A DNA stretch of 64,000 nt from Dehalococcoidia bacterium. GTDB lineage: Bacteria > Chloroflexota > Dehalococcoidia > Lucifugimonadales > UBA3495. Positions within the stretch are counted from its first letter, which is position 1, and the number at the start of each line of letters is the position of its first letter. Under the pieces are notes generated by a model. The model was given only the letters and a program-made list of their open reading frames with translations, ran no database searches and was not told the origin of the DNA. This document shows positions 1 through 64,000 of this stretch, piece after piece. The position numbers and the translations under genes were made by a program. The stretch is from assembly GCA_034420475.1 (NCBI GenBank), contig DAOULH010000042.1:9187-73186 (forward strand). The letters are read 5' to 3'.

Positions 1-1
1 C

Positions 2-2884
2 CTCACCGACGGCGTCCACTACTTCCTGCGCCGGGTGGGCGAGGAGAAACTGCCGCTGCGACGCGGGGAGACGCATCGCACCTTTGACCGGCCGGAACAG
101 GCGCCCCGGCTGCGGGAGTACCTGCACGGCATCATCTCGGCGCCGGCCGAAAACGTCAGCCCCACGGCGGAGAACCTGCAACGCTGCTTCGGCAGCGACT
201 CCGACGCCTTCCGCGCCGGCAACCTGCTCTTGCAGGAAGCCTACGCGGCCCGCCGCGACGACCCGACGGTGGCGGTGAAACGCCGGCTCTGGCAGGACCT
301 GCTCCAGGTGGCCCTGGGCAAGGACGCCGCCACGGCCGGCGACGAAAGCGACTGGCTGTTCATCCGGCACACCTACATCACCAGCCTGGTCGCCCTCATC
401 ATGCAGCAGCAACTGCTGGGCGACGTGGCCCGCCACGCCGCCGAAAGGCCGGACGCGCTGCTGAAAGGACGCATCCTGGCCGAGCAGTCCGACTTGCACG
501 GCGTCATCGACGCCGACCTGTTCACCTGGCCCACCGAGGCGGGAGAAAGCGCGTATCTGCGGGAAATCGCCCGCGTCGTCGAGCAATTTGACTGGACGCA
601 AAGCCCGCGCGAAGTGGCGCCCACCCTTTACCAGAACGTGATCACGCCGGACGAACGCAAGCGGCTGGGCGAATACTACACGCCGCGCTGGCTGGCCCAG
701 GAAATCACCGCAGCCGTGGTTGACGACCCGCTGCACCAACGGACGCTGGACCCATCCTGCGGAAGCGGCACGTTCATCGAAACCGCCATTGAGCGGATCA
801 TCAACCACGCCGGCGAACTGTCGGCGGCGGCAACGCTGCGGAAGTTGCAGGAGAACGTGGTCGGGATCGACATACACCCGGTGGCCGTCCAACTGGCCAA
901 GGCCACCTGGGTGATGGCCGCCGCCGGAACCATCCGCGCCGCCCGCGCCGAGAACACAGGCACCGGGACGGACACGGGCGCCGGCGCGGTGAGCGCGCCC
1001 ATCTACTTGGGCGATTCCATGCAGTTGCGCTACGACACCGGCACCCTGGCCGCCAGCCAGTCCATCGAACTGGAAACCCGCGAAACCCTGCCGGGCCACG
1101 CCGGGCCGGTCACCTTCAGCATTCCCAAGGAACTGGCCCGCCAGCAGGCCGACGTTGACCGGCTCATCTCCGAAATGGCCGCCGCCATCGACGAAGGGCG
1201 CGACGCGGAGCACGTCGCCGACGGCTACCCGATGTCTGACGAGTGCCGCCGGAGCATGCAGGCCGTCGCCGCCACGATGCGGGAACTGCACGCCGCCGGC
1301 CGCAACCACGTCTGGGCCTACTACATCCGCAACATGATCCGCCCGGCGGTGATCGCCGAGGAGAAGGTTGACCGCATCATCGGCAACCCGCCGTGGCTCA
1401 CCTACGGCCAGAGCGCGGACATCATCCGCGAGGAACTGCGCGGCATGAGCGAGCAGCGCTACCAGATCTGGGCCGGCGGCAAACTGGCCCCGCACCAGGA
1501 CATCGCCACGCTGTTCTACACCCGCTGCGCCGAGCTTTACGCCAAAGACGGCGCGGTCATCGGCATGGTGCTGCCCCACAGCGCCCTGCGCTCCGGACAA
1601 CACCTGAAATGGCGCGGCGGCAACTACAAGCGCAAGGGCGGGCGCAACGCGCCGAGCGTCAACGTGAACTTCAAGGTTCAAGAACCGTGGGACCTGGACA
1701 ACGTGACGCCGGACTTCTTTCCGATGCCGGCCAGCGTCGTGTTCGCGGAGTACGCGGCCGGCGAAACGGGCCGGCCGCTGGCGCCGGGAACCGTGGAGAC
1801 CTGGCGGGGCAACTGGCAGGACGACTACGCCGGCATCGCCAGGGTGTCGGAGGCCCTGCATCACGATGATGGCAAATTCAAGTCGCCCTACGCCGAACTT
1901 TCCAGTCAGGGGCCGACCATCCTTGACCGCCGGCTGTTCTTCGTTGACACGTTGCCGCACACTGCTGCTATTCCCGCCGCCAACAGCACCAACATCCGGG
2001 CACGTCAAGGCAGTCAGGATAACGTCAAGTACGATGGTCAACTGTACTTGCTGGACGGCGTGATACACAACGACCATTTGTTTGACGTGTACCTGAGTGA
2101 GTGCATTGCCCCTTACGTTGCGCTTGACCCGTTGCACGCAGCCCTGCCCGTGCATCGTCCGTCGATGACTATTCCCTTGCTACCCGACGACGGAGGGCTT
2201 GACGTAGCGGCGCTGAACTCCGCGATGCAACGCCGCTGGAATAATGCCTCTGCGATGTTCAGGGAAGCGCATCAAGGGCGCGTCATTATCGAGCTGTTTG
2301 ACAACCTGAACCACCTCAACAAACTCACCAGCCAGCTCGAATACTTGCAAGGCGCAATCGCCGGCGACGGAACTACGCGCATTGCCTACACCACGCAAGG
2401 CGAACCTACTGCGGCGCTAATCAGAGACAATCGTTCCATCGTAGACCACAAACTATTTCAGACGATTTGCCAATCCGAAGAAGAAGCCCATTACGTGCTT
2501 GCCATCATCAACAGCAACGAGTTGGCAACGCGAGCCAAGCCGTTCTGCACCACCAATTGGGCCAAGAAAATCAGAGACTTTCACAAGCACGGCTGGAAGT
2601 TGCCCATCCCGCGCTACGACGCCGGCGAGTCGCTGCACGTCAAGCTGAGCGAGTTGGGAGCGTCGGCGGAGTCGGAGTGCGCGGCGCTGATCGCGGGCAG
2701 CGGGATACTGGATCGTCCGGCCGGCGACGCCCAATCCCGCGCGGCCCGCCGCCTGCTGCGCCACGAGTGGCAGCCGGAGAGCGAAACGGCGCGTCTGATA
2801 GAATTGATGGTAGCCGAACTAATGAGCGACCCGGGGCAGGCTGACTTGGCGGGGCGGCAGATGACAACCCCAGGGACACGGTAA
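2..2884 (+). CDS. Large N6-adenine DNA methyltransferase (gamma-class, Eco57I/type IIG-like); 5-prime end runs off the window
   Basis: The frame is open from base 2 (LTDGVHYFLRR precedes the first listed start at 35). EYYTPRW, then DPSCGSGTF (SAM motif I), then IIGNPPW (motif IV), followed by about 500 aa of C-terminal extension. Confidence 0.85.
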   Translation, partial: LTDGVHYFLRRVGEEKLPLRRGETHRTFDRPEQAPRLREYLHGIISAPAENVSPTAENLQRCFGSDSDAFRAGNLLLQEAYAARRDDPTVAVKRRLWQDLLQVALGKDAATAGDESDWLFIRHTYITSLVALIMQQQLLGDVARHAAERPDALLKGRILAEQSDLHGVIDADLFTWPTEAGESAYLREIARVVEQFDWTQSPREVAPTLYQNVITPDERKRLGEYYTPRWLAQEITAAVVDDPLHQRTLDPSCGSGTFIETAIERIINHAGELSAAATLRKLQENVVGIDIHPVAVQLAKATWVMAAAGTIRAARAENTGTGTDTGAGAVSAPIYLGDSMQLRYDTGTLAASQSIELETRETLPGHAGPVTFSIPKELARQQADVDRLISEMAAAIDEGRDAEHVADGYPMSDECRRSMQAVAATMRELHAAGRNHVWAYYIRNMIRPAVIAEEKVDRIIGNPPWLTYGQSADIIREELRGMSEQRYQIWAGGKLAPHQDIATLFYTRCAELYAKDGAVIGMVLPHSALRSGQHLKWRGGNYKRKGGRNAPSVNVNFKVQEPWDLDNVTPDFFPMPASVVFAEYAAGETGRPLAPGTVETWRGNWQDDYAGIARVSEALHHDDGKFKSPYAELSSQGPTILDRRLFFVDTLPHTAAIPAANSTNIRARQGSQDNVKYDGQLYLLDGVIHNDHLFDVYLSECIAPYVALDPLHAALPVHRPSMTIPLLPDDGGLDVAALNSAMQRRWNNASAMFREAHQGRVIIELFDNLNHLNKLTSQLEYLQGAIAGDGTTRIAYTTQGEPTAALIRDNRSIVDHKLFQTICQSEEEAHYVLAIINSNELATRAKPFCTTNWAKKIRDFHKHGWKLPIPRYDAGESLHVKLSELGASAESECAALIAGSGILDRPAGDAQSRAARRLLRHEWQPESETARLIELMVAELMSDPGQADLAGRQMTTPGTR

Positions 2885-3531
2885 TGCCAGACACAAGCAC
2901 TATGCCAAACCCAACGGAAGAGCGACCGTTTGCAGTAACCGCCGAGAGATACAACGCGGAACACGCAAGCGGTAAAGTGACCGGTTCCAACTTCCCGTTT
3001 CATGAAGTACGAAACCTGCCAGGGTACGCGGAGCGGGCCACACCCGGTTTGACGGGAAGCGACGTGGTCAAGGAGTTAGCCCGCCACCTTGCGGAGTACG
3101 CAAAGCGAAACGGCTGTCCATTACCTTACGAACAACGCGATGTCGCAATCTACCTATGGGCCCAGGCCAGCCGTCGTATGCTGGAGTGGCAAGAGATACT
3201 GCATGCGGTGCGCGCGACTCGGAAGAGAGACCGACGCCCGCGGATCGCTCATTACTTCGGCTACCGCTCAATCATGCGAAAGCAAGGCAGAGCAAAGGAC
3301 CGGAAACTCATCAAACTGATCCGATACATCACGCAGGAAGGCGAATGCACCGGATGTGGGACAGAGTTCCCGTTTGAGCATCTAACCCTAGACAGAATCC
3401 AACCAGGCAAAGCAAACGGCACATACAACTTGCCCAACGTGCAACTGATGTGCCGGCCCTGCAACAACAGCAAGGGAGACAGCTTCGGCTTTTCGCCCCC
3501 CTCTAACCCATCGATGTCCCCGAAGCATTGA
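2884..3531 (+). CDS. HNH endonuclease
   Basis: The ATG overlaps the methyltransferase stop by 1 nt (TAATG). C-terminal CTGCG...HLTLDRIQPGKANGTYNLPNVQLMCRPCNNSKGD is an HNH/Cys-box motif. Confidence 0.8.
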   Translation: MPDTSTMPNPTEERPFAVTAERYNAEHASGKVTGSNFPFHEVRNLPGYAERATPGLTGSDVVKELARHLAEYAKRNGCPLPYEQRDVAIYLWAQASRRMLEWQEILHAVRATRKRDRRPRIAHYFGYRSIMRKQGRAKDRKLIKLIRYITQEGECTGCGTEFPFEHLTLDRIQPGKANGTYNLPNVQLMCRPCNNSKGDSFGFSPPSNPSMSPKH

Positions 3532-3554
3532 TAGAGCCGCTCAAGAACAGAATT

Positions 3555-3600
3555 ACGGCCAATATCGGCGAGGGGCCGCACGCCGGCAGTGGGGAGTGAG
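3555..3600. repeat. Fragment of the R1 element tail (GGCCAA..CGGCGAGGGGCCGCACGCCGGC..GAGTGAG)
   Basis: Near-identical to 4396-4437, the tail of R1 copy 2. Confidence 0.7.
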
Positions 3601-3643
3601 TTGACGGCCGCGCCAACCTCACGCGCGCCCGCTTTCGACTATG

Positions 3644-3750
3644 GTGTTGTCAGAATCAGGATTTGCGGGATTATGGGATTGGCAGGATTGGGTTGGTCGG
3701 CGCTGGCGCTGCGGCATCCTGGAAATCCTGCTTCTGACGATCCCCGGAGG
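3644..3750. repeat. R1 GGATT-rich palindromic element, copy 1 (short right arm)
   Basis: GTGTTGTCAGAATCAGGATTTGCGGGATTATGGGATTGGCAGGATTGGGTTGG...CATCCTGGAAATCCTGCTTCTGACGAT. Its 3-prime end supplies GGAGG and the ATG of the next gene. Confidence 0.9.
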
Positions 3751-3756
3751 ATAACC

Positions 3757-3981
3757 ATGAACCAACTGCTGCAAGAAGCCTTCAACCGGGCCGCCGCCCT
3801 GCCTGCCGAAGAACAGGACCGGCTCGCCAGATTCCTGCTGGCAGAGCTTGAGGCTGACCAAAAATGGGACCAGCTATTCGACCAGCCGGAATCGGATGAG
3901 TTGCTGAGCCGCCTCGCCATTGAAACTCTGGCCGACCACCGAGCCGGCGCCACCGCTCCATTGGACCCGGCCGACCTCTAG
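3757..3981 (+). CDS. Type II antitoxin-like protein (74 aa), copy 1
   Basis: GGAGG lies 7 nt upstream of the ATG. The stop is 2 nt before the toxin start. Small acidic helical protein (MNQLLQEAFNRAAALPAEEQDRLARFLLAELE...). A near-identical copy sits at 5837-6061. Confidence 0.65.
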   Translation: MNQLLQEAFNRAAALPAEEQDRLARFLLAELEADQKWDQLFDQPESDELLSRLAIETLADHRAGATAPLDPADL

Positions 3982-3983
3982 CC

Positions 3984-4253
3984 ATGCGTTCTTTCACGCG
4001 AGGCAGCTTCTGGAATGCCTACCGCCTGCTGCCCAACCACGTCAAACAGCAGGCCAGGAACGCGTACACCCTGTTCCAGGACAACCCGAGCCACCCGAGC
4101 CTGAATTTCAAGCGCGTCGGGCGCAGACATCCCGTTTACTCGGTGCGCGTCAGCGCCGGCTACCGCGCTCTTGGCGTGATGGAACAGAACGACATCATCT
4201 GGTTCTGGATCGGGTCACACCAAGAGTACGACCGACTACTCCGACGCAGTTAG
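3984..4253 (+). CDS. RelE/ParE-superfamily toxin (89 aa), copy 1, intact
   Basis: Tightly coupled to the upstream antitoxin. ...HPSLNFKRV...YSVRVSAGYRALGVMEQNDIIWFWIGSHQEYDRLL is the pattern seen in ParE/RelE-fold toxins. Confidence 0.7.
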   Translation: MRSFTRGSFWNAYRLLPNHVKQQARNAYTLFQDNPSHPSLNFKRVGRRHPVYSVRVSAGYRALGVMEQNDIIWFWIGSHQEYDRLLRRS

Positions 4254-4264
4254 CCCGACGGGGG

Positions 4265-4437
4265 GTGTTGTCAGAATCAGGATTTGCGGGATTACGGGAT
4301 TGGCAGGATTGGGTTGGTCGGCGCTGGCGCTGCGGCATCCTGAAAATCCGATAATCCTGGCAATCCAGGTTCTGACGATTTCCCGGCGGTATAAGGGCCA
4401 ACACCGGCGAGGGGCCGCACGCCGGCGAGGAGTGAGC
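4265..4437. repeat. R1 element, copy 2 (full length plus tail)
   Basis: The left arm has four GGATT units and the right arm has four AATCC units. The outer inverted repeat is GTCAGAA/TTCTGAC. The tail reads GGCCAACACCGGCGAGGGGCCGCACGCCGGCGAGGAGTGAGCC. Confidence 0.9.
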
Positions 4438-4637
4438 CGGCGGGTGCGCGCTGGATACTTTGAAACCGTTGACCTGAGGCACTTATTGTCGAGGGACACC
4501 TCAGCGAACCGCGTTTCGCCGATGGGTCCCTAAACATATTCTGGTCCATGGTCGAAGAACAGGCACAGTAACCCGTTGCGACCCGAATTGCCTTCAGATA
4601 CCCTGAAACCGACCCCCATCCTTCCCGGAGGAGCGAA

Positions 4638-4916
4638 ATGGGAAACCACCCGGCATCAGACTGCGACGCCATTGAGGATGCCCGCGAAACCATCGCCGGC
4701 ATTCGGGAACTCGAACAAGTCTCCGCTGCATTCAGGAAAGCATTGCAGACCTTGGACAATCCTCGCTCCGGCCTGTGGGCCGGCATGACCACCGACCTGG
4801 TAATGAGGTTCGCCCCGGACCAGGAAACCCTGGCCAGGGACCTTCGCGCCATCTCGCCCCAAGGGCCCGCCCGGACCAAGTTCCTGGACCCCCACCCCAA
4901 GGTCATGGTCCTATGA
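4638..4916 (+). CDS. Small protein (92 aa), upstream partner of the retropepsin-like protease, pair A
   Basis: GGAGG lies 6 nt upstream. Homologous to 6461-6733 (shared NPR..WAGM and LDPxP..M.L C-terminus). Its stop overlaps the protease start (ATGA). Confidence 0.6.
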   Translation: MGNHPASDCDAIEDARETIAGIRELEQVSAAFRKALQTLDNPRSGLWAGMTTDLVMRFAPDQETLARDLRAISPQGPARTKFLDPHPKVMVL

Positions 4917-5353
4917 TCCAAGGCTGGTTTGAAGACGCACAACCCACCATTATGGCGCGGGTCCTCATCCCCAGGCTCATGGTCAACGCCTACGCCACAT
5001 TCCTGGTCGACACCGGTTCCGACTCCACCGGAATCCATCCCGACCCCACCGTCTTTGCCGACCTGCCCTACGCGCAACTCGAAAACCCCTTCGTCATCAC
5101 CGGCGCAACCGGCAGCTCAAGGCGCTTCACCGAACCCGCGACCATCGCCATTGCCAGCGCCGACGGCGCCTCGGTTTACCACTACGACGTAGACATCTGG
5201 ATAGGGACGCCCCAAGATGTCCCTGCCGGCTTGCCCTGCATACTTGGTCAGGACATCCTCAAAGACCTGCGGATGACCCACGACCCCACGGACGACATCC
5301 TTACTTTCCATGTACGCAGAGCCGATCACACCATCACACTGTCCGGCCACTGA
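4913..5353 (+). CDS. Retropepsin-like (clan AA) aspartic protease, pair A
   Basis: FLVDTGSDST active-site motif and ILGQDIL flap-like motif. The ATG at 4913 overlaps the upstream stop. Confidence 0.75.
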   Translation: MIQGWFEDAQPTIMARVLIPRLMVNAYATFLVDTGSDSTGIHPDPTVFADLPYAQLENPFVITGATGSSRRFTEPATIAIASADGASVYHYDVDIWIGTPQDVPAGLPCILGQDILKDLRMTHDPTDDILTFHVRRADHTITLSGH

Positions 5354-5548
5354 CCGACCCGGCGCCAACCCCAGACACCAGACAAGCCGTTGCACATCGC
5401 GACGCTCACACCGGTCAGGTCGCGGTAGCGGCCCCCACGCCTCGCCGACTACACCGGAACGAGTGCGCCGGTCGGCATTGACACCACACCGACCACCCTC
5501 GCGTTCCACGTGAAGAGTGAGCGTAAAACAGTGGTTTTGGGTCTAACC

Positions 5549-5585
5549 TGCACAAATAATCGCCTCAAAACCGATTATTTGTGCA
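5549..5585. other. Perfect AT-rich hairpin (14-bp stems TGCACAAATAATCG / CGATTATTTGTGCA, 9-nt loop)
   Basis: Read directly. It sits in an AT-richer stretch between protease A and R1 copy 3. Confidence 0.8.
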
Positions 5586-5706
5586 AAGCTGACGAAACCC
5601 CACGGCATAATAGATGACATGATCCGCACGCTGGAATTCGCCCTGCGTTACTGAACCCAGATAACTGCGATCACGCCAACCTCGCGCGCGCCCGCTTGCA
5701 ACCGTA

Positions 5707-5830
5707 GTGTTGTCAGAATCAGGATTTGCGGGATTACGGGATTGGCAGGATTGGGTTGGTCGGCGCTGGCGCTGCGGCATCCTGAAAATCCGATAATCCT
5801 GGCCATCCTGGCGCTGACGATCCCCGGAGG
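5707..5830. repeat. R1 element, copy 3 (full length)
   Basis: Nearly identical to copy 2 over both arms. As in copy 1, it ends in CCCCGGAGGATAACC followed by ATG. Confidence 0.9.
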
Positions 5831-5836
5831 ATAACC

Positions 5837-6061
5837 ATGAACCAACTGCTTCAAGAAGCCTTCAACCGGGCCGCCGCCCTGCCTTCCGAAGAACAGGACC
5901 GGCTCGCCAGATTCTTGCTGGCAGAGCTTGAGGCTGACCAGAAATGGGACCAACTATTCGACCGGCCGGAATCAGATGAGTTGCTGAGCCGCCTCGCCAT
6001 TGAAACTTTGGCCGACCACCGAGCCGGCGCCAGTACTCCATTGGACCCGGCCGACCTCTAA
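5837..6061 (+). CDS. Type II antitoxin-like protein (74 aa), copy 2
   Basis: Differs from 3757-3981 at only a few residues (A17S, Q43R, AT-to-ST). Confidence 0.65.
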   Translation: MNQLLQEAFNRAAALPSEEQDRLARFLLAELEADQKWDQLFDRPESDELLSRLAIETLADHRAGASTPLDPADL

Positions 6062-6063
6062 CC

Positions 6064-6334
6064 ATGCGTTCTTTCACCCGCGGCGGCTTCTGGAATGCCT
6101 ACCGCCTGCTGCCCAACCACGTCAAACAGCAGGCCAGGAACGCGTACACCCTGTTTCAGGACAACCCGAGCCACCCGAGCCTGAATTTCAAACGCGTCGG
6201 CCGCAGACACCCCGTTTTACTCGGTGCGCGTCAGCGCCGGATACCGCGCTCTTGGCGTGATGGAACAGAACGACATCATCTGGTTCTGGATCGGGTCACA
6301 TCAAGAGTACGACCGGCTGCTCCGACGCGGTTAG
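6064..6334 (+). pseudogene. RelE/ParE-like toxin, copy 2, frameshifted
   Basis: CCCGTTTTACTCGG here against CCCGTTTACTCGG in copy 1 gives a +1 T insertion near 6215. The original stop TAG at 6332-6334 is then out of frame. Confidence 0.8.
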
Positions 6335-6347
6335 CCCGACAGCGGGG

Positions 6348-6414
6348 GTGTCGTCAGAATCAGGATTTGCGGGATTTTGGGATTGGCAGGATTGGGTTGG
6401 CCGGCGCTGCGGCA
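6348..6414. repeat. R1 element, copy 4 (left arm and loop only)
   Basis: GTGTCGTCAGAATCAGGATTTGCGGGATTTTGGGATTGGCAGGATTGGGTTGGCCGGCGCTGCGGCA, after which similarity ends. Confidence 0.85.
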
Positions 6415-6460
6415 GATGCACAACACATGGATTGAACAACTGACCAAGAACGGAGGCGGA

Positions 6461-6733
6461 ATGAGCGAACCCATTCCCACAACGCCCAAAGAAGCGGCGC
6501 GCATCTCTGCCCAAATGGCAGAATACGAAGCCGTCTCGACCTGCCTGCGGGCCGAAACCGAAGGGATGAGCCAACAGAATCCGCGCCAGTGGGCGGGCAT
6601 GAACTCCGACCGGGAGCTCACCCTGGCCGAAACGCTGCCGGAACTGCTGGCAAAACTCAGGCCCGGAGGCGACCGCCAACGCATGGTGGCAGTACTGTAC
6701 CTCGACCCCGACCCGCCGGAGATGATCCTGTGA
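6461..6733 (+). CDS. Small protein (90 aa), upstream partner of the retropepsin-like protease, pair B
   Basis: GGAGG lies 6 nt upstream of the ATG at 6461. Homolog of 4638-4916. Its stop overlaps the protease GTG (GTGA). Confidence 0.6.
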   Translation: MSEPIPTTPKEAARISAQMAEYEAVSTCLRAETEGMSQQNPRQWAGMNSDRELTLAETLPELLAKLRPGGDRQRMVAVLYLDPDPPEMIL

Positions 6734-7143
6734 TCGCCGGTTACTACCGCGACCGCCGGCCAATGATGAGAACCCACGTGACGTTGCCCAGACTGGATGC
6801 TGAAGGCCAAATAGACATCCTGGTCGATACCGGCGCGCAGGTCACGTGCATCCTCGGGCCGGACAGCGACGTACTGAACCTGCCTTATGAGTCCCTCGGA
6901 CAACCGGCGACGCTCCACGGCGTTGGCGGCGCCACCGTCATGTACCGAGAGCCGGCGCTCCTCACGTTCCGGGACTCAGAAAACGGCCGGATCTACCGGT
7001 ACCGCACCGAAGTCAGGATCGGACCCCGCGCCGGATCGGCCAACATTCTGCCGTCCCTGCTGGGCCAGGACATCCTCCAGCACTGGAGCCTGCTCCACGA
7101 ACCGGCTACCGGAAGACTTGAAGCCACGCCACTCACCGGCTGA
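6730..7143 (+). CDS. Retropepsin-like (clan AA) aspartic protease, pair B
   Basis: ILVDTGAQVT and LLGQDIL motifs. Paralog of 4913-5353. The GTG start overlaps the upstream stop. Confidence 0.7.
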   Translation: MIAGYYRDRRPMMRTHVTLPRLDAEGQIDILVDTGAQVTCILGPDSDVLNLPYESLGQPATLHGVGGATVMYREPALLTFRDSENGRIYRYRTEVRIGPRAGSANILPSLLGQDILQHWSLLHEPATGRLEATPLTG

Positions 7144-7167
7144 CGCTGCCCCAGGCTCCTGCGCCGT

Positions 7168-7276
7168 CCGCGTCAGCGCCGGCTACCGCGCTCTTGGCGT
7201 GATGGAACAGAACGACATCATCCGGTTCTGGATCGGGTCACATCAAGAGCACGACCGGCTGCTCCGACGCGGTTAG
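7168..7276 (+). pseudogene. 3-prime fragment of a third RelE/ParE-like toxin gene
   Basis: VRVSAGYRALGVMEQNDIIRFWIGSHQEHDRLLRRG* matches the C-terminal third of 3984-4253. No 5-prime part is present. Confidence 0.8.
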
Positions 7277-7288
7277 CCCGACAGCGGG

Positions 7289-7430
7289 GATGTTGTCAGA
7301 ATCAGGATTTGCGGGATTTTGGGATTGGCAGGATTGGGTTGGCCGGCGCTGACGCTGCGGCATCGTGAAAATCCGATAATCCTGGCAATCCTGGCGCTGA
7401 CGATTTCCCGGCGGGATAAAGGCCAACATC
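7289..7430. repeat. R1 element, copy 5 (full length)
   Basis: Both arms are present. The tail is diverged (GGGATAAAGGCCAACATCGCG). Confidence 0.9.
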
Positions 7431-7580
7431 GCGAGCTGGCTCACGCCGGTTTCCCCGGGCGGGGTTTTGCCAATGGCGCGCTTGACGGTAACCCGAAAGG
7501 GACGTTATGCTGATCCTGATTTGCCCCCCGTCCGCACGAGCTGGCTTGCGCCAGTTTCCCCGGCCGGGGTTTTTTTGATT

Positions 7581-8171
7581 ATGGACACCATAGTTTTCAT
7601 TGACGGCCAGAATCTCTACCACTCGGCAAAGGACGCTTGGCACGGCAACCCTATGGACAAAGCATCGTCATATGCTTGGCCTAGTTACGATGTCGAAAAA
7701 ATAGCCGACGCCCTGGTCAGCAGAGAGGCCGGCCGTGTTCTGTCCCAAATCCGCTTCTATACTGGCGTTCCGAGTCGCTCCGGTAACCCGTATTGGCACG
7801 ATTTTTGGTTAAATAAGCTCCGCTACTTGGCCCGCCGGGGCATCTACGTTTATCAGGGCAAGGTCAACCGGGGCGGCCAGGAAAAGGGCGTTGACGTCAG
7901 CCTGGCCCTGGACTTGGTGCAGGCTACTCACGAACGTCGCTACGACGTCGCCATCATCGTCAGCCAGGATTCCGACTTCAGCCCGGCGGTCAGCCTGGCC
8001 AAGCAGGTTGCCGCGTCGTAGAACCGGACGCTCACTTTTGAATGCGCGTTCCCCGTGGGTCCAGGCAGCGCTTTCCGCCGCGGCATCCACGGCACAAACT
8101 GGGTTAGGATAGACCGGGCGATGTACGACGCCTGCCTGGACCCCCGAGACTACCGCCCCGCCAGACGCTGA
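7581..8171 (+). pseudogene. NYN/LabA-like domain protein, C-terminal part disrupted
   Basis: MDTIVFIDGQNLYHS...EKGVDVSLALDL...IIVSQDSDFSP is NYN-like. A stop at 8019-8021 is followed, in shifted frames, by further coding-like sequence (FPVGPGS..., then IDRAMYDACLDPRDYRP*), consistent with a disrupted C-terminus. Confidence 0.6.
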
Positions 8172-8175
8172 CCCC

Positions 8176-8236
8176 AGCCCAATCCTGAAAATCCCGCTTC
8201 TGACGATTTCCCGGCGGGGTAACGGCCAACGTTGGC
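8176..8236. repeat. R1 element, copy 6 (right arm and tail only)
   Basis: CCCAATCCTGAAAATCCCGCTTCTGACGATTTCCCGGCGGGGTAACGGCCAACG. Confidence 0.8.
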
Positions 8237-8304
8237 GTCCCGGAGCAAGCCGCACTGGCGGAGCGGCCGTTGGCAGCGCAGGATAGTACAAGGACGACCG
8301 CCAA

Positions 8305-8808
8305 TTGATGCGCCATATCAACCACGTCTGGAAGCTGATCCCGGCCGCATCCGCCGGTCTGGCCATAGCGGCCATCGTCCGACTCAACCCGGCCAATATC
8401 AATCTCAAAAGCCCCGACTGGCGCTACACGGTCTCGTTTGCCCAGGACCATGCCTTTGAGTACACTGTGCTTGCCACCGCTATTATGGTGCTGGTCCACT
8501 GGTTCAAGGGCGACATTCACGCCGGGGCCGCTGCCATCGCCAATGCCGCCGCAAACGCGCTGGGCGTTCCGCCACTTTCGTATGCCTACGCGCTGCTCCT
8601 GGAGACGCTCAAAATGGTGTTGCAAAAAATCAAGCGAGACCTTTTCAACTCAATACGTTCCGACGGGCGCAAAGAGGGCCGCGAAGAGGGCCGCGAAGCC
8701 GGCATCAAGCATCTGCTCCGACAGCAAAACCCCCAAGCCGACGAAGCGGAGATTCAGCGCCGCTACGAAGAGGCCATCACCACCATGAGCGACGACCCAC
8801 GGACCTGA
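8305..8808 (+). CDS. Hypothetical membrane-associated protein (167 aa)
   Basis: ORF with hydrophobic segments and a charged C-terminus (GRKEGREEGREAG). No family recognised. Confidence 0.45.
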   Translation: MMRHINHVWKLIPAASAGLAIAAIVRLNPANINLKSPDWRYTVSFAQDHAFEYTVLATAIMVLVHWFKGDIHAGAAAIANAAANALGVPPLSYAYALLLETLKMVLQKIKRDLFNSIRSDGRKEGREEGREAGIKHLLRQQNPQADEAEIQRRYEEAITTMSDDPRT

Positions 8809-8911
8809 TCGAATGCTCGCGCCAGAAGCCTTCAACCGCGCCGCCGACCTGCCTTCTGAGGAAAGTGAGCAGCGCATCGACCCCCAATCCAGCAAATCGA
8901 GGAGCGATGCA

Positions 8912-9267
8912 ATGGGAACCGTAGTGGTCACGATAGGTATCGGAGACCCGCAGGGCCGGAGGTTCGAAGACATTGATGTAATTGTGGACACCGGCTCAAC
9001 CTTCACTGTAGTACCCAGAACCACATTGCAGCGGCTGGGAGTGCCGGTGGAACGCTCAGTGCAATCCGAACTGGCGGACGGAAGCAACGCGCCGGTGGAC
9101 ATCGGAAGGACCATGGCAGACTTGAAGGACAGCAATTCCCCACGCCGGTGATCTTCGCCGAAGCGGGCGAGCCCACTTTGCTTGGCGTGGTCACGCTGGA
9201 AGAGGCGCTGCTGGCCGTAGATCCCGTGGCCGGACGCCTCATACCTACAACCGTGCTGCGCCTTTAG
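8912..9267 (+). pseudogene. Retropepsin-like aspartic protease (short ~120-aa type), frameshifted
   Basis: GAGGAG lies 7 nt upstream of the ATG at 8912. VIVDTGSTFT motif. The frame breaks near 9125-9135. The next frame continues QQFPTPVIFAEAGEPTLLGVVTLEEALLAVDPVAGRLIP...*, matching the layout of the intact paralog at 43153-43518. 8813-8870 upstream is a remnant of the antitoxin 5-prime end (EAFNRAADLPSEE). Confidence 0.7.
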
Positions 9268-9297
9268 ATCAGGAAGCCGGAAGCCAAGAGGAACTGA

Positions 9298-9337
9298 GGA
9301 GATTGCCGAGAATGCTTGGCGGCATTCTCGCAATGAC
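9298..9337. repeat. Half-copy-like hairpin of the R2 family (GAGATTGCC...CTCGCAATGAC)
   Basis: GAGATTGCCGAGAATGCTTGGCGGCATTCTCGCAATGAC has the same terminal words as the right inner arm of R2. Confidence 0.6.
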
Positions 9338-9436
9338 GGTTTGAGGAAAGCGGCAGAGTGCGCGCGGCCGGCGCGGATGCAAACGGAATAGGCCCGTGCT
9401 AAACTTGGGCCAACTGCGCCCGCCGGAGGTAGAGGT

Positions 9437-11647
9437 ATGCTGCGCATCTACAACACCCTGACTAAGAACGTCGAGGAGATCCGGCCGATGACGCCCGGCA
9501 AGGTGTCCATGTACACTTGCGGGCCGACGGTGTACCGCTATGCGCACATCGGCAACCTGCGCACCTACCTGATGGCCGACTGGATCCGCCGCATCCTGGT
9601 GGCCGACGGCAACGAGGTTTACCACATCAAGAACATCACCGACGTGGGCCACATGCGGCAGGAACTGGCCGAAGCCGGCGGCGACAAGATGATCATGGCC
9701 GCGCTGGCCGAGGGCAAGTCCCTACAGGAAATCGGCGAGTTCTACGCGGACGTTTTCTGGCAGGACGAGGAGCGGATCAACATCCTGCCGGCCCACGTGT
9801 TTCCCTGGGCGTCGCACCACATTCCGGAAATGCTGGAGATGGTGGGCACGCTGATGAACAACGGTTCCGCTTACGAAGCGGGCGGCAACATCTACTTCAA
9901 CGTCAACAGTTATCCGGAGTACGGCAAGCTGTCCCGCAATTTCGGCGGCGACCTGCTGGAGGGAGTGCGCGCCGAGGCTGACCCGCTGAAGCGCGATCCG
10001 CGTGACTTCACCCTCTGGAAAGCGGCGGAGCCGGGTCGGGACGTGAAGTGGGACAGCCCCTGGGGCGAGGGTTTCCCCGGCTGGCACATTGAATGCTCGG
10101 CCATGGCGCACAAGTACCTGGGCGAGAAATTCGACATCCACACGGGCGGCGTCGACAACGTGTTCCCGCACCATGAGGACGAGATCGCGCAGAGCGAGGG
10201 GGCGTTCGGGCAGCAGCACGTCAACTACTGGGTGCACGGACAGCACTTGCTGGCGGACGGCGCCAAGATGGCGAAGTCGGCCGGGAACGTGTTCCTGATC
10301 GAGGACCTGGCGACGCGGGGGTTCGATCCTCTGGCATTCCGTTACCTGTGCATGACCGTGCGCTATCGGCATCGGATGAACTTCACCTTCACGTCGCTGC
10401 GGGCGGCGGAGAAGGCGCTGACCGGCCTGCGGAACCGCATCTGGGTGTGGCGGAATATGTCCGGCAATGGCGCGGGGCACCATGCCCTGAGCGCCGAGGG
10501 CCAGGAATGGAGCGGCAAGTTCTGGGACGCAGTGCACAACGACCTGGACCTGCCTACCGCGCTGGCAATCACCTGGGCCATGGCGCGGTCAGAACTGCCG
10601 GCGGCGGACAAGCTGGAACTGATGCTGGACTTTGACCGGGTATTCGGGCTCGACCTGGACCAGATTCCGGAGCGGTACGAGATCGGCACACAGAACAGCG
10701 CTGCGCTGGAGCGCCGGGCTACGTTGCGGCAACAGGCAGCGTATCGGGATGCCGACGCGCTGCGGTCGCAGATGGTGGAAGGCGGGATGGTGGTGCAGGA
10801 CACGGGCGTTGCGACGCTGGTGCGACCGCAGACACCGCTGGAACTGCAAGAGGCGCGGTGGCCTTCAGTGTCCGCTTCGCGGGAAGTGCCTTCCGTCCTG
10901 GACCAACCTGACCTCTACGACTTCACCTTCCTGGTGAATGCCTACGACTACGTGGACGACGTGCGCCGGTGCGTGGAGGCCGTGCTGCGGCACACCGGCG
11001 GAGCATCGGTTGAGATCATCGTGGTGGACAACGGGTCCACGGACGGCACGGCGGAGTATCTGGAAGAGGCACAGGCGGAGCACGCAAACGTTCGGGTCAT
11101 CCACTGTGACCACGTGGTGGGCGACGCCGCCGGCAAGAACATCGGGTTGAAGCAGGCGCGCGGCCGGTACATCGTATTGCTGGACGCCTCGACCGAGGTG
11201 GTCGGGGACATTTTGACTCCGGTGGCGGAACACCTGGCGGACAACAGCATCGGCGTGTTCGGCCCCTATGGGTTGACCACCGACGATATGCAGCACTTCC
11301 ACGAGGAAGTGGACCGGGGCGACGCCGACGCGATGCAGGCGTACTGCATGGCGTTCCGGCGGGCCGACCTGCCCAGCGTGGGGTTGATGCACGAGTCCTT
11401 CCGGTTCTACCGGAACCTGGACATCGACTACTGCTTCCAGTTCAAGAACGCCGGATACCGGGTAGTGTGCGACAGCAGCCTGCCGCTGGTGCGCCACGAG
11501 CATCGCCAGTGGGAAGAGTTGGAGGAGAACCAGCGCGACGAGCTGAGCCGGAAGAACTTCGGCCGGTTCCTGAAGCGGTGGGGCAACCGCCCGGACCTGC
11601 TGATCAACCCCAATGCGCGGGGGTTCGATACGGGTTTCCGGCACTGA
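9437..11647 (+). CDS. cysS: Cysteine--tRNA ligase fused to a C-terminal family-2 glycosyltransferase domain (736 aa)
   Basis: CGPTVY..AHIGN (HIGH-like), [21 protein letters not shown] and KMAKSAGN (KMSKS-like), with a full CysRS C-terminal region to about aa 470. Then [10 protein letters not shown]...[12 protein letters not shown]...LDAST, typical of GT2. Confidence 0.8.
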
Positions 11648-11673
11648 TGCACCGATTACATCGGTTGAACGCA

Positions 11674-11708
11674 GTAGGGGCGACGCATGCGTCGCCCCTA
11701 CGATTTTT
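11674..11708 (+). terminator. Rho-independent terminator between convergent genes
   Basis: Perfect palindrome GTAGGGGCGACGCATGCGTCGCCCCTAC followed by GATTTTT. Confidence 0.75.
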
Positions 11709-11726
11709 GCGGGTTTCCGTTTGTGG

Positions 11727-12611
11727 TCAGCCGCGGCCGAACCAGTCGGGATGCACCGCCTGGAGGCCGAGCTGCGGCCACGCGGCGGGCGCGCCACACT
11801 TCTCGAGACGCTCTGCCAGGGGCAGCGATTCGTCCCAGTAGTAAGCGATGATGCGGCGGCCGTTCCAGTCACTGGCGTCGTCGGAGGCGATCCAGACAAC
11901 GGGCGCCTGCATAACCTCAGGCTGGATGAGGGCGTCGGCGGTCGCGCCCTCGGGCGGCAGCACCATGTTGGTGGCGGTGGCGCCGCCGGGAGTCAGGACG
12001 TTAGCGGTGACGCCCGTACCTTCGAGGTCCTGGGCCATGATGGCAACCAGGGCCTCGTGGCCGGCCTTGGACGGGCCGTAGGGCGCGCCGCCCTTGCGCC
12101 ACATGGTGTCCATGCTGGTGGTGACGCCGATGATGCGTCCAAAACCCTGTTCCATCATGTGGCCGGCCACGGCGTTGGCCATGAGGAAAGGACCGCTGAG
12201 ATTGACGGAAATCACGCGCAGCCAGGCGTCGGGGACAATATCGAAGAAACCGGTGCGGCTGCCGGAGGCGCTGCCGCCAAAGCCGGCGGTGCGGGGGTTG
12301 ATGCCGGCGTTGTTGACGAGGATGTGGAGGCCGCCCATTTCGCCGATGGTGCGCTGCACCGCGTTCTGCACGGATTCAGGGTCGGTGACGTCGGCGATGA
12401 TGGGCAGCACGCACTCGTCGCCGCCAAGTTCGCGCATGTCGTTGGCGGTCTGGTCGAGCCAGTCCTCGTTGATGTCGAGCATGGCAACGCGGGCGCCGGC
12501 CCGCACCAGGCCGGTGGTGATGGAGCGGCCCATGCCGATGGGGCTGGCGGCGCCGGTCACGATGGCAACACGGCCCTGGAGGGTGTCGGAGCGGGTAGTC
12601 ATGGAGGTCAC
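11727..12611 (-). CDS. SDR-family oxidoreductase
   Basis: GRVAIVTGAASPIGMG (TGxxxGxG) at the N-terminus, with a Rossmann-type layout. Confidence 0.8.
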   Translation of the reverse strand: MTSMTTRSDTLQGRVAIVTGAASPIGMGRSITTGLVRAGARVAMLDINEDWLDQTANDMRELGGDECVLPIIADVTDPESVQNAVQRTIGEMGGLHILVNNAGINPRTAGFGGSASGSRTGFFDIVPDAWLRVISVNLSGPFLMANAVAGHMMEQGFGRIIGVTTSMDTMWRKGGAPYGPSKAGHEALVAIMAQDLEGTGVTANVLTPGGATATNMVLPPEGATADALIQPEVMQAPVVWIASDDASDWNGRRIIAYYWDESLPLAERLEKCGAPAAWPQLGLQAVHPDWFGRG

Positions 12612-12685
12612 CTCGGGGTTCAGGCAGAGTTTGGGAGCGCCAAGATGATAACCGCTGTGGCGAGAGTTGTTAAGGGCGAGAGCTG

Positions 12686-12847
12686 CGTAACTGTTCAGAG
12701 TTGCGGGGAAGTGTCATTGCGAAGCGCAGCGCGGCAATCCCGTTGGCGCACAGGAGTCCTTTGGGGCAACAGTTGCTACTACGGGGTCGAGATTGCCACG
12801 GCGCAAGCGCCTCGCAATGACGACCTCATGAATTGTGAACAATTACG
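12686..12847. repeat. R2 nested palindromic element, copy a (~160 bp)
   Basis: Outer inverted repeats CGTAACTGTTC / GAACAATTACG. Inner inverted repeats GTCATTGCGAAGCGCAGCGCGGCAATC / GATTGCCACGGCGCAAGCGCCTCGCAATGAC. About 85-90 percent identical by eye to 58351-58517. Confidence 0.9.
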
Positions 12848-12941
12848 AGCTGCGACCTTCCTTGACCCGACCACCGGCCGATGCTAAATTGGCCGCCGTG
12901 TTTCGTTACTAAGATTACGATTTTCGTCGCGTGGTACAGGA

Positions 12942-13904
12942 ATGAGCGAACTGGCCGAACGGGTGCTGAAGGGCGAGCTGCGCGCTCTGTCACGGGTGTT
13001 GACGTTGCTGGAGCGCGGCGATCCGGCGGCGGCGGAAGCGATGGCCGCGCTGGACCCGCACACTGGCGCGGGATACGCCGTCGGCATCACCGGCCCGCCG
13101 GGAGTGGGCAAGAGCACGCTGGTGGACCGGCTGGCGGAGCATCTGCGGGGAATGGGACTTTCGGTGGGCATCCTGGCGGTGGACCCAACCAGCCCGTTTA
13201 CCGGCGGCGCGCTGCTGGGAGACCGGATACGGATGCAGCGGCACTACCTGGATGACGGCGTGTTCATCCGCAGCGTGGCGACTAGGGGACAGTCCGGCGG
13301 GTTGCCGCGCATCGTCAAGAGCATGGTGCGGGCGCTGGACGCCGCGGGCAAGGACGTGACGCTGGTGGAAACGGTGGGCGTGGGACAAACCGAGCTGGGC
13401 ATCATGGGTGTGGCGGACACCGTGGCGGTGGCGATGACGCCGGAGTCAGGCGACTCGATACAGACGCTGAAAGCCGGCGTCATGGAGATCGCCGATCTTT
13501 ATGTAATCAACAAGGCCGACCGGGACGGCGCCAATCAGCTGTCGGCAGCGGTGACGGCGATGTTGCAATTGTCGGACTTGGGCGACGGCTGGAACCCGCC
13601 GGTGCTGCTGACCCAGGCATACGCCAACGTGGGGATCGGGGAGCTTTGGGACAGCGTGACCGCGCACCGCGATTACATGGCCGATACGGGCGGGCTGGAA
13701 AAGCGCCGGGCCGAGCGGCGGCGCGCGGAATTCCTGGAGACGGTGCAGGAGGAACTGTACCGGCGGATCACGGAGCGGATAGGCGACGACGCGGAGTTGG
13801 GCGACCTGCTGAGGCAGATAGACGGAAAGGCTGTGGAGCCTTACGGCGCGGCGATGGGGCTGCTGGCGAACGAAGGAGGGTTGGCTAATCTTGCCGGCGA
13901 ATAA
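12942..13904 (+). CDS. meaB: Methylmalonyl-CoA mutase-associated GTPase MeaB/ArgK
   Basis: GITGPPGVGKST (P-loop), LAVDPTSPFTGGALLGDRIRM, VETVGVGQ and NKADR. Confidence 0.85.
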   Translation: MSELAERVLKGELRALSRVLTLLERGDPAAAEAMAALDPHTGAGYAVGITGPPGVGKSTLVDRLAEHLRGMGLSVGILAVDPTSPFTGGALLGDRIRMQRHYLDDGVFIRSVATRGQSGGLPRIVKSMVRALDAAGKDVTLVETVGVGQTELGIMGVADTVAVAMTPESGDSIQTLKAGVMEIADLYVINKADRDGANQLSAAVTAMLQLSDLGDGWNPPVLLTQAYANVGIGELWDSVTAHRDYMADTGGLEKRRAERRRAEFLETVQEELYRRITERIGDDAELGDLLRQIDGKAVEPYGAAMGLLANEGGLANLAGE

Positions 13905-13916
13905 TGGAGCATAGCC

Positions 13917-14369
13917 GTGGACAGTGAAGGTCGGCGGCGGGGAGTCGATGGTGATGATTCGCTGCTGGCGTCGGTTGCCGGCGTACCGCTGACACGGATG
14001 GCGCGCATCGCGGTGTGCGTGATTTGGGCCGGGTTTTGGGCGGCGCGCGTTTTGCTGACCGATGCGATGACGCACATTAGCCCGCTCGATGCAAAACTGC
14101 TATTATCGGAATTAGTGGGTCCAGGGCCGGTCGACCAGGCGTTCAGCATCTGCATGGTATGGCTGACGGTTGAGGTGGCGATCATTGCCGCAGACGTTGT
14201 ATCAGGAGGGACAAGAATGCTCTTTGCCAAAACACCGAAAAGCCTCAAAGCAAGTATTTTGGATGGCCTTACCGAAGGCTTTACGGTCGAAGAATTGGAA
14301 GCCCTAGTTGAAAAGAAACGGAAGGAAAGGCAGGAGAAGGCCGCCAAAGAGAACGGCCAGAAAGGCTAA
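13917..14369 (+). CDS. Hypothetical membrane protein (150 aa)
   Basis: ORF with a GTG start, hydrophobic segments and a Lys/Glu-rich tail. No family recognised. Confidence 0.4.
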   Translation: MDSEGRRRGVDGDDSLLASVAGVPLTRMARIAVCVIWAGFWAARVLLTDAMTHISPLDAKLLLSELVGPGPVDQAFSICMVWLTVEVAIIAADVVSGGTRMLFAKTPKSLKASILDGLTEGFTVEELEALVEKKRKERQEKAAKENGQKG

Positions 14370-14399
14370 TCCATATCCGTTATCGAATTGCCGGCGCGC

Positions 14400-14918
14400 T
14401 TACGCGCAGAGCCGGCGGATTTCCTCGCTGACCTCAACAGGAAGTTGAAAGTGGGTCGGCTGACGGCCCAAGCTGTTGCGGGCGGTTTGCGATAGCGCAT
14501 CGCGGAGGAATGTCGTTACCCAGTCGACTTGACGCACGTACCCCCAGTCCTCGAACGACTCGTCAGTGCCCTCGTAGTGCTAGACTACTGTCCTGTATTC
14601 CGCGTCAGATCTGACAATGCCGATATGATAGAGCCGCTGCTGCGGATCGTAGGTTACGACGGGATCGCCAATCTGGACCTCACAGCAAAACTCCCAGATG
14701 CATCGGGTGGCGTTTCCAACCGCGCTAATTGTAAGCATCGGATTGGCACGCGCCACGCGGCCGCGTAAGTCTTCTCTGGTAGTTTCGGGATAGATGATGC
14801 TGGTATCGCCCCAGCCAAGATACGCAATGCGTTGGTCAAGGAAATAAGGCAAAACGTGACCATCTTGGCCCGCACGTATCATCCACATGTTTAAGCTGGG
14901 AATTTCCACCTCGGGCAC
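14400..14918 (-). pseudogene. Hypothetical protein interrupted by an in-frame TAG (112 + 59 codons)
   Basis: The 14580-14918 ORF ends at TAG (14580-14582). The same frame continues for 59 codons (HYEGTDESFEDWGYVRQVDWVTTFLRDALSQTARNSLG...) to TAA at 14400-14402. The region is AT-richer. Confidence 0.55.
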
Positions 14919-14988
14919 CTGCTGAACGGAGAGAAAAGGGCAACCACAGTGGTTGCCCTGTTAGCTTTGTCTACTCGAAGCAGGTGCC

Positions 14989-15900
14989 TCAGGTACGGTT
15001 TTCGTTGTCGGCACTGGCGCCGTTGCCGGTACTGCCACGGTTGTTGCCCCCATCCGGGGGGTTCATGCCGCCCATGCCGAGGAAGGGGGACAGCATGGAG
15101 GTGAACTCCATGGGGAAGATGAACTTGGTGGATGGGCTCTCGCCCAGGGACTTCAGGGTGTCGAAGTACTGAAGGCTCATGGTGCGGGCGTCCACCGTGC
15201 TGGCGACGCTGAAGATGCGCTCCAGGGCGGAGCTGAAGCCCTCAGCCCGCAGCACCTGGGCCTGCTGGTCGCCCTCGGCCTGGAGGATTTCCGACTCGCG
15301 CTGGCCCTGGGCCCGCAGGATGGCGGACTGGCGCTCGCCCTCGGCCAGGTTGATAGCAGCCTGACGCTGACCCTCCGACTCGGTGATCTCCGCGGTGCGG
15401 ATGGCATCGGCGGACTTCTGCCGCTCCATGGCGGCCTTGACGCCGGGAGGCGGGTCAACCTCGTTGATCTCCACCTGGGACACCTTGACGCCCCAACGGG
15501 TGGTGACCTCGTCCATGCGGATCTGGACGTCGTCGCGGATGCGCTCGCGCTCGGACAGCGTGGTCGCCAGATCCAGGGAGCCGATGACGGAGCGCAGGGT
15601 GGCAAAGGCCAGGTTGATGACGGCCGCTTCGAAATTCTGAACCTCAAGCACCGCGCGGTCGACCTGGTCATCCATCACGCGGTAGTAGATCACGAAGTCC
15701 ATGTCCACAACCACGTTGTCGGCGGTGATGTACTTCTGAGTGGGAACGCGAGTGACTCGCTCGCGCAGGTCAACCTTGGTGCCGTGGTATAAGATCGGGA
15801 TGAGGAAGCGCAGTCCGGGCCCCCTCGTACCGATATAGGTACCGAAACGCTGGACTACCATGCGCTGATACTGCTGGACGACGACGATCCCTGCGGCCAT
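14989..15900 (-). CDS. SPFH/band-7 (stomatin/prohibitin-like) protein
   Basis: Band-7 core followed by AEGERQSAILRAQGQRESEILQAEG coiled-coil repeats. Paired with the NfeD gene upstream. Confidence 0.85.
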   Translation of the reverse strand: MAAGIVVVQQYQRMVVQRFGTYIGTRGPGLRFLIPILYHGTKVDLRERVTRVPTQKYITADNVVVDMDFVIYYRVMDDQVDRAVLEVQNFEAAVINLAFATLRSVIGSLDLATTLSERERIRDDVQIRMDEVTTRWGVKVSQVEINEVDPPPGVKAAMERQKSADAIRTAEITESEGQRQAAINLAEGERQSAILRAQGQRESEILQAEGDQQAQVLRAEGFSSALERIFSVASTVDARTMSLQYFDTLKSLGESPSTKFIFPMEFTSMLSPFLGMGGMNPPDGGNNRGSTGNGASADNENRT

Positions 15901-15955
15901 GTTGGCGCCTCCTTATGGGAATCGGGACGAGTGGAGTGTTGATGTCATTCTAGCA

Positions 15956-17404
15956 TCATTCCTGGCCTTCAATTGCGGCGGGACCGCCCTCGGCCTCCAC
16001 GGTGAGCAGCAGGCCATTCACGGCGACCACGCGCACGCGGTGTCCGGCCGGGATAGTAAGGCCGTCGTTGCTGACGCTGGACCAGGTTTCGTCAGCCAGG
16101 GCCACGACACCCCGGGGTTGGAGCGCGGACGTGACCACGCCGGTCTGCCCGACGAGACTACCGGGCGAACTCCGCCCGTCCGTGCCGCTGCTCTCGCCCC
16201 GGCCGGCGCCGCGCCGTCGGCCCGTACGGGACATCATCACCTCGTAGGCGAGATAGCCGGCGATGGACAGTAATACACCGCCAACGCCGACCAAGACCCA
16301 GCGGTTTACCGACACGGTGGGGAAACTGGGAGGAGAAATGCGCCCGCCGCCGAAGTCTCCAAAGAGCAATAACCCGCCGACCACGAGGCTCACCGCAGCG
16401 CCGATACCTAAAGCGCCAAACCCCGACACGAATATCTCCAGGGCGGCCAGCACTATGGCCAGCAGGATGAACGCCACGCCGGCCCAGTTGAAGGGAAGGT
16501 TGCCCAGGGCCAGAAATCCCAAACCCAGGCAGATGATGCCGGCAACGCCGGGACCGATGGCGCCCGGGGTCAGCATCTCGAACACCAAGCCGAGACTGCC
16601 CAGGGTCAGGAGCAGGAAGGCGATGTTGGGATTGGAGATGAAATCGACGAAGCGCTCACGCCACTGCATCTTGAGTTCCCGCACCTCGACGCCGGTGAGT
16701 TGCAGCGTTTGCTCGCCGGCGACGGTGGATATAGTCCGGCCGTCCAGGGCGGCGAGGAGCGCCGGGATGTCGTCGGCAATGAGGTCGATGATTTGCGCCT
16801 CCAGGGCTTCGCTGGCGCTGTAGGAGGCGGCGGAGCGGACGGTTTCCTCCAGCGCGTCGGGGTTGCGGCCGCGCTCCTCGGCGATGGCGCGGATGAGGGC
16901 GGCAGCGTCGTTGGTGACCTTGTCGGCCAGGGTCTCGCTTATTTCTTCTCCGGATCCGGAAACGGGAGTGGCCGCGCCGATGTTGGAGCCCGGAGTCATG
17001 GCGGCGACGTGGCCGGCCGCGGTGATGAACGTCCCGGCCGAACCGGCCTGGGCGCCCCGCGGCGAGACGAACACGGCGACGGGTACAGGAGAGCCGAGGA
17101 GGATTTCGACGATCTCGCGGGTGCTGTCGTATAGGCCTCCCGGGGTGTCCAGGCCAATTATCAACAGCTGGGCCCCGGATTCGTTGGCACGAGTTACGGC
17201 ACGCCGGATTACGCGGACCTTGACCGGGCTGATGGTCTTTTCGATCCGCAGGTTTAGGACAGTGTCCGCCTGCGCGCTAACTCGTGCGTCCGGGCCGGCC
17301 AAGCCGAACACGCCGAGGCAGATGAAGAGGGCGCAGGTCGCCACCACGGCCCATCGCCTCACGACCGGGCGCACGGAGCGGCGGTTTACAGTGATTGAAA
17401 ACAT
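15956..17404 (-). CDS. NfeD-family membrane-bound ClpP-class serine protease
   Basis: N-terminal ClpP-like domain (LIIGLDTPGG, AGSAGTFI), multi-TM middle region and C-terminal OB-like tail. The start is taken at MFSITV; the track ORF extends to 17512. Confidence 0.8.
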   Translation of the reverse strand: MFSITVNRRSVRPVVRRWAVVATCALFICLGVFGLAGPDARVSAQADTVLNLRIEKTISPVKVRVIRRAVTRANESGAQLLIIGLDTPGGLYDSTREIVEILLGSPVPVAVFVSPRGAQAGSAGTFITAAGHVAAMTPGSNIGAATPVSGSGEEISETLADKVTNDAAALIRAIAEERGRNPDALEETVRSAASYSASEALEAQIIDLIADDIPALLAALDGRTISTVAGEQTLQLTGVEVRELKMQWRERFVDFISNPNIAFLLLTLGSLGLVFEMLTPGAIGPGVAGIICLGLGFLALGNLPFNWAGVAFILLAIVLAALEIFVSGFGALGIGAAVSLVVGGLLLFGDFGGGRISPPSFPTVSVNRWVLVGVGGVLLSIAGYLAYEVMMSRTGRRRGAGRGESSGTDGRSSPGSLVGQTGVVTSALQPRGVVALADETWSSVSNDGLTIPAGHRVRVVAVNGLLLTVEAEGGPAAIEGQE

Positions 17405-17529
17405 GGGCAAGCACCTGAGAACATGATCGCGGGCGACGGGATGGTATGTCAATCGTCTGGTTTGACTAGGGCCGGCGGCTGCCCATACAATGCGGCCACT
17501 TGAACAGCGCAACAGGAGCAGCGATTTCC

Positions 17530-18390
17530 ATGGCTTACCAGTACATTCTGTCCGACAAAGAACGTGTCTCCAAGTGGGAAGGCAGCGGCGACCGGCGTCG
17601 TGAGGTGGTAGGGCACGTCGCGCTTCTAACCATGAACCGGCCGGAAGTGCTCAACGCCATGAACCGGCAGCTGACGGAAGAGCTTCACGACGCGGTGCGG
17701 TGCGCCAACGAGGATCCGGAGATCGGGTGCATCGTAATCACGGGCGCGGACACTCACCCCCGGGTTCCGGCGTTCACCGCCGGCGGCGACATCCACGAGC
17801 AGCGGGAGGACCAAGCCGCGCTCAATGCAGGCACGCTGACCCGGGAAGGCATGGACGAACGCGCCACCCGCCGGCAGCGGGGCGGATACGAGGTCAGCGC
17901 GTCGGACAAGCCGGTGATCGGGATGATCAACGGGCTGGCCTACGGCGGCGGGGCGGTGCTGTCATCGTCGCTGGACATCCGCATCGGATCGGACGCGGCG
18001 CGGTTCCGGTTTTTGGCCGCTGCATACGGACGGATCAACTCGACGTGGACGCTGACCAACCAGGTGGGCTGGCCGCAGGCCAAGGAACTGCTGTTCACGG
18101 CCCGGATCGTGGAAGCGGAAGAGGCCTACCGGATCGGGCTGCTCAACCACCTGGTGCCGACCTACCGGCTGCGGCAGAAGACGATGGAAGTGGCCACCGA
18201 GATTGCCACTAACGACACGCCGTCGGTGATCGGGATCAAGCGTCTGCTGCTGCAGCACAAGGGCCAGAGCCTCGAGCAGCAATGGATGAACGAAAAGGAC
18301 TTCACCACCAACGTGCTCCGGGGCACCCTGGCGGAAGAGGCGTTCCCGGACTTCCTGGCGCGGCGGGGCCGACCGGTGCGCGGCGCGTAG
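17530..18390 (+). CDS. Enoyl-CoA hydratase/isomerase (crotonase) family protein
   Basis: LLTMNRPEVLNAMN, FTAGGDI, INGLAYGGG. The start is taken at the ATG at 17530. Confidence 0.8.
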   Translation: MAYQYILSDKERVSKWEGSGDRRREVVGHVALLTMNRPEVLNAMNRQLTEELHDAVRCANEDPEIGCIVITGADTHPRVPAFTAGGDIHEQREDQAALNAGTLTREGMDERATRRQRGGYEVSASDKPVIGMINGLAYGGGAVLSSSLDIRIGSDAARFRFLAAAYGRINSTWTLTNQVGWPQAKELLFTARIVEAEEAYRIGLLNHLVPTYRLRQKTMEVATEIATNDTPSVIGIKRLLLQHKGQSLEQQWMNEKDFTTNVLRGTLAEEAFPDFLARRGRPVRGA

Positions 18391-18414
18391 GCAGGAACCT
18401 CCACATCAGATACT

Positions 18415-18450
18415 GAAGCCCTCCCCGTGATTGGGGAGGGCTTCATTTTG
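18415..18450 (+). terminator. Rho-independent terminator
   Basis: GAAGCCCTCCCC-GTGATT-GGGGAGGGCTTC followed by ATTTTG. Confidence 0.75.
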
Positions 18451-18465
18451 CCTGGTACCGCAGAC

Positions 18466-18738
18466 TCAGCGTGGGTTGCGATGGCGGTGCTCAGGGTTTT
18501 CGTTGAGTTCAGCCGTGTCGCCGCTCCACCTGGTGTTGCCCTCGGCGTCGATGATGGTGTAGGCGACGGGAGATGATGACGGAGGACAATCGCCGGGCAT
18601 CGCGTAGTCGAGGTAGCGACTGGTAAGCGTGTTGGCGATGGGCTGGAACGGGGACAAGACGCGGGCCACAAAAGGCTTGTCCAGGACATTCACGAGAACC
18701 CGGTTGAACTGATTAACTCCGCTGTGAATGATAGTCAT
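18466..18738 (-). CDS. Hypothetical protein (90 aa)
   Basis: ORF only. No motif recognised. Confidence 0.35.
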   Translation of the reverse strand: MTIIHSGVNQFNRVLVNVLDKPFVARVLSPFQPIANTLTSRYLDYAMPGDCPPSSSPVAYTIIDAEGNTRWSGDTAELNENPEHRHRNPR

Positions 18739-18946
18739 GGTTCCCCCGGTTATCGCTTGGTCAAGCCACCATAGTAAGTCTCATTATACTCGATTATCCG
18801 ACGGTGCGGTTGTCGTCGTCGGTATCTATGCCGTAGAGTTCTTCAAGCCGGCGAATACGCGCGATCAGGTCGCCGGCCTGGTATTGGGAGAGCACACGCT
18901 GCAATTCGGCTTCGGCCCGGTCGGCGCGGAGGCGTTCCGCCTCGGC

Positions 18947-19162
18947 TCACTGGCACTCTTCGTCAAGCCGGCTATCTCTCAAGAATGCCAGGACCATCAT
19001 TACACCTCCCAATGTCACGCCGGACAGGTTGGCGGCCAGTTTGTTCAGCGGATGGATTTCCGGGAACAGGCTCTCCAACAGTTGCAATCCGGTGGAAATC
19101 AGGGACCCGGCCAGAACGATGACAAAGGCCAGGACGTAGAATTTGACGTTGTTCCAAATCAC
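18947..19162 (-). CDS. Small two-TM membrane protein (71 aa), possibly longer (see finding)
   Basis: GTG start and two hydrophobic helices. The TGA at 18947-18949 is followed in frame by 50 coding-like codons down to 18794. Confidence 0.4.
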   Translation of the reverse strand: MIWNNVKFYVLAFVIVLAGSLISTGLQLLESLFPEIHPLNKLAANLSGVTLGGVMMVLAFLRDSRLDEECQ

Positions 19163-19197
19163 GAACCTGGATCCACCTGCACCGCTACATTATACCG

Positions 19198-19812
19198 TCA
19201 CGCATCCAGCGTGCCCTTGGTGCTGGGCACCTGGCCGAGGGCCCTAGGATCGGGCTCGACGGCATCACGAAGGGCACGGGCGAGGGCTTTGCAGAGAGCC
19301 TCGGCCTTGTGATGGGGGCTGACGCCGGCCAGCACCCGGGCGTGCAGGTTGATGCGGGCCTCGATGGCAAAGGACTCGAGGAAGTGGGCGACGAGGTCTC
19401 CGGACAACGTCTCGACCATGCTGTCGTTGAGGGTAGTGTCCACGGCAACGTAGGGGCGCCCGCTCCAATCGACGGCCACCATCACCAGCGTCTCGTCCAG
19501 GGGAACGATGGCGTGTCCCATACGCCGGATGCCGCGCGGCTCGCCCAATGCCTGGCCAAAAGCGCGGCCCAGCATGATGGCGGTGTCTTCGACCAGATGG
19601 TGCCAGCCGACGTGGGTATCGCCCTCGGCTTTCAAGGCAATATCGAACAGGCCGTGGCGCGCGATCTGGCTGACCATGTGGTCAAGAAAACCGTTGCCGG
19701 TGTCGACATCGTATCGGCCCTGACCGTCCAAATCTACGGAGATGGAAATGCTGGTCTCGGCGGTGGAACGCTCCAGGGTCGCGGCGCGCGCGGCGGCATC
19801 AGGGACGGTCAT
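19198..19812 (-). CDS. hisB: Imidazoleglycerol-phosphate dehydratase (monofunctional)
   Basis: TGNGFLDHM, HHLVEDTAI, HHKAEA motifs. The start is MTVPD at 19812. There is no N-terminal HAD phosphatase domain. Confidence 0.9.
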   Translation of the reverse strand: MTVPDAAARAATLERSTAETSISISVDLDGQGRYDVDTGNGFLDHMVSQIARHGLFDIALKAEGDTHVGWHHLVEDTAIMLGRAFGQALGEPRGIRRMGHAIVPLDETLVMVAVDWSGRPYVAVDTTLNDSMVETLSGDLVAHFLESFAIEARINLHARVLAGVSPHHKAEALCKALARALRDAVEPDPRALGQVPSTKGTLDA

Positions 19813-19813
19813 G

Positions 19814-20908
19814 CTAGTCCACCCCGAGGACGGCGCGGAATCCGGAGACCACGGCGTCGGTTTCCTCAGGTTTGCCGACGCTGGAGCGGATGTAGTCACG
19901 CAGGAGTTCGTTGTCGAAGTAGCGCAGGAAAACGCCGCGGCGGCACATGGCTTCGTACACTTCCAAGCCGCGCCCGTCGGGCATTTTGCAGAGGATGAAG
20001 TTCGCCTGGGAGGGCCAGACGGTGATGCCGGGAATCTCGCACAGCAGCCGGTACATGCGGCCGCGCTCCTTGACGATGGCGTCGACGCGATCCAGGAGGT
20101 GGGCCGTGTCGGACAAAGAAGCCAGGAGGGCGATTTCGGCCGCGAGGTTGACGTTGTACGGGGGCTTCATGCCCATCATGGTGGCGGCCAGCTCGGAATC
20201 CATGGCGCCGGCGCCAATGCGGAGGCCGGCCAAACCGGCCCACTTGCTGAAGGTCCGCAGGACGACGAGGTTCCGGTACTCGGACAGCAATGGCATCAGG
20301 GTTTGGCCACAGAAGTCGTAGTAGGCCTCGTCGGAGACCACCAGCAGGCCGGTGTCGAGCAATGCGCGGGCCTGGGCTTCGGTGACCACGTTGCCGGTGG
20401 GGTTGTTAGGCGTCGGGAAGAAAATCGCCTTGGTGCGCGGGGTGATGGCGCCCCGGATGGCCTCGATGTCGATGTCGAAGTTCTCGTCGCGCGGAACGGA
20501 GACCGCAGTGGCCCCGGCAACGTCGGCAGAGAAGGAGTACATGCCAAAGGTCGGCACGGGGATGATGATCTCATCACCAGGGGCGAGGAACATGCGCATC
20601 AGGAGGTCGATGATCTCATCGCTGCCGTTGCCGGCGACGATGTTCTCCTCGGAGACGCCAAGGTAATCGGACAGGGCCTCGCGCAGGCGACGTTGCGCGG
20701 GGTCGGGGTAATGGTTGTAGTCGCGGAAACTGCCCAACGCTTCGGCCACCTGTGGCGATGGGCCGTAGGGATTTTCATTGCCGTTCAGGCGGATGACCTG
20801 CTCCAGGGGGATGCCGGCCTCCTCGGCCAGCGTTTCGCTGGGGGACACGCCCTGGTAGGTCTTCAAGCGACTGATGTGGGGGAGGAGCAAGTTTTCAATG
20901 TCAGGCAT
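19814..20908 (-). CDS. hisC: Histidinol-phosphate aminotransferase
   Basis: LNGNENPYGPSP, TFSKWAGLAGLRIG (PLP lysine motif). The start is taken at MPDIENL. Confidence 0.9.
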   Translation of the reverse strand: MPDIENLLLPHISRLKTYQGVSPSETLAEEAGIPLEQVIRLNGNENPYGPSPQVAEALGSFRDYNHYPDPAQRRLREALSDYLGVSEENIVAGNGSDEIIDLLMRMFLAPGDEIIIPVPTFGMYSFSADVAGATAVSVPRDENFDIDIEAIRGAITPRTKAIFFPTPNNPTGNVVTEAQARALLDTGLLVVSDEAYYDFCGQTLMPLLSEYRNLVVLRTFSKWAGLAGLRIGAGAMDSELAATMMGMKPPYNVNLAAEIALLASLSDTAHLLDRVDAIVKERGRMYRLLCEIPGITVWPSQANFILCKMPDGRGLEVYEAMCRRGVFLRYFDNELLRDYIRSSVGKPEETDAVVSGFRAVLGVD

Positions 20909-20928
20909 GAGCAGACGTTCCAAGTACG

Positions 20929-22263
20929 TTAGCGGGTTCGAGTGGCAGCGATGTGGTCGAGGCGGGCCTGCACCGCGCCGGCGTGGCCGGGCAGGCCCTC
21001 GGCCTCGGCGATGCGGACGGCGGCGGCCCCGAGGTCGGTGAACCGCTGGGGGCTGAGGCCGACTACGGGCATGGTGCGCAGGAAGTGGTGGACGCTGAGG
21101 GCGGAGCTGAACCGCGCAGTGCCGCCGGTGGGCATCACGTGGGACGGGCCGGCGATGTAGTCTCCCATGACCTCGGGCGAAAACTCGCCGAGGAAGAGGC
21201 CGCCGGCGTTGCGCACCTGTCCGGCCCAGGCCCACGGGTCCGCGACCATGAGGCAGAGGTGCTCGGGAGCGATGTGATTGGCGACGGCAATGGCCTCGTC
21301 AAAGTCATCGACGACGACGATGCAGCCCTGGCGTTCGAGGGAATGGCGGATGGTCTCGGCGCGGGGGTTGCCGGCGATTTGGGAGTCCAACTCCGCTGCC
21401 ACCGCGTCGATCAGGTTTTGCGAGTCGGTGACGAGGATGGCCGACGCCATGGGATCGTGTTCGGCCTGGGCAATGAGATCGGCAGCGCAGAACACCGGAT
21501 TGGCGGTCTGGTCGGCGAGGAGGATAGTCTCGGTGGGGCCGAACACGCCGTCGATGTCCACCTGGCCCTGGACCATGCGCTTGGCGTAGGCTACGAAGAC
21601 GTTGCCGGGGCCGCAGATCTTGTCAACCTTGCGGATGGACTCGGTGCCGTAGGCCAGGGCGCCGATGGCGGGAACGCCGCCGACCTGGTAAACCGCATCG
21701 ACGCCGGCGATGCGAGCGGCGGCGAGAACGGTGGCGTTAAGCGGCTCATTGCCGCGGCGTGGAGTAGCCAGGACCACCTCACTGACACCGGCAACCCGGG
21801 CCGGAATGGCGGTCATCAGGACGGTGGATGGATAGGCCGCAGTGCCGCCGGGCGCGTACAAGCCGACGCGTTCCAGGGGTCGCACCAGTTCGCCCAGGCC
21901 ACCGCCGAGGTCAACCCAATCACGGGGTAACGTGGCTTCGTGAAATTCGGTGATGCGGCGGGCGGCTAACTCGAGGGCGCGCTTGAGATCATCGGGAGTG
22001 GAGTCCCACGCGGATTCCAGGTCGGATTCGGAGACTTGCAGGTCGTCCAACTCCGCGCCATCCAGCAGGCCGGCGTAGCGGCGCACGGCGGCGTCGCCAT
22101 CGGCGCGAACGTCGCGGAGCATCTGCAGGACGGACGACTCGGGCGTCGCCTTCGCGCCAAAGAGATCCCGAGTGCGCTGTAGCACGGGCTCGGGCAACGA
22201 CGAAAGATCAAGAGGATCGATGCGGGTCAAGACCGACTCGGCGGCGGACAGCCCGCGCACCAT
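20929..22263 (-). CDS. hisD: Histidinol dehydrogenase
   Basis: IAGPGNVFV-like CGPGNVFVAYAK, QAEHDPMA, MPTGGTARF. The start is taken at MVRGLS (22263). Confidence 0.9.
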   Translation of the reverse strand: MVRGLSAAESVLTRIDPLDLSSLPEPVLQRTRDLFGAKATPESSVLQMLRDVRADGDAAVRRYAGLLDGAELDDLQVSESDLESAWDSTPDDLKRALELAARRITEFHEATLPRDWVDLGGGLGELVRPLERVGLYAPGGTAAYPSTVLMTAIPARVAGVSEVVLATPRRGNEPLNATVLAAARIAGVDAVYQVGGVPAIGALAYGTESIRKVDKICGPGNVFVAYAKRMVQGQVDIDGVFGPTETILLADQTANPVFCAADLIAQAEHDPMASAILVTDSQNLIDAVAAELDSQIAGNPRAETIRHSLERQGCIVVVDDFDEAIAVANHIAPEHLCLMVADPWAWAGQVRNAGGLFLGEFSPEVMGDYIAGPSHVMPTGGTARFSSALSVHHFLRTMPVVGLSPQRFTDLGAAAVRIAEAEGLPGHAGAVQARLDHIAATRTR

Positions 22264-22264
22264 T

Positions 22265-23026
22265 TTAAGTTGCACTGAGGTACTCCCGGGCCTGGGCCTT
22301 GGTTTCGTCGATGACCCGTTGGCGGTAGGTGTCGATGAGCTCGCGAGGGACGCGCTCGTACACTCGCTCCAGGCTCTGGGGCATATTCTCCAGGAATCCG
22401 TCCACGACCTGCTGCACCTCATCGTTGTCGCGGTACATGCGGTTGAGGGCACGCTTGAGGCGTTCCCAGGTGAAATCCCAGCCGAGCAGGCGGGCAACCC
22501 AACCGCGCCACTCGTCGATCAGCTCATCCTGCAGGAATTGCAGGGCCGGCATCTGATCCATCGCGGCGATGGCGTCGTTTTCGGCGACAAGGCGGGCGTT
22601 TTCGTCAAGAACCACGCGATCCATGTCGAGCTGGAGGGCGCGGTCCCAGATGTGAGACTCGATTTCGGTGTCGGTGACACGGCTGTCGGGAGCGAAGTGG
22701 GGGCGGAACATAGTCGTGATCCACGTCTCGTCGGCTACCAGATGGCTCACGTAACCCAGGAGGAAGGAGCGGGTCTGGGGGGACAGGCCGTTGTCGGAGC
22801 CCGCCAGGTGCGGGTGCAGCTCGAACATCTTCTCGACGCCGGCGCCGACATGGGTGACCGACAGGTCGGAGAAGTGGGTACGGGCGCGGTCCCACTTGGT
22901 CATGGCGCGGATATCGGGCGTGGTCGACCCGAGGTACGCAGCGCCGGGATGGTCGTGGACGTAGCCCCAGTCCAGATCAACGGCCACTTGCTGGCACATG
23001 TAGATGTGCATGGGCAGGTTAGGCAT
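22265..23026 (-). CDS. Metal-dependent hydrolase-like protein (zinc phospholipase C / S1-P1 nuclease-like pattern), function unknown
   Basis: N-terminal MPNLPMHIYM, then GSTTPDI, THF and GYVSHLVADETW, a His/Asp pattern resembling the Zn-dependent PLC superfamily. It overlaps the hisG stop by 8 nt, with one nucleotide (22264) between its stop (22265-22267) and the hisD start codon (22261-22263). Confidence 0.5.
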   Translation of the reverse strand: MPNLPMHIYMCQQVAVDLDWGYVHDHPGAAYLGSTTPDIRAMTKWDRARTHFSDLSVTHVGAGVEKMFELHPHLAGSDNGLSPQTRSFLLGYVSHLVADETWITTMFRPHFAPDSRVTDTEIESHIWDRALQLDMDRVVLDENARLVAENDAIAAMDQMPALQFLQDELIDEWRGWVARLLGWDFTWERLKRALNRMYRDNDEVQQVVDGFLENMPQSLERVYERVPRELIDTYRQRVIDETKAQAREYLSAT

Positions 23027-24038
23027 GATCGGCTCCCTGCCCGTTCAGTGATGCGATACGGTCCATGAAACCGGCGAAGGCCTGGGACTCGTCCTTGAAC
23101 AGGTACGACAACTGGGCTGCCGCAATGTCCACGCCACCGCACTCACGCAGGTGGGAAACGGCGTCCAGCAGGCGGTTCTTGCGGATCAGCAGGGAAACAG
23201 CGTACCAGTCCTCCTCCTCGACGCTGAACACGCGAGCGACGGTGGGCCCCTGGATGCCGGCGATTTCGGGGCGCGCGAGAATCATGGCGCTGACGTCCTC
23301 GGCGGAACGGCCCTGGACGTTGGCGGTGATCCGATAGTACGGGTCGGCACGGAGGTGGGCCTCCAGCATCTCGGTGAAAGAGCGGGCGAGTTCAAGATCA
23401 TCGGGACAGCGGACCAGCGCAGACGGGTTGGCAATGAGGCAGGCCTGGGAGGAGAGTATAGTGCCGCCGTCGAGGGTCTTCAGGCGGTTCTCGCGAAGGG
23501 TAGTTCCGGTGGCGGACAGGTCGGCGATGAGGTCAGCATAGCCGGCGATGGGCGCGGCTTCCAGGGTGCCGCTGGCTGGGACGAGGGTAAAGTAGTTGAT
23601 GCCGCGCTCGAACAGATAACGGCGCAGCAATCGCGGGTACTTGGTAGCGATGCGCAACTGCCGGCCGCGTTCGTGGAACTCGAGGGCGAGATCCGCCAGG
23701 TCGTCGATGGAAGTTACGTCAAGCCAGGAATCGGGCACGGCCAGCACGTAATCGCAGCCGCCGAAGCCGAGGTCTTCCATGACCGGGACCACCGCGTCAT
23801 CGTCGTGGCGGTATTCCATCAGCCGGTCCAGGCCGGTGATGCCCATCTCCGCGCTGCCCTCTTCGACCTTGGTGGTGATGTCGGCGGTGCGCTGAAAGAG
23901 CACGTCGATGCCGGGCAAGGACGGGATGGAGCCGGTGTAGCGACGGGAGTTGGGCCGGTTCACCCTGACGCCACAGGAGGCCAGGAACCTCATCGTGGGT
24001 TCGCCCAGTTCGCCGTCGCTTGGTATGACCAGTTTCAA
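23019..24038 (-). CDS. hisG: ATP phosphoribosyltransferase, long form with C-terminal regulatory domain
   Basis: Catalytic core (ATKYPRL, DLSATGTTLREN) plus a HisG_C-like tail (GPTVARVF...WYAVSLLI). Confidence 0.85.
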   Translation of the reverse strand: MKLVIPSDGELGEPTMRFLASCGVRVNRPNSRRYTGSIPSLPGIDVLFQRTADITTKVEEGSAEMGITGLDRLMEYRHDDDAVVPVMEDLGFGGCDYVLAVPDSWLDVTSIDDLADLALEFHERGRQLRIATKYPRLLRRYLFERGINYFTLVPASGTLEAAPIAGYADLIADLSATGTTLRENRLKTLDGGTILSSQACLIANPSALVRCPDDLELARSFTEMLEAHLRADPYYRITANVQGRSAEDVSAMILARPEIAGIQGPTVARVFSVEEEDWYAVSLLIRKNRLLDAVSHLRECGGVDIAAAQLSYLFKDESQAFAGFMDRIASLNGQGADHA

Positions 24039-24053
24039 GGCGATGCTCCGTGT

Positions 24054-25463
24054 TTACACTGTATCCGTCCGAGCAAAATCGGAGCGCACGCCGTTTCCGC
24101 CCACGTCCAGAATGGCGACGCCTCCCCGGGACCGGATATCAGCAACGGTACGCAAAGCGGCGACGTTGGATCCTGCACCCTCAGCGGACACCAGGACGGT
24201 ATCGGCGGCGGGACGCGCGTGATCGGCCGGAGGCATCGCGGCAAGCAACGCTTCCAGCGTGCACGCAAAGCCCAGGGCAGGCACGGGAGCCGCGCCCCCC
24301 AGAGCGCGCGCAAGGGCGTCGTAGCGCCCGCCGCCTCCGAGAGAAACGTCGGAGACGCCGCGAACGATGTCGAAGATAATGCCGTTGTAGTAAGCGATGC
24401 CGCGGGCCAGGGAGAAATCGATTTCCAGCCGATGGGAAACCGCCGGGTCCTCACTGACGAGCGCGGTGAGGTCGATGAGCCGGTCGATGGCCCGGGTGTC
24501 CGCCCCGGCGGCAGCAACGATGGACTGGGCCTGAGGCAACGCCTGAGTGGGATCTCCCTTGACGCCGGCCAGTTGGCCGGCCAGCGCGAGCCCGCGTTCG
24601 ACGGCATCGGAAGCGTCACCGCCGCGCAGTTTGCGGAGCAGACGGTCGACAATCTCGTCGGGCGAACGGCGACCCAAAGGCATGTCCGCAGAGGTGTTCC
24701 AGCGCATGAAACCGGCCAGAACGGAGCGGGCCGCGCCGTCGGGGAGGCCGTTGACCGCGACGGCCAGGTGCTTCTCCTCGTCGGGCAGGCCGATGCCGGA
24801 GACGACGTGGAGCTCGGCGGCGCGCTGTAGAGTGGCGGAGATGCTATCGGTTCCTTCGCCAATGCGGTTCATGTTGGCCACGATGAACTCGCGGGCGCGG
24901 TCGGAAAGGCCGACGGTGTCCAGCACGCTGTCCAGCACGTCCAGATCGGCCAGGCGGATGCGATAGTCCGGGATGCCCAACTGTGCAGGAATGCCGGCGG
25001 CCAGGGTCAGGAGCTCAGCATCCGCAAGAACGCTGTTGGAGCCGACCAGTTCGGCGCCGACCTGGGTGAACTCTCCGGTGTCAGCGGCGCTGCCGGTATC
25101 GTAGCGGAAGACCGGGCCACAGTATTGCCAACGTACAACGGGTGGTTCGTCGCTGTCCTCGTTGACCTCCAGGTAATGCCGCATGATCGCGGAGGTGAAC
25201 TCGGGGCGCAGGCTGACCGCGTTGGAGCCGGGATCAACGAAGGAATACATCTGGGAGGCCAGATCGCCGCCGGATTTGCGCAGGAACAGCTCAGTGGCTT
25301 CCAGAACGGGAACCTCCAGCGTCGAGTAGCCGAAAAGCTCGATAAAGTCGGCAAGGCGGCGCTCAACGTCCTGCTTGCGCTGGCGCGCGCCGGCATCGAA
25401 ATCACGCATGCCGGGCAGGCGGCGCACTGGATTGGGACGGAAGGGAGAAACGGCGGAAATCAT
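24054..25463 (-). CDS. hisZ: HisRS-like paralog (HisZ-like ATP-PRT regulatory subunit candidate)
   Basis: GMRDF, LRPEFT, RGIAYYNGIIF and GGGGRYD are present. Motif 2 is degenerate (FRYDTGSAADTGEFTQ instead of FRxERPQxGRxRxFxQ). The start could also be the GTG at 25481. Confidence 0.65.
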   Translation of the reverse strand: MISAVSPFRPNPVRRLPGMRDFDAGARQRKQDVERRLADFIELFGYSTLEVPVLEATELFLRKSGGDLASQMYSFVDPGSNAVSLRPEFTSAIMRHYLEVNEDSDEPPVVRWQYCGPVFRYDTGSAADTGEFTQVGAELVGSNSVLADAELLTLAAGIPAQLGIPDYRIRLADLDVLDSVLDTVGLSDRAREFIVANMNRIGEGTDSISATLQRAAELHVVSGIGLPDEEKHLAVAVNGLPDGAARSVLAGFMRWNTSADMPLGRRSPDEIVDRLLRKLRGGDASDAVERGLALAGQLAGVKGDPTQALPQAQSIVAAAGADTRAIDRLIDLTALVSEDPAVSHRLEIDFSLARGIAYYNGIIFDIVRGVSDVSLGGGGRYDALARALGGAAPVPALGFACTLEALLAAMPPADHARPAADTVLVSAEGAGSNVAALRTVADIRSRGGVAILDVGGNGVRSDFARTDTV

Positions 25464-25544
25464 CGCAGGGTATTGTAGCACCTGCGGGCCTGCGATGGGG
25501 TAAGGAAAGCCGGTCGGGCTCTACACCTACGCTCGCCCGACGGA

Positions 25545-26246
25545 TTACGCGACCGCAATCACCAATCCTTCCAATAGTTCCAACCACTGCCCGAAATGGG
25601 GACATTCTCCGCGAATGGTATCGAGACCAATTGCAGAAACCGCCGCCGTTCCGTCCACCGGCTTTTGATAATCGGGCGCTAAATTCTCGATCCGTTTGGA
25701 CGGAGCGGTCACTTGGGAATCATTGATATCTTCCGGGGTGCTGAAGCGATCTCTTATTGCCTGGAAACTACCGGCGAGTTCGGGGTGATCAATGGCCTGC
25801 GCGAATCTATCACAGTCGCTGAACAGCATGGCTTCAAACTCGTGCATCATCACGTAGGGAATAAGCCGGGCAGGGTTGAATCCATCACCCATCGAGGCTG
25901 CCACATCGGACCGGATGGCATTTTCAACGTGAATCGCCCTTTCCGGGAGAGGGAGGTGCATCGCCTCCGCGCGGCCCGGCCAGCTCCTCGGTCCGCTGGA
26001 GGGCAGGCCATAATAATCGACCATGGTTGTCACGATGAGGCCGGCGTCCTGGCGGAGTTGATTCTGGATGGCGCGGCGGGTTTCCGTCCATGGCCGGATG
26101 CCACCGCGGTGCCTTCTCTGGTGTTGGCCTCCCATTAGTCTGGCGGAGACGTTGATGTAACCGGCGCGATACAGATGCGGCGCAAGGACATCGTTTACGA
26201 AAGTTTCCTCAGTCTCACCTTCAACGAGGACAAAGAGTCGTGTCAT
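25545..26246 (-). CDS. DUF4276-like protein (TOPRIM-like small partner)
   Basis: RLFVLVEGETEETFV at the N-terminus (TOPRIM-type acidic motif), MVDYYGLP, MHEFEAMLF and SQVTAPSKRIENL. The ATG overlaps the ATPase stop (ATGA). Confidence 0.7.
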   Translation of the reverse strand: MTRLFVLVEGETEETFVNDVLAPHLYRAGYINVSARLMGGQHQRRHRGGIRPWTETRRAIQNQLRQDAGLIVTTMVDYYGLPSSGPRSWPGRAEAMHLPLPERAIHVENAIRSDVAASMGDGFNPARLIPYVMMHEFEAMLFSDCDRFAQAIDHPELAGSFQAIRDRFSTPEDINDSQVTAPSKRIENLAPDYQKPVDGTAAVSAIGLDTIRGECPHFGQWLELLEGLVIAVA

Positions 26247-27328
26247 GGGGCGGACAGTCTGTCGCTCCGGTATTCCGGGCTCGGCCGGCCTCCAAACTCA
26301 TTCGTTTCCCACAGTTGCCCCAGGCTGTAATCCTCCAGCCACACTTCCAACCTCTCGGGGTCAAGCCGCTCGAACCTGGCTTCCCCATTCACCCGGTTGG
26401 CCACGATAACGTCTTCCGGCTCAAAGTGGTCCAATAACCTTGGGGATTGGGTGGCCATGATTACCTGACCGTACACTGCCGCCTTCTTGACCATGGCGGC
26501 CAGCATGGTAACCGCGTATGGATGCAGCCCCAACTCCGGCTCGTCCAGCAGGATCACCGAAGGCCGCAGCAGTTTCGGCTGCAACAGCAGGGTCGTCAAG
26601 GCGATGAATCGCAGCGTGCCGTCGGATAAGGACGCTGCGTTGAAGTAAGCGTCAGACCCTTTGTGCCGCCATTCGAGGAGGATCGTGTCCGGGTTCAACG
26701 CCTGCGGCTCAAGCTTGAAATCGTCAAAAAACGGCGCCACCAACCTGACCGTTCGCCTGATTTGCTCGTAGGAAAACGAATGCTTGCTCCGCAGCAAGTA
26801 CAGAAACGCGGCCAAGTTAGAACCATCAGGACGCAGGAAACGATTATCGTGCAAATCAGCCGTCTTCTTCATCGGCGACGCCCGGCTCGTATCGTGGAAA
26901 TGGTACGAAACCCACGGGTCAACATTGATAAAATCCCGTATCAGCGCCGGAGTGTCGTCTGAATTCAGTCCAGGTAGCGACGTCGGCCACTTACTACAGG
27001 CCTGTTCAACTAATGCCAGACGATCATCAAAATACATCGGCTCCAGCGTTAGCCGGTACCAATTCTTGTCGTCGAAAGCAATGACGATATTGATGTCCTC
27101 CGTGATGCGTGAACCAAAATGGAGCACACGTTCCGCTCCCCCAGCCTGCACCGTGAAATAGCCTAGCCTACCGGCAACCACTTCGCGCACCAGCGAGAAC
27201 ACCTCAAGGAAGTTTGACTTGCCCGACCCATTGGCCCCGATAAGCACGTTGATGGGGTTCAGTTTCAGCCGATCAACGGCCTTGATGCTCTTGAAACCTC
27301 TGATCGTGATGTTATCCAGTGTCGGCAT
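26243..27328 (-). CDS. ABC/SMC-like AAA ATPase (AAA_21-type), 361 aa
   Basis: Walker A GANGSGKSN, signature-like SLSDGTLRF, Walker B ILLDEPELGLHP, then ATQSP. The start is MPTLDN at 27328. The track ORF extension to 27901 overlaps the SDR gene. Confidence 0.8.
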   Translation of the reverse strand: MPTLDNITIRGFKSIKAVDRLKLNPINVLIGANGSGKSNFLEVFSLVREVVAGRLGYFTVQAGGAERVLHFGSRITEDINIVIAFDDKNWYRLTLEPMYFDDRLALVEQACSKWPTSLPGLNSDDTPALIRDFINVDPWVSYHFHDTSRASPMKKTADLHDNRFLRPDGSNLAAFLYLLRSKHSFSYEQIRRTVRLVAPFFDDFKLEPQALNPDTILLEWRHKGSDAYFNAASLSDGTLRFIALTTLLLQPKLLRPSVILLDEPELGLHPYAVTMLAAMVKKAAVYGQVIMATQSPRLLDHFEPEDVIVANRVNGEARFERLDPERLEVWLEDYSLGQLWETNEFGGRPSPEYRSDRLSAP

Positions 27329-27342
27329 GGTTGCACCGCCAG

Positions 27343-28125
27343 TCACGGATGCGCGTTCAACCCGCCGTCGATGTACACGGGTTGGCCGGAGGGATAGTCG
27401 CAGTGGGGGGAGCAGAGGTACACCAGCATGGCCGCGAGGTCGCGGGGGTGGCCTTTGCGACGCATGGGGGTATAGCGGACGAGGAGTTCTTCGCGTTGGG
27501 TTTCCAGGGGGATGTCCTCGGCGGTTGACCAGCCAGAGCCGACGGCGTTGACGCGGATCTCGCTGCGGCCCCATTCGACGGCCAGGGAGCGGGTGAGGGA
27601 CAGAACGGCCGCCTGGGTGGCGCTGTAGGCGGAGCAGTTGATGACCGCGCGCTCCGCCAGGTTGGAGATGACGTTCACGATCCGGCCGTACTGCTGGTCC
27701 AGCATCCGTTGACCCACGGCCTGGCTGAGCATGAAGGTGGCGCGGACGTTGCGGGCGTGAAGCTCGTCCCACTCGGCGAGGTCTATTTCGGCGGCGGGCT
27801 TGGCGAAAAAGCTGCGCGTGTCGTTGACCAGGATGTCGACCCGGGGATGCGTGGTAGCGAAGGCATTGACAACCGCAGAGGCTCCGTCCGGCGTGTCCCA
27901 ACGTCCCACGTGGCGGCCGGTGTCATGGCCGGAGACGGCGGTCACGGCAGCGGCGATGGCGTCGGCAGCGGGTTGGTGGCGAGCCACGGCGAACACCGCT
28001 GCGCCGGCCTCGGCCAGGGCCGCGGCCAGGAAGGACGACTCATCGCCCCCGGCTGAGGCGACGATGGCGGTGTAGCCGGAAAGGCTGAACTCGGATGGAA
28101 GGCGGGCCTGGGACGGGATTGCCAC
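27343..28125 (-). CDS. SDR-family oxidoreductase
   Basis: Rossmann N-terminus and YSATQAAV (YxxxK-type region, K replaced). GTG start. Confidence 0.7.
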   Translation of the reverse strand: MAIPSQARLPSEFSLSGYTAIVASAGGDESSFLAAALAEAGAAVFAVARHQPAADAIAAAVTAVSGHDTGRHVGRWDTPDGASAVVNAFATTHPRVDILVNDTRSFFAKPAAEIDLAEWDELHARNVRATFMLSQAVGQRMLDQQYGRIVNVISNLAERAVINCSAYSATQAAVLSLTRSLAVEWGRSEIRVNAVGSGWSTAEDIPLETQREELLVRYTPMRRKGHPRDLAAMLVYLCSPHCDYPSGQPVYIDGGLNAHP

Positions 28126-28148
28126 GTCGCTACGCTCCTCGCAATGAC
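28115..28148. repeat. R2-family half element (GGGATTGCCACGTCGCTACGCTCCTCGCAATGAC)
   Basis: Same terminal words as the R2 inner arm. It overlaps the SDR start codon. Confidence 0.6.
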
Positions 28149-28182
28149 GGATGGATAATGGCTTTCAAGTGGAGATGACGGG

Positions 28183-28992
28183 TTACGGTTCCAGCGCGGC
28201 GACGGGCGCGTGGCCGGTGGGCGTGATGCCGGCGGCCAGGCCGGCGCCGTCGAGGATAAACATCTCGCCGGTCATGTAGTCGGAGGCATCGGAGGCCAGG
28301 AACACGGCGATGGGACCGAGGTCCTCGGGCTTGCCGAGCTTGCCGGTGGGCAGGAAGTCGCCCGATTGGGGCAGGGTGCGATTGATCTCGGCGCTGGGGT
28401 CAATGGTGGGAATGAAGCCGGGTACGATGCTGTTGGCGGTGATGCCGTAACGGGCCAGGCTGAAGGACAGGACGCGCGTCAACTGGATCACGCCGCCCTT
28501 GGAGGTGCAGTACATGTAGATGTCGCGGCCGCCGCGCAGCCCGAAGCCCGAGGCCACGTTGACGATCTTCCCCTTGCCGGCGTCGGCCATGGGCTTGGCG
28601 GCGGCGCGCGCGCAATAGAAAGCGCCGGACAGGTTGACGGACATTGCCGTCTCCCAATCGTCGTCGGTGATCTCCCAGATGGGTTTGAGGACGTTGTCGG
28701 CAACCATCGCGGCGTTGTTGATGAGCACGTCCACCCGGCCGAAACGGGACATCGCGGCGTCGATCAGCGCGTCGGCATCTGAGGATTTGGAAACGTCGGT
28801 GGGAACGGCGATGGCGTCCTGGCCGGCGGCGATCACCTCGTCGCGAGCCGCCTCAATGGGGCCGGGACGGCGCCCGGCGATGGCGAGGTTGGCGCCGGAC
28901 CGGGTGAGGGCGCGCACCATTTCGAGGCCGAGGCCAGTCCCGCCGCCGGTGATGACGACGACTTTGCCGTCAAGGTACAGGTTTTCAAGCAT
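28183..28992 (-). CDS. SDR-family oxidoreductase (FabG-like)
   Basis: VVVITGGGTGLG, NNAA, YCTSKGG (YxxxK). The start is taken at MLENLY (28992). Confidence 0.8.
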   Translation of the reverse strand: MLENLYLDGKVVVITGGGTGLGLEMVRALTRSGANLAIAGRRPGPIEAARDEVIAAGQDAIAVPTDVSKSSDADALIDAAMSRFGRVDVLINNAAMVADNVLKPIWEITDDDWETAMSVNLSGAFYCARAAAKPMADAGKGKIVNVASGFGLRGGRDIYMYCTSKGGVIQLTRVLSFSLARYGITANSIVPGFIPTIDPSAEINRTLPQSGDFLPTGKLGKPEDLGPIAVFLASDASDYMTGEMFILDGAGLAAGITPTGHAPVAALEP

Positions 28993-29788
28993 TGTGTGCG
29001 GGCACTCCTGAGGCTGCACGGAGGGTAATGTCTCCGGCGGTGAGGGTCAACAGCTCGCCGGTGTCAGTGCGCAGCAGGAGATTGCCGTGCTCGTCGATGT
29101 CCTCGGCCAAGCCGGTGTCGTTTGCACCATGGTGGGTGACGGTGACGCGCTGGCCCAGGGTGTCCAGCCAGCGGCGCCACTCCGCGATGGGCGAGCGACC
29201 ACGCTTCAAATCCAGGTACAGAGCGTCCATGTGCTGGAGGATGCGACGGAGTAGTTCGGCGCGGTCGATTTCGGATCCGGAAGCGTGGTTCAGACTGGTG
29301 GCGGTGGCGGAGATTTCGGGATCAGCAGAGACGTCCAGGGCGACGTTGACCCCGATGCCGACGATGGCGTGATTGACGTGAGCGCCCGACAGGGCACTCT
29401 CGGCGAGGATGCCAGCGACCTTGCGGCCGTCGATCATGATGTCGTTGGGCCACTTGATGGACGGGTGGAGTCCGGCAACCTGACGGATCGACCGGGCCAC
29501 GGCCACGCCGGCCAGGGGGCTGAGCAGGGGCAAGGCGTCGGGTTCCGGGCGGAAGAGAGCAGAGAAGTAGAGGTTGCCCTCGTCGGATATCCACCGCCGG
29601 CCCAGGCGTCCCCGGCTGGCGGTCTGAGTCTCGGCGACGACAACGGCGCCCTCATCCGCGCCGTCACGAGCCCATTGGGCGGCATCGTCCATGGTGGACC
29701 CGGTGGACTGGTAGAAGCGCACGCTCCGGCCGACTACGGCGGTATAGAGGCCGGAGCGGAGCATTCGGGCAACGATGGAGGGGGGCAT
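28985..29788 (-). CDS. birA: Biotin--[acetyl-CoA-carboxylase] ligase
   Basis: TASRGRLGRRW (GRGRxGRxW-type), KWPNDI, GIGVNV. Confidence 0.85.
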   Translation of the reverse strand: MPPSIVARMLRSGLYTAVVGRSVRFYQSTGSTMDDAAQWARDGADEGAVVVAETQTASRGRLGRRWISDEGNLYFSALFRPEPDALPLLSPLAGVAVARSIRQVAGLHPSIKWPNDIMIDGRKVAGILAESALSGAHVNHAIVGIGVNVALDVSADPEISATATSLNHASGSEIDRAELLRRILQHMDALYLDLKRGRSPIAEWRRWLDTLGQRVTVTHHGANDTGLAEDIDEHGNLLLRTDTGELLTLTAGDITLRAASGVPAHNA

Positions 29789-29815
29789 CGCTCAGGTTGA
29801 ACCTAACCAGCGGCT

Positions 29816-30265
29816 TCAGATCGCCTCAACCCAATCGGTGAATGACACACCGCCCGTGTATTCATCGGGGAGCAGCTCCCAGAGGATTTCCAACAAGGGG
29901 CACACCTTCTCCAGGGCCAATGCTGCGCGGTACGGGGTCATATAGACCTCGTAGAAATTACCATGCAATTGCTCGGCTGCACCTAGACCATCGTAGATAA
30001 CGTCGATATGCGCCGGCGACTCTTCAGCCAGAGCAGTCAACGCTTCCTGGATGGCCACGTGATCGTAGTGCTGCCAGCCGCGTAGCGTCGCAACCGCTTT
30101 AGTGAGTTGAGCCACGGTACCCCAGCCCTTTTCGCCGGCCTGGCACAGGTCCCCCTCAGCGAGGTGGGCCGGCCACTTGGACCAGTAGTCCCGGGCCTGC
30201 TCCAGATGCTTACGAATGCGAGCGTCCCGGCGGGCCGGAGGTTCGCGACGTGTTCGAGGCGGCAT
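29816..30265 (-). CDS. PaREP1-like helical protein (149 aa), tandem copy B
   Basis: AGEKGWGTVAQLTKAVA and LHGNFYE motifs. The first ~70 aa are near-identical to 30408-30857. The start is MPPRTRR at 30265. Confidence 0.6.
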   Translation of the reverse strand: MPPRTRREPPARRDARIRKHLEQARDYWSKWPAHLAEGDLCQAGEKGWGTVAQLTKAVATLRGWQHYDHVAIQEALTALAEESPAHIDVIYDGLGAAEQLHGNFYEVYMTPYRAALALEKVCPLLEILWELLPDEYTGGVSFTDWVEAI

Positions 30266-30284
30266 GGTGGTCTCCGGTCTTTGC

Positions 30285-30347
30285 TTACCAACCGTGGTCG
30301 TAGCGGTCCTGGAGGACGTCGAGGAGGCGGGTGACGGGGATGCGCTG
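30285..30347 (-). pseudogene. Duplicated 3-prime fragment of glyQS (last ~20 codons)
   Basis: TTACCAACCGTGGTCGTAGCGGTCCTGGAGGACGTCGAGGAGGCGGGTGACGGGGATGCGCTG mirrors 30876-30940, the true glyQS end ([19 protein letters not shown]). Confidence 0.8.
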
Positions 30348-30407
30348 GCAAAGCATTTGGGCAACGATGAAGGGACGCATGGCTGATACCATCGGCCGGG
30401 TCGTCGG

Positions 30408-30857
30408 TCACCTCTCCCCCACCCACTCCGCGAAGGATACACCGCCGGTGTATTCTCTCGGCAGCATTTCCCAGAGGATGTTCAACAAGGGTTGCACTTC
30501 GCTCAGCGCAAACTCAGTAAGCGCGGCGGTCATGTAAACCTCGTAAAAGTTGCCGTGCAACCTCTCTGCGGCAGCAAGACCCCGTCCTATCTCGGTCATG
30601 CGATCAGGCATTTCGTCTGACAACGCGGTCAACGCTTCCTGGATGGCCACGTGATCGTAGTGCTGCCAGCCGCGCACGGTTGCCACGGCTTTGGTGAGCT
30701 GAGCAACGGTACCCCAGCCCTTTTCGCCGGCCTGGCACAGGTCCCCCTCAGCGAGGTGGGCCGGCCACTTGGACCAGTATTCCCGGGCCTGCTCCAGGTG
30801 CTTGCGGATACGGGCGTTCCGGCGGGCCGGAGGTTCGCGGCGTGTTCGAGGCGGCAT
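30408..30857 (-). CDS. PaREP1-like helical protein (149 aa), tandem copy A
   Basis: Same motifs as copy B. The C-terminal half is diverged. Confidence 0.6.
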   Translation of the reverse strand: MPPRTRREPPARRNARIRKHLEQAREYWSKWPAHLAEGDLCQAGEKGWGTVAQLTKAVATVRGWQHYDHVAIQEALTALSDEMPDRMTEIGRGLAAAERLHGNFYEVYMTAALTEFALSEVQPLLNILWEMLPREYTGGVSFAEWVGER

Positions 30858-30875
30858 GGTGATTTCCTGACCCCT

Positions 30876-32195
30876 CTACCAGCCGTGGTCGTAGCGGTCC
30901 TGGAGGACGTCGAGGAGGCGGGCGATGGGGATGCGCTGCTGGGTCATGGTGTCGCGGTCGCGGATGGTTACGGCGTGGTCGTCCAGGGTGTCGAAGTCGA
31001 CGGTGACGCAGTAGGGGGTGCCGATCTCGTCCTGGCGACGGTAGCGGCGGCCGATGCTCTGGGCATCGTCGAACTGGCAGCGGAAGCGGCGGCGGACCAG
31101 GTCGTAAACGCTGCGGGCGGTGGGAGCCAGGCGGGCGTTGCGGCTCAGGGGCAGGACGGCAACGGTCACCGGAGCCAGGGCCTGATGGAAGTGGAGGACC
31201 GTGCGGGTGTCGTTGCCGTCGGGTTCCTCGTCGTAGCTATCGAGCCAGAACGCGAGGGTGGCGCGGTCGACGCCGCCGGAGGGTTCGATGACGTAGGGCA
31301 GGTAACGCTCGTGGATTTCGTCGTCGAAGTAGGTGAGGTCCTCGCCGCTGAACTCCTTGTGGCGGCCCAGGTCGAAATCGGTGCGATTGGCGATGCCTTC
31401 CAGCTCGCCCCAGCCCCAGGGGAAGCGGTACTCGATGTCGTAGGTGGCCTTGGCGTAGTGGGCCAGTTCGTCGCCGGCGTGTTCGCGGAGGCGCAGGTTG
31501 CCGGGTCGGATGCCGTAGCCGACGTACCAGTCGAAACGGGACTGCACCCATTGTTGCAGCCATTCGTCGTCGGTGCCGGGCTTGACGAAGAACTCGATCT
31601 CCATCTGCTCGAACTCTCGGGTGCGGAAGGTGAAGTTTCCGGGGGTGATCTCGTTGCGGAAGGCTTTGCCGATCTGCGCGATGCCGAAGGGCAGCTTCTT
31701 GCGGGTGGCGGTTTGCACGTTCTGGAAGTTGACGAAGATGCCCTGGGCAGTTTCGGGGCGCAGGAACACCTCGTTGCTGGAGTCCTCCACCGGGCCCATG
31801 AAGGTGCGGAACATGAGGTTGAAACGGCGCGGCTCGGTGAAGTCGCCGCCGCATTCGGGGCACCTGTCGGTTTCGAGCTGGTCCTGGCGGAAGCGCCGGT
31901 GACACTGACGACATTCGACCAGCGGGTCGCTGAAATTCTCCACGTGGCCGCTGGCCTCCCAGACGCGGGGGTGCATCAGGATGGCGGCGTCCAGCCCGAC
32001 CACATCATCGCGCTCGGAAACTACCGAGCGCCACCAGGCCTCCTTGACGTTCCGCTTGAGTTCGACACCGAGGGGGCCATAGTCCCAGGTTGATCCGAGG
32101 CCGCCGTACACCTCGCTGGACTGGAAGACGAAACCCCGTCGCTTGGAAAGGGACAGGACTTTATCCATATCGGCGTAGGGGAGGGTGCGCGGCAT
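30876..32195 (-). CDS. glyQS: Glycine--tRNA ligase (single-chain class II, GlyQS type)
   Basis: [25 protein letters not shown] (motif 2), a zinc-ribbon-like insertion CRQCHRRF...CPECG, and PSGGVDR (motif 3). Confidence 0.9.
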
Positions 32196-32365
32196 TTTGG
32201 GACCTCGTTTTGGGGATTAGAGTGGAATTATGTTATCACTGCCGGGCCTGATTCAGCCGGGACCGTCGGTCGCGATAGCGGTAGATTCCTGCCGGCGCTG
32301 GAATTACGGTCCACCCGGCGTGACGATCCGCAGCGGCGGCGCTCAGGCGTAGCGACCGAACGGGA

Positions 32366-34555
32366 TCAGGCGGGTGTGAGATCTTCCACCGGGCGCTCGC
32401 CGGGCAGTTCGCGGCGGACGGCGTCGGCCAAGCTCTGGGCCGCCAGGTCGTCGAGCTTGATGTAACGTGCGGACATGGCGTCGGCGATGTTTTTGGCGAG
32501 CTCGAGCTTGATGAAGTCCTGCTCGGTGTCCACCACGACGGCCGGGATTTTGGCGGCGGCAACCGTCTCGCCGAGCTGACGCACCTCATCGGGCAGCGTC
32601 AGGACGTTGGAAGACTGATCGCCGGTGAGGGTGACGTTGGCACGGCCGTCGGACAGCAGCACCAGCAGGGGCAGGACATCCCGGTCCTTCAGTCGCTCGG
32701 TTTCCAGGGTCTCCATGGCGAGATAGAGGGCGCGGGCCAGGGGCGTGCGCCCGCCGGTGGGCATTTCCTGGAGGCACCACTGGGCCATTTCCACGCTGCC
32801 GGTGGGCGGGAGCAAGACCTCGGCGCCCGTGCCCCGAAAGGCGATCAACCCCACCCGGTCGCGGCGCTGGTAGGCATCGAGGAGCAGCGACATCACCGCG
32901 CCCTTGACGGCGACCATGCGACGCTGGGCGCCCATGGAGCCGCTGGCGTCAACGACGAACAGGATCAGGGAGCCGGTGTGGGTCTCGCGGACCTTCTCGC
33001 GGACGTCCCAGGGTTCGATGAGCAGGGCAGCCGCGTCGGCGTCTGACGTTTGGCGCCGGGACTGCTGGTGAGGCGCGGCGGCGCGCAGGGTGGCGTCCAG
33101 GGCGAGGTCGGATGCGTCGCCTTCGGGGACGCGGGCGCCGACGTACCGGCCGGCAGAAGTGCCGCTGACGGTGGTGGCGCGGCGGCCGGCCGATCTCCGG
33201 GCACGGCGGTCCGGGGGTTGAACCTGGAGGTTCTGAACTGCGTACGGATCGCCGATTTCGAACCACTCATCGCCCAGAGCGGAGTCAGCCGGATCCTCGG
33301 CCTGTTCTTCGGGAGGGTCAGGTTCTCTATCGCTATCGGAGTCACCGGGGTCGTCATTGCCGGAATTGTCGTCGGCTGACGGCTCGCGGTCGCGCTGCTG
33401 GTTCTGGAAGTCCTCCAGCATATTGTCCAGCTGCTCGGTGACCAGGTGAGGCTGCTGGAAGGGCTGGCGGCGCTGGCGATGGAGCAGGGCCATCAGGGCG
33501 GCCTCGCGGACGTCTTCAACGTCGACGACGATTCGACCCTCGTAGGCGGCGATGGTGCTGGCAGTCTTGTACATGACGATGTCGCCGCGCAGCCCATCGA
33601 CCTGGTACTCGGCGCAGATGTCGGTGATGAGCTCCAGGATTTCGTCGGGGACGACCACGTCGGCGAGCAGTCGTTGGCTGCTCAACAGGCGCTCGCGTTC
33701 CGCCTGCTCGGCGTCGGCCCAGCCGTCCATGAAGTCGAATGGGCTGGACTCGAAGGCCATGCGGCGGCGGACCACCTCGCGGCGTTCGGCGGGCTCGAAA
33801 ACGCCGTCGACCTCAACCGCCAGTCCGAAGCGGTCAAGCAGCTGCGGGCGGAGGTCGCCTTCCTCGGGGTTCATGGTGCCGACGAGCATGAACTCGGCGT
33901 CGTGGCTGACCGATATGCCCTCGCGTTCCACATAGTTGCGTCCCATGGCGGCGGCGTCCAGCAGCACGTCCACCAGGTGGTCGTTGAGAAGATTCACTTC
34001 GTCGATGTACAGGATGCCGCGGTGAGCGGAGGCGATGAGCCCGGGCTCGAAGTTCTTTTCGCCGGACTTGATGGCCTGCTCGATGTCCAGGGAACCCACG
34101 AGGCGGTCTTCGGTCGCTCCCACGGGCAGGTCAACGATGCGCACCTGGCGGGCGGACGGATTGCCGGATCGACCCGTCTGCTGGCACCATTGGCACACTT
34201 CCTGGGGCGACCCGGGCTGGCAGCTGTAGGGGCAGCCGGGAACCACGGGAACCTGGGGGAGCAGCGCAGCCAGGGAGCGCACAGCCGTGCTCTTGGCGGT
34301 GCCCTTCTTGCCCCGCACCAGCACGCCGCCGATGCGGGGATTGATAGCGTTGAGCAGCAACGCGCGCTTCATCGGCGTCTGGCCGACGATGGCAGTGAAG
34401 GGGAACCTTGGCTCGCGGCCGGCGGGTTGCGTCACGGGATCACCAAAGGGCTGCGGCTCATCAGCCGGCCGTTGCGCGAGCAGGGCCGCCCGCTTGCGGG
34501 TAGGCGTGTACGTCTCGCTCACGATAGTAGCGGTAGCCGATGGTAGCGAAGGCAA
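32366..34555 (-). CDS. ChlI/ChlD-type chelatase ATPase fusion (AAA+ N-terminus, vWA C-terminus), probable CobN partner
   Basis: FPFTAIVGQ..MKRALLL, GKKGTAKST (Walker A), ILYIDEVNLL (Walker B). C-terminal FVVDASGSMG (vWA MIDAS). The start is uncertain: the ATG at 34555 overlaps cbtA by 95 nt, and GTG alternatives exist at 34522 and 34435. Confidence 0.8.
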   Translation of the reverse strand: MPSLPSATATIVSETYTPTRKRAALLAQRPADEPQPFGDPVTQPAGREPRFPFTAIVGQTPMKRALLLNAINPRIGGVLVRGKKGTAKSTAVRSLAALLPQVPVVPGCPYSCQPGSPQEVCQWCQQTGRSGNPSARQVRIVDLPVGATEDRLVGSLDIEQAIKSGEKNFEPGLIASAHRGILYIDEVNLLNDHLVDVLLDAAAMGRNYVEREGISVSHDAEFMLVGTMNPEEGDLRPQLLDRFGLAVEVDGVFEPAERREVVRRRMAFESSPFDFMDGWADAEQAERERLLSSQRLLADVVVPDEILELITDICAEYQVDGLRGDIVMYKTASTIAAYEGRIVVDVEDVREAALMALLHRQRRQPFQQPHLVTEQLDNMLEDFQNQQRDREPSADDNSGNDDPGDSDSDREPDPPEEQAEDPADSALGDEWFEIGDPYAVQNLQVQPPDRRARRSAGRRATTVSGTSAGRYVGARVPEGDASDLALDATLRAAAPHQQSRRQTSDADAAALLIEPWDVREKVRETHTGSLILFVVDASGSMGAQRRMVAVKGAVMSLLLDAYQRRDRVGLIAFRGTGAEVLLPPTGSVEMAQWCLQEMPTGGRTPLARALYLAMETLETERLKDRDVLPLLVLLSDGRANVTLTGDQSSNVLTLPDEVRQLGETVAAAKIPAVVVDTEQDFIKLELAKNIADAMSARYIKLDDLAAQSLADAVRRELPGERPVEDLTPA

Positions 34556-35261
34556 TACCCATCCAGAGGAGCAGGTGCCCGCCGGCGGTGAAGGTGCGGA
34601 ACATTATGGTCAGTTCCTGCGGAAGCCAGGCCGGCGCGGCGTCGCGCACGCTGGGCACGGCAAAGGCCAGCAGGAGCGCCACCACTGCGTAGGCCAACCC
34701 GATGCCGGCGTAGCGAAGCCACCGCCCCGAGCCGGCCGAACTGCGGTTGATCAGGCCCACGCCGTACACGACCAGGCACACCGAAATGGTGGACACCGCG
34801 ATGAAAAGGAACTGGAAACCCTGGCGCGCCAACAGCGTGCCTTCATCACCGATGCCGGGGGGGTTGAGGGGGAACTTGAGCTGGGTGTACATGGACACGC
34901 CCCAGAAACCCAGCAGGCCGGCCACCGCGGCCCAGGCCCACGGGTTCCAGCCCGGCGTGGCGTTGCGCATCAGGTGGTACAGGCCGGTGAACACGGCGGC
35001 GTAGAGGATGCCGATGACGGCCAGGCCGACGCTCATTCCGATGCGCTGACCGCCCAGAGAGATCAGGAAGGACAAGGGCAGCGGTTCCTCATCCTCGGCG
35101 GCGGCCAACTGCTCAGCACAGCCGGCGCGATCAATGTCGCAGCCTTCGAGGGCGATGGCCCATTCCATGACGGGCACGTTGAAGATGTTCATGTAGGCGG
35201 CGACGATCAGGCCTACGATCACGCCCATGACCAGGGCGGTGGGGAGAATGCGCGTCATCAT
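34461..35261 (-). CDS. cbtA: Cobalt transporter subunit CbtA-like membrane protein
   Basis: Multi-TM protein with a KFPLNPPGIGDEGT loop. Located next to cbtB and cobN in a B12-riboswitch operon. Confidence 0.6.
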   Translation of the reverse strand: MMTRILPTALVMGVIVGLIVAAYMNIFNVPVMEWAIALEGCDIDRAGCAEQLAAAEDEEPLPLSFLISLGGQRIGMSVGLAVIGILYAAVFTGLYHLMRNATPGWNPWAWAAVAGLLGFWGVSMYTQLKFPLNPPGIGDEGTLLARQGFQFLFIAVSTISVCLVVYGVGLINRSSAGSGRWLRYAGIGLAYAVVALLLAFAVPSVRDAAPAWLPQELTIMFRTFTAGGHLLLWMGIAFATIGYRYYRERDVHAYPQAGGPARATAG

Positions 35262-35467
35262 TAACCTCCGATGACTATCTGACTGAACGGGTCATCTGGC
35301 CGAGACGGCCAACCGTGACAAAACGGAATCCGGTCAGGCAGATCCACAGCGCACTCCTCCAGACGCTCCGCAGAGCGTTCGCGCGGCGAAACTTGCCGAT
35401 CCGTTCCGGCTTGTGCCGGAAGATTGAGGCGGCCCGGCGTCAAGTCAACGCCGGGCCGGCGTAGAGC

Positions 35468-35668
35468 CTAGTGGCACATGAAGGCGACGTGGCGGGCGTG
35501 GTGGAAGAACTCGTGAACGGTGGTCAGGATGCCCGGGGCGCCGATGGAAGCGGCGTGCACTCCGCCGTCAACGTAACCGACGATGTAGAGGGCCATGGCG
35601 CCGAGGACGAGCCACGGGGCCCATGCGGCGGTATCGGTGGCGGACAGGAAGCGGTTGATCATACCCAT
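35468..35668 (-). CDS. cbtB: Cobalt transporter subunit CbtB-like small membrane protein (66 aa)
   Basis: AGGAG lies 7 nt upstream of the ATG at 35668. One TM segment and a His-rich C-terminus HEFFHHARHVAFMCH. Confidence 0.65.
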   Translation of the reverse strand: MGMINRFLSATDTAAWAPWLVLGAMALYIVGYVDGGVHAASIGAPGILTTVHEFFHHARHVAFMCH

Positions 35669-35782
35669 GTTTTCACTCCTCTTGCTGGGATGGACCTTTT
35701 GAGTCTCATCACGGGGCCATTTTAGTACTCGGCTTCCGCTAGCACAATACCGGCAGTCGCCTAATATTGGTGAATGCACTGA

Positions 35783-36210
35783 CTAGCGCTCCACGAAGAT
35801 GAGGTCGTCCTCCTTGCCGACCCAACGGTCGCGGGATTCCTCGAAAGCCCGGAGCTTATCCGTCTGCAAGTCGGTGCGTTTTTCGTTTTCGTCCAGGTAG
35901 GGATTGGGGAAGTAGCAGCGCACCAGGGTCTCGTCCCATTGGTGGGAGAACCGGACGTAGTAGGACTTGAGGTCGCCGTGGCTGGTGGCCTCCACGAACT
36001 GGATGCCGTCGATCTTCTCCAGCTGAAGGTGGAAGTGCCAGTTGTCGGCCTCAATGGTGGCCCAGCCGTTGTGGACCTCCGGCGTCTTGATGCCGTGGGC
36101 GTGGTTTTCGCTGACCACGGAACCGCCGCCCACGACCCACATCATCTTGGGGTCGCTGGTCAATTCGTTGAGCAATTCGAGCGTATTTTCCATCGGCCGC
36201 GTCCTCCTGC

Positions 36211-36214
<4 letters not shown>
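35783..36214 (-). CDS. Conserved-looking hypothetical protein (143 aa) inside the cobalt chelatase operon
   Basis: The ATG overlaps the cobN stop (ATGA). No motif recognised with certainty. Confidence 0.55.
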
Positions 36215-40125
<3,911 letters not shown>

Positions 40126-40128
40126 GGA

Positions 40129-40800
40129 TCAGTCTGGATCCTCCGCCGGACGGGGGAACACCATGATGGAGAGATCGCTGAATTCCTCGGTGATCCGGGC
40201 GAGTTGGGCCAGCGTCCCGTCCCAACGCTGCTCGTCGGGCAGGGTGAGACGCTGGAACACGGTGACAGGGTGATTGGGGTCGGCGCCGTCGGTGATTGCG
40301 TTGGCGGCGATGGCCGGCGGCATGAAGTCGAAGGGACGAGGGAGCAGGATCACGTTGCGCCGGCCCTGGTTCAGCGTCTCGACCAGTTCGCCCAGTTCGG
40401 AGCCCCGGTCCCAGCGCTGGTGCAGGGTCAGGAACAGCGACTCTTCCAGAGAAATGCCGGCGCGGGCGCAGGCGAACTGGATGCTGCTGACGCCGGGCAC
40501 CAGCTCGACAACCTCGGCGCGGCGGCGGACCCGGTTCAAGAGCTCTTTGGCAGAGACGTTCAGGTCTCCCCAGACGCAGACCACGCACTGCTTGCCTTGC
40601 TGGGCCTGCTCCTGGGCGTAATCGAGCACGGCCTCCTGGTCGCGGTAGGCCATGGGGCGCACCTCGGCGTCGCCCGTGGAGCCGGCCACAACGTCGAGGA
40701 CGGTTTTGAAGCCCACCACAAGGTCGGCGTGGGCGATAGCCTCACGGCCTTTGAGGGTGAGCATGTCAGGATCGCCGGGGCCTACGCCCACGACGGTCAT
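40129..40800 (-). CDS. Tetrapyrrole (precorrin) methyltransferase, CbiE/CobL-N-like
   Basis: MTVVGVGPGDPDMLTLKGREAI...DLVVG. The start is taken at 40800 (an alternative ATG is at 40827). The track ORF extension to 41133 covers the riboswitch. Confidence 0.75.
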   Translation of the reverse strand: MTVVGVGPGDPDMLTLKGREAIAHADLVVGFKTVLDVVAGSTGDAEVRPMAYRDQEAVLDYAQEQAQQGKQCVVCVWGDLNVSAKELLNRVRRRAEVVELVPGVSSIQFACARAGISLEESLFLTLHQRWDRGSELGELVETLNQGRRNVILLPRPFDFMPPAIAANAITDGADPNHPVTVFQRLTLPDEQRWDGTLAQLARITEEFSDLSIMVFPRPAEDPD

Positions 40801-40840
40801 TTTGATTCCCGAGTTTGAGGATGTCATTGCATTTTCGGCA

Positions 40841-40875
40841 AGAAAAAACCCTGGGAAGCAGCTCCGCCAGGGTTC
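40841..40875 (-). terminator. Riboswitch expression-platform terminator
   Basis: On the minus strand: AACCCTGG-CGGAGCTGCTT-CCCAGGGTT followed by TTTTTCTT, just upstream of the first operon gene. Confidence 0.75.
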
Positions 40876-40974
40876 AGAGTTGTCGCTGATGCAAGTTCGC
40901 ACGGGCCAGATATTAGCCGTCTCACTTACAGCGCGAACCAGAACGACCCTGTTGAGCGCAGAGCAGAGTTCCGA

Positions 40975-41150
40975 GGCAACACCGGGCAGGTCTCCTGGCT
41001 CGCGGCTCTCAACCGAACCGACGCCTTCCCACAATCCGCGTTGGGCGGATGGCAGTGGCCAATCGTCGGCCGGTTCCCCGCTTACAGTGGCGCAACCGCG
41101 GCGGATTCGCACCGCCTTCCCAATTAAGCCCATGGGTTTGAATAGCGCCC
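40975..41150 (-). promoter_or_regulatory. Cobalamin (B12) riboswitch
   Basis: The minus strand reads ...GGGAAGGCGGTGCGAATCCGCCGCGGTTGCGCCACTGTAAGCGGGG...GGCCACTGCC...GGGAAGGCG...GAGCCAGGAGACCTGCCCGG. The GGTGxxAAxCC, GCCACTG and AGCCAGGAGACCTGCC (B12 box) consensus blocks appear in the correct order. Confidence 0.9.
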
Positions 41151-41289
41151 GGTGTCCGGTTTTCGAATGTTAATGCGCGGACGAGCCGCGCAGCCAATGT
41201 AGCCGGGATGCCTGGGCTTGTCAACGGTCGGATCAAGGGGCATGTTACCCTGTCAATGGAATCAACCGCATACCAAGGACGTAATACGA

Positions 41290-43092
41290 ATGCTGATAAA
41301 GATAGTCGGCGCCATTGCTGCCGTAGTGATCATCGCCGTCATAGTCGTTGGGCTGGCCATGTGGCGCGGACTGATACCCATTCCCGGCCCATTGCTGGCG
41401 TTGCTGGCTGGCGAGAAAGAACCGGAATACTCGGCTCGCTACTACCCCTCGGACACGCTGGCTTACACTTGGGTCACCTTGACGCCCGGCGGGGGCCAGT
41501 TCGAGGAAATGCGAGACATTTGGGAGCGGCTCAATGAATACCCCGCTTTTACCGATCTCATCGACGAATTGCGTGAAGAGTTTGAAGACGATACCGGGAT
41601 CAACTTTGAGATGGAGGTAATGCCGTGGATTGGCCCGGAGATTTCGGCAGCCCTGACTGATTTTGACGCTGAGCAAGAAACTCCAACCGCGGTTGCCGCC
41701 ATTGGCGTCCGCGACCAGGATGCCGCCGCCGCTTTCCTCACCAAATGGCGAGACTACATGGCTGAAGAATCCGGCGCCGATTTCGAGGCCGGTTCCCATC
41801 GCGGCGTTGACACCTGGGTTGACGAAGACGCCTCTCAGGCTTACGCGCTGACCGATAACTTGCTGGTGTACGCTACCGACGAAATAACCCTGAAGAACAC
41901 TTTGGACCGCATAGAAGACGGCGGCGATTCCCTGGCCAACGAAGCCAATTTCATAGCGGCCCGGGCGGCGTTGCCGGAACGCCGTTTCTCTTCGTTTTAC
42001 CTGGACTACCAACAGGGTATTGAGCTGTTGGATGAATTCTTGAGTGGCGAATCCGGCGCGCTGATGCCGGGCATGTTCGGCCCGGCGGCCTTCGCCGAAC
42101 AAGCGCCGGATTGGGTGGCCGGCTCCGCCGGGTGGGTGGAGCGCGGGGTGACGATGCAGGTGGTATCGCCCACCGTGCCCACTCTCGGGCTGGAAACCGT
42201 GGCGCTGCAAGACCCGGCCAATCTGCTGCCCGCCGATACCCTGGGCTTCATGGCCGGCGCCTTCGACCCCAACGTTGACCACTGGCGGACGGCGCTGGGG
42301 GAGTATGATCTGGCCGAACTGCTCCCCTATCCCGAATTGATTGACGAAATCAACGACGGCGTGGACGAAATCGCCAGCGGCAACGCGCCGGAACTGAATA
42401 CCGACGCCACGCTGGCGGACGCGCTGGACCTGGGGTTTTGGCTGGTCAAAGACCTCACCGACATCGACCTGGAAGCGGATTTCTTCGACCACCTGTCCGG
42501 CCAGGCCATTCTGGCAGTGCGCGACTTTGATTTCGACGCCGTGACGGATGACCCGGCTGCCAATGCCATTGACGCGGTGGCGATGCTCTCTTATCGGGAA
42601 GACGGGAAAGCAGGGTTGGACGACACAATGGGCAAAGTTGCCAACCTGGTGCGAAACGTCGGCCTGGAGACCAGATCAGTTGACGTCGGAGCGGATGATG
42701 ACGCCACGCTTTTTGACCTGGGCCTGCTGGGAATGATGATGGGCGGCCAAATCGGTTACCGGCCGGGCTACGTACTCCACGACCAGTACCTCACCATTGG
42801 GACTACTGAAAGCGCGCTGTCCGCCATCGTGGCGCGGCAGAACGGCGCGGGAGACGGTCTGACGTCCGATGCCGAATACCGGCGGGCAACCGCCCACCTG
42901 GCGACGGACGGGCAGTTCCTGGGCTATGTTGACGTGCGGCGCATTTTCGCGCGGCTGGACGCGGACGATCTGGAATTGGAACCGGAAGAATACCGGATAT
43001 TGCGGGAGGGAATTGGCGTGGCGGCGTTCAGTTCGACCACCGGGGAAGATTACAGCAGGGGCGAGGCGGTCCTGACCTTGTTCCCGGAATAG
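41290..43092 (+). CDS. Large N-terminally membrane-anchored hypothetical protein (DUF3352-like, uncertain)
   Basis: MLIKIVGAIAAVVIIAVIVVGLAMW is a signal anchor, followed by about 570 aa of acidic extracytoplasmic region. Confidence 0.6.
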   Translation: MLIKIVGAIAAVVIIAVIVVGLAMWRGLIPIPGPLLALLAGEKEPEYSARYYPSDTLAYTWVTLTPGGGQFEEMRDIWERLNEYPAFTDLIDELREEFEDDTGINFEMEVMPWIGPEISAALTDFDAEQETPTAVAAIGVRDQDAAAAFLTKWRDYMAEESGADFEAGSHRGVDTWVDEDASQAYALTDNLLVYATDEITLKNTLDRIEDGGDSLANEANFIAARAALPERRFSSFYLDYQQGIELLDEFLSGESGALMPGMFGPAAFAEQAPDWVAGSAGWVERGVTMQVVSPTVPTLGLETVALQDPANLLPADTLGFMAGAFDPNVDHWRTALGEYDLAELLPYPELIDEINDGVDEIASGNAPELNTDATLADALDLGFWLVKDLTDIDLEADFFDHLSGQAILAVRDFDFDAVTDDPAANAIDAVAMLSYREDGKAGLDDTMGKVANLVRNVGLETRSVDVGADDDATLFDLGLLGMMMGGQIGYRPGYVLHDQYLTIGTTESALSAIVARQNGAGDGLTSDAEYRRATAHLATDGQFLGYVDVRRIFARLDADDLELEPEEYRILREGIGVAAFSSTTGEDYSRGEAVLTLFPE

Positions 43093-43104
43093 CGATCCGC
43101 CCGA

Positions 43105-43113
43105 TGCTATAAT
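43105..43113 (+). promoter_or_regulatory. Candidate extended -10 promoter element (TGCTATAAT)
   Basis: TGnTATAAT lies 40 nt upstream of the ATG at 43153. AAGGAG SD at 43143-43148. Confidence 0.4.
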
Positions 43114-43152
43114 CACGACACTGGACGGCATATAGCCAAAGTAAGGAGCATT

Positions 43153-43518
43153 ATGGGCGTGACTTACGCCAGGGGCAGCATCACCGGCCAGAATGGAGCG
43201 CGCGAGTTCGATTTCCTGGTGGATACCGGCGCGACCTGGGTGGGCATCCCGCAGGCCGACATCGACGCTCTAGGATTGGATACCGTGCCCAACGCCAGCG
43301 CCGCCATGATGATGGCCGATGGCACCATCAAACCCACTCCCATTTACATTGCGGTTGGGATGCTGGAAGGGACAGGCTTTGTCAACGGCGCGGTGCCGGC
43401 GGCAGTCCCGCTAGTCGGCTACAAGCTGCTGCAGGATTTGGGGTTCAAGGTGGACCTGGTGAACGAGCGCATCGAGCCACGGCCTGAAGGGGAGATCGGA
43501 CCGCCGTTCCTGCTGTAA
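43153..43518 (+). CDS. Retropepsin-like (clan AA) aspartic protease, short stand-alone type (121 aa)
   Basis: FLVDTGATWV active-site motif and VGYKLLQDLG near the C-terminus. Confidence 0.75.
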   Translation: MGVTYARGSITGQNGAREFDFLVDTGATWVGIPQADIDALGLDTVPNASAAMMMADGTIKPTPIYIAVGMLEGTGFVNGAVPAAVPLVGYKLLQDLGFKVDLVNERIEPRPEGEIGPPFLL

Positions 43519-43528
43519 CCGAACCGGG
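43492..43528. repeat. 37-bp direct repeat, copy 1 (3-prime end of the protease gene)
   Basis: GAGATCGGACCGCCGTTCCTGCTGTAACCGAACCGGG. Confidence 0.85.
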
Positions 43529-43652
43529 TCGCCCGGTTCGATGAAAACTTCCTGTCCGGGTAGCGAGCGACGTTTCCGAGGTTTCGCGATTTTCAAGCCC
43601 CGCTGGTGCTAACGATCACCGACTCGAATCGAACGGAGTGTGTCAGGGCGCG

Positions 43653-44492
43653 TCAGTTGGGCGCACGGGAGCCGTCGGTTCCACTGAGGTCATGCTGGAC
43701 GACCGACAGCGATATGGCGAGGCTGTCCGTGATGTCCGGCCTGGTGGCCTCGGCGGCGCCGCGCTCGGCTGCCTTCTCCAGCGAGGATAGTTTTTCATCG
43801 GAGGGCGGAGTCGCCATCTGGACGGTCACGACAATTGCAATGGCGTCGCTATCGTAAAAGGTCACGCTGTCCTGTACACCGTCCTCTGCCATTACCGCGA
43901 AATGCGCTCCGACTACCGCTTCCTCCGCCTCCCGCTTGGTGAACCCTGGGTCTTTACCGGTTTGCAGGCTGACCGTAACGTGAGGGTTTTCGGACTGGAA
44001 TTTGTCGATAGCATTCCGGGCGTTGCCGGAGATGGAACCTGAAAAATTGATCCAAGCCGACAATCTGTCGGGTTTGCCGGACCCAGCATCAACGACGCTG
44101 TCGGGGTCCTCGTCCTCGATGGCCGTTACCATCTTCGAGAAGTCGTCGCGCCAGGCATAACGCGTGATGGACTCATCGAGAGTGATGCCATCCTGGTACG
44201 CGATGGTTTGCAGGTCTCTCAATTCGGCGGGGCTGTTGATGCTGGGGTGTTGGCGGATCAGCGCAGCCGCTTCGTGGGGGGTCAACGTAGCGATGTTGTG
44301 GTGTTGCACCACCGTCTCGCCGTCGCCGTGCATCGCCATCGCCACGACCCCGAACATGACCCCGACCGCGATCATTACCAGGATGCCGCCGTAGGCGAGC
44401 CACATATACCAGCGGGTCCAACGATTTTTGGGTGAGCCGCGTCGTTCATTCTCGTTCATCATCGGGAAGCCTCCTACGGAGCCGCGGCCCAT
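43653..44492 (-). CDS. Hypothetical membrane-anchored protein (279 aa)
   Basis: ORF with one TM segment (WLAYGGILVMIAVGVMFGVVAMA). No family recognised. Confidence 0.5.
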   Translation of the reverse strand: MGRGSVGGFPMMNENERRGSPKNRWTRWYMWLAYGGILVMIAVGVMFGVVAMAMHGDGETVVQHHNIATLTPHEAAALIRQHPSINSPAELRDLQTIAYQDGITLDESITRYAWRDDFSKMVTAIEDEDPDSVVDAGSGKPDRLSAWINFSGSISGNARNAIDKFQSENPHVTVSLQTGKDPGFTKREAEEAVVGAHFAVMAEDGVQDSVTFYDSDAIAIVVTVQMATPPSDEKLSSLEKAAERGAAEATRPDITDSLAISLSVVQHDLSGTDGSRAPN

Positions 44493-44508
44493 ATAAAGAC
44501 CCGACGGC

Positions 44509-44545
44509 GAGATCGGGCCGCCGTTCCTGATGTAACCGAACCGGG
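44509..44545. repeat. 37-bp direct repeat, copy 2
   Basis: GAGATCGGGCCGCCGTTCCTGATGTAACCGAACCGGG, with 2 mismatches to copy 1. Confidence 0.85.
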
Positions 44546-44617
44546 CGACAATGGAAGAATGCGCAGAGGGGCGACCCGTGGCCGCCCCTCCGCTGTTGGT
44601 GATCCCAGGCTCAGGGT

Positions 44618-44887
44618 TCAGCCGCCGCCGATGGCGGGGAGGAAGTGCATCTCGGTGTCCTCGCTGACCCGCTCCATCAGGCCAAGCTGGCTGACGTCGC
44701 CGTCAACGATTACGGCCAGACCCGGCGTTATGTCATCCAGCTCTTCATCGTAGAGGAGTTCCTTGATGCCGGGATGAAGCTGCTCCAGGTTGTTGATCAC
44801 CTGGCGCACCGTCGCGCCGGCGACCTGGACACGGTCCGGAGCGCCGGTGATGCGCTGCATCGGCGCGGGTATCCATACGTCAGGCAT
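44618..44887 (-). CDS. MoaD/ThiS-family ubiquitin-like sulfur carrier
   Basis: 89 aa ending in ...HFLPAIGGG* (C-terminal Gly-Gly). Confidence 0.7.
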   Translation of the reverse strand: MPDVWIPAPMQRITGAPDRVQVAGATVRQVINNLEQLHPGIKELLYDEELDDITPGLAVIVDGDVSQLGLMERVSEDTEMHFLPAIGGG

Positions 44888-44930
44888 TCCGACCTCCTCT
44901 CTATTGGTGGCGGTGGCGCGAGGGATAGCA

Positions 44931-44958
44931 GCAGGGGCGAATAATTATTCGCCCCTGC
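44931..44958 (-). terminator. Perfect palindromic hairpin downstream of the XDH-family gene
   Basis: GCAGGGGCGAATAATTATTCGCCCCTGC. No clear U-tract. Confidence 0.4.
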
Positions 44959-44974
44959 ACAGTCCGGAAACGTC

Positions 44975-47299
44975 TTACGAGCCGTTCTTCTCCCACAGGG
45001 CTTCGAGCACGTTGCCCGGGTTCATGGGAAGGACGGTCATGCGGACGCCGATAGCGTCGTAGATGGCGTTGGCGATGGCGGCCATGGGAGGCACGATGGG
45101 CACCTCGCCGACGCCGCGCACGCCGTAGGGATGGTTGGGATTAGTGATCTCCACTATGCAGGTGTCGATCATCGGCAGGTCGAGGCTGGTGGGCATACGG
45201 TAGTCCAGGAAGCTGGAGTTGACCATGTGCCCCTGGTCGTTGGTGTAGTACTCCTCGTTGAGAGCCCAGCCGATGCCCTGGACGGCTCCGCCCTGGATCT
45301 GGCCCTCCACGTAGGAGGGGTGGATCGCCTTGCCGGCGTCCTGGATGGCAGTGTAGCGGACGATTTCCACCTTGCCGGTGTCCTCGTCAACTTCCACGTC
45401 AACGATGTGGACGCCGATGCACGGGCCGGCTCCGCCGGGGTTGACGCCGCCGCGGCCGACAATGGGGCCGCCGGTGGGCACCTGGCGCGCGGCGAGTTGC
45501 TGGAATGTCATCTGCAACTGGTCGTCGGCGCGGTGCTTGAGGACGCCGTCCTCATAGAGCACGTCCTCGGGTTCCACTTCCCAGATGCGGGCGGCGCGAG
45601 CAATCATCTGCTGGCGGACGTCCTGGGCGGCGGTGTAGGCGGCGAAACCGGTCTTGAAGGTGACGCTGCTGCCGCCGGTGTTGGAGGTGAAACCGATGCT
45701 GTCGGTGTCTCCGATCTGAGGGTTCACGTCCTCCACGGCAATGCCGAGCACCTCGGCCAACTGCTGGGACACGGAGGCGCGGGTGCCGCCGATGTCAGGA
45801 GAGCCCTCGGTCAGGGTCACGGTTCCGTCAGGGTTGACCAGGGCAACCGCAGCGGACGGGCCGGTGTTGTTGCCCCAGAAACCGGAGGCGACGCCACGGC
45901 CGCGCTTCTTGCCGTCCTTGGGGGCGCTGTAGTGCGGGTGCGCCTTGGTGGCTTCGAGGGTCTCGACGTAGCCGACTGTGGGGGTCAGCGGGCCGGTGGG
46001 TCGGCGGGTCCCTTCTTTGGCGCTGTTCATGAGGCGCAGGTCGATGGGATCGACGCCCAGCTTCTCGGCCAGTTCGTCCAGGGCGACCTCGACGCAGTAG
46101 GCCGCGGCCGGGGAACCGGGGGCGCGGTAGGCCGCGGTCTTGGGCCGGTTGACCACGATGTCATAGCCTTCGATCCAGGTGTTGGCGATGTCGTAGGCGG
46201 CGAGCACGCAGTTGGCGGCGCCGGCGACGGGCGAACCGGGGAACGCGCCAGCCTCGAAGATCAGGTGGACCTCGGCGGCGGTGATCTTGCCGTCGTTGGT
46301 CGCGCCGATGCGGCAGGAGATCTCGGTGCCGGAGGTCGGCCCGGTGGCCTCGAAGACCTCGGTGCGGTTCATGGACACCTTGACGGGCGCGTGGGCCTTG
46401 CGGGCCAGCAGGGCGGCCAGGGGCTCCATGTACACGGCCAGCTTGGCGCCGAATCCGCCGCCGATTTCCATGGGCACGGCCTTGACCTTGGATACCGGGA
46501 TACCGACCAGGCGGGCGGTGTGGTCGCGGACCGTGAAGTGGCCCTGACTGCTGGAGTAGATGGTCAGGCTGCCGTCGTCGTGCCACATGGCGGTGCCGCT
46601 GTGGGGCTCGATGTAACCCTGGTGCACGGCGGAGGTGGACACGCTGCGCTCCACGACGATGTCGGCGTCGGCGAAGCCGGCGTCGAGGTCGCCCATGCGG
46701 AACTCGAAGTGGTTGGCGGTGTTGGTGCCGCGCGTGTCGTCGTCGTCATCCAGCACGCCGCCGGCGCGGGTGCCGGCTGTTTGGAACGCGGCGAGACGCT
46801 CGTGAACGAGGGTGGCGTCATCGGCCATGGCCTCGCGGGCGTGCATGACCGGAGGCAGCACCTCGTATTCGACGTCGATCAGGTCCAGGGCTTCCTCGGC
46901 GGCGTGAGCGCTGACGGCGGCGACGGCGGCAATGGCGTGGCCTTTGTAGAGGGCCTTGTCCTGGGCCATGATGTTGTTGCTCAGGAACTTGAAGTTGACC
47001 ATCGCGCCCTCGGCCAGGTCGGAGGCGCGGCCGGTGGGCTCGACGATGTCGGCGCCGGTGATGACGGCGCGAACACCGGGCGTAGCCTCTGCCCGGCTGG
47101 TGTCGATGGACTTGATGCGGGCGTGAGCATGGGGGCTGCGCAGGACCTTGCCGTAGAGCATACCGGGCAGGTTCAGGTCGGCGCTGTAACGGGCCATGCC
47201 GGTCACCTTGTCGGCGCCGTCGTGGCGGACCGGGCGGGTCCCGACTACCTTGTATTCCTTGTCGCTAGTCAGGACCATGTTGGGGGTGTAGTCCAGCAT
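44975..47299 (-). CDS. Xanthine dehydrogenase/aldehyde oxidase-family molybdopterin-binding large subunit
   Basis: 774 aa with GGGFG, QGHFT-type and GVGE..VPP motifs characteristic of the family. Confidence 0.85.
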   Translation of the reverse strand: MLDYTPNMVLTSDKEYKVVGTRPVRHDGADKVTGMARYSADLNLPGMLYGKVLRSPHAHARIKSIDTSRAEATPGVRAVITGADIVEPTGRASDLAEGAMVNFKFLSNNIMAQDKALYKGHAIAAVAAVSAHAAEEALDLIDVEYEVLPPVMHAREAMADDATLVHERLAAFQTAGTRAGGVLDDDDDTRGTNTANHFEFRMGDLDAGFADADIVVERSVSTSAVHQGYIEPHSGTAMWHDDGSLTIYSSSQGHFTVRDHTARLVGIPVSKVKAVPMEIGGGFGAKLAVYMEPLAALLARKAHAPVKVSMNRTEVFEATGPTSGTEISCRIGATNDGKITAAEVHLIFEAGAFPGSPVAGAANCVLAAYDIANTWIEGYDIVVNRPKTAAYRAPGSPAAAYCVEVALDELAEKLGVDPIDLRLMNSAKEGTRRPTGPLTPTVGYVETLEATKAHPHYSAPKDGKKRGRGVASGFWGNNTGPSAAVALVNPDGTVTLTEGSPDIGGTRASVSQQLAEVLGIAVEDVNPQIGDTDSIGFTSNTGGSSVTFKTGFAAYTAAQDVRQQMIARAARIWEVEPEDVLYEDGVLKHRADDQLQMTFQQLAARQVPTGGPIVGRGGVNPGGAGPCIGVHIVDVEVDEDTGKVEIVRYTAIQDAGKAIHPSYVEGQIQGGAVQGIGWALNEEYYTNDQGHMVNSSFLDYRMPTSLDLPMIDTCIVEITNPNHPYGVRGVGEVPIVPPMAAIANAIYDAIGVRMTVLPMNPGNVLEALWEKNGS

Positions 47300-47542
47300 T
47301 AGTTATTCCTCCGGCTGGTACGTCAAATGCGGGCTTAACACGGGTGGGCGATGCCCGGAAATCCCGTGCCGGCAGTATGATAGCATAGCGAACCAACCGA
47401 TGGGACGGGCTGATTTCCGTCCCATGTTAATGCGCAGCGAGCGGCGAGATTGCCGTGCTGCGCCCGCAATGAGAAGGATGCAAAGGCGCGTTATCGGCGG
47501 GATCGCTGCGCTCGCATGACAAACACGGAACAGGCGGGAAAC

Positions 47543-48430
47543 ATGGATACGATCATCATCAAAGGATGTCTGAACGGCAGTCGCGGCCGGGAGCAAAACC
47601 CGAATATTCCGTTGGCGCCGGAGGAAGTGGCACAGGAGGCTATTCGGTGCTACGAGGCGGGAGCGTCGATAGTCCATATCCACGCCCGGACGCCGGACGG
47701 CGGCATCAGCTACGACCCGGCGTGGTATGCCCAGACGGACGCGATGATCCGGGCGCAGTGCGACCTGGTGCTGAACCACACCACGGCGCGGCAGGCCCAC
47801 GTGCCGGTGGAGGCGGTGACGCGGTATCTGCTGGAAACGCCGCAGCCGGTGGAGATGGTATCGCTGAACCTGGGTTCCGGCACCCGCTGGGTACTTGATC
47901 CCGAGACGGGCGGAAGGCGCACCGTCACCAGCCCGAACTCCTTTGAGGACATCGTGGCCACGCTGGACGCCTGCTACCAGCGCGGCACCTTCCCCGAGCC
48001 GGCCGTCCACGACGTGGGCAACGTGAACGCCGCCATCACGCTGATGCGGGAGGGCTACATTCGGGATTCCCGGTACTTCCTGGTGGAGCCGGGCGCGCAC
48101 TGGGGCGACGGCCGCCTGAACATGGTGGGTTCGCCGCGCAACTACATGCTCATCGCCGACACTATCCGGGAACACTATCCGGAGGCCACCTGGCTGGCGC
48201 ACAGCAGCATGGGGCAGACCTTCCCGCTGTGCGCCATCGCCATCGCCACGGGAGCGCACATCCGCGTCGGCATGGAAGACAGCCCGTTCCTGCCCAACAA
48301 CCCGCAGCCCAGATCCAACGCCGAGTACATCGAATGGGCGGTCACCATGGCGCGGCTGCACGGCCGGGAGCCGGCGACGCCGCAGCAGGCCAGGGACATG
48401 CTGGGGTTGAATCCGTACCCCGAAGCGTAG
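47543..48430 (+). CDS. 3-keto-5-aminohexanoate cleavage enzyme family (BKACE/DUF849)
   Basis: MDTIIIKGCLNGSRG...ASIVHIHAR... The start is taken at 47543 (an alternative ATG is at 47516). Confidence 0.75.
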   Translation: MDTIIIKGCLNGSRGREQNPNIPLAPEEVAQEAIRCYEAGASIVHIHARTPDGGISYDPAWYAQTDAMIRAQCDLVLNHTTARQAHVPVEAVTRYLLETPQPVEMVSLNLGSGTRWVLDPETGGRRTVTSPNSFEDIVATLDACYQRGTFPEPAVHDVGNVNAAITLMREGYIRDSRYFLVEPGAHWGDGRLNMVGSPRNYMLIADTIREHYPEATWLAHSSMGQTFPLCAIAIATGAHIRVGMEDSPFLPNNPQPRSNAEYIEWAVTMARLHGREPATPQQARDMLGLNPYPEA

Positions 48431-48640
48431 CGACGATGGGAGGGAACAAGCCGACGCCAAGGGACCGGCTCAGCCTCTACGCCGTGCTGTACCGCTACGG
48501 CGGCGTGGAGCGCCGGCTGGACCTGGCCGGCTATCGGGAGCTGCAGGACGCATCAGCCGGGCAGTGACGGCTTTCGCAGCGGAGACGTTTCGCTTGACCG
48601 GGACGGGGGCGGGGGATTTGGCGGATGGGAGGTAGGAACT

Positions 48641-50473
48641 ATGACGCAACAATACAACCTGCTAATGCCTCAACCCGGAGATTTTTACATCGCGGATTGT
48701 CTAACCGTGCTGGAACGTATGCCGGATGAGGTTCTCGACGGCGTGTTTATCGACCCGCCGTTCGGCAAAGCGCGAACCTTCAAAGGAACTCTCATCAAGT
48801 CGCTAGACGGCGAGGAGATGGCCGCTGAAACCGCTCTGCTCAGTCAGTGGAGCATCAACACGAAAGCGGATGCCGATGTGTACGGCATCACCTACCCTGA
48901 TGACACCGACACCACAAATTTCCGTGACCTGTGGGCGTGGCGTGACCACGTGCATGGTGAATGGCTCGATACCTTAGACGAACACGCCCCGAATACCGGT
49001 CTGGTAGTGAAATGCGCAAAGGAGAACGCAGGCAACCAGATTGGTGCGTACATTGCATGGATGGCGATACGCTGCTGGCACATTCACCGGGTCAGCAAGA
49101 CTACTGCATGGTTCACGTACCACTGCGACAGCACCGCCAACGGATACATTCGCCCCATGCTCGACAGCATTTGGGGCAGTGACGGATTCGTCAATGAACT
49201 TACCTGGCGGCGCAAAGAAACTCCATCCGGCAGTCAACACTCAGCCAACAGAATCGGCGTGCTGACCGATACCATCTTTATTTACCGCCGTGAACACGCC
49301 GGCAAGCCCAACACTTTTCGTCCCAGAACCGAAGCAGAAATCAAATCGCATTTCCCACTGGTGGACGAAAATGGAGATCGGTATTTTGATGACACTAAAA
49401 GCATATACCGGGCACCGTCTATGGCACCTAGACCGAACCTATGCTACGAGTGGCGCGGATTCACCAACCTGAACCCAAGCGGATGGCGATTGTCCAAAGA
49501 GCGCATGGAAGAAGAATACGCAAAAGGAAACATCGTCATTCTTGATGAAGGTGATCCTGATAATCGGCGTATTCAGCGCCGCGCCTACGCGAGGAACAGC
49601 CTTGGCCAGCGGCTCGGCAATCTGATCACCGACATCAAACCGCTGACCAATGCTGGCCCGAACGGAGAGAAGACGGGCTATCCTACCCAAAAGCCCATCG
49701 CTCTGCTGGAGCGTCTCCTGCACATTGCCGACATAAAGCCCGGGGCGCTTATCGGAGATTTCTTCGGGGGTTGTTCCACCAGCATCATCGCCGCTCAAAA
49801 CAAAGGGATCGACTGGATTACGTGCGACGTAAACGTCCGCGGCTGGACGATGACCCAACGCCAGTTTCCCAAGCATGGTTACGAGCTTGTGCTGGCCGGA
49901 ACCACGCCGCGCCTCAATGATAAAGCCCCAGTGGACTGCCGAGTACTTGGCCCGCAATACCCACAGCAATTCGATCGGGCTACGCTGGTCATGCCCGACT
50001 ACCACCCGCCGGAACCCATTGAAACCCGAGACGCACTGTTGCTGTCCGAACCGCTTATGCTTGAACTGTTGCTCGCTTCCAGCGGCTGGCAATGTTGGGG
50101 ATGCGGTTATCATGTCCGCAATCAACTTGGCGAACTGCGGCAAGACCGACGGTATTTCCACCTCGACCACGTCAACCCCAAGAGTGCCGGCGGAAGCGAC
50201 GAAATCATCAATCGCGCTCCGTTGTGCCCGCCCTGCAACGGCGACAAGTCGGACGATATGAATTTGAACGCGCTCCGCAATGCCAACAATTCACCGGCCA
50301 TTAACCGTCAGTTCTGGGGTGGCACTGCCCCTAGCCTCAGGCGACTGACACAGGTTCAAGAACGTCTCAATCGTCATTTTGAGACGATGCGCAGCCGTAC
50401 CAGACTGGCACGCACTCGGGAAGCGGAACGTCTGCTTAAAGACTACGCTGAACTCAACAAGATCATCGGATAA
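48641..50473 (+). CDS. Beta-class N6/N4 DNA methyltransferase fused to a C-terminal HNH nuclease domain (610 aa)
   Basis: FIDPPFG (motif IV) comes first, then GYPTQKPIALLERLL and DFFGGCSTS (motif I). C-terminal CWGCG...FHLDHVNPKSAGGSDEIINRAPLCPPCNGDKSD is an HNH motif. Confidence 0.8.
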   Translation: MTQQYNLLMPQPGDFYIADCLTVLERMPDEVLDGVFIDPPFGKARTFKGTLIKSLDGEEMAAETALLSQWSINTKADADVYGITYPDDTDTTNFRDLWAWRDHVHGEWLDTLDEHAPNTGLVVKCAKENAGNQIGAYIAWMAIRCWHIHRVSKTTAWFTYHCDSTANGYIRPMLDSIWGSDGFVNELTWRRKETPSGSQHSANRIGVLTDTIFIYRREHAGKPNTFRPRTEAEIKSHFPLVDENGDRYFDDTKSIYRAPSMAPRPNLCYEWRGFTNLNPSGWRLSKERMEEEYAKGNIVILDEGDPDNRRIQRRAYARNSLGQRLGNLITDIKPLTNAGPNGEKTGYPTQKPIALLERLLHIADIKPGALIGDFFGGCSTSIIAAQNKGIDWITCDVNVRGWTMTQRQFPKHGYELVLAGTTPRLNDKAPVDCRVLGPQYPQQFDRATLVMPDYHPPEPIETRDALLLSEPLMLELLLASSGWQCWGCGYHVRNQLGELRQDRRYFHLDHVNPKSAGGSDEIINRAPLCPPCNGDKSDDMNLNALRNANNSPAINRQFWGGTAPSLRRLTQVQERLNRHFETMRSRTRLARTREAERLLKDYAELNKIIG

Positions 50474-50516
50474 ATCGCGCCTGCCCGTGCTGGCCAAGCG
50501 GAATCGGACCTTGTTA

Positions 50517-50981
50517 CTAACCCAGGGCCATAAACCCTCGGAAGTTCACCGCCACGTCCGCCCCTTTCGCCAGGGCCGCCAAGTACAAGTCGCGGTCCAC
50601 GGTCAACAAGGGAGTTTGGGGGTTGATGGATTCCAACAGGGCGGCGTCAGTGAGGCCCAGCGGCGCGAAATGGGGATTGGCGGCTGCCTGGGCGCTGGCG
50701 ACCACCACCTCATTGCTTTCTTCAATCAGGTAAGCAAGGCGATCCATCAGCAGGGACCGCTCGGGCTCGCGGTGCTGGCGGAGAAGGTTGGAGGCTTCCG
50801 TGAGCGTGTTGGGAGTGACGAATATACGGCGAACTTCGTGCAGTACAACGAGCAAGAGCTCGTAATCGTCGGCGGTAAAATCGTCCAGCCGTCGGTGCCT
50901 GGCGATAATGTCGGTGTCAACACCTCCCGCCACCAAAAGGATGAGCAAGTTCGCGTCAACGAAGTATCCTATCAACGGCAT
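50517..50981 (-). CDS. PIN-domain protein (154 aa)
   Basis: FVDANLL (first Asp), TLTEASN (Glu), GLTDAALL and LLTVDRDL (acidic residues) in PIN order. Confidence 0.65.
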   Translation of the reverse strand: MPLIGYFVDANLLILLVAGGVDTDIIARHRRLDDFTADDYELLLVVLHEVRRIFVTPNTLTEASNLLRQHREPERSLLMDRLAYLIEESNEVVVASAQAAANPHFAPLGLTDAALLESINPQTPLLTVDRDLYLAALAKGADVAVNFRGFMALG

Positions 50982-51262
50982 CAGGCTTTCAGGTCCGGTA
51001 GCAGGCGGTCGGTGAGAGCAACGATTCTGCCATCATCGTTGTTGATGTGAACCACTTTGTAGGCACGGGGAGTCTTCATGCCCATGCGAACTGCTACGGT
51101 GTTTTCCCGGTCCCAGGGACGGGCGAAACCGAAGGTGATGCGCCACTCATCGGAGTCAACATCGTACAGGACTTCTTCCAGTCCAAGCTGAGAGATTTCT
51201 TCATCAGCGAAAACTTCGGCTACGTAATCTCGCGCCGTTTTGGTAACTTCTTTCACGTCCAT
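50981..51262 (-). CDS. Small protein (93 aa) overlapping the PIN gene start; putative cognate partner
   Basis: Its stop overlaps the PIN ATG by 1 nt. No recognisable RHH/AbrB/HTH motif. Confidence 0.5.
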   Translation of the reverse strand: MDVKEVTKTARDYVAEVFADEEISQLGLEEVLYDVDSDEWRITFGFARPWDRENTVAVRMGMKTPRAYKVVHINNDDGRIVALTDRLLPDLKA

Positions 51263-51401
51263 TTGTTGCCTCCTCGTTCCCTGCCGACATTATTGTATCT
51301 TGGCCCGACGGCAGGCGGCAAAGCAAGCGGCAGCGCGTGCTAGAATCTGGGCAGCGCCGCGGTGATGGAACCCTGCCGCCCCGTCAATTGGAGCAACGAA
51401 A

Positions 51402-51788
51402 ATGTCCGCCGCAACCGAGCCGGAGCGCGACGCGCGCGCCATTACCGATGACTACCTCAACCGGGCCTGGGCCGCTTATGAATCCCATCGCCTGGAGCTT
51501 GGCTCCACCTACATCTGGAAGGCTACGGAGGTTGCCCTGCGCTGCGCCGCCGCCAAGCGCGGGATGACTGTGGACACGCCGGATGAGCGGATCGATTTTG
51601 TCGAGTTGCTGGACTCGGAAAACCGCAACAAACATCCCAGCCACTATATCGCAGCCCTGCTGGCCAACGAGCACTATCGGCATGACTCAGAGCTGGGCGT
51701 TATGCCGGGTGATGACCCGACCAAGTACGCCGACCTGGCTGTGGACTTCATCAACGAACTGCTGGAAATGGCAGAGGCCGCGGAATGA
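51402..51788 (+). CDS. PaREP1-like/HEPN-like helical protein (128 aa)
   Basis: Helical. IWKATEVALRCAAAKRG parallels the WGTVAQLTKAVA motif of 29816-30857. ATGA overlap with the next gene. Confidence 0.5.
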   Translation: MSAATEPERDARAITDDYLNRAWAAYESHRLELGSTYIWKATEVALRCAAAKRGMTVDTPDERIDFVELLDSENRNKHPSHYIAALLANEHYRHDSELGVMPGDDPTKYADLAVDFINELLEMAEAAE

Positions 51789-52150
51789 CCTGGCAGGAAC
51801 TTTACGCGATTGCCAGATCGCTACGGCAGCGAGCCGACTGGCTGTTCGACCGCAGCGAATACCAACTCGCCGGCGAAGGGATCTGGGGCGCTTTGCACTA
51901 CACGGCAAGGGCGTTAACCGAATGTTTTGGACGGGCTGCCGGCCAATCCCTCAGCGACGGGCATATTCCTACCCTGCCTAACTTTCCAAGTGACATCAGT
52001 CAACGAAAGCGTCAATGGCGTGCGGCCCGCGCCCTGCATATCCATTTCTATAACAGCAACCTTACTGCCGCAGAAATGGAGCGTAGTCGCGCCCAAGCAA
52101 CGGCACTGTTGAACGAAGCCTTCGGCGTGTTGCAGTCAAATATGGCGTAA
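51785..52150 (+). CDS. PaREP1-like helical protein (121 aa)
   Basis: AGEGIWGALHYTARAL and LHIHFYNSNL parallel AGEKGWGTVAQLTKAV and LHGNFYEVYM. Confidence 0.5.
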   Translation: MTWQELYAIARSLRQRADWLFDRSEYQLAGEGIWGALHYTARALTECFGRAAGQSLSDGHIPTLPNFPSDISQRKRQWRAARALHIHFYNSNLTAAEMERSRAQATALLNEAFGVLQSNMA

Positions 52151-52167
52151 CCGCCAACCGTCCCGCT

Positions 52168-52992
52168 TCAATCAATCCGCCGGCCGCGCCAGTATTGGGG
52201 CGGCCGTTGGTAATCGTCGTCGCGCCGGCCGCGACCGCCGGATCGGGAAATACCGCCCGGGCCGCGCCGGAAGGGTCGGACGGCCAACCCCACGATGGCT
52301 CCGACCACGAAGCCGCCGATGTGGGCGAAGAAGGCAGTGGAGACCTCATGGCTCACACCGATGGAGAGCAGGCCCTGGATGGCTTGCAACGCGAACCAGA
52401 TGACGAGTAGCCAGACCGCGCGGAGCTCGATCACGGTGATCAGAATGTAGATCAGCAGGGTGCGGATGCGATTGCGGGGGTAGAGGAGGAGATAGGCGCC
52501 CATGACGCCGGAGATGGCGCCGCTGGCTCCGACCAAAGGGGTCTGCGACGACGGATCGATTGCGTAATGCGAAAGGGTGGCGAGGACACCGGCCACCAGG
52601 TAGAACAGCAGGTACTTGAGGTGACCGAAGGTGTCCTCGATGTTGTCCCCAAAGACCCACAGGAACAGCATGTTGCCGATGAAGTGCATCAGGCTGCCGT
52701 GGATGAACATGGAGGTGAGCATCGTGCCCCAGGTCGGGATGGGAGACGCGATGTCGATCCCACCGGAGCCGACCGGGATCAACTCGAATGCCCGGCCCGA
52801 CGACAGTTCGGCGGGTATGAAGCCGAACTGCAGGAAGAAAACGAAAATCGGCAGGCCGCCTCCGCCGAAGAGGAACCCGAAGCCGCCGACGCTGATCTCG
52901 TAAAGGAATACGAGAGAGTTGAGGCCGATCAGGACGAGGTTGACGACCGGGCGGGAGCCGTGACGCCGCCCGGCGTCGGAGATGGGCAGCAC
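52168..52992 (-). CDS. Rhomboid-family intramembrane serine protease
   Basis: HGSLMHFIGNM, GASGAISGVMGAY (catalytic Ser) and FAHIGGF (catalytic His). Confidence 0.85.
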   Translation of the reverse strand: MLPISDAGRRHGSRPVVNLVLIGLNSLVFLYEISVGGFGFLFGGGGLPIFVFFLQFGFIPAELSSGRAFELIPVGSGGIDIASPIPTWGTMLTSMFIHGSLMHFIGNMLFLWVFGDNIEDTFGHLKYLLFYLVAGVLATLSHYAIDPSSQTPLVGASGAISGVMGAYLLLYPRNRIRTLLIYILITVIELRAVWLLVIWFALQAIQGLLSIGVSHEVSTAFFAHIGGFVVGAIVGLAVRPFRRGPGGISRSGGRGRRDDDYQRPPQYWRGRRID

Positions 52993-52994
52993 GG

Positions 52995-53705
52995 CTAGGC
53001 GGGGACGGCGGCGGTGATGTCTTCGGCAGCGTGGGCGATGATTTCCGCGGCGGTGCTCTGAGAAATGCGCCCGATGTTGAGCATCAGGTGGAACTTGGTG
53101 GGATCGTTGGCTTCGGCCCGGAAGAACTTGCGGTAGAAGGTGACCCGAGCGTTTTCCAGGTCCTCGGAGTAGACGCGGGCCTCGTCAGCCGAGAACAGCT
53201 CGCGCTTGGCCATGGTGTCGATGCGAACGTCCATGGGCGCGAGGAGGCCCACGTGGATGACGCCGGGGGTATCAGCCAGGATCATGTTGCTGCCGCGGCC
53301 GATGATGACGACGTCACCGCCGCCGGCCAGCTCTTTGATGACCGACGTGGTGGCTTCAATGAACGCCCGGTCGTGGACGTTGGAGGAGGAAGCGGCGTCG
53401 GATACCAGCTCGGTGTACGCTTCGGCCGGGAGCATTTCGATGCCGCGGCCGAAGTAGGGTTCGGCTCCGGCGCCGGCCACGGCGGAACGTTCGAGGACGG
53501 TCTGCATGAAGCGGGCGACCTTTTCGCGGAAGGGGACTACCCGCTGCTCCTTCTCGATGAGCCGGCTGACCGGAGACCCGACCAGGCGGGCCGCCTCGGA
53601 GAAGATATATCGGTCCACGTAGTTCAGACCCATGTTCTGGGCGACCAGGTGGCCGATCTCCAGCGTGCCGCTGCCGATGACGCCGTTGATGGTTATGACC
53701 GGCAT
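52995..53705 (-). CDS. Cytidylate kinase-like family protein
   Basis: MPVITINGVIGSGTLEIGHLVAQNMGLNYVDR at the N-terminus. The start is at 53705. Confidence 0.6.
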   Translation of the reverse strand: MPVITINGVIGSGTLEIGHLVAQNMGLNYVDRYIFSEAARLVGSPVSRLIEKEQRVVPFREKVARFMQTVLERSAVAGAGAEPYFGRGIEMLPAEAYTELVSDAASSSNVHDRAFIEATTSVIKELAGGGDVVIIGRGSNMILADTPGVIHVGLLAPMDVRIDTMAKRELFSADEARVYSEDLENARVTFYRKFFRAEANDPTKFHLMLNIGRISQSTAAEIIAHAAEDITAAVPA

Positions 53706-53748
53706 GATGCTTCCTCCGTCTGGGTCATTCTCCCGTCTCGGGCGCGGG

Positions 53749-54336
53749 TTACGCCGTGTACTGGGCCAGGACCCGTTCGCGGCGGCGGTGGTACTCGTCG
53801 ACCAGCAGACCCATGGCGAAGGAGTCGTACCAGTTGCCGTCCTTGCGGTGGGTGCGTCGCAGGTGCCCTTCAAGCACGAAGCCCAGGTGCCGGAACATCT
53901 GCAAGGCGTGCTCGTTGTACTCCGGAACGTCCACCCACACGCGGTGAAGTTCCAGGTTGTCGAAGGCTTCGTCCAGCAGGGTGACCAGAGCCGAGGTCCC
54001 GTAGTGGTGGTGCCAGAGGTCCTTGCGTCCGATCAATATGAAGAGCTGGGCTTCTTCCAGGGGCCATTCGACCAGCAGCTGACCCTCTCCGATATGGGCC
54101 TCGTCGGTGGCATAGATGGAGTAGATGCGCCTTTCATCCTGGTTGAACGTTTGATGCCACGTGTCGTCGTCGGCGTCCTGGATGGCTTCGGGAGCGTACC
54201 CGATGTGGAGGGCGTGGCCGTCGGAATCGTCGGTGCCGTACCACAGCGAACTGACCTCGGGATCGCGCAGCCAATCGCGAATGCGTGAAACATCTTCACG
54301 GGAAACGTCTGAGTTAAGGCTAACCGTTGGGAACAT
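53749..54336 (-). CDS. GNAT-family N-acetyltransferase
   Basis: HRVWVDVPEYNEHALQMFRHLGFVLEG (acetyl-CoA binding region pattern). Confidence 0.7.
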   Translation of the reverse strand: MFPTVSLNSDVSREDVSRIRDWLRDPEVSSLWYGTDDSDGHALHIGYAPEAIQDADDDTWHQTFNQDERRIYSIYATDEAHIGEGQLLVEWPLEEAQLFILIGRKDLWHHHYGTSALVTLLDEAFDNLELHRVWVDVPEYNEHALQMFRHLGFVLEGHLRRTHRKDGNWYDSFAMGLLVDEYHRRRERVLAQYTA

Positions 54337-54464
54337 ATACCGGCCTCCTAGAACTGCAATGGCAATGATTTTCCGGCTTTCCGGGGGCCAAATTTATACT
54401 GTGAATTACCCGGATTATAACACGGTGGTTGCGCCGGGAAGGGGCCGCTTCCCGCCAGGAATCG

Positions 54465-54498
54465 AAAGAGGGGGCGAACCGGCGTTCGCCCCCTCTTT
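54465..54498 (-). terminator. Terminator hairpin downstream of aroG
   Basis: AAAGAGGGGGCGAAC-CGGC-GTTCGCCCCCTCTTT, with T-rich flanks on both strands. Confidence 0.7.
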
Positions 54499-54526
54499 GG
54501 ATCGGACGGGTCAGCCGGGCAAGGCG

Positions 54527-55600
54527 CTAATCCGCGGGTACGGCAACCTCGCTGCCGATCGATTCGTAGGCCCACTCCAGCAGGTCCACGGTCTCGTCCC
54601 AACCGATGCAGGAGTCGGTGATGGAGATGCCGTACTCCAGCTCGGACGGGTCGGCGCCGAGCTTCTGGGCGCCGGGATTGATGTTGCTTTCCAGCATCAC
54701 CCCGATGAGGTCGGAGTTGCCGGTCAACCGCTGCTGCAGCACGTCGCGGAAGGCGATGTGCTGGCGGGTGTGGTCCTTGTTGGAATTGCCGTGGCTGCAG
54801 TCCACCACTATGGGAGCGGGAGCGCCGGACTTGCGGAGGGCGTCAGTGGCCTCGGCGATGGATCGGGCGTCGAAGTTGGTGCCGCTGCGGCCGCCGCGCA
54901 TGACCAGGTGACAGTTGCGGTTCCCGCGGGTCTCGACGATAGAAGCCTGGCCGTCGTGGTCGATGCCGAGGAACGCCTGCGGCGTCCGGGCGGCGACGAG
55001 GGCGTCAACGGCGGTCTGGGGGTCGCCGTCGGTGCCGTTCTTGAAGCCCACGGGCATCGACAGGCCGGATGCCATCTGGCGGTGGATCTGGCTCTCGGTG
55101 GTGCGGGCGCCGATGGCGGCCCAGGTGACGAGGTCGGCGACGTACTGGGGCACGATGGGGTCGAGGAATTCGGTGGCGGAGCTCAGTCCGGTTTCGGCGA
55201 TCTCAAGCAGCAGCTGGCGAGCGCGATGCAGACCGTCCTCGATCTGGTAGGTGTCGTTGAGGTTGGGGTCGTAGATGAGGCCCTTCCAACCAACGGTGGT
55301 GCGCGGCTTCTCGAAGTAAACCCGCATCACGATCATGATGCGGTCGCTGAGGCGGTCGGCCAGGGGCTTGAGACGGGCCGCGTAGTCCAGCGCGCCCGAC
55401 TGATCGTGGATGGAGCAAGGACCGACAATGACGGCGAAGCGCTCGTCGTCGCCGTTGAGCACGTTCTCGAGTTGGCGACGGCTGTCGAGCACGACCTCTT
55501 CTGCCTTGTCGGTGAGGGGAATTCGGGCCTCCAGTTCGGACGGTCGGATCAATGCGTTGTTACTCATCACGTTCACATCTTTTGCCGGTGAGATTGCCAT
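54527..55600 (-). CDS. aroG: 3-deoxy-7-phosphoheptulonate (DAHP) synthase, class I
   Basis: GPCSIHD, KPRTTVGWKGLIYDP, IGARTTESQ, DCSHGNS. AGGAGG lies 8 nt upstream of the ATG at 55600. Confidence 0.9.
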   Translation of the reverse strand: MAISPAKDVNVMSNNALIRPSELEARIPLTDKAEEVVLDSRRQLENVLNGDDERFAVIVGPCSIHDQSGALDYAARLKPLADRLSDRIMIVMRVYFEKPRTTVGWKGLIYDPNLNDTYQIEDGLHRARQLLLEIAETGLSSATEFLDPIVPQYVADLVTWAAIGARTTESQIHRQMASGLSMPVGFKNGTDGDPQTAVDALVAARTPQAFLGIDHDGQASIVETRGNRNCHLVMRGGRSGTNFDARSIAEATDALRKSGAPAPIVVDCSHGNSNKDHTRQHIAFRDVLQQRLTGNSDLIGVMLESNINPGAQKLGADPSELEYGISITDSCIGWDETVDLLEWAYESIGSEVAVPAD

Positions 55601-55643
55601 CTTTTTGTCCTCCTGACGGTACCGGGTGCGGGGCTGACGTTAC

Positions 55644-55682
55644 CAACAAAAAGGACTTCAGCCTCCGTCCGGCTGAAGTCCT
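55644..55682 (-). terminator. Attenuator terminator in the aroG leader
   Basis: On the minus strand: AGGACTTCAGCC-GGACGGA-GGCTGAAGTCCT followed by TTTTGTTGG, 44 nt upstream of the aroG ATG. Confidence 0.8.
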
Positions 55683-55717
55683 GCCAAAGTGGTTGTCACC
55701 AAGTTTTATCGGGCTTC

Positions 55718-55810
55718 TCACGCCGGGTTTACGCTGGCCGCGCTGCGGTAAGCGTAAAAGTAAAAGGGGCGATAATACCCGGGGGCGATTTGGCGGCAGG
55801 CGGTACTCAT
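55718..55810 (-). CDS. Candidate aromatic-amino-acid leader peptide (30 aa)
   Basis: MSTACRQIAPGYYRPFYFYAYRSAASVNPA* has 5 Tyr and 2 Phe within 10 residues. The stop lies 36 nt before the terminator stem. Confidence 0.6.
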   Translation of the reverse strand: MSTACRQIAPGYYRPFYFYAYRSAASVNPA

Positions 55811-55820
55811 GTTGACGGAA

Positions 55821-55849
55821 ATGCTACTCCCGCCGCACTCCGTTGTCAA
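55821..55849 (-). promoter_or_regulatory. Candidate sigma-70-type promoter of the aroG leader
   Basis: The minus strand has TTGACA, a 17-nt spacer, then TAGCAT. Only 10 nt separate the -10 element from the leader ATG, which would imply a near-leaderless peptide. Confidence 0.4.
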
Positions 55850-55950
55850 CGGGTTTCGGCGAAAGCAAGTGTTCGCGTTTGAAGGGCATCCTGGTAGCAC
55901 AGGCATTCCTGCCCGTGGGAGCCGCCAGGGTGCTCCGCTATAGTGAGCAG

Positions 55951-56481
55951 TTATCGGCGAAGCTCTTCGCGGCCAAGGGACTCAGCCAGCAGGCGACCAC
56001 ACAATTCGCAGGGTGAAGACCCCGAGTAATCATAGTCGCGTTGCAACATCCGGCGCCAGTCGCGGTTGATAGCGTAACAGCAGATGGGGGCGGTAATCGG
56101 AAAGGTAAGCAGCACGAACAGTACGATGAGGATGATGGTAATGACGTTGCCCATCGGGAGGTCATCGATCCAGACCAGACTGCGGCCCAGGATTCTTTCC
56201 CAACGAGGCATAGGTTCGGAGCGGTATCCTGGCAGCGGCTCCCGAAAAGGGCGCCCTTCGGCTTGAGCGTAACTTCTGCGCGTCAGCCACAGGTTCATCC
56301 TGTCAGCCGACTCACGGTCGCGGCGCTCGGCCCGTTCGGCTTCCAGAGGATCGGTGTAATGCTCTTTCAGGTAAATCTGGCGCGCCCGCATTGTTGAGCC
56401 GGGCATCAAGAAACTCGGAACCCGGCTGTTAAGGTTAAGACTGGCGAGGTGCTGCTGGCGGCATTCCGGATGCATCGGCAT
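55951..56481 (-). CDS. Hypothetical membrane protein (176 aa or shorter)
   Basis: ORF with one TM segment (VITIILIVLFVLLTFPITAPICCYAI). The start is uncertain. Confidence 0.4.
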   Translation of the reverse strand: MPMHPECRQQHLASLNLNSRVPSFLMPGSTMRARQIYLKEHYTDPLEAERAERRDRESADRMNLWLTRRSYAQAEGRPFREPLPGYRSEPMPRWERILGRSLVWIDDLPMGNVITIILIVLFVLLTFPITAPICCYAINRDWRRMLQRDYDYSGSSPCELCGRLLAESLGREELRR

Positions 56482-56528
56482 TCCAGACGTGCCTCCTGAA
56501 AAGATTGCCGGCCGTGGGATCCAATGGG

Positions 56529-57353
56529 CTAAACTCTGCCGGCCAGTTCCGCGACGACGCCGGCTCCCCGATCCGCCGCCTCATCATCGGGGCCATCGGA
56601 CAGGGCACGCACCAATAGGCTGCCAACCGCCGCCGCGTCCGCCCTCTGGCCAACGTTCAACACGTGCTCGCGGCTGGAGATGCCGAACCCGACCGTGATG
56701 GGAAGATCCGTCCGCTGGCGGACCCGGTCAACCAGGTCCAGGCCGCGATCAGACAACTCGGAACGAGCGCCGGTGATCCCCACCACGCTGGTGCAATATA
56801 CGAACCCCCCGCCCAGAGCGACCGAACGCTCGATGCTCTCGTCGGTGCTGGTTGGCGCCAACAGAGGTATCAGGCGGACGCCGTAGGGATCGAGTTCCGA
56901 CACCAGCGCCTCCGCCTCCGAACCCGGCAGGTCAACGATAATCAGGCCGTCGACGGTGGCCTCGGCGCACGCCGCGGCAAATTCCTTCAGGCCAAAGGAC
57001 ATCACCGGGTTGTAGTAGCCCATCAAAATGAGCGGGGTATCGCCGACCTGGGGACGCAGGGCGGCCGCAGTGTCCAGGCAGTCCCGGACGGTAACGCCGT
57101 TCTGCAAGGCAACGTAGCTGGACGCCTGGATTACGGGGCCTTCGCCAATGGGATCACTGAACGGAATGCCCAGCTCGATGGCGTCGGCGCCGGCCTCCAC
57201 CAGTCGCGGCACGACGTCCAGGGCGGCGTCCTTGTAGGGGTGGCCGACGGTGACGAACACCACGAGACCGGGGCGGCCCTCGGCTTTGACGGCGGCGAAC
57301 TTGGCGGCGATGCGGTCCTGGACGGTGGCAGCCTGGGTTGTCATCTTTGTCAC
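56529..57353 (-). CDS. trpA: Tryptophan synthase alpha chain
   Basis: IELGIPFSDPIGEGPVIQ, MGYYNP, GFGIS motifs. Confidence 0.9.
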   Translation of the reverse strand: MTKMTTQAATVQDRIAAKFAAVKAEGRPGLVVFVTVGHPYKDAALDVVPRLVEAGADAIELGIPFSDPIGEGPVIQASSYVALQNGVTVRDCLDTAAALRPQVGDTPLILMGYYNPVMSFGLKEFAAACAEATVDGLIIVDLPGSEAEALVSELDPYGVRLIPLLAPTSTDESIERSVALGGGFVYCTSVVGITGARSELSDRGLDLVDRVRQRTDLPITVGFGISSREHVLNVGQRADAAAVGSLLVRALSDGPDDEAADRGAGVVAELAGRV

Positions 57354-57481
57354 TCTAGGAAGGGAAAGGATCGAAGCGTAACTAGACTATCCTACGGGCC
57401 GGCGAGTGTCCAGACGGCGCGATGGCGCAGATGCCCGCTGCCGGTAAGGGCGACCATTCTCGGCTGGGACACGACCCGGGT

Positions 57482-58249
57482 TTACAGGCCCAACCACGCG
57501 CTGAGCACGGCCACCAGGTTCTGCGCGGCGTGGACGGCGATGCAGGGCCACAGCGAACCGGTGCGGTGATACAAGAAGCCCAACAGCAGGCCGGTGACGA
57601 AGACCGGCAGCAGCAGGGCCGGCGCCAGATGCAGGGCGGCGAACACGGCGGCCGACACGACGATGGCGGGCGCGAATCGCCAGCGATTGGCGAGCCCCCG
57701 CAGGATGAACCCGCGGAAGAACGTTTCTTCGGCGATGGGAGTCCAGACCGCCAGGGCCAGCGCGCTGAATACAACCCAACCTCCGGGAAGCAGCAGACCG
57801 TCGGGAATCTCGGGAGGCATCAGGTAGTCCCAACTGAAAGCCATCACGGCCATGGTGTACAGTTGGGCAAAACCGAGACTGCACGCCAGCGCGGCCACCG
57901 CAAGCATTACGGAGGCGCGGAATGAAGTCCGCGGTCTGGTGAACCCCACCAGCGCTAACGGCGGCGGCCAGGTGCGGATGCCGAGGAGCCACACCAGGGC
58001 AACCTGGAGCAATCCCAGGGCGGTGGCGGAAATCACGGCGGCGACGGCCAGGGGAATCACCAGGACCAGGGACGCGATCAGCACCGCGGTGGGCACGAGG
58101 ACCATCAGCCCCAGGGCGGCTTGCCAGACACCCCATGCGCGCGGGTCGGTTGGGGTCTCAGCGGGCGCCAAAGCTGCGCGACACTCCGCGCATTCCGTCG
58201 CGCCGGGCGATAGCGCGGCGCCGCAATGGGTGCAGAAGGATTGCATCAT
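57482..58249 (-). CDS. CPBP-family intramembrane metalloprotease with N-terminal zinc-ribbon
   Basis: CTHCGAALSPGATECAECR, then IAEETFFRGFI and FAALH motifs. Confidence 0.75.
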   Translation of the reverse strand: MMQSFCTHCGAALSPGATECAECRAALAPAETPTDPRAWGVWQAALGLMVLVPTAVLIASLVLVIPLAVAAVISATALGLLQVALVWLLGIRTWPPPLALVGFTRPRTSFRASVMLAVAALACSLGFAQLYTMAVMAFSWDYLMPPEIPDGLLLPGGWVVFSALALAVWTPIAEETFFRGFILRGLANRWRFAPAIVVSAAVFAALHLAPALLLPVFVTGLLLGFLYHRTGSLWPCIAVHAAQNLVAVLSAWLGL

Positions 58250-58350
58250 TAAAACGCCATTGTAGATGGAGCCCGAAGTTGGACGATGCAGTATAGAACA
58301 CGATCAACGGCGGGGCGGATTCGGAATGTTGGATGGAGCACGGGGGCGTG

Positions 58351-58517
58351 GGTAACCGTTCAGAGTTGCGGGGAAGGGGAAGTGTCATTGCGAGCGCAGC
58401 GCGGCAATCCCGTTGGCGCAAGGGAGTCCTTCGGCGCAGACGTTCCCGCTGCGGCGTCGAGATTGCCACGGCGCAAGCGCCTCGCAATGACAACATCCCG
58501 AATTCCGAACAGTTACG
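58351..58517. repeat. R2 nested palindromic element, copy b
   Basis: GGTAACCGTTCAGAGTTGCGGGG...GTCATTGCGAGCGCAGCGCGGCAATCC...GAGATTGCCACGGCGCAAGCGCCTCGCAATGAC...GAACAGTTACG. Confidence 0.9.
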
Positions 58518-58611
58518 GGCGTGGGTCCCATTTGCCAACTTGGGATCATTGGGCCATAATTGCGGGCGCCCGCCTGGACAGCAAATCAGGGCGATGTTGC
58601 GGGGAGAGCAA

Positions 58612-58845
58612 ATGGCCACGGGTTCTGAATCACCAGGGTATGGCGAGGGGTTTCTGCGCATGGCCCAGGCGTTGGGCTTGGACGTGTCGGACGAAGAACG
58701 AACCCAGGACCTGGCGCGCCGTGTATCCCTGATGCGTGAGGGTCTGGCTCGCCTTTATGAGATCGACGTCTCCGGCGCCGAGTCTCCTTCGGCCTTCGTC
58801 CCGTCGGCGAACCAGGGTTCCAACTCAGGATCGGGGAGGCGTTAG
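58612..58845 (+). CDS. GatC/AtzG-like small subunit (77 aa)
   Basis: FLRMAQALGLDVSDEERTQDLARRVSLMREGLARLYEIDVSGAESP follows the GatC-like pattern. It ends 3 nt before the amidase start. The start is uncertain (58594 is an alternative). Confidence 0.5.
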   Translation: MATGSESPGYGEGFLRMAQALGLDVSDEERTQDLARRVSLMREGLARLYEIDVSGAESPSAFVPSANQGSNSGSGRR

Positions 58846-58848
58846 ATC

Positions 58849-60261
58849 ATGGCAGGCGGCGAACTTCATTACATGTCGGCCTGGGAACTGTCCGGCCTCA
58901 TCCGCAATCGGGAGGTATCGCCGGTCGAGGTGATCGAAGCTTGCCTGGCCCGGATCGAAGAGACCGAACCAACCCTTAATTCGTTCATCACCCTGATGCC
59001 GGAGCAGGCGAGGAGCGCGGCGCGGCGAGCGGAGGATGAAATCGGGCGGGGAAATTATCGCGGGCCGTTGCACGGCATCCCGGTGGGATTGAAGGACCTG
59101 TTCAACACGGCCGGGGTCAAGACCACCTCGGGAACGCGGATATACGACAACTACGTGCCCGACGAGGACTGCACAGTGGCGACCCGGTTCGGGCAGGCCG
59201 GCGCGGTCCTGCTGGGCAAGCTGAATATGCACCCGTTCGCGTTTGGTCCTACGGGCGAGAACGGTGATTACGGCCACATGCACAACCCGTGGAACCCGGA
59301 GCGGATCACCGGCGGTTCCAGCGGCGGCAGCGGATCGGCGGCAGCAGCAGGACAGTGCACCATCACCATGGGCAGCGACACCGGCGGCAGCGTGCGAATT
59401 CCCGCGGCGCTGTGCGGGATTGTTGGCCTCAAACCGACCTATGGCCGGGTGAGCCGTGCGGGTTTAACACCGTTGTCATGGTGCCTTGACCACCCGGGCC
59501 CCATGGTGCGGACGGTGGAAGACGCCGCGCTGACCATGAACGTGATCGCCGGCCACGATCCACGGGATCATGCCACAACGGACGCGCCGGTTCCCGACTA
59601 CACGACGGCGCTGACCGGAGACGTTCGCGGCTTGCGCATCGGCGTCGTCCGGGAATACTTCGAAACCGAAATAGATCCGGCGGTGGCCGCGCTGACGCAA
59701 CAGGCGATAACCGTGCTGGGCGAACTGGGCGCGGAGATCGTGGACCTTTCCCTGCCGCTGTACGAGTACGCCCAGCCCATCAGCAACGCGATCCTCAGCG
59801 CCGAGGCGACGGCGGCCCATCGGGACGTCCTGCTCAGCGACGGCGACAAGATGTACCCGCAGGTACGCGAGCGGCTGGAAGAGGGACTGTTTATCTCGGC
59901 GGCCGAATACCTGAGGGCGCAGCAGGCGCGACAAGTTTTCTGCCAGCAAGTTGCCGGCTTGCTGGAATCCGTCGATCTCCTGGCCGGGCCCGTTGAGCCG
60001 GTAACGGCCCCGAAGATCCTGGAAAGGCGGATTGAGATCGGAGGGCAGGCGCTGCCGGCGGTGCCCATGCTGACCAAGTACACGCGGGTGTACAACATCA
60101 CCGGATCGCCGGCTATCTCCGTGCCCTGCGGCTTTGGGCCGGACGGGCTGCCGGTGGGGCTGCACCTGGCGGGCCGAAACTTTGACGAATCGACGGTGCT
60201 GCGGGCCGCCTACGCTTACCAGCAGGCGACGGACTGGCACACGCAGCGGCCTCCGCTGTAA
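58849..60261 (+). CDS. Amidase-signature family amidase (not canonical GatA)
   Basis: GIPVGLKD, GGSSGGSGSAAAAG, GSDTGGSVRIPAALCG. NMHPFAFGPTGEN replaces the GatA-type NxDEFAMGSS. Confidence 0.85.
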   Translation: MAGGELHYMSAWELSGLIRNREVSPVEVIEACLARIEETEPTLNSFITLMPEQARSAARRAEDEIGRGNYRGPLHGIPVGLKDLFNTAGVKTTSGTRIYDNYVPDEDCTVATRFGQAGAVLLGKLNMHPFAFGPTGENGDYGHMHNPWNPERITGGSSGGSGSAAAAGQCTITMGSDTGGSVRIPAALCGIVGLKPTYGRVSRAGLTPLSWCLDHPGPMVRTVEDAALTMNVIAGHDPRDHATTDAPVPDYTTALTGDVRGLRIGVVREYFETEIDPAVAALTQQAITVLGELGAEIVDLSLPLYEYAQPISNAILSAEATAAHRDVLLSDGDKMYPQVRERLEEGLFISAAEYLRAQQARQVFCQQVAGLLESVDLLAGPVEPVTAPKILERRIEIGGQALPAVPMLTKYTRVYNITGSPAISVPCGFGPDGLPVGLHLAGRNFDESTVLRAAYAYQQATDWHTQRPPL

Positions 60262-60315
60262 CCCGGTTTTACAAACCAAAACCACCTTTCCACGACGGCA
60301 GGAACCGCAAACAAA

Positions 60316-61077
60316 GTGGCTACAATAAACGCCGTTACCTTCGACCTGTGGCAGACCCTGATCCTGGACAACCGGGAGCTCGGCCTGCAACGGGCGCAAG
60401 TTCGCCTGGATGGCGCCCGTGACCTGCTGGCCGAGCAGGGGATTCAGCACGACCCGGATCACATCCGCGAAGCTTACCGGGGGTGCTACCGAGCCTGCCG
60501 GGCGGTGCGGAACAACAACGTGGACGTAAGTTTCCGCGAGCAGGTGGAGATCTTCGTCAACCTGATCGAAGAAGGGCTCGTCGGGCGTTTGCCGGAACCG
60601 ACGGTCGCGGAGATCGAGAGGATCTACGCGGAGTCGTTCTTCGACTATCCGCCGCGGTTCCACGAGGCGACGCAGCAGACGCTGGAATCGGTGCGCGCTA
60701 TGGGCCTGCGGATCGGCCTGATCTCGAACACCGGGATGACGCCGGGATACACGTTCCGGCAATTTTTGCAGCAGCACGGGCTGGCCGACTATTTTCAGAC
60801 GATGACCTTTTCCGACGAAGTGCTGCTGGCCAAGCCTTCGGACGAGATCTTCCTGATGACCATCGGGGCCCTGGACTCGAGCCCGGCCAACGCCATCCAC
60901 GTGGGCGACCACGTGAGCAACGACGTGGTTGGAGCCAACCGGGTGGGCATGAAATCCGTCTGGATTCGCGGTTTCTACGAGCCCGAGGACCCGGACGACC
61001 CGGACAGCCAGGCGGACGCCGAGGTCGATGACCTTTCCGGCGTCGCGGCGGCGATACGGGATTTGATCACCGGCTGA
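60316..61077 (+). CDS. HAD-superfamily hydrolase
   Basis: VTFDLWQTL (motif I variant), ISNTG (motif II), GDHVSNDVVGA (motif IV). Confidence 0.75.
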   Translation: MATINAVTFDLWQTLILDNRELGLQRAQVRLDGARDLLAEQGIQHDPDHIREAYRGCYRACRAVRNNNVDVSFREQVEIFVNLIEEGLVGRLPEPTVAEIERIYAESFFDYPPRFHEATQQTLESVRAMGLRIGLISNTGMTPGYTFRQFLQQHGLADYFQTMTFSDEVLLAKPSDEIFLMTIGALDSSPANAIHVGDHVSNDVVGANRVGMKSVWIRGFYEPEDPDDPDSQADAEVDDLSGVAAAIRDLITG

Positions 61078-61107
61078 CACCAGGATCGACGAATTTCCCC
61101 CATCGCG

Positions 61108-61722
61108 GTGAGCGATGGGGGCCGATTGGGCGCAAGGAGCACAACCTTGTTCCAGGAACTCAGCGGCGGGCCGCTCCCCAACGGACGGTATCCCGACATC
61201 ACCCTGGCCATCTTCCCGCACCTGAAGGAATTCGTGGCGGTGGACACCCGGGGAACGGCGGCAGAGGTCAGGCTGATGTCCACCGAGGACGTGTTCAACG
61301 ACGAATACTACCGCACGGTGGAAAGTGAATTCGCCAGCGCTCTGCGGGAAGGCGGGGATCGACCGTTCCTGCACCTCATGCACCTGCCCAACCAGGTGGA
61401 TGACATCGTGCGCGGCGTGGCGATGCACTACATCCTGGAGCGCCTGGGGGTGGACTATCACGACGAGGACAGGATGCCGGAGGTGGTGGTATTCGTCATA
61501 TCGGGTCCAACGCTGGCCATTCCCACCGATCAGGTCGTGGAGGGCTTCTCCGAGATGCTGTCAGGCAAGCTGGACGGCGCAGCCATCGACCGTTGGTCGC
61601 GGGAGTTGAGCCGGCTGATCGAGATGGAAAGCAGGGCGTTCCCCGCGGCCGGGGAGGCGCTGGGCGAAACCATGACCGACGAATCGCTGGACCCGTACTA
61701 TATCTGGCAAAACCGGAATTGA
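61108..61722 (+). CDS. Hypothetical protein (up to 204 aa)
   Basis: ORF only. The start is uncertain. Confidence 0.4.
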   Translation: MSDGGRLGARSTTLFQELSGGPLPNGRYPDITLAIFPHLKEFVAVDTRGTAAEVRLMSTEDVFNDEYYRTVESEFASALREGGDRPFLHLMHLPNQVDDIVRGVAMHYILERLGVDYHDEDRMPEVVVFVISGPTLAIPTDQVVEGFSEMLSGKLDGAAIDRWSRELSRLIEMESRAFPAAGEALGETMTDESLDPYYIWQNRN

Positions 61723-61731
61723 GGGACAACC

Positions 61732-62751
61732 TTGACCACCGAACGCATGGCGCTGACCTTCAGCAGTCGCGACAACAACGATGACGACGACCTCATCGCC
61801 GTGGCGCAGGCCGCCGACCGCCTGGGATACGAGTCCTTCTGGACCGGAGAGTCGTGGGGACGTGACGCCTTCACCGTGCTGACGATGCTGGCGTGCCACA
61901 CGGAACGCATCGGCTTGGGCACCGGCATCGTCACCGTGTACAGCAGGACGCCGGGTCTCGTGGCGCAGAGCATCGCATCGCTGGACCGCATCAGCAACGG
62001 ACGGGCCATCCTGGGGCTCGGCAGCAGCGGCCGCATCGTGATCGAGGACTGGCACGGGGTGAAGTTCGACCACCCGGTGGGGCGCACGGCCGAGTACATT
62101 GACATCATCCGGCTGGCGCTTTCGGGCGAGCGGGTCAACTATGAGGGCCGGTTCTATAATCTGAAGCGTTTTCGCATGGGCGTGCGGCCGGTGCAAGAGC
62201 AGGTGCCGATCTACGTGGCGTCGCTGGGGAAACGCAACCTGGAGTTGACCGGCCGATCCGCGGACGGGTGGCTCCCCATCTGGACGCACCGGGAGAGGCT
62301 GCCTGAAGTGAAAGAACCGCTGGCGCAGGCGGCGCAAGCGGCCGGCCGGCAGGTGTCCGACGTCACCACCGCCCCGCAGATCCTCAGTTGCGCCAGCGAG
62401 GATCAGGCGACGGTATCCGACGCGATTGCCCAGGCCCGTTCGCACATGGCGTTTTACATCGGCGGGATGGGAACTTACTACTACGATCTGTTCTGCCGGT
62501 ACGGATACCGCGACGAGTGCGACCGACTGCGGACAGCATGGGCTGAGGGAGACCGGGGGAAAGCCGCCTCCTGCATAACCCACGAGATGGTGGACAACAT
62601 CACCGCCATTGGGACACCCCACGAATGCCGGGACAAGATGGCCCGGTTCCGGAGCAACGGCGTCGATATGCCGATAGTGGCCTTCCCCCACGGTTCCGAC
62701 CGGGACACCATGCTGGGCACGCTGGAAGCGTTGGCCCCCGCAGAGGCATAA
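61732..62751 (+). CDS. Luciferase-like monooxygenase (LLM) class oxidoreductase, probably F420-dependent
   Basis: LGYESFWTGESWGRDAF, GTGIV and LGLGSSG patterns. TTG start, or the ATG at 61747. Confidence 0.75.
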   Translation: MTTERMALTFSSRDNNDDDDLIAVAQAADRLGYESFWTGESWGRDAFTVLTMLACHTERIGLGTGIVTVYSRTPGLVAQSIASLDRISNGRAILGLGSSGRIVIEDWHGVKFDHPVGRTAEYIDIIRLALSGERVNYEGRFYNLKRFRMGVRPVQEQVPIYVASLGKRNLELTGRSADGWLPIWTHRERLPEVKEPLAQAAQAAGRQVSDVTTAPQILSCASEDQATVSDAIAQARSHMAFYIGGMGTYYYDLFCRYGYRDECDRLRTAWAEGDRGKAASCITHEMVDNITAIGTPHECRDKMARFRSNGVDMPIVAFPHGSDRDTMLGTLEALAPAEA

Positions 62752-62760
62752 GTTGATCCG

Positions 62761-63321
62761 GTGAAGATCGGGCTGATCTCCGACACTCATTCCGCCGGGA
62801 GCGGCCGGGACCTGCCGATGGCGGTGTTCGATGCGCTGGAGGGCTGCGACCTGCTGCTCCACTGCGGCGATCTGGAGTGCATCGGCGTGCTGGATTACCT
62901 GGAGGAACTGGCGCCGGTGCTGGCGGTGCGCGGGTACGAGGACCCGGTGGAGCCCGGGGGGCGACTGGCCAACGTCTCTCGCATCGTCGAGGTAGCGGGG
63001 GTACGGATCGGCATGGTGCATGACATACAGTGGCCGCCGCCGGCGATTGCGACGACGCCCGACGGAACTGGGCTGGTTTGGCCGGAATCGGGTCTGCAAG
63101 CGTTACTGCAAAAGAAATTCGGCGGAGAGGTCGACGTGATCGTTTTCGGGGACACCCACGAGGAGATGGTGGAATGGCGCGATGGCGTGTTGTTCGTCAA
63201 CCCCGGCAGCCCAACCTACCCCGGCCGTCGCCACGCGCCGGGAACGTTGGGTACAGTCGCGTTGCTGGAAGTAGATGATGGAGTGAATGATGCGCGCATC
63301 GTGCAGTTGGCGGCGGGATGA
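62761..63321 (+). CDS. YfcE/MJ0936-type metallophosphoesterase
   Basis: KIGLISDTHS, HCGD, GDTHE, NPGS motifs. Confidence 0.8.
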   Translation: MKIGLISDTHSAGSGRDLPMAVFDALEGCDLLLHCGDLECIGVLDYLEELAPVLAVRGYEDPVEPGGRLANVSRIVEVAGVRIGMVHDIQWPPPAIATTPDGTGLVWPESGLQALLQKKFGGEVDVIVFGDTHEEMVEWRDGVLFVNPGSPTYPGRRHAPGTLGTVALLEVDDGVNDARIVQLAAG

Positions 63322-63403
63322 GAGTTCATTGACACCCGAACAGGGCCTGTGCTAATTTCGCAACGTTTGTCGTAATTTGTAGCCGAAAAACGGAGAGGAA
63401 TGT

Positions 63404-64000
63404 ATGGAATCAATACCTATCATCGTGCCCTTGGCTGCGGGAGTCATTGCGCTGGCCTTTGCCGCGTTTATGGCCTGGCGAGTGGTCGGGGCAGACGCGG
63501 GCAACGAGCGCATGACGGAAATCGGCGACGCCATCCGCACCGGCGCGTCCGCCTTCCTGCGTCGGGAGTATATGTCCCTGCTGCCCTTCGTTGTGGTAGT
63601 GGCCGTGATCCTGGCCGTACTGGACTACACGGTCTTCACTCACAACCTGGGCGTTCCGGCCACGGCCATTTCATATCTGGTCGGCACGATCTGTTCCGGT
63701 CTGGCCGGATTCGTCGGGATGAACGTGGCAGTACGCGCCAACGTGCGCACCGCCGCGGCGGCCATGCGGGGACTGAACCCAGCCCTGCGGGTGGCTTTCT
63801 CGAGCGGCACGGTGATGGGCGTGACCGTGGTGGGCATTGGACTGCTGGGCGTCACCATCCTGTACCTGATTTTCCAGGACATCGGCGCGGTGGCGGGGTT
63901 CGGCTTCGGCGCCAGTTCCATCGCCCTGTTCGCCCGCGTGGGTGGCGGGATTTTCACCAAGGCGGCGGACGTGGGTTCAGACCTGGTGGGCAAGGTGGAA
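63404..64000 (+). CDS. hppA: Membrane-bound proton/sodium-translocating pyrophosphatase, 3-prime end off window
   Basis: MESIPIIVPLAAGVIALAFA...MTEIGDAIRTGASAFLRREY...GGGIFTKAADVGSDLVGKVE. GGAGAGG SD upstream. The frame is open to the window end. Confidence 0.85.
   Translation, partial: MESIPIIVPLAAGVIALAFAAFMAWRVVGADAGNERMTEIGDAIRTGASAFLRREYMSLLPFVVVVAVILAVLDYTVFTHNLGVPATAISYLVGTICSGLAGFVGMNVAVRANVRTAAAAMRGLNPALRVAFSSGTVMGVTVVGIGLLGVTILYLIFQDIGAVAGFGFGASSIALFARVGGGIFTKAADVGSDLVGKVE

Follow-up and report, generated by a model that had tools for sequence, protein, structure and literature searches.

The window, a 64,000-nucleotide stretch of the Dehalococcoidia contig DAOULH010000042.1, contains an islet of small addiction- and defence-type genes between a type IIG restriction gene, which is accompanied by an HNH gene, and cysS (Table 1). 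The islet consists of small same-strand modules with imperfect palindromes, termed R1, between them. This arrangement was as originally predicted and includes four full and two partial R1 copies, a duplication, and broken genes. The toxin of toxin-antitoxin (TA) module 1 matches Pfam ParE_like (49.5 bits, cutoff 24.4; homologue search for the module, n=370), and family scans show no recognisable DNA-binding domain in the antitoxin. Three genes are broken, as had been read from the sequence: the toxin of TA module 2 has a +1 frameshift, the T run at 6215–6218 being one nucleotide longer (alignment with module 1), the NYN gene is interrupted in frame by CAG→TAG at 8019–8021, and the third protease gene has a -1 frameshift near 9126 relative to the intact 118-aa gene of L058, one of the related genomes and contigs introduced below. 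The NYN gene is intact in L080, L058, and L130, and the L130 copy matches PADLOC HEC-09 (E = 1.6e-10). Three retropepsin-like calls were made, and the Pfam cutoff is passed only by 6730–7143 (RVP, 26.9 bits, cutoff 20.7) and 8912–9151 (Asp_protease_2, 30.9 bits, cutoff 24.3), the call at 4913–5353 (gag-asp_proteas, E = 5.5e-4) being below it. The 92-aa/retropepsin pair is a paralogue of the 90-aa/retropepsin pair, and the latter is kept in L130–L133. Pfam, NCBIfam, and PADLOC scans of the 167-aa ORF were all empty; its homologues in L058 and L130 occupy different array positions. The same two carry a full antitoxin gene where the window has the 5' remnant.

Table 1 Features of the islet and its anchors, numbered from the first nucleotide of the window
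Feature	Position	Strand	Details
Type IIG restriction enzyme–methyltransferase, left anchor	35–2884	+	PADLOC REase_MTase_IIG, E = 6.4e-54
HNH endonuclease gene	2884–3531	+	Pfam HNH, 33.3 bits, cutoff 21.4
R1 right-flank remnant, then R1-1 conserved outer-left flank	3552–3648		Remnant 3552–3605; outer-left flank 3606–3648
R1-1 hairpin	3649–3738		Left arm 4 GGATT boxes, right arm 2; covariance-model match 3645–3742, E = 4e-14
TA module 1	3757–4253	+	Antitoxin 74 aa (3757–3981); ParE-like toxin 89 aa (3984–4253)
R1-2 and conserved right flank	4270–4437		Hairpin 4270–4376, 4+4 boxes, fold -29.4 kcal/mol, z = -4.2; flank 4377–4437, GATTTCCCGGCGG…GGAGTGAG; covariance-model match 4266–4380, E = 2e-28
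92-aa ORF and overlapping retropepsin-like gene	4638–5353	+	ORF 4638–4916; protease 4913–5353
AT-rich perfect 14-bp hairpin	5549–5585		Low-GC spacer; inverted repeat I25; not R1
R1-3 unit	5663–5818		Outer-left flank 5663–5711; hairpin 5712–5818; covariance-model match 5708–5822, E = 2e-24
TA module 2	5837–6334	+	Antitoxin 5837–6061; frameshifted toxin copy
R1-4	6353–6444		Left arm and loop 6353–6413 intact; weak covariance-model match, E = 6.2
90-aa ORF and overlapping retropepsin-like gene	6461–7143	+	ORF 6461–6733; protease 6730–7143
Toxin 3' fragment	7166–7276	+	Repeat family D2, 94% identity to 6224–6420
R1-5	7295–7431		Hairpin 7295–7401 and right flank; covariance-model match 7291–7405, E = 1e-24
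NYN-domain gene, 196 codons	7581–8171	+	ORF 7581–8021; Pfam NYN, E = 1.9e-18
R1-6	8174–8233		Solo right arm 8174–8204 and right flank; weak covariance-model match, E = 0.29
167-aa ORF	8305–8808	+	No family match
Antitoxin 5' remnant	8813–8870	+	Repeat family D5, 86% identity to 3771–3813
Decayed right-arm boxes, then third clan-AA protease gene	8882–9267	+	Boxes 8882–8899; gene 8912–9267
cysS-like gene, right anchor	9437–11647	+	Named from reading the translation

R1 is an imperfect palindrome of ~108-110 nt. Its basic unit is a 41-nt arm, in which GTC[A/T]GAA[G/T]C precedes four GGATT boxes spaced 8–9 nt, and the arm occurs solo, in tandem arrays, or as the inverted pair that makes the ~108-nt hairpin. 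Conserved flanks extend ~45 nt to the left and ~60 nt to the right of the hairpin. The outer-left flank of R1-1 shows homology with outer arms in other subfamilies (GAAAGCGGGYRCGCRTGAG), and the R1-1 left flank recurs in L109, L058, L080, and L130; the remnant that precedes it belongs to repeat family D14 (3552–3587 versus 4391–4426, 89%). The R1 copies fold as hairpins with energies of -22 to -31 kcal/mol and z-scores of -2.0 to -4.2. Strings from the R1 core were counted 5–6 times in the window, whereas shuffles predict 0, and a covariance model trained on family members from other genomes and three window copies found no match below E = 0.2 in the 64 kb beyond the R1 copies in Table 1. All copies are confined to 3.6–8.2 kb of the window, with six pieces within 4.6 kb and none in the remaining 59 kb. 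This strong clustering runs counter to the reading we favour below; it is partly explained by local duplication, and some targeting may also be involved.

Individual copies have different histories. R1-3 is 96–97% identical to R1-2, varying with the stretch compared, and is a chimera with arms like R1-2 and R1-5 and a right flank like R1-1. R1-4 had been taken for a left arm only; in fact the AATCC boxes of its right arm are replaced, and the terminal CTGAC (6440–6444) and the flank with the ribosome-binding site (RBS) are retained. R1-6 is a solo right arm, as proposed, located after the NYN stop codon in all four NYN-bearing genomes or contigs (the window, L080, L058, and L130), and is therefore part of the NYN module. 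Four hairpins end 8–10 nt upstream of a GGAGG RBS, and the RBS of the antitoxin gene lies ~8 nt past the R1-1 hairpin. We note that hairpins lie very close to gene ends and RBSs, an attC-like trait that also speaks against the favoured reading.

The array contains a duplication of ~735 bp (3606–4340 versus 5679–6420). The duplication is real, but its copies are similar rather than near-identical, with 89.7% identity overall, rising to ~94% when a 17-nt indel in the R1 right arm is left out. The duplicated unit starts with the left flank of one R1, and its right end lies within the loop of the following copy.

A related interval is present in five other genomes or contigs (L109, L080, L084, L058, and L130), two of them anchored by both the type IIG gene and cysS. 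According to blastn, the type IIG anchor is conserved in L109, L080, L058, and L130, and the cysS-like anchor in L080, L084, and L109 (84–90% identity); L130 also has a stretch homologous to the HNH gene. Module content and order differ in each of the six, with RM, HNH, TA, NYN (HEC-09-like), PaREP1, and Panacea-domain genes in differing combinations, and R1 or R1 pieces are found at many junctions (in L084 and L109, for example, an R1 left arm lies upstream of the counterpart of the third protease). The high plasticity predicted for the locus is thus supported. The junctions do not fall at one crossover point. They are imprecise, with gene fragments, partial hairpins, and microhomology involving short homologies such as GGC and the CGCG between the toxin 3' fragment and the retropepsin gene (compared with L130).

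The R1 copies within one genome evolve in concert: R1-2, R1-3, and R1-5 are 93–96% alike, versus 79–90% when compared with other genomes' copies, positional counterparts included. Among relatives, the R1 loop type is found almost solely at the present locus, which points to local amplification. In orthologous copies the arms are 89.5% conserved, versus 74% for flanks and 73% for loops, suggesting either that a protein binds them or that copies continue to homogenise one another. The hairpin stem also shows compensatory changes at two positions in the terminal helix. Arm conservation and these two changes are compatible with a structural or protein-binding function, which the favoured reading does not account for.

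R1 belongs, as a local subfamily, to a palindromic repeat dispersed through intergenic DNA. The 4-box pattern was found in at least 117 stretches in at least 57 genomes, mostly of Chloroflexota/Dehalococcoidia, with some Bacteroidota, Verrucomicrobiota, and Poribacteria and one cyanobacterium. The search pattern excluded the GTCWGAA head, which is nonetheless conserved in the matches, and 45 full hairpins were extracted. Genes adjoining the hairpins at 40 loci encode MFS transporters, luciferase-like oxygenases, hydrolases, GcvT/H, GyrA, ThiC, and phage capsid, and terminase and portal genes are bracketed by hairpins in three genomes. No recombinase or transposase was among the 25 gene families listed, of 102, beside hairpins at these 40 loci. 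The hairpins frequently occupy the entire intergenic gap, as in the window, and are found between genes in convergent, divergent, and co-directional arrangement. Most members are neighbours of ordinary genes and have been retained at orthologous positions in different species. The family has no match in Rfam, in plasmid, phage, and viral-contig collections, or in our literature search.

These results bear on the suggestion that the array is a chromosomal integron or attC cluster, with R1 as attC and an integrase encoded outside the window. Its appeal is clear: small ORFs, TA modules among them, lie closely packed on one strand; R1 has a length typical of attC sites, and its copies inside the array are homogeneous; the locus varies among relatives; and integrons are reported in Chloroflexi, and integrase-less attC clusters are common (PMC4889954). 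However, no RYYYAAC…GTTRRRY pair is present on either strand of 3300–9600, in agreement with the original prediction. The hairpin is conserved in sequence, through its GGATT boxes, across phyla and not in shape alone; solo arms and tandem arm arrays exist; and copies elsewhere adjoin housekeeping and phage genes. Ragged junctions leave gene fragments, and TA and retropepsin modules also exist in other, R1-free contexts. Searches detected no recombinase in the window or at the related loci, and no integrase in the window, at the 117 loci, or in L130; they were sensitive only for L130 (precomputed Pfam list); the BLAST probes were weak outside Pfam-annotated loci, as pairwise search missed even a true tyrosine recombinase. 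We believe that the integron reading is largely refuted and extremely improbable.

The hairpin may instead be the recombination site of an unrecognised, non-integron cassette system with a trans-acting enzyme, for example an HUH/RAYT-like one acting on folded single strands. Conserved arms with compensatory changes in the terminal helix, their excess conservation over the flanks, R1 pieces at many of the module junctions across the six genomes or contigs, and modules packed tightly between hairpins are what such a system might leave, and the presence of the family in several phyla would suggest a conserved partner protein. We consider this very unlikely, as no candidate enzyme recurs near hairpins, most members stay beside ordinary genes at orthologous sites, and junction positions vary by case and cut through genes. 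Apparent cases of cargo inside the loop dissolved on inspection.

Independent transposition of each R1 as a MITE, with the transposase encoded elsewhere in the genome, is quite unlikely as well. Terminal inverted repeats starting TGTC…GACA, an element size of 110–180 nt, loop-sharing subfamilies at non-orthologous sites in several genomes, and spread across phyla fit this explanation. Nevertheless, no target-site duplication was seen, no autonomous element with R1 ends was found among the 117 loci, and the plasmid, phage, and viral-contig collections gave no match. Moreover, the array copies share one loop type nearly confined to the locus and arose together with duplicated flanking genes.

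Boxes at 8–9-bp spacing resemble the cooperative operator arrays of MetJ- and omega-type repressors. R1 could accordingly be kept for a function, as a protein-binding operator array or an intercistronic RNA hairpin setting mRNA processing or stability, with the mosaic as a by-product. Besides the box spacing, the four hairpins close to GGAGG sites, the conservation of arms above flanks, and the arm arrays upstream of a paralogous secreted-protein family in OZ220464.1 are in line with this view, which we regard as unlikely overall. In the promoter scan R1-1 is the only copy to pass, and promoter-like sites are in total no more numerous than in shuffles, which goes against the earlier idea that R1 serves as a common promoter. 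No DNA-binding domain can be recognised in the antitoxin, and hairpins are indifferent to gene orientation. Informative sites for a strand test were too scarce, at 4 G·U against 2 A·C mismatches. The same modules are found without R1: TA pairs with a toxin protein 87–93% identical in at least five other contexts without arms, the TA module in L118–L129, and the retropepsin pair in L131–L133.

Taken together, we think that the locus is probably a strain-variable defence/TA islet that recombination between REP/ERIC-like repeats has remodelled, and that R1 is not attC. Variable module sets, the duplication ending in an R1 loop, and concerted evolution support recombination-driven spread of a shared element, which the original prediction had named as its alternative. 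R1 copies and common leaders would provide portable homology and fragile palindromes. Between R1 copies, unequal crossing-over and gene conversion could then duplicate, delete, and swap modules, and breaks in or beside hairpins, repaired through short homology, could leave partial hairpins and gene fragments. The pathways would be RecA-type exchange and palindrome-stimulated breakage, and R1 presumably has no active, enzyme-directed part in moving modules.

The ERIC/IRU elements of enterobacteria are imperfect palindromes of ~127 nt, intergenic, often within same-strand gene clusters, and retained at orthologous sites, and are not known to have a transposase. R1 resembles them in all these features of size, form, and location, but shares no sequence similarity, has arms of four GGATT boxes with mismatched spacers, occurs also as solo and tandem arms, and has hosts in several phyla. 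Like REP/BIME/REPIN repeats, which have RAYT transposases and are known rearrangement substrates, R1-family units exist singly, as inverted-pair hairpins, and in clusters, dispersed in intergenic DNA. A conserved head and a palindrome define the REP superfamilies, whose units are 20–40 nt with GTAG or CGTC heads (PMC3733652), whereas the R1-family unit is 41 nt, is not itself palindromic, and begins with GTCWGAA as its head; none of the R1-family copies was seen to have a RAYT-like gene nearby. With attC sites and clusters, including Vibrio VCRs, R1 shares length, imperfect palindromes between packed same-strand small ORFs including TA genes, homogeneity within the array, and array variation among relatives, but it lacks R''/R' cores and IntI, its boxes keep their sequence across phyla, its family has housekeeping genes as neighbours, and junctions are imprecise. 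MITEs such as the Neisseria Correia element have similar terminal inverted repeats, a size of 100–200 nt, and intergenic positions near gene starts; the R1 family differs in having neither target duplication nor a parent insertion sequence, and its copies within a genome are few and diverged. Finally, the varied RM, HNH, TA, NYN, PaREP1, and Panacea sets between conserved anchors recall defence islands and RM-adjacent hotspots, but turnover of this islet appears to be tied to a resident palindromic repeat rather than to an integrase-bearing mobile element.

The interval at 3.5–9.3 kb of the window consists of small-gene modules with an imperfect palindrome of ~110 nt, R1, between them (R1-1, R1-2, R1-3, and R1-5 are full copies, R1-4 and R1-6 partial ones). 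The original prediction had proposed this palindrome from reading the sequence, and it proved real: R1 core strings occur 5–6 times versus 0 expected from shuffles, the copies fold into long hairpins, and a covariance model run on the whole 64 kb found the four full copies (E = 4e-14 to 2e-28) and two further weak partial copies, nothing more. In each arm, four GGATT boxes at a spacing of 8–9 nt come after GTCAGAA(T/G)C, and two inverted arms surround a ~27-nt loop, with GTCAGAA…TTCTGAC at the ends. In the stem the boxes pair with each other, and the intervening spacers are mostly unpaired. Conservation continues past the hairpin into a left flank of ~45 nt (…CGCCAACCTCACGCGCGCCCGCTTTCAACCGCGGTGTT) and a right flank of ~60 nt (GATTTCCCGGCGG.ATAAGGGCCAAC…GGAGTGAG); in other subfamilies the equivalent flanks make a further, outer palindrome. 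All six pieces lie within 4.6 kb, with 0 in the remaining 59 kb, and the hairpins are packed tightly against gene ends and RBSs. R1-1 is distinguished from the other copies by two lost boxes. R1-4, previously read as a left arm only, retains the terminal CTGAC. R1-6 is indeed a right arm only, and it belongs to the NYN module, as this solo arm sits after the NYN stop codon wherever NYN is present (four genomes or contigs).

Every gene-sized feature of the interval is on the + strand, in agreement with the proposed same-strand layout, and family scans upheld the toxin, retropepsin-like protease, and NYN calls (see the table). The stop codon of the 74-aa ORF lies 3 nt ahead of the start codon of the ParE-like toxin, and the two genes are kept together in all contexts examined. 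The ParE_like match and the small upstream partner fit a putative type II TA module of the ParE/RelE superfamily; no DNA-binding domain was recognised in the antitoxin by family scans. The duplication of the TA segment (3606–4340 and 5679–6420) is real, with an identity of about 94% outside a 17-nt indel rather than the near-identity claimed, and one extra T accounts for the frameshift noted in the second toxin. Comparison with relatives likewise bore out the broken NYN gene (CAG→TAG at 8019–8021) and the frameshift in the last, third protease gene (-1 near 9126).

Several further features of the islet are worth recording. The NYN leader contains a 37-nt unit twice (7432–7468 and 7537–7573, 105 nt apart), in which a GC hairpin is combined with a run of T (CCCCGG.CGGGGTTTT); 8 nt separate the end of the second copy from the NYN start codon, and the same leader is found in three relatives (L080, L058, and L130). 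The 90–92-aa ORF and the overlapping retropepsin-like gene form a two-gene module that moves together through unrelated contexts. This pair has no significant NCBIfam or PADLOC assignment, and we regard it as a candidate TA-like or defence pair. A short ORF starting with ATGATCCGCACSCTGRAATTCGCCCTGCG (MIRTLKFALRY…) adjoins the TA module, before or after it, in several genomes, and is a remnant only in the window and L080. Other defence-type genes of the window are a DUF4276 and AAA_21 ATPase pair and, in a patch of low GC, a fusion of an N6_N4 methyltransferase with HNH; neither has GGATT arms near it. To the right of the islet, the cysS-like gene (9437–11647) encodes 736 aa, presumably far above the length expected for a cysteinyl-tRNA synthetase, and the C-terminal third of its product looks like a family-2 glycosyltransferase domain when the translation is read.

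Features of the islet, module orders in related intervals, and locations of associated elements (coordinates without a locus name are those of the window).
Feature	Location	Strand	Basis or content
Type IIG restriction enzyme–methyltransferase, large gene	35–2884		
HNH gene	2884–3531	+	family scan
ParE-like toxin	3984–4253	+	ParE_like 49.5 bits, cutoff 24.4; 74-aa partner ORF upstream
Retropepsin-like genes, two	4913–5353, 6730–7143	+	family scan; each overlapping a 90–92-aa ORF at its end
NYN nuclease	7581–8021	+	family scan
Third clan-AA protease	8912–9151	+	family scan
90–92-aa ORF and retropepsin module	4638–5353, 6461–7143; L130 7079–7761; L131 4943–5625; L132 9732–10414; L133 828–1510		
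ATGATCCGCACSCTGRAATTCGCCCTGCG ORF start	~5616–5655; L080 ~2893–2925; L118 ~9290; L126 ~5380; L127 9310; L129 ~8640		
Other defence-type genes	25545–27901, 48641–50473		
Module order	L109		one unrelated ORF → R1 left arm, its right boxes decayed → third protease gene
Module order	L084		R1 left arm → third protease gene → cysS
Module order	L080		another ORF → full R1 → intact NYN → solo right arm → directly cysS
Module order	L058		start: family hairpin and reverse-strand ATPase-like gene → R1 → 167-aa-type ORF → antitoxin and toxin tail; rest: R1 → PaREP1 → antitoxin fragment → NYN → right arm → intact third protease gene
Module order	L130		start: HNH → left arm → 91-aa ORF → 170-aa ORF → antitoxin → toxin fragment → right arm; middle: NYN → right arm → 90-aa and retropepsin pair → full R1; end: Panacea-domain pair → PaREP1 → third protease gene
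GGTTAGAGTTGCTAACC leader	L058 4850–4880, 6215–6245; L130 7000–7030, 8975–9010		
Hairpins bracketing terminase	L037 293–400, 1772–1859; L041 597–2848, ~4214; L048 3052–3159, 4506–4593		
Arms by secreted-family genes	L008, L012, L015, L030, L052, L067, L079, L088, L090, L096, L111, L112		OZ220464.1
Arms by secreted-family genes	L014		CBDEUH01

The related interval was found in five other genomes or contigs. Both anchors, the type IIG restriction gene on the left and the cysS-like gene on the right, are common to L080, L109, and the window; the restriction gene is found in L058 and L130, and cysS in L084. The module sets differ among these relatives, and therefore the islet shows presence/absence and order polymorphism, as its predicted plasticity implied. 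Many of the module junctions are occupied by R1 or R1 pieces. A leader with the palindrome GGTTAGAGTTGCTAACC also recurs ahead of modules of different kinds (the 90-aa pair, PaREP1, and the third protease gene), and appears to be a second portable homology piece beside R1.

The layout had been likened to a chromosomal integron cassette array or an attC cluster lacking an integrase. Chloroflexi have integrons and integrase-less attC clusters are common (PMC4889954), so the idea was reasonable, but it is not supported by the defining features. When both strands of 3300–9600 were scanned with a regular expression, no RYYYAAC…GTTRRRY pair 40–135 nt apart emerged, in line with the absence of such cores noticed earlier. 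attC sites are conserved in structure and not in sequence, whereas the boxes of the R1 family are conserved in sequence across phyla. Instead of the precise boundaries of attC-type R' crossover, partial hairpins are found in the array together with a fragment from the 3' end of a toxin gene and a remnant of the 5' end of an antitoxin gene. At least five other contexts, most of them of the defence type, contain TA pairs that lack GGATT arms and have toxins 87–93% identical to that of the window; their homology to the window stops ~15 nt ahead of the antitoxin start codon on one side and ~8 nt past the toxin stop codon on the other; the 90-aa and retropepsin pair is also found elsewhere without arms. 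The TA and retropepsin modules are thus independent of R1. A complete integron needs an integrase close by, which an attC cluster of the integrase-less kind does not. Neither a recombinase nor a transposase turned up in the window, in 117 loci containing R1-type arms, or in L130, with insensitive BLAST probes: the tblastn search of the window and the 117 loci with tyrosine-recombinase probes (IntI1 and XerD) gave 0 matches and carries little weight, because the probes also missed a genuine integrase of L131. No integrase was present in the precomputed Pfam families of L130 or among ORFs from low-GC parts of the window.

Two other arrangements were considered and rejected. In one, genes are carried as cargo in the loop of a split hairpin. 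At L058 2108–3712, the left arm adjoins its own decayed right arm; between R1-4 and R1-6 of the window, the former keeps its terminal CTGAC and the latter is part of the NYN module. In the other, an identical breakpoint between GCGGCA and GATG reflects site-specific cutting. The sequences downstream of this junction are homologous, and decayed right-arm boxes follow it in L084 and L109; the homology indicates that the junction is shared by descent.

We consider it most likely that the mosaic arose from recombination among resident repeats. The junctions cut inside genes (toxin middle, toxin tail, and antitoxin head), and their positions vary, within or next to R1. Microhomology is seen at the junction of the retropepsin module and the toxin fragment (CGCG) and at the site of the 167-aa block (GGC), which is present in the window and absent in L080. 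The duplicated unit extends from the R1 left flank to inside the loop of the following R1, and R1-3 is mixed, with arms like those of R1-2/R1-5 and a right flank like that of R1-1. R1-2, R1-3, and R1-5 are 93–96% identical to each other versus 79–90% to copies of other genomes, the latter figure including copies whose flanks mark them as positional counterparts, and the R1 loop type is nearly confined to this locus. The duplication ends, the R1-3 chimera, the box loss of R1-1, the within-genome likeness, and the confined loop point to exchange between R1 copies. Unequal crossing-over, gene conversion, and slippage among the resident repeats would create the mosaic, and deletions initiated at fragile palindromes may contribute further; these pathways are suggested by what is generally known of rearrangements at repeats and palindromes. 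The original prediction had offered recombination-driven expansion of a shared promoter/operator element as its alternative. The recombination part is supported by these observations; the promoter part is not supported, as only R1-1 matches a promoter scan.

Beyond the window, R1 belongs to a dispersed family. A search pattern of the four boxes only, with the head GTC[A/T]GAA left out, matched at least 117 stretches in at least 57 genomes. The matches listed are mostly from Dehalococcoidia and other Chloroflexota, with Bacteroidota, Verrucomicrobiota, Poribacteria, Balneolaceae, and a Dolichospermum among the other hosts. The head is found in nearly all matches though it was unspecified, and these are therefore related elements rather than chance matches. 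The 117 loci contain 276 arms as solo arms, tandem arrays, and inverted pairs; 22 neighbouring pairs are inverted (hairpin) and many are in the same orientation, including tandem arrays, and no AATCC-then-GGATT hairpins were seen among these loci. We extracted 45 full hairpins and aligned 31 of them. Of the 28 stem pairs, most show little or no variation, with the GGATT/AATCC boxes conserved over the 31 copies and between phyla and a terminal helix of GTCAGAAKC / GMTTCTGAC. Compensatory change is seen at only two of these pairs, one of which is GC 13 times and UA 11 times. Between orthologous copies, identity is 89.5% in the arms, 74% in the flanks, and 73% in the loops. A hairpin often occupies the whole intergenic gap, whatever the gene orientation. 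Its neighbours at 40 loci are ordinary genes (transporters, oxygenases, hydrolases, GcvT/H, GyrA, and ThiC), with no recombinase among the families listed, and clustering of ORFs near family copies gave no recurrent protein as a candidate enzyme. No match was obtained in an Rfam scan of 3000–9600 (E ≤ 1) or by BLAST of R1 against plasmid and phage collections; the four-box pattern had 0 matches in viral contigs and the strict R1 pattern 0 in metagenome contigs, and literature searches with arm sequence strings returned nothing relevant.

Some family members have recurrent surroundings. Three genomes have prophage-like clusters in which hairpins flank the gene for the terminase large subunit and also lie ahead of the portal gene; in one of these genomes (L041), five tandem arms are directly upstream of, or within, the annotated terminase start. 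Genes of a paralogous family of secreted proteins (~1100 aa) have solo arms near them, in most cases 70–800 nt upstream (downstream at two loci); these are often tandem, with 2–9 units at a period of 84–173 nt, which hints that the arm may bind a protein or serve in regulation. A terminal-helix variant, GTCTGAAG, contains CTGAAG (e.g. L041 2743 and L077 4692), which we take to be an Eco57I/AcuI-type recognition site. The array adjoins the type IIG enzyme gene, and homologues of this gene in L126 and L128 have an Eco57I domain; the co-occurrence is probably a coincidence.

The strong clustering of R1, its tight packing, and the conservation of the arms above their surroundings leave room for an active role, for which a binding protein, an RNA-level function, and a dedicated recombination enzyme are candidates. 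Overall, we think it improbable that the GGATT-box arm is a cross-phylum protein-recognised element with such a role, whether as a recombination/mobilisation site or as a DNA/RNA host signal. Under the first option, it may belong to an undescribed system that builds arrays of small defence and TA modules; under the second, it may serve the host as a conserved signal of structured DNA or RNA. If either were true, the islet would display the GGATT-box element at work. The family, which ranges from Dehalococcoidia to Bacteroidota and a cyanobacterium and has no Rfam or literature-string match, would deserve description in its own right if it has a dedicated binding protein.

Recombination among resident repeats remains our preferred reading, and the islet beside the restriction system appears to turn over via a resident palindromic repeat rather than an integrase-bearing element. 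For poorly studied phyla, this calls for caution in recognising integron-like arrays by eye: the array has small ORFs on one strand, TA modules, and inter-unit palindromes, yet the defining tests failed.

Among known elements, MITEs resemble the family in that its arms are terminal inverted repeats. They differ in that the flanks of the 45 hairpins contain no direct repeat (target-site duplication), and in some subfamilies the flanks prolong the palindrome instead. There is no transposase enrichment near family copies, and left-arm-then-right-arm pairs 0.3–4 kb apart number only three (L003, L058, and L021); judging from translations read by eye, the cargo of the first two is not a transposase and appears to be an oxidoreductase in L003 and an ATPase-like protein in L058. 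A REP unit is a 20–40-nt palindrome with a GTAG or CGTC head (PMC3733652), whereas the arm that forms the unit of this family measures 41 nt and carries four GGATT boxes behind a GTCWGAA head, and no gene for a RAYT (Y1 transposase) recurs in the 8-kb loci around its copies. Like REPs and REPINs, the family has members scattered through intergenic DNA, singly, as inverted doublets, or in clusters. We place R1 with the intergenic palindromic repeats known as REP, ERIC, and MITE elements, and it probably shapes this defence/TA islet.

What the first reader, a model, noticed from the sequence alone, without database searches (positions are those of the whole stretch)
4265..4437. R1 element architecture: four GGATT units facing four AATCC units around a GC-rich core
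The left arm is GTCAGAA TCAGGATT TGCGGGATT ACGGGATT GGCAGGATT, giving GGATT every 8-9 nt. The core is GGGTTGGTCGGCGCTGGCGCTGCGGC. The right arm is ATCCTG AAAATCC GATAATCC TGGCAATCC AGG TTCTGAC. As RNA this would fold into a long interrupted stem of GGATT/AATCC helices. As DNA it is an array of eight pentamer sites in inverted orientation. In copies 1 and 3 the sequence just 3-prime (CTGACGATCCCCGGAGGATAACC ATG) supplies the SD and start of the antitoxin. In copies 2, 5 and 6 the homologous stretch has diverged to ...CCCGGCGG.ATAA.GGCCAAC. There are six copies in 5 kb, two of them half elements broken exactly at the core. It could be a multi-site operator for TA autoregulation, a structured 5-prime UTR or a recombination site.
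Basis: seen in the sequence. Interest (0 to 1): 0.55.

Follow-up and report, generated by a model that had tools for sequence, protein, structure and literature searches.

The report
Dispersed hairpin repeat, not TA operator
The "R1" element is a real 110-base hairpin-forming repeat, but it belongs to a large family scattered between all kinds of genes in many bacterial phyla; full-size relatives of it wrap around a small uncharacterised nuclease-like gene (GxxExxY), so it looks like selfish DNA, not a switch for the neighbouring toxin-antitoxin genes.

Summary
Window 3647-8230 holds six co-oriented copies of an imperfect palindrome: GTCAGAA, four GGATT units every 8-9 nt, a GC-rich core, and the inverted arm. 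Three copies are complete, one has a shortened right arm, and two are halves.

The link to the toxin-antitoxin (TA) cassettes is not supported. The same arms occur in more than 117 stretches of Dehalococcoidia, Caldilineaceae, SAR202, Bacteroidota, Verrucomicrobiota, Poribacteria and a cyanobacterium. They appear as full hairpins, solo arms and tandem arrays, in either orientation, usually just after a stop codon. In the close relative JAJDTP01 they sit next to ilvC, gcvT and gcvH. No Rfam, plasmid, viral-contig or literature match was found.

The new result is that this design brackets GxxExxY genes (PDDEXK_3, TIGR04256). The design is a terminal GTC[T/A]GAA, then periodic xGATT pentamers, then an inverted copy. 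In 80 loci fetched by protein alone, the terminal motif lies upstream in 52/77 and downstream in 41/68. The background is 8/319 windows.

R1 is best read as an ORF-less member of this hairpin-ended cassette family. Its copies mark duplication and indel junctions in a variable island between a methyltransferase gene and cysS. How the family moves is inferred, not shown.

The parts
3647..3740 (+). R1 copy 1: left arm (GTCAGAA at 3649 plus four GGATT), core, and a right arm shortened to ATCCTGGAAATCCTGCTTCTGAC. Its 3' tail GATCCCCGGAGGATAACC supplies the SD for the antitoxin ATG at 3757.
   Evidence: (D1)
4268..4378 (+). R1 copy 2, the finding: a complete hairpin element that begins 15 nt after the ParE-like stop codon.
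4377..4402 (+). Conserved 3' tail GATTTCCCGGCGGTATAAGGGCCAAC. It is shared with copies 5 and 6 and with L081 and L059.
   Evidence: (D4)
5710..5820 (+). R1 copy 3: a complete hairpin, 97% identical to copy 2. Its tail gives the SD for the second antitoxin (ATG 5837).
6351..6414 (+). R1 copy 4: left arm plus core (6 nt shorter), ending …GCGGCA|GATG. The same junction is seen in L110 and L085, upstream of Asp-protease-type cassettes.
7166..7289 (+). A 124-nt copy of the 3' end of the ParE-like gene, 94% identical to 6224-6347, lying directly in front of copy 5. It is a gene-end duplication attached to the repeat.
   Evidence: (D2)
7293..7427 (+). R1 copy 5: complete hairpin (7293-7403) plus tail GATTTCCCGGCGGGATAAAGGCCAAC.
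8174..8230 (+). R1 copy 6: right arm only (CCAGCCC AATCCTG AAAATCCC GCTTCTGAC) plus tail to GGCCAAC. It lies directly after the NYN gene and is conserved in L081 and L059. The indel junction with L081 follows at 8236/8237.
   Evidence: (I12-I18)
3757..4253 (+). Cassette between copies 1 and 2: a 74-aa ORF with no family hit, plus an 89-aa ParE-like toxin.
4638..5353 (+). Cassette between copies 2 and 3: a 92-aa ORF plus a retropepsin-like Asp-protease ORF.
5837..6348 (+). Second copy of the TA cassette, 93% identical to the first. Its ParE-like gene is frameshifted.
   Evidence: (D3)
6461..7143 (+). Cassette after half-copy 4: a 90-aa ORF plus an Asp-protease-like ORF (RVP, E = 6e-6).
7581..8170 (+). 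NYN-domain gene between copy 5 and copy 6. It is interrupted by a stop at 8019-8021, whereas the L081 orthologue is intact. The layout is [full hairpin] gene [right arm].

Best explanation
R1 is an ORF-less copy of a widespread family of hairpin-forming (cruciform-capable) selfish repeats.

Shown: the unit is a terminal heptamer GTC[A/T]GAA, followed by three to five pentamers (GGATT here; TGATT, GAATT or CGATT in other lineages) spaced 8-9 nt. A variable centre follows, and then the same arm inverted.

Shown: members are scattered in intergenic DNA of many phyla, mostly within a few tens of bases after a stop codon and in either orientation. They occur as full hairpins, solo arms and tandem arrays.

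Shown: the same arms bracket, or lie directly beside, the 125-aa GxxExxY gene (PD-(D/E)XK nuclease superfamily). This is also true in Chloroflexota.

Inferred: the GxxExxY-bearing ~0.5-kb cassette is the autonomous form, and R1 is its miniature derivative. The periodic pentamers would be binding sites, and the terminal heptamers the processing sites, for that nuclease acting in trans on DNA arms or an extruded hairpin.

For the window, partly shown: the copies are the repeated joints of a variable island between a methyltransferase/HNH pair and cysS. Recombination and duplication at the joints shuffle small TA-like cassettes, leaving half-copies and gene-end duplications.

Inferred: when transcribed, a copy forms a ~45-bp interrupted stem. 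In copies 1 and 3 the 3' tail happens to provide the ribosome-binding site of the next gene.
For: Family membership and dispersal:
25 of them are in one 3.27-Mb Dehalococcoidia chromosome.
- The arm profile finds 49 full hairpins, 86 single solo arms and 33 solo-arm arrays.
- Neighbouring genes are a housekeeping mix.
- Copies lie a median of 2-36 nt from a gene's 3' end and show no orientation bias.
- Arms pair in 96.3% of cells. There is real covariation at col 10-106 (UA 13 / GC 12), 0/500 shuffles reach the observed score, and slid controls collapse to 23-54% paired.

Link to GxxExxY:
- GGATT arms flank GxxExxY genes in Chitinophagaceae (L022), Caldilineaceae (L072, beside a 15-unit hairpin array), Dolichospermum (L117), Dehalococcoidia OY282565.1 (L199) and L200. 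The protein family was confirmed by Pfam and NCBIfam.
- In 80 metagenomic loci chosen by protein only, the terminal motif is upstream in 52/77, downstream in 41/68 and on both sides in 32/65. Background is 8/319 windows. The motif starts a median of 70 nt before the ATG and ends 60 nt after the stop.
- The two arms share the majority pentamer type in 32/35 elements, against 22.9 expected.
- ORF-less hairpins sit beside ORF-bearing ones.

Rearrangement role:
- Orthologous loci L110 and L085 lack W 3717-8865. L081 lacks W 8237-9367. L059 carries the same cassettes in another order.
- Gene-end duplications abut the repeats in the window (7166-7289), in L200, and in L131, L137 and L172.
Against: - No GxxExxY gene lies in the 64-kb window, and the rest of the source genome could not be read.
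- No clean filled-versus-empty site pair was found.
- No consistent target-site duplication was found for ORF-less hairpins, so mobility is not demonstrated.
- Only about 10% of the protein-ascertained GxxExxY loci carry the GGATT subtype itself. The rest share the design, not the sequence.
- The association could run the other way, with GxxExxY genes settling in or beside pre-existing hairpins.
- No nuclease activity, DNA binding or oligomeric state is known for GxxExxY. The structure model is poor (pLDDT 60), and its PDB matches (Cas4, lambda exonuclease, Hjc and others) are weak, with E of 1.8e-3 or higher.
- Solo arms with G-rich tails in tandem arrays are not explained by a hairpin-based mechanism.
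Confidence: 0.6

Rival explanations
1. R1 is mainly a cis-acting RNA hairpin. Transcribed at the 3' end of genes or between cistrons, the ~45-bp interrupted stem would stabilise or terminate the upstream mRNA, or be cut by RNase III, as the stems of 23S rRNA intervening sequences are. The copies would persist because of that function.
For: Copies lie a median of 2-36 nt after stop codons and far from the next start. The stem is strong (z = -5) and well kept, with 96.3% of cells paired and compensatory change at col 10-106. In IVS elements, a stem enclosing a small ORF is excised by RNase III (PMC4990558). The cassette layout 'arm - small ORF - inverted arm' is the same.
Against: Either orientation occurs about equally, and both strands fold about equally well: means of -55.2 and -54.1 kcal/mol over 48 copies. 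A pure structure would not keep the pentamer sequence nearly invariant across phyla. Solo arms and solo-arm arrays are more numerous than hairpins and cannot form the stem. No U-tract follows the stem. No Rfam family matches, even at E < 10. This reading is compatible with the best explanation rather than exclusive of it.
Confidence: 0.17
2. The array is a degenerate chromosomal integron lacking its integrase (a CALIN), and R1 copies are its attC sites. Cassettes would be captured and excised by an IntI encoded elsewhere, acting on the folded single strand.
For: Six co-oriented ~110-nt imperfect palindromes separate small promoter-less cassettes, several of them TA-like, all on one strand. Cassette content differs between orthologous loci. 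A second Dehalococcoidia locus (L116) has HigA-like, VapBC and MNT-HEPN cassettes, each followed by an arm. AAC/GTT-containing motifs (GGCCAAC|GTTGGC) sit at one indel junction.
Against: The ends are GTCWGAA/TTCWGAC, not RYYYAAC/GTTRRRY, and GTT is present in only one of the window copies. The sequence, not just the structure, is conserved across phyla, unlike attC. Most copies elsewhere are singletons beside housekeeping genes, or ORF-free tandem arrays. Orientation relative to genes is random. No integrase appears among 105 neighbouring ORFs.
Confidence: 0.06
3. R1 is a multi-site operator. The 74-aa antitoxin, alone or with the ParE-like toxin, would bind the eight pentamers cooperatively and autoregulate the TA operon.
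For: Copies 1 and 3 lie immediately upstream of the antitoxin start and carry its SD. Copy 1 contains a weak sigma-70-like match, TTGTCA-16-GATTAT. Ribbon-helix-helix-type regulators are known to bind tandem short repeats; this point is general knowledge and was not tested here.
Against: The element is not specific to TA loci. Copies 2, 4 and 5 lie downstream of the toxin gene, and copy 6 follows an NYN gene. The promoter-like match is absent from the other copies and is not above chance (3 found versus 1.6 expected). The 74-aa protein matches no Pfam or NCBIfam family.
Confidence: 0.03

Closest known systems
REP / BIME / REPIN elements mobilised by RAYT transposases (E. coli, Pseudomonas; GTAG- and CGTC-tagged REPs, PMC3733652)
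   Same: Dispersed, extragenic, palindromic and multi-copy. Often located just after genes. Found as singles, inverted doublets and clusters. Hotspots of rearrangement.
   Different: REP units are 20-40 nt with a GTAG or CGTC tag and are lineage-specific. R1 arms are ~45 nt, built from a terminal heptamer plus periodic pentamers, and are conserved across phyla. No RAYT or IS200-like gene was seen next to any copy. The recurrent protein partner is a GxxExxY PD-(D/E)XK protein instead.
Bacterial MITEs such as Correia/NEMIS (Neisseria), ERIC/IRU, RUP, Nezha
   Same: Size of about 100-170 bp, long terminal inverted repeats, intergenic location, co-transcription with neighbours, and ORF-less derivatives of a longer element.
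   Different: No consistent target-site duplication. The longer relatives carry no known transposase, only a 125-aa nuclease-fold protein. Solo arms and tandem arrays are common. Some insertions are flanked by 56-125-nt gene-end duplications instead of short TSDs.
23S rRNA intervening sequences carrying the S23p four-helix-bundle ORF (Leptospira, Coxiella; PMC4990558)
   Same: A small selfish cassette: complementary termini form a long stem that encloses one ~120-aa ORF of unknown function. Short direct repeats lie upstream of the ORF.
   Different: Not located in rRNA. The ORF belongs to a different family (PDDEXK_3, not 23S_rRNA_IVP). The arms have a periodic pentamer design. RNase III processing is untested here.
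Integron attC sites / CALIN arrays
   Same: Imperfect palindromes of 60-140 nt separating co-oriented, promoter-less small cassettes that include TA modules. Cassette content varies between relatives.
   Different: No R''/R' consensus and no integrase nearby. The conservation is at sequence level. Singletons are dispersed genome-wide, and orientation relative to genes is random.

Membership tests
GTCWGAA-(xGATT)n hairpin repeats that bracket GxxExxY genes (family defined here) | Terminal heptamer GTC[A/T]GAA at the outer end of each arm | tested here: met
   GTCAGAA at 3649, 4270, 5712, 6353 and 7295. TTCTGAC or GCTGAC at 3732, 4370, 5813, 7396 and 8198. The same motif flanks GxxExxY genes in 52/77 and 41/68 loci, against 8/319 background windows.
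GTCWGAA-(xGATT)n hairpin repeats that bracket GxxExxY genes (family defined here) | Three or more identical pentamers spaced 8-9 nt in each arm, of the same type in both arms | tested here: met
   GGATT at 4280, 4289, 4297 and 4306; AATCC at 4345, 4353 and 4362. Arm-type concordance is 32/35 in GxxExxY loci.
GTCWGAA-(xGATT)n hairpin repeats that bracket GxxExxY genes (family defined here) | Profile match to arms that directly flank a GxxExxY gene | tested here: met
   The arm HMM scores window copies at 51 bits. The same HMM hits arms adjoining GxxExxY genes in L022, L072, L117, L142, L146, L152, L160, L166, L175 and L187. L199 and L200 were read directly.
GTCWGAA-(xGATT)n hairpin repeats that bracket GxxExxY genes (family defined here) | Encloses or adjoins a GxxExxY (PDDEXK_3 / TIGR04256) ORF | tested here: not met
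   No GxxExxY-like ORF in any frame of the 64-kb window (phmmer, E up to 10). The window copies are therefore ORF-less members.
REP/REPIN (RAYT-associated) | 20-40-nt palindromic unit with an unpaired GTAG or CGTC tag | tested here: not met
   Arms are ~45 nt, the whole element ~110 nt, and there is no GTAG. CGTC precedes AGAA in only some copies (TTGTC in the window).
REP/REPIN (RAYT-associated) | A RAYT (IS200-like Y1 transposase) gene flanked by the repeats | tested here: inconclusive
   None among 105 ORFs next to arms or in the ORF clusters of 118 loci. Whole genomes were not searched.
MITE | Terminal inverted repeats and a size of 50-500 bp | tested here: met
   Arms of ~45 nt, 96.3% paired, with element lengths of 87-170 nt.
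MITE | Short target-site duplication of fixed length | tested here: not met
   Flanks of 47 full copies show no consistent direct repeat. The flanks often extend the palindrome instead.
MITE | A parent element with the same ends that encodes a transposase | tested here: not met
   The longer elements with the same ends encode only GxxExxY, a PD-(D/E)XK fold protein that is not a known transposase family.
Integron attC | R'' RYYYAAC and R' GTTRRRY boxes at the ends | tested here: not met
   The ends are (T)GTCAGAA and TTCTGAC(GA). GTT occurs at the 3' end in copy 2 only.
Integron attC | Integron integrase nearby or in the genome | tested here: not met
   No XerD-like hit in the six-frame translation of the 64 kb. 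The rest of the genome is not available.
Integron attC | Sites confined to cassette arrays, with fixed polarity relative to the cassettes | tested here: not met
   Singletons lie beside ilvC, gcvT, gcvH and others. Orientation counts are 11 vs 7 and 18 vs 20.
23S rRNA IVS-type element | Located in helix 25 or helix 45 of 23S rRNA and excised by RNase III | not testable with these tools
   No rRNA gene lies at any copy (Rfam scan). Processing needs RNA data.
TA operator | Sites specific to the promoter region of the TA operon they regulate | tested here: not met
   Copies lie downstream of toxin genes and beside unrelated genes in related genomes.
Any Rfam family | Covariance-model match | tested here: not met
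   No hit at gathering thresholds in the window, and none at E up to 10 in 3550-8350 apart from a chance snoRNA match.

The most novel reading that the evidence does not exclude
The GTCWGAA-(xGATT)n arms and the 125-aa GxxExxY protein together form a previously undescribed class of minimal mobile element of about 0.5 kb. Its only protein is a PD-(D/E)XK nuclease. That nuclease would recognise the periodic pentamers and process the hairpin or cruciform at the terminal heptamers. R1-type ORF-less hairpins would be its miniature derivatives. Insertion, or repair after cleavage, would generate the 30-125-nt gene-end duplications seen beside the repeats. This would give a function to the very large, uncharacterised TIGR04256/PDDEXK_3 family and would explain its scattering through restriction-modification and CRISPR loci.
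Probability: 0.3. Interest if true: 0.8.

Novelty: new variant of a known kind. Interest (0 to 1): 0.55.

Why it matters
For this window, the result removes a false lead. The hairpins are not a regulatory device of the toxin-antitoxin genes. They are generic selfish repeats that structure a fast-changing island.

More broadly, the same arm design is shared by bacteria from at least six phyla, and it wraps the GxxExxY gene. That family has thousands of members: all but two of the 8000 scored candidates reached E of 1e-10 or better. It appears in only three papers of the searched library, with no known function.

If the link is causal, it defines a very small mobile element built on a PD-(D/E)XK nuclease and a cruciform-forming repeat. 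It would also provide sequence signatures (terminal heptamer, pentamer period) for annotating thousands of intergenic repeats in Chloroflexota, Bacteroidota and cyanobacterial genomes. These repeats are currently unannotated, and they create spurious ORFs and assembly or duplication artefacts.

Tried and rejected
- Rfam at gathering thresholds and at E up to 10: no family.
- Viral-contig scan with the arm pattern: 0 hits.
- Plasmid BLAST: no match.
- Literature searches for the arm sequences, GxxExxY/PDDEXK_3, MITEs in these phyla, and IVS proteins near restriction systems: nothing describes the element.
- Recurrent neighbouring transposase or integrase: none in the ORF clustering or the Pfam census.
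- Other cargo families inside arm pairs: none found beyond GxxExxY.
- Integron reading: rejected on end motifs, dispersal, orientation and absence of a recombinase.
- Promoter reading: a single weak match in copy 1, not above chance.
- Strand choice from folding energies: no asymmetry once ascertainment is allowed for.
- Target-site duplication for ORF-less hairpins: none consistent.
- Sequence search of the PDB with a GxxExxY profile: no relative.
- Upstream context of the window: the look-up returned only a 1-kb contig.
Full report
**1. The observation**

Window 3.6-8.2 kb contains six co-oriented copies of one element.

Copy 2, the finding, runs from 4268 to 4378:
- Left arm: TT GTCAGAA TC AGGATT TGC GGGATT AC GGGATT GGC AGGATT.
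- Core: a 26-nt GC-rich centre.
- Right arm: ATCCTG AA AATCC GAT AATCC TGGC AATCC AGG TTCTGAC GA.
- Tail: GATTTCCCGGCGGTATAAGGGCCAAC, running to 4402.

A 17-mer from the left arm occurs five times, against 0.2 expected. An arm profile finds nothing else in the 64 kb. The copy folds into a long interrupted stem (z = -5.05 on the + strand, -3.8 on the - strand).

The state of each copy:

| Copy | Coordinates | State |
|---|---|---|
| 1 | 3647-3740 | right arm shortened to two units |
| 2 | 4268-4378 | complete |
| 3 | 5710-5820 | complete |
| 4 | 6351-6414 | left arm plus core only |
| 5 | 7293-7403 | complete |
| 6 | 8174-8206 | last two right-arm units only |

**2. Surroundings in the window**

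All genes in this region are on the + strand. The order is as follows:
- A large N6-adenine methyltransferase with weak BREX/MADS-like matches, then an HNH protein.
- Copy 1.
- 74-aa ORF plus ParE-like toxin.
- Copy 2.
- 92-aa ORF plus retropepsin-like ORF.
- Copy 3.
- A second 74-aa/ParE pair, 93% identical to the first, with a frameshifted ParE.
- Half-copy 4.
- 90-aa ORF plus retropepsin-like ORF.
- A 124-nt copy of the ParE 3' end.
- Copy 5.
- An NYN gene with a premature stop.
- Right-arm copy 6.
- A 167-aa ORF, an antitoxin 5' fragment fused to another retropepsin-like ORF, then cysS.

No tyrosine-recombinase-like and no GxxExxY-like ORF is present in any frame of the 64 kb.

**3. The element is a generic, cross-phylum dispersed repeat**

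Most are in Dehalococcoidia, Caldilineaceae, SAR202 and other Chloroflexota. Others are in Chitinophagaceae, Cytophagales, Sphingobacteriales, Balneolaceae, Verrucomicrobiota, Poribacteria and Dolichospermum. One 3.27-Mb Dehalococcoidia chromosome contributes 25 stretches.

*Forms.* An arm profile run over these loci finds 322 arms. They make up 49 full hairpins, 86 single solo arms and 33 tandem arrays of solo arms or hairpins, with periods of 84, 129, 144 and about 200 nt.

*Position and orientation.* With a crude GC-frame gene caller, orientation relative to co-directional neighbours is near random (full copies 11 vs 7, solo arms 18 vs 20). Copies lie a median of 2-36 nt from a gene's 3' end and hundreds of nt from the next start.

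*Neighbours.* Pfam on 105 neighbouring ORFs gives a housekeeping mix with no transposase or integrase. In JAJDTP01 the methyltransferase-cysS locus is 88% identical to the window (L110). In that genome, full copies lie beside ilvC, gcvT, gcvH, an MFS transporter, an SBP_bac_5 protein, DUF3090 and DUF3500.

*Negative searches.* Nothing matches in Rfam even at E up to 10, in viral contigs, in plasmids, or in the paper library searched with the arm sequences.

**4. Structure versus sequence**

An alignment of 36 full copies (A2) gives a consensus of helices made of the terminal heptamer and the GGATT/AATCC units. The helices are separated by non-complementary 2-4-nt spacers.
- 96.3% of cells pair. 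Slid controls fall to 23-54%.
- Most pairs never vary, so they say nothing about structure.
- Compensatory change is concentrated at col 10-106 (UA 13, GC 12, 7 unpaired) and col 6-110 (AU 29, UA 3).
- The orthologous copies L044 and L078 differ by exactly such a double change.
- Both strands fold equally well on average.

Complementarity of the two arms is therefore maintained. What is conserved across phyla, however, is the pentamer sequence and its 8-9-nt period. This points to recognition by a protein and not to a free-standing RNA fold. That last step is inference.

**5. The link to GxxExxY genes**

*First cases.* In three loci from three phyla the arms closely bracket a small ORF:
- L022, Chitinophagaceae, between cas4 and cas1.
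- L072, Caldilineaceae, next to a 15-unit hairpin array.
- L117, Dolichospermum.

The ORF is PDDEXK_3 / TIGR04256 'GxxExxY protein'.

*Protein-ascertained test.* I fetched 80 metagenomic loci using the protein only. The arms there follow the same design: GTCTGAAC, then TGATT (most often), GGATT, GAATT or CGATT every 8-9 nt, and the inverted copy ending GTTCAGAC after the gene.

| Position of the terminal motif | Loci with the motif |
|---|---|
| Within 260 nt upstream of the gene | 52/77 |
| Within 260 nt downstream, inverted | 41/68 |
| Both sides | 32/65 |
| Background windows of the same loci | 8/319 |

The upstream motif starts a median of 70 nt before the ATG, and the downstream motif ends a median of 60 nt after the stop.

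*Further support.*
- The R1-type (GGATT) profile itself hits arms adjoining the gene in about 10% of these loci.
- The two arms share their majority pentamer type in 32/35 elements, against 22.9 expected.
- ORF-less hairpins often sit beside the ORF-bearing unit.
- In Dehalococcoidia OY282565.1, a genome that also carries R1-type copies (L024, L114), a GxxExxY gene has two full GGATT hairpins upstream and one at its 3' end.
- In L200 an Eco57I-like methyltransferase is followed by four hairpin units and then a GxxExxY gene. Each unit is followed by a copy of the last ~32 nt of the methyltransferase gene.

*The protein family.* It is very large: 7998 of the 8000 scored candidates reach E of 1e-10 or better. 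It is essentially unstudied. Three papers mention the name, and the PD-(D/E)XK survey lists its function as unknown. A profile search finds no solved relative. An AlphaFold model from close homologues is poor (pLDDT 60) and gives only weak matches, all to PD-(D/E)XK nucleases.

**6. What the copies do in the window**

Orthologous loci show that the region between the methyltransferase and cysS is a variable cassette island:
- L110 and L085 join 'leader + left arm + core…GCGGCA|GATG' directly to the last retropepsin-like gene, so W 3717-8865 is absent.
- L081 has copy 5, the NYN gene, copy 6 and then cysS, so W 8237-9367 is absent. The junction lies in GGCCAACGTTGGC.
- L059 carries the same cassettes in another order.

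The 'half element' junction of copy 4 is shared with L110 and L085. It is therefore inherited with the Asp-protease-type cassette and is not an independent break.

The 197-nt unit 'ParE 3' end + left arm + core' flanks the 90-aa/Asp-protease module on both sides (6224-6420 and 7166-7362, 94% identical). Similar gene-end duplications of 56-62 nt abut GxxExxY elements in L131 (hsdM 5' end), L137 and L172, and occur in L200.

The repeats thus coincide with local duplication and recombination. Whether they cause it was not tested. Possible routes are homologous exchange between copies, hairpin-induced replication errors, or an element-encoded reaction.

**7. Mechanism, with its status**

*Shown.* The architecture, the dispersal, the preference for gene 3' ends, the maintained arm complementarity, the statistical and physical association with GxxExxY genes, and the presence of copies at rearrangement joints.

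*Inferred.*
- The GxxExxY cassette is the autonomous form and R1 its ORF-less derivative.
- The nuclease-fold protein recognises the periodic pentamers and acts at the terminal heptamers on a hairpin or cruciform.
- The transcribed stems behave like IVS stems.

*Against or missing.* No GxxExxY gene in the window, no filled/empty site pair, no consistent TSD, no biochemical data, and an unexplained abundance of solo arms with G-rich tails.

**8. Comparison with known systems**

R1 works like a REP/REPIN or a MITE: a selfish extragenic palindrome. Its ORF-bearing relatives look like 23S rRNA IVS cassettes, in which a stem encloses one small ORF. R1 fails the defining features of each:
- No GTAG/CGTC-tagged 20-40-nt unit and no RAYT.
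- No TSD and no transposase-bearing parent.
- Not in rRNA and not an S23p ORF.
- No attC boxes, no integrase and no fixed polarity.

**9. Verdict**

The TA-operator and 5'-UTR readings are rejected. The recombination-site reading holds only in a loose sense.

The element is an ordinary kind of thing, a dispersed palindromic repeat, in an unusual and apparently undescribed family. The family is distinguished by its cross-phylum sequence conservation, its pentamer periodicity and its tight association with the uncharacterised GxxExxY nuclease-fold gene.

Noticed in passing
window 40968-41167 (-): Cobalamin riboswitch, Rfam RF00174, 99.4 bits. It is the only Rfam hit in the window.
   Followed up: no
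window 6064-6435 and 7581-8170: The ParE-like gene of the second TA cassette is frameshifted, so its ORF reads through into R1 copy 4. The NYN gene has a premature TAG at 8019-8021, while the L081 orthologue is intact at 198 aa. The island carries decaying genes.
   Followed up: partly
window 8813-8863: A fragment of the antitoxin gene's 5' end (86% identical to 3771-3813) is fused in frame to the last retropepsin-like ORF. This is a recombination scar.
   Followed up: partly
window 8224-8236; L081 3917-3930: The 1131-bp indel between the window and L081 begins inside the palindrome GGCCAAC|GTTGGC(C). The motif GGCCAAC also ends the conserved tail of copies 2, 5 and 6, and recurs at 9404.
   Followed up: partly
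L200 1280-2540: After an Eco57I-like methyltransferase gene come four tandem hairpin units, then a GxxExxY gene and another arm array. Each hairpin unit is followed by a copy of the last ~32 nt of the methyltransferase gene. R1-type arms also adjoin methyltransferase genes in the window and in L047.
   Followed up: partly
L022 5458-7600; L119: A GxxExxY cassette with its arms sits between cas4 and cas1 in two Bacteroidota loci. Other cassettes sit at hsdS/hsdM/hsdR and RhuM-like gene borders of type I restriction loci; those gene identities were read from the flanking sequences and were not run through Pfam.
   Followed up: no
L080, L097, L016, L104, L071 (Dehalococcoidia OZ220464.1): Tandem arrays of the left arm alone, each followed by a G-rich tail, with periods of 84, 144, ~130 and ~200 nt and no inverted partner. 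The hairpin model does not explain them.
   Followed up: no
L116 1100-3700: In another Dehalococcoidia genome three TA-type cassettes (HigA-like, VapBC, MNT-HEPN) are each followed by a solo arm in the opposite polarity to the window. This shows that small-cassette arrays with these repeats recur.
   Followed up: partly
window 7432-7468 and 7537-7573: A 37-nt sequence with a GC-rich stem and a T run (…CCCCGGGCGGGGTTTT) is duplicated 105 nt apart, between copy 5 and the NYN gene. The simple terminator scan did not call it.
   Followed up: no
window 9437-11647 (+): The 736-aa cysS ORF appears to carry a C-terminal glycosyltransferase-like extension (…[12 protein letters not shown]…). This was read from the translation only and was not checked against Pfam.
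   Followed up: no

Follow-up and report, generated by a model that had tools for sequence, protein, structure and literature searches.

A beta-class DNA methyltransferase fused to a C-terminal HNH nuclease, a candidate single-chain restriction-modification enzyme in a SAR202-type Chloroflexota genome

Described enzymes related to the fusion protein

As far as is known, characterised restriction-modification (R-M) enzymes of the Type IIC/IIG/IIL group carry an N-terminal PD-(D/E)XK nuclease and a gamma-class DNA methyltransferase (MTase), with the target recognition domain (TRD) at or near the C-terminus. The gene described here lies in a window of 64,000 nucleotides and codes for a different arrangement, namely a Mod-like MTase of the beta class that has its TRD inside and an HNH domain behind it at the C-terminus. 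We compared its product with Eco57I, MmeI, BpuSI, BcgI, TstI and the Thermus TspGWI/TaqII family. Like these enzymes, the fusion protein combines nuclease, MTase and target recognition in one polypeptide without an ATP motor, would use one TRD for both activities and would probably cleave at a distance from its site, but there is no sequence relationship to them beyond the MTase superfamily. It agrees with the definition of Type IIC as a nuclease and an m6A MTase in the same chain (PMC2441816), whereas the N-terminal PD-(D/E)XK nuclease and the gamma-class MTase of Type IIG/IIL enzymes of the Eco57I/MmeI type are both missing.

The MTase part resembles the Mod proteins of Type III systems (EcoP15I, 4zcf; Mbo45V, 7dsu), with which it has the order of beta-class motifs and the TRD position between motifs VIII and X in common. 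Unlike in Type III systems, an HNH domain is fused to the Mod-like chain, and no res gene (SF2 ATPase and PD-(D/E)XK) was present nearby in any of the 27 loci compared. The same two catalytic folds also occur, in the same two roles, in the Type IIS pair of the HNH REase MboII and the beta-class m6A MTase M.MboIIA, but MboII, MnlI and HpyAV, which a review lists as HNH enzymes (PMC4081073), are separate proteins whose REase has a recognition domain of its own, whereas the fusion protein has a single TRD in one chain. With the Type IV enzymes EcoKMcrA, TagI, VcaM4I and ScoMcrA it shares a C-terminal HNH domain of the CxxC...DH...N...CxxC pattern behind an N-terminal DNA-recognition module. In the HNH Type IV enzymes, this N-terminal part reads modified bases and is not itself catalytic. 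Because the N-terminal module of the fusion protein is, in contrast, an MTase with intact catalytic motifs, its expected target would be unmodified DNA. We found no characterised example of the MTase-HNH architecture in the literature, and the family is apparently uncharacterised so far; the R-M role proposed below therefore rests on analogy.

Domains, conservation and family of the fusion gene

Both domains exceeded the respective Pfam gathering scores used as cut-offs, with N6_N4_Mtase (PF01555) at aa 34-398 (53.5 bits vs. 26.7) and HNH (PF01844) at aa 485-538 (31.6 bits vs. 21.4). This bears out the fusion of a beta-class MTase with a C-terminal HNH domain that a first-pass annotation had proposed. 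The motifs which it had named, DPPF, PTQKP and FFGGCST, are present in the claimed order, as DPPF at aa 38-41, GYPTQKP at aa 346-352 and DFFGGCST at aa 373-380, its linker of ~90 aa measured about 85 aa, and the complete HNH box (CWGCG...HLDH...N...CPPCNGDK) was read directly from aa 485-538, with C485/C488/C529/C532 as Zn ligands and D509-H510, N524, N533 and K536 as catalytic residues. The coordinates of all features are collected in Table 1.

Table 1. Features of the fusion gene and its island (window coordinates).
Feature	Position	Strand	Remarks
Accessory island, 3.7 kb	48431..52167		between convergent BKACE and rhomboid genes
Shine-Dalgarno sequence GGGAGGT	48627..48633	+	7 nt before ATG, read from sequence
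MTase-HNH fusion gene, 610 aa	48641..50473	+	intact single ORF
MTase motif IV, DPPF, aa 38-41	48752..48763	+	catalytic loop, N6-adenine type
Helical insert after motif IV, aa 46-90	48776..48910	+	missing from about half of the members
TRD segment, motif VIII to motif X, aa ~191-340	49211..49660	+	
Motif X (GYPTQKP, aa 346-352) to motif I (DFFGGCST, aa 373-380)	49676..49780	+	SAM-binding part
Variable linker, aa 406-480	49856..50080	+	pLDDT <50 at aa 449-465 in model
HNH nuclease domain, aa 485-538	50093..50254	+	Pfam HNH, fold match
C-terminal helical tail, aa 541-610	50261..50470	+	helices predicted; window's subclade only
PIN-fold (VapC-like) gene, 154 aa	50517..50981	-	convergent with fusion gene, fold match
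93-aa gene	50981..51262	-	directly upstream of PIN-fold gene, 1-nt overlap
Two overlapping small ORFs, 128 and 121 aa	51402..52150	+	strain-specific indel in island

The MTase shows a circularly permuted order (IV-VIII, TRD, X, I-III), and we assign it to the beta class because of the succession of motifs IV, X and I and its fold matches to beta-class MTases and Type III Mod proteins. DPPY/F is the catalytic motif of N6-adenine and SPPY/F that of N4-cytosine MTases; by this established knowledge of the family, the DPPF motif predicts N6-adenine as the target base. The best structural match of the whole MTase and TRD body was EcoP15I Mod (E 1e-15, 480 aligned columns), with whose body the TRD segment also aligns, and further fold matches of the MTase were RsrI, MboIIA (among the top matches), CcrM, M.BceJIV and PvuII. 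The closest solved fold of the HNH domain was that of EcoKMcrA (6ghc). The MTase_III models of PADLOC matched the protein with E values of 2e-13 to 1e-10, and PADLOC and PHROGs matched the MTase and HNH parts separately. No NCBIfam model scored above its cut-off; a kinship of the HNH domain with IscB/Cas9 was rejected at 24 bits against a threshold of 175, which reflects generic HNH similarity only. A scan for promoters and terminators gave no signal above shuffled expectation.

The fusion is not unique to this genome but belongs to a widespread family. Among the best 120 matches, more than 100 sequence clusters show the MTase-HNH architecture, and they range over Dehalococcoidia, Poribacteria, Nitrosopumilus and other phyla; the source annotation gave no names for 10 of the clusters. 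Two orthologs have the same length as the window's gene, at 95% and 73% identity. Motif IV (D-P-P-F) is kept in 141 of 141 ungapped members, Q350 and K351 of motif X in 148 of 148, and D373, F375, G377 and C378 of motif I in 146-147 of 148. The first-pass annotation had named conservation of the catalytic HNH residues as a check, and it holds, as 144 of 148 relatives retain D-H...N...N (D509 in 145, H510 in 146, N524 in 145 and N533 in 147). The Zn ligand C488 is kept in 144 of 148 members; at C485, C529 and C532 some members differ, always with Ala or His instead. Outside these cores, the insert at aa 46-90, with helices predicted at 57-69 and 75-81 in the structure model, has a gap fraction of 0.4-0.6 in a 65-sequence alignment, and the tail is of low conservation, with gaps in the majority of members. 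A flexible linker, whose length varies from 16 to 111 aa between members, tethers the nuclease to the MTase. By its substitution pattern, the gene is under strong purifying selection, with a dN/dS of 0.083, the same as in flanking housekeeping genes, a value of 0.04 in the TRD segment and zero non-synonymous changes in the HNH domain relative to the syntenic relative L001.

The first-pass annotation had the domains right. They do not form a one-off fusion, and the larger family includes other C-termini as well, which that annotation could not see. Among 134 other relatives, 131 have, in place of the HNH domain, an Mrr_cat/REase-fold module whose D..D-G...V-K core is invariant, and two have T5orf172 in this C-terminal slot. 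We therefore rejected the idea that the "unfused" relatives are plain MTases. R-M systems typically swap nuclease modules as they evolve. In a crude neighbour-joining tree of the constant MTase region, built to look for a single origin of the HNH members, these fall into six pure clades. Tandem paralogs, four at locus L006 and two at L007, code for near-identical proteins except in the TRD slot, where their sequences are unrelated, which identifies the central TRD segment as the specificity module. The window's gene itself carries a TRD of the RPNLCYEW...GWRLSKER...EEYxKGN type; many relatives share this type and conservation is high, so that there is little sign of diversification within it.

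An accessory island and its other genes

The island is bordered by the BKACE gene, ending at 48430, and the rhomboid gene, ending at 52168. In the relatives L164-L167 these two genes are only 87-175 bp apart, and L169 has another, different small gene at this site. These empty sites identify 48431-52167 as a 3.7-kb insertion of low GC3. Base composition agrees with them (GC 0.53-0.60 vs. 0.62-0.70 and GC3 0.59-0.76 vs. 0.85-0.90 in the flanks), so the AT-richer island seen in the first-pass annotation stands and has been given exact bounds. On this evidence, the fusion gene is horizontally acquired. The island ends show no repeats beyond chance length, no integrase and no tRNA, and a target-site duplication is absent. 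Searching the window for a second copy as the source of the mosaic identity described below yielded none. An origin from phages or plasmids was also rejected, as none of the tblastn matches in 50,697 phage and 72,556 plasmid records covered at least 80% of the protein, and all of them end ahead of the HNH domain.

As claimed in the first-pass annotation, no restriction or specificity gene is adjacent to the fusion gene, whose neighbours are BKACE upstream and the PIN-fold gene downstream. After clustering 317 neighbour ORFs from 27 loci, we found no family in more than five loci; the recurrent families are generic, with no helicase/Res or specificity gene among them, and the fusion gene thus needs no conserved partner. 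DUF1015 lies directly upstream of the fusion gene in three loci, yet these proteins are only 32% identical, and co-transfer was therefore rejected.

The 154-aa gene turned out to be PIN-like by fold, in line with the original suggestion. Its AF2 model (pLDDT 83) has PAE0151, AF0591 and VapC20 as top fold matches, with Foldseek E values of only 6e-3 and TM scores of 0.5-0.6, and all of 28 homologs keep the four acidic residues D8, E61, D111 and D128. The Pfam PIN models gave no match. It belongs to a family of at least 1,908 clusters. Downstream of the 73% ortholog lies an unrelated 146-aa gene, and the PIN-fold gene, as judged from these neighbourhoods, shares the island with the fusion gene and is not its conserved partner. 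The 93-aa gene, whose position is kept in L001 at 46% identity, had no family match in Pfam and PHROG profile searches and is a candidate antitoxin. The 128- and 121-aa ORFs are missing from L001 and show no similarity to each other; the label "PaREP1-like" given to them earlier is unsupported, as no Pfam, NCBIfam, PADLOC or PHROG profile matched even at E<=10. Finally, the window does contain a second MTase/HNH association of another class in separate genes, as had been noted, consisting of a gamma-class N6_Mtase/Eco57I-type MTase (35-2884) and an HNH gene (2884-3531). This MTase matches the gamma-class models PF02384 and PF07669, neither of which matches the fusion protein.

Proposed function, alternative explanations and significance

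The first-pass annotation had offered a single-polypeptide R-M enzyme as one possible reading, beside a methylation-coupled nicking or homing function, which gained no support and is less likely. After the comparative analysis, the R-M enzyme is the best-supported explanation, and we infer that the gene probably codes for an R-M enzyme that consists of one chain, acts alone and needs no ATP; it would follow Type IIC-like logic with a Type III Mod-like, beta-class N6-adenine MTase. In its favour are the conserved motifs of both domains, the swapped nuclease modules, the TRD-variant paralogs, the missing conserved partner, the accessory island with its PIN-fold gene and the unfused MTase/HNH pair in the same window. 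In the proposed mechanism, the MTase/TRD body would bind a DNA site that is short and probably asymmetric. In the presence of SAM, an adenine in resident DNA would be methylated, blocking productive binding or cleavage. If incoming DNA is unmethylated, the tethered HNH domain would cut a single strand close to the site, probably displaced from it by some distance. The HNH domain would provide one metal ion and one active site. A double-strand break would need two protomers, either in a Mod-like dimer or at two sites, and this requirement would delay restriction until methylation is established. According to a review, Type IIC proteins can be M+R- in monomeric form and R+ on assembly (PMC12707154). 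Exchanging the TRD would alter both activities at once, and the tandem arrays of TRD variants in other genomes would thereby be explained. Against the R-M reading, HNH domains often nick only. Moreover, a Mod-like enzyme may methylate one strand, and self-cleavage after replication would have to be avoided. Further points against it are the frequency of the Mrr-type sister group in viral contigs and the scant diversification within the window's TRD type. More tentatively, the family might represent an unrecognised class of minimal R-M enzymes, in which a Mod-like scaffold with an internal TRD cassette is combined with a swappable C-terminal nuclease (HNH, Mrr-type PD-(D/E)XK or T5orf172/GIY-YIG-like) and TRD-variant arrays diversify specificity.

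The mobility of the gene raises the question of a selfish or homing element, whose HNH domain would cut unmethylated alleles in sister genomes or at empty sites while the fused methylase protects the carrier, so that it would spread or persist by break-induced recombination and post-segregational killing, with phage defence as a secondary effect. The gene moves alone, as the 73% ortholog lies in an unrelated neighbourhood, some relatives have an insertion at this hotspot and others do not, and transposases are scattered near other copies of the family. Furthermore, it is mosaic in comparison with a relative, with blocks of 99-100% DNA identity inside the gene between flanks of only ~80% and a dS of 0.32 vs. 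0.6-0.9 in the flanks. However, neither an intron or intein context nor the expected duplication or end repeats are present, unrelated genes share the island, and two genomes that have diverged to the level of species keep the locus in synteny and under strong purifying selection. We consider this explanation unlikely; in addition, it overlaps with the "selfishness" of ordinary R-M systems rather than excluding an R-M role.

It is likewise improbable that the protein is an orphan or counter-restriction MTase from mobile elements, whose C-terminal module serves in DNA binding or targeting, or as a nickase that helps in loading, instead of in restriction. Its closest annotated relatives are indeed phage "DNA methylase" genes in replication/early regions (e.g., Streptomyces phage OzzyJ gp49), the best Pfam match of the sister-group tail is "NACHT-associated inactive REase", and the sources call the members only "DNA methyltransferase". 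A mere binding module would not be expected, though, to keep almost invariant catalytic residues and Zn ligands in the HNH domain and the catalytic D...D...K in the REase-type tails, and the TRD-variant tandem arrays fit a diversification of specificity. Viral contigs also argue against it, as the HNH version makes up none of 82 viral and 31 of 90 cellular homolog ORFs. Of the viral ORFs, 78 belong to the Mrr-type sister group, for which a role in anti-restriction or host takeover is as plausible as one in defence. A housekeeping function, in which methylation is coupled to strand-specific nicking as in Dam/MutH-like strand discrimination or in a process linked to replication, would make sense of a site-specific adenine methylase and a single-active-site nuclease in one polypeptide and of the purifying selection. 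It appears very improbable in view of close relatives without the gene (BKACE is 78-81% identical in the empty-site genomes), the foreign codon usage, the multiple and truncated copies in some genomes and the TRDs swapped between paralogs.

If the single-chain R-M reading is true, the family would add a fourth single-chain R-M architecture, beta-class and Mod-like with a C-terminal HNH domain and no ATPase, and tethering a nuclease would suffice to turn Type III-like methylases into autonomous R-M enzymes. A compact enzyme with one cassette-like TRD for both activities would be attractive for engineering specificities, and a true class of minimal R-M enzymes would be a new source of restriction enzymes that can be reprogrammed by TRD exchange. 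Among the gamma-class enzymes, the MmeI family is such a source. The R-M reading would also give a function to hundreds of "DNA methyltransferase" genes in SAR202, Poribacteria, Thaumarchaeota and other poorly studied lineages, and sponge-associated communities with such lineages are enriched in defence genes according to metagenomics (PMC5649159, PMC5099237).

Architecture and conservation of the MTase-HNH fusion

The fusion protein matched the Pfam models PF01555 (N6_N4_Mtase) over aa 34–398 and PF01844 (HNH) over aa 485–538, both above the curated cut-offs. Its motifs follow in the order DPPF (aa 38–41), GYPTQKP (aa 346–352), DFFGGCST (aa 373–380) and CWGCG...HLDH...N...CPPCNGDK, and the beta-class methyltransferase (MTase) with a C-terminal HNH domain described in the first-pass annotation was thus confirmed by the reading frame, the Pfam matches and the motif positions. 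No NCBIfam model scored above threshold on the protein, PADLOC returned nothing more specific than the general MTase_II, MTase_III and orphan-MTase models, and in PHROGs the methylase and HNH parts fall into separate families. An AlphaFold2 model based on a 38-sequence alignment reached a mean pLDDT of 83.4; only the N-terminus, a single loop and linker residues 449–465 were modelled with low confidence. Its best Foldseek match in the PDB was the Mod subunit of EcoP15I, a Type III enzyme (E 1e-15 and 1e-13, 470–480 aligned columns), followed by beta-class M.BceJIV, MboIIA, RsrI, CcrM and Mbo45V Mod, and the HNH part matched the fold of EcoKMcrA.

The active sites are near-invariant among 148 family members: DPPF is kept in all 141 ungapped sequences, Q350 and K351 in 148/148, and D373, F375, G377 and C378 in 146–147. 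Substitutions of the HNH zinc ligands are confined to one subgroup and involve only His or Ala, and the linker between MTase and HNH varies from 16 to 111 residues. Because the D-H...N...N set of the HNH domain is whole in 144 of the 148 members and the domain shows no non-synonymous change against the 95% identical ortholog, the loss of HNH catalytic residues in orthologs, which would have spoken against the earlier reading, was not seen. Against the same ortholog, the dN/dS of the fusion gene is 0.083 (0.04 for the target-recognition domain segment, TRD), the same as those of the flanking genes for a xanthine-dehydrogenase-type protein (0.082) and DAHP synthase (0.086).

Features of the fusion gene, its island and the unfused MTase and HNH genes
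Feature	Position	Strand	Remarks
MTase-HNH fusion gene	48641–50473	+	Single intact ORF, 610 aa
Shine-Dalgarno GGGAGGT	7 nt 5' of fusion-gene ATG	+	Sequence reading
PIN/VapC-like candidate, 154 aa	50517–50981	-	Fold prediction; invariant set of four acidic residues
93-aa gene	50981–51262	-	Overlaps start of 154-aa gene by 1 nt
Pair of small overlapping ORFs, 128 aa and 121 aa	51402–52150	+	ORF reading
Gamma-class N6_Mtase/Eco57I-type methylase, at least 949 aa	35–2884	+	May begin before window
Separate HNH gene, 215 aa	2884–3531	+	Start overlaps methylase stop by 1 nt

Distribution and exchangeable modules of the family

Searching 5.8 billion proteins with the fusion protein yielded 612 matches at E<=1e-5, and both domains were present in most of the best 120 clusters. 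One ortholog is 95% and one 73% identical, while the remainder do not exceed 42%. Among species-representative genomes, fused genes were detected in 14 Dehalococcoidia MAGs and three Poribacteria, with single cases in Nitrosopumilus, Flammeovirgaceae, Marinacidobacterales, Acidobacteriota, Chloroflexota, Hyphomonadaceae, Caldilineaceae and Latescibacterota. The HNH domain was reached by 31 of 90 homologous ORFs from cellular genomes versus none of 82 from viral contigs, and none of the phage and plasmid records searched matched at least 80% of the protein. Truncated extra copies, which point to paralog turnover and decay, occur at L005:17928–19028 and L045:10253–11254 and 12863–14023 in genomes that also carry a full copy.

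The family has two exchangeable slots, the C-terminal module and the TRD. Relatives without HNH were considered as plain methylases, which was rejected: 131 of 134 have a common C-terminal tail, and two others, tandem genes at L076:9971–12773, carry a T5orf172/MUG113 module in the HNH position. The loci with the common tail (L012, L083, L113 and 128 further) comprise 53 cellular and 78 viral ones; representatives match the REase-fold models Mrr_cat/NA-iREase1 above cut-off, and the tail has an invariant D-x-G-I-D-G...V-K core. In phage records such relatives are called merely 'DNA methylase', e.g., Streptomyces phage OzzyJ gp49. The second slot is apparent from tandem MTase-HNH paralogs, four in a Flammeovirgaceae MAG (L006:5472–11392) and two in a Dehalococcoidia MAG (L007:8405–11659). 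Their proteins are near-identical over the catalytic motifs, linker and HNH and unrelated exactly from motif VIII to motif X, which coincides with the TRD position of beta-class enzymes. The constant parts of the four L006 copies are 90–99% identical in DNA with near-identical 127-nt spacers, and three TRD types are represented.

The island and its surroundings

The fusion gene lies between the BKACE gene and the convergent 154-aa gene. Close BKACE homologs are named as SAR202, Dehalococcoidia and Chloroflexi, which assigns the window to a SAR202-type Chloroflexota genome. Relatives with 78–81% identical BKACE retain the genes for XanDH, BKACE, rhomboid, cytidylate-kinase-like, acetyltransferase and DAHP synthase in unchanged order. 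Because BKACE and rhomboid genes are separated there by only 87–175 bp or by an unrelated small gene, the 3.7-kb segment 48431–52167 is an insertion into a variable hotspot. Its GC3 of 0.59–0.76 (fusion gene 0.63) compares with 0.85–0.90 in the flanks, and no terminal repeats, integrase or tRNA were found at the island. Small Asp_protease_2-like (retropepsin-type) genes at variable sites around BKACE (L001:8176–8893, L169:8893–9258) are a further sign of an accessory-gene hotspot in its flanks.

The gene was acquired horizontally. The 95% ortholog (locus L001) occupies the same site, whereas the 73% ortholog resides in an unrelated neighbourhood. Blocks of 99–100% DNA identity to L001 at 49091–49270 and 49991–50260 lie within the fusion gene, between flanking genes that share only 67–86% identity, and dS is about 0.03 over the HNH versus 0.6–0.9 in the flanks; this mosaic suggests recent recombinational exchange or gene conversion. 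No second copy was found in the window.

The gene also stands alone: among 317 neighbour ORFs of 27 loci, there was no conserved partner and no recurring helicase/Res-like or specificity gene, and the most recurrent family, a generic ABC-type protein, appeared at only five loci. A DUF1015 gene lies directly upstream at three loci from two phyla (L002:2218–3519, L014:8572–9834, L029:8715–9983); co-transfer was rejected because these proteins share just 32% identity, and the adjacency may reflect coincidence or an insertion-site preference.

The 154-aa protein gave no Pfam matches; its family comprises at least 1,908 clusters at 90% identity. PIN proteins were the best fold match of its model (pLDDT 83) with modest scores (E 6e-3, TM 0.5–0.6), and all 28 homologs compared keep four acidic residues, which supports the PIN assignment of the first-pass annotation and indicates a VapC-like nuclease; the adjoining 93-aa gene is a plausible candidate antitoxin. 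The two small ORFs at 51402–52150 share no similarity with each other, are missing from the otherwise syntenic L001 and represent a strain-specific indel; because they matched nothing in any profile library searched, their former 'PaREP1-like' label is unsupported. The same genome also holds the unfused MTase and HNH pair (35–3531) noted before, with a different MTase class and an HNH 27% identical to the fused one over 59 residues.

Possible functions of the fusion protein

Restriction-modification (R-M) enzymes with a single recognition module for both activities are marked by the exchange of their nuclease modules and TRDs. The best explanation, which we consider reasonably probable, is that the gene encodes a stand-alone, ATP-independent, single-chain R-M enzyme; this part of the earlier interpretation is favoured, while its side claim of PaREP1-like genes was wrong. 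The horizontally acquired gene might instead be mainly a selfish or homing-like element, which we regard as unlikely and which is compatible with the R-M reading. Equally doubtful is the reading as an orphan or counter-restriction methylase in which the nuclease-fold module does no more than bind or nick DNA. A housekeeping function coupling methylation to nicking is contradicted by the patchy distribution and appears very improbable.

The putative R-M enzyme resembles Type IIC/IIG/IIL enzymes functionally, but has neither the N-terminal PD-(D/E)XK nuclease nor the gamma-class MTase of that family (PMC2441816). Structurally it is like a Type III Mod, but without a Res subunit. Type IIS systems such as MboII use an HNH REase together with a beta-class MTase (PMC4081073), the same components as separate proteins instead of one chain. 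No characterised beta-class MTase-HNH fusion turned up in full-text literature searches or in four profile libraries; REBASE may already list the family. According to a recent review, Type IIC monomers can be M+R-, and restriction is turned on by assembly (PMC12707154).

In the proposed R-M enzyme, the Mod-like methylase part would shield resident DNA by m6A, and the same TRD would also place the tethered HNH for cutting unmethylated DNA, probably in defence. Because the HNH has one active site, a double-strand break would require two protomers, which matches the assembly-dependent restriction that the review describes for Type IIC enzymes (PMC12707154). The tandem arrays of L006 and L007 look like a reservoir of specificity variants.
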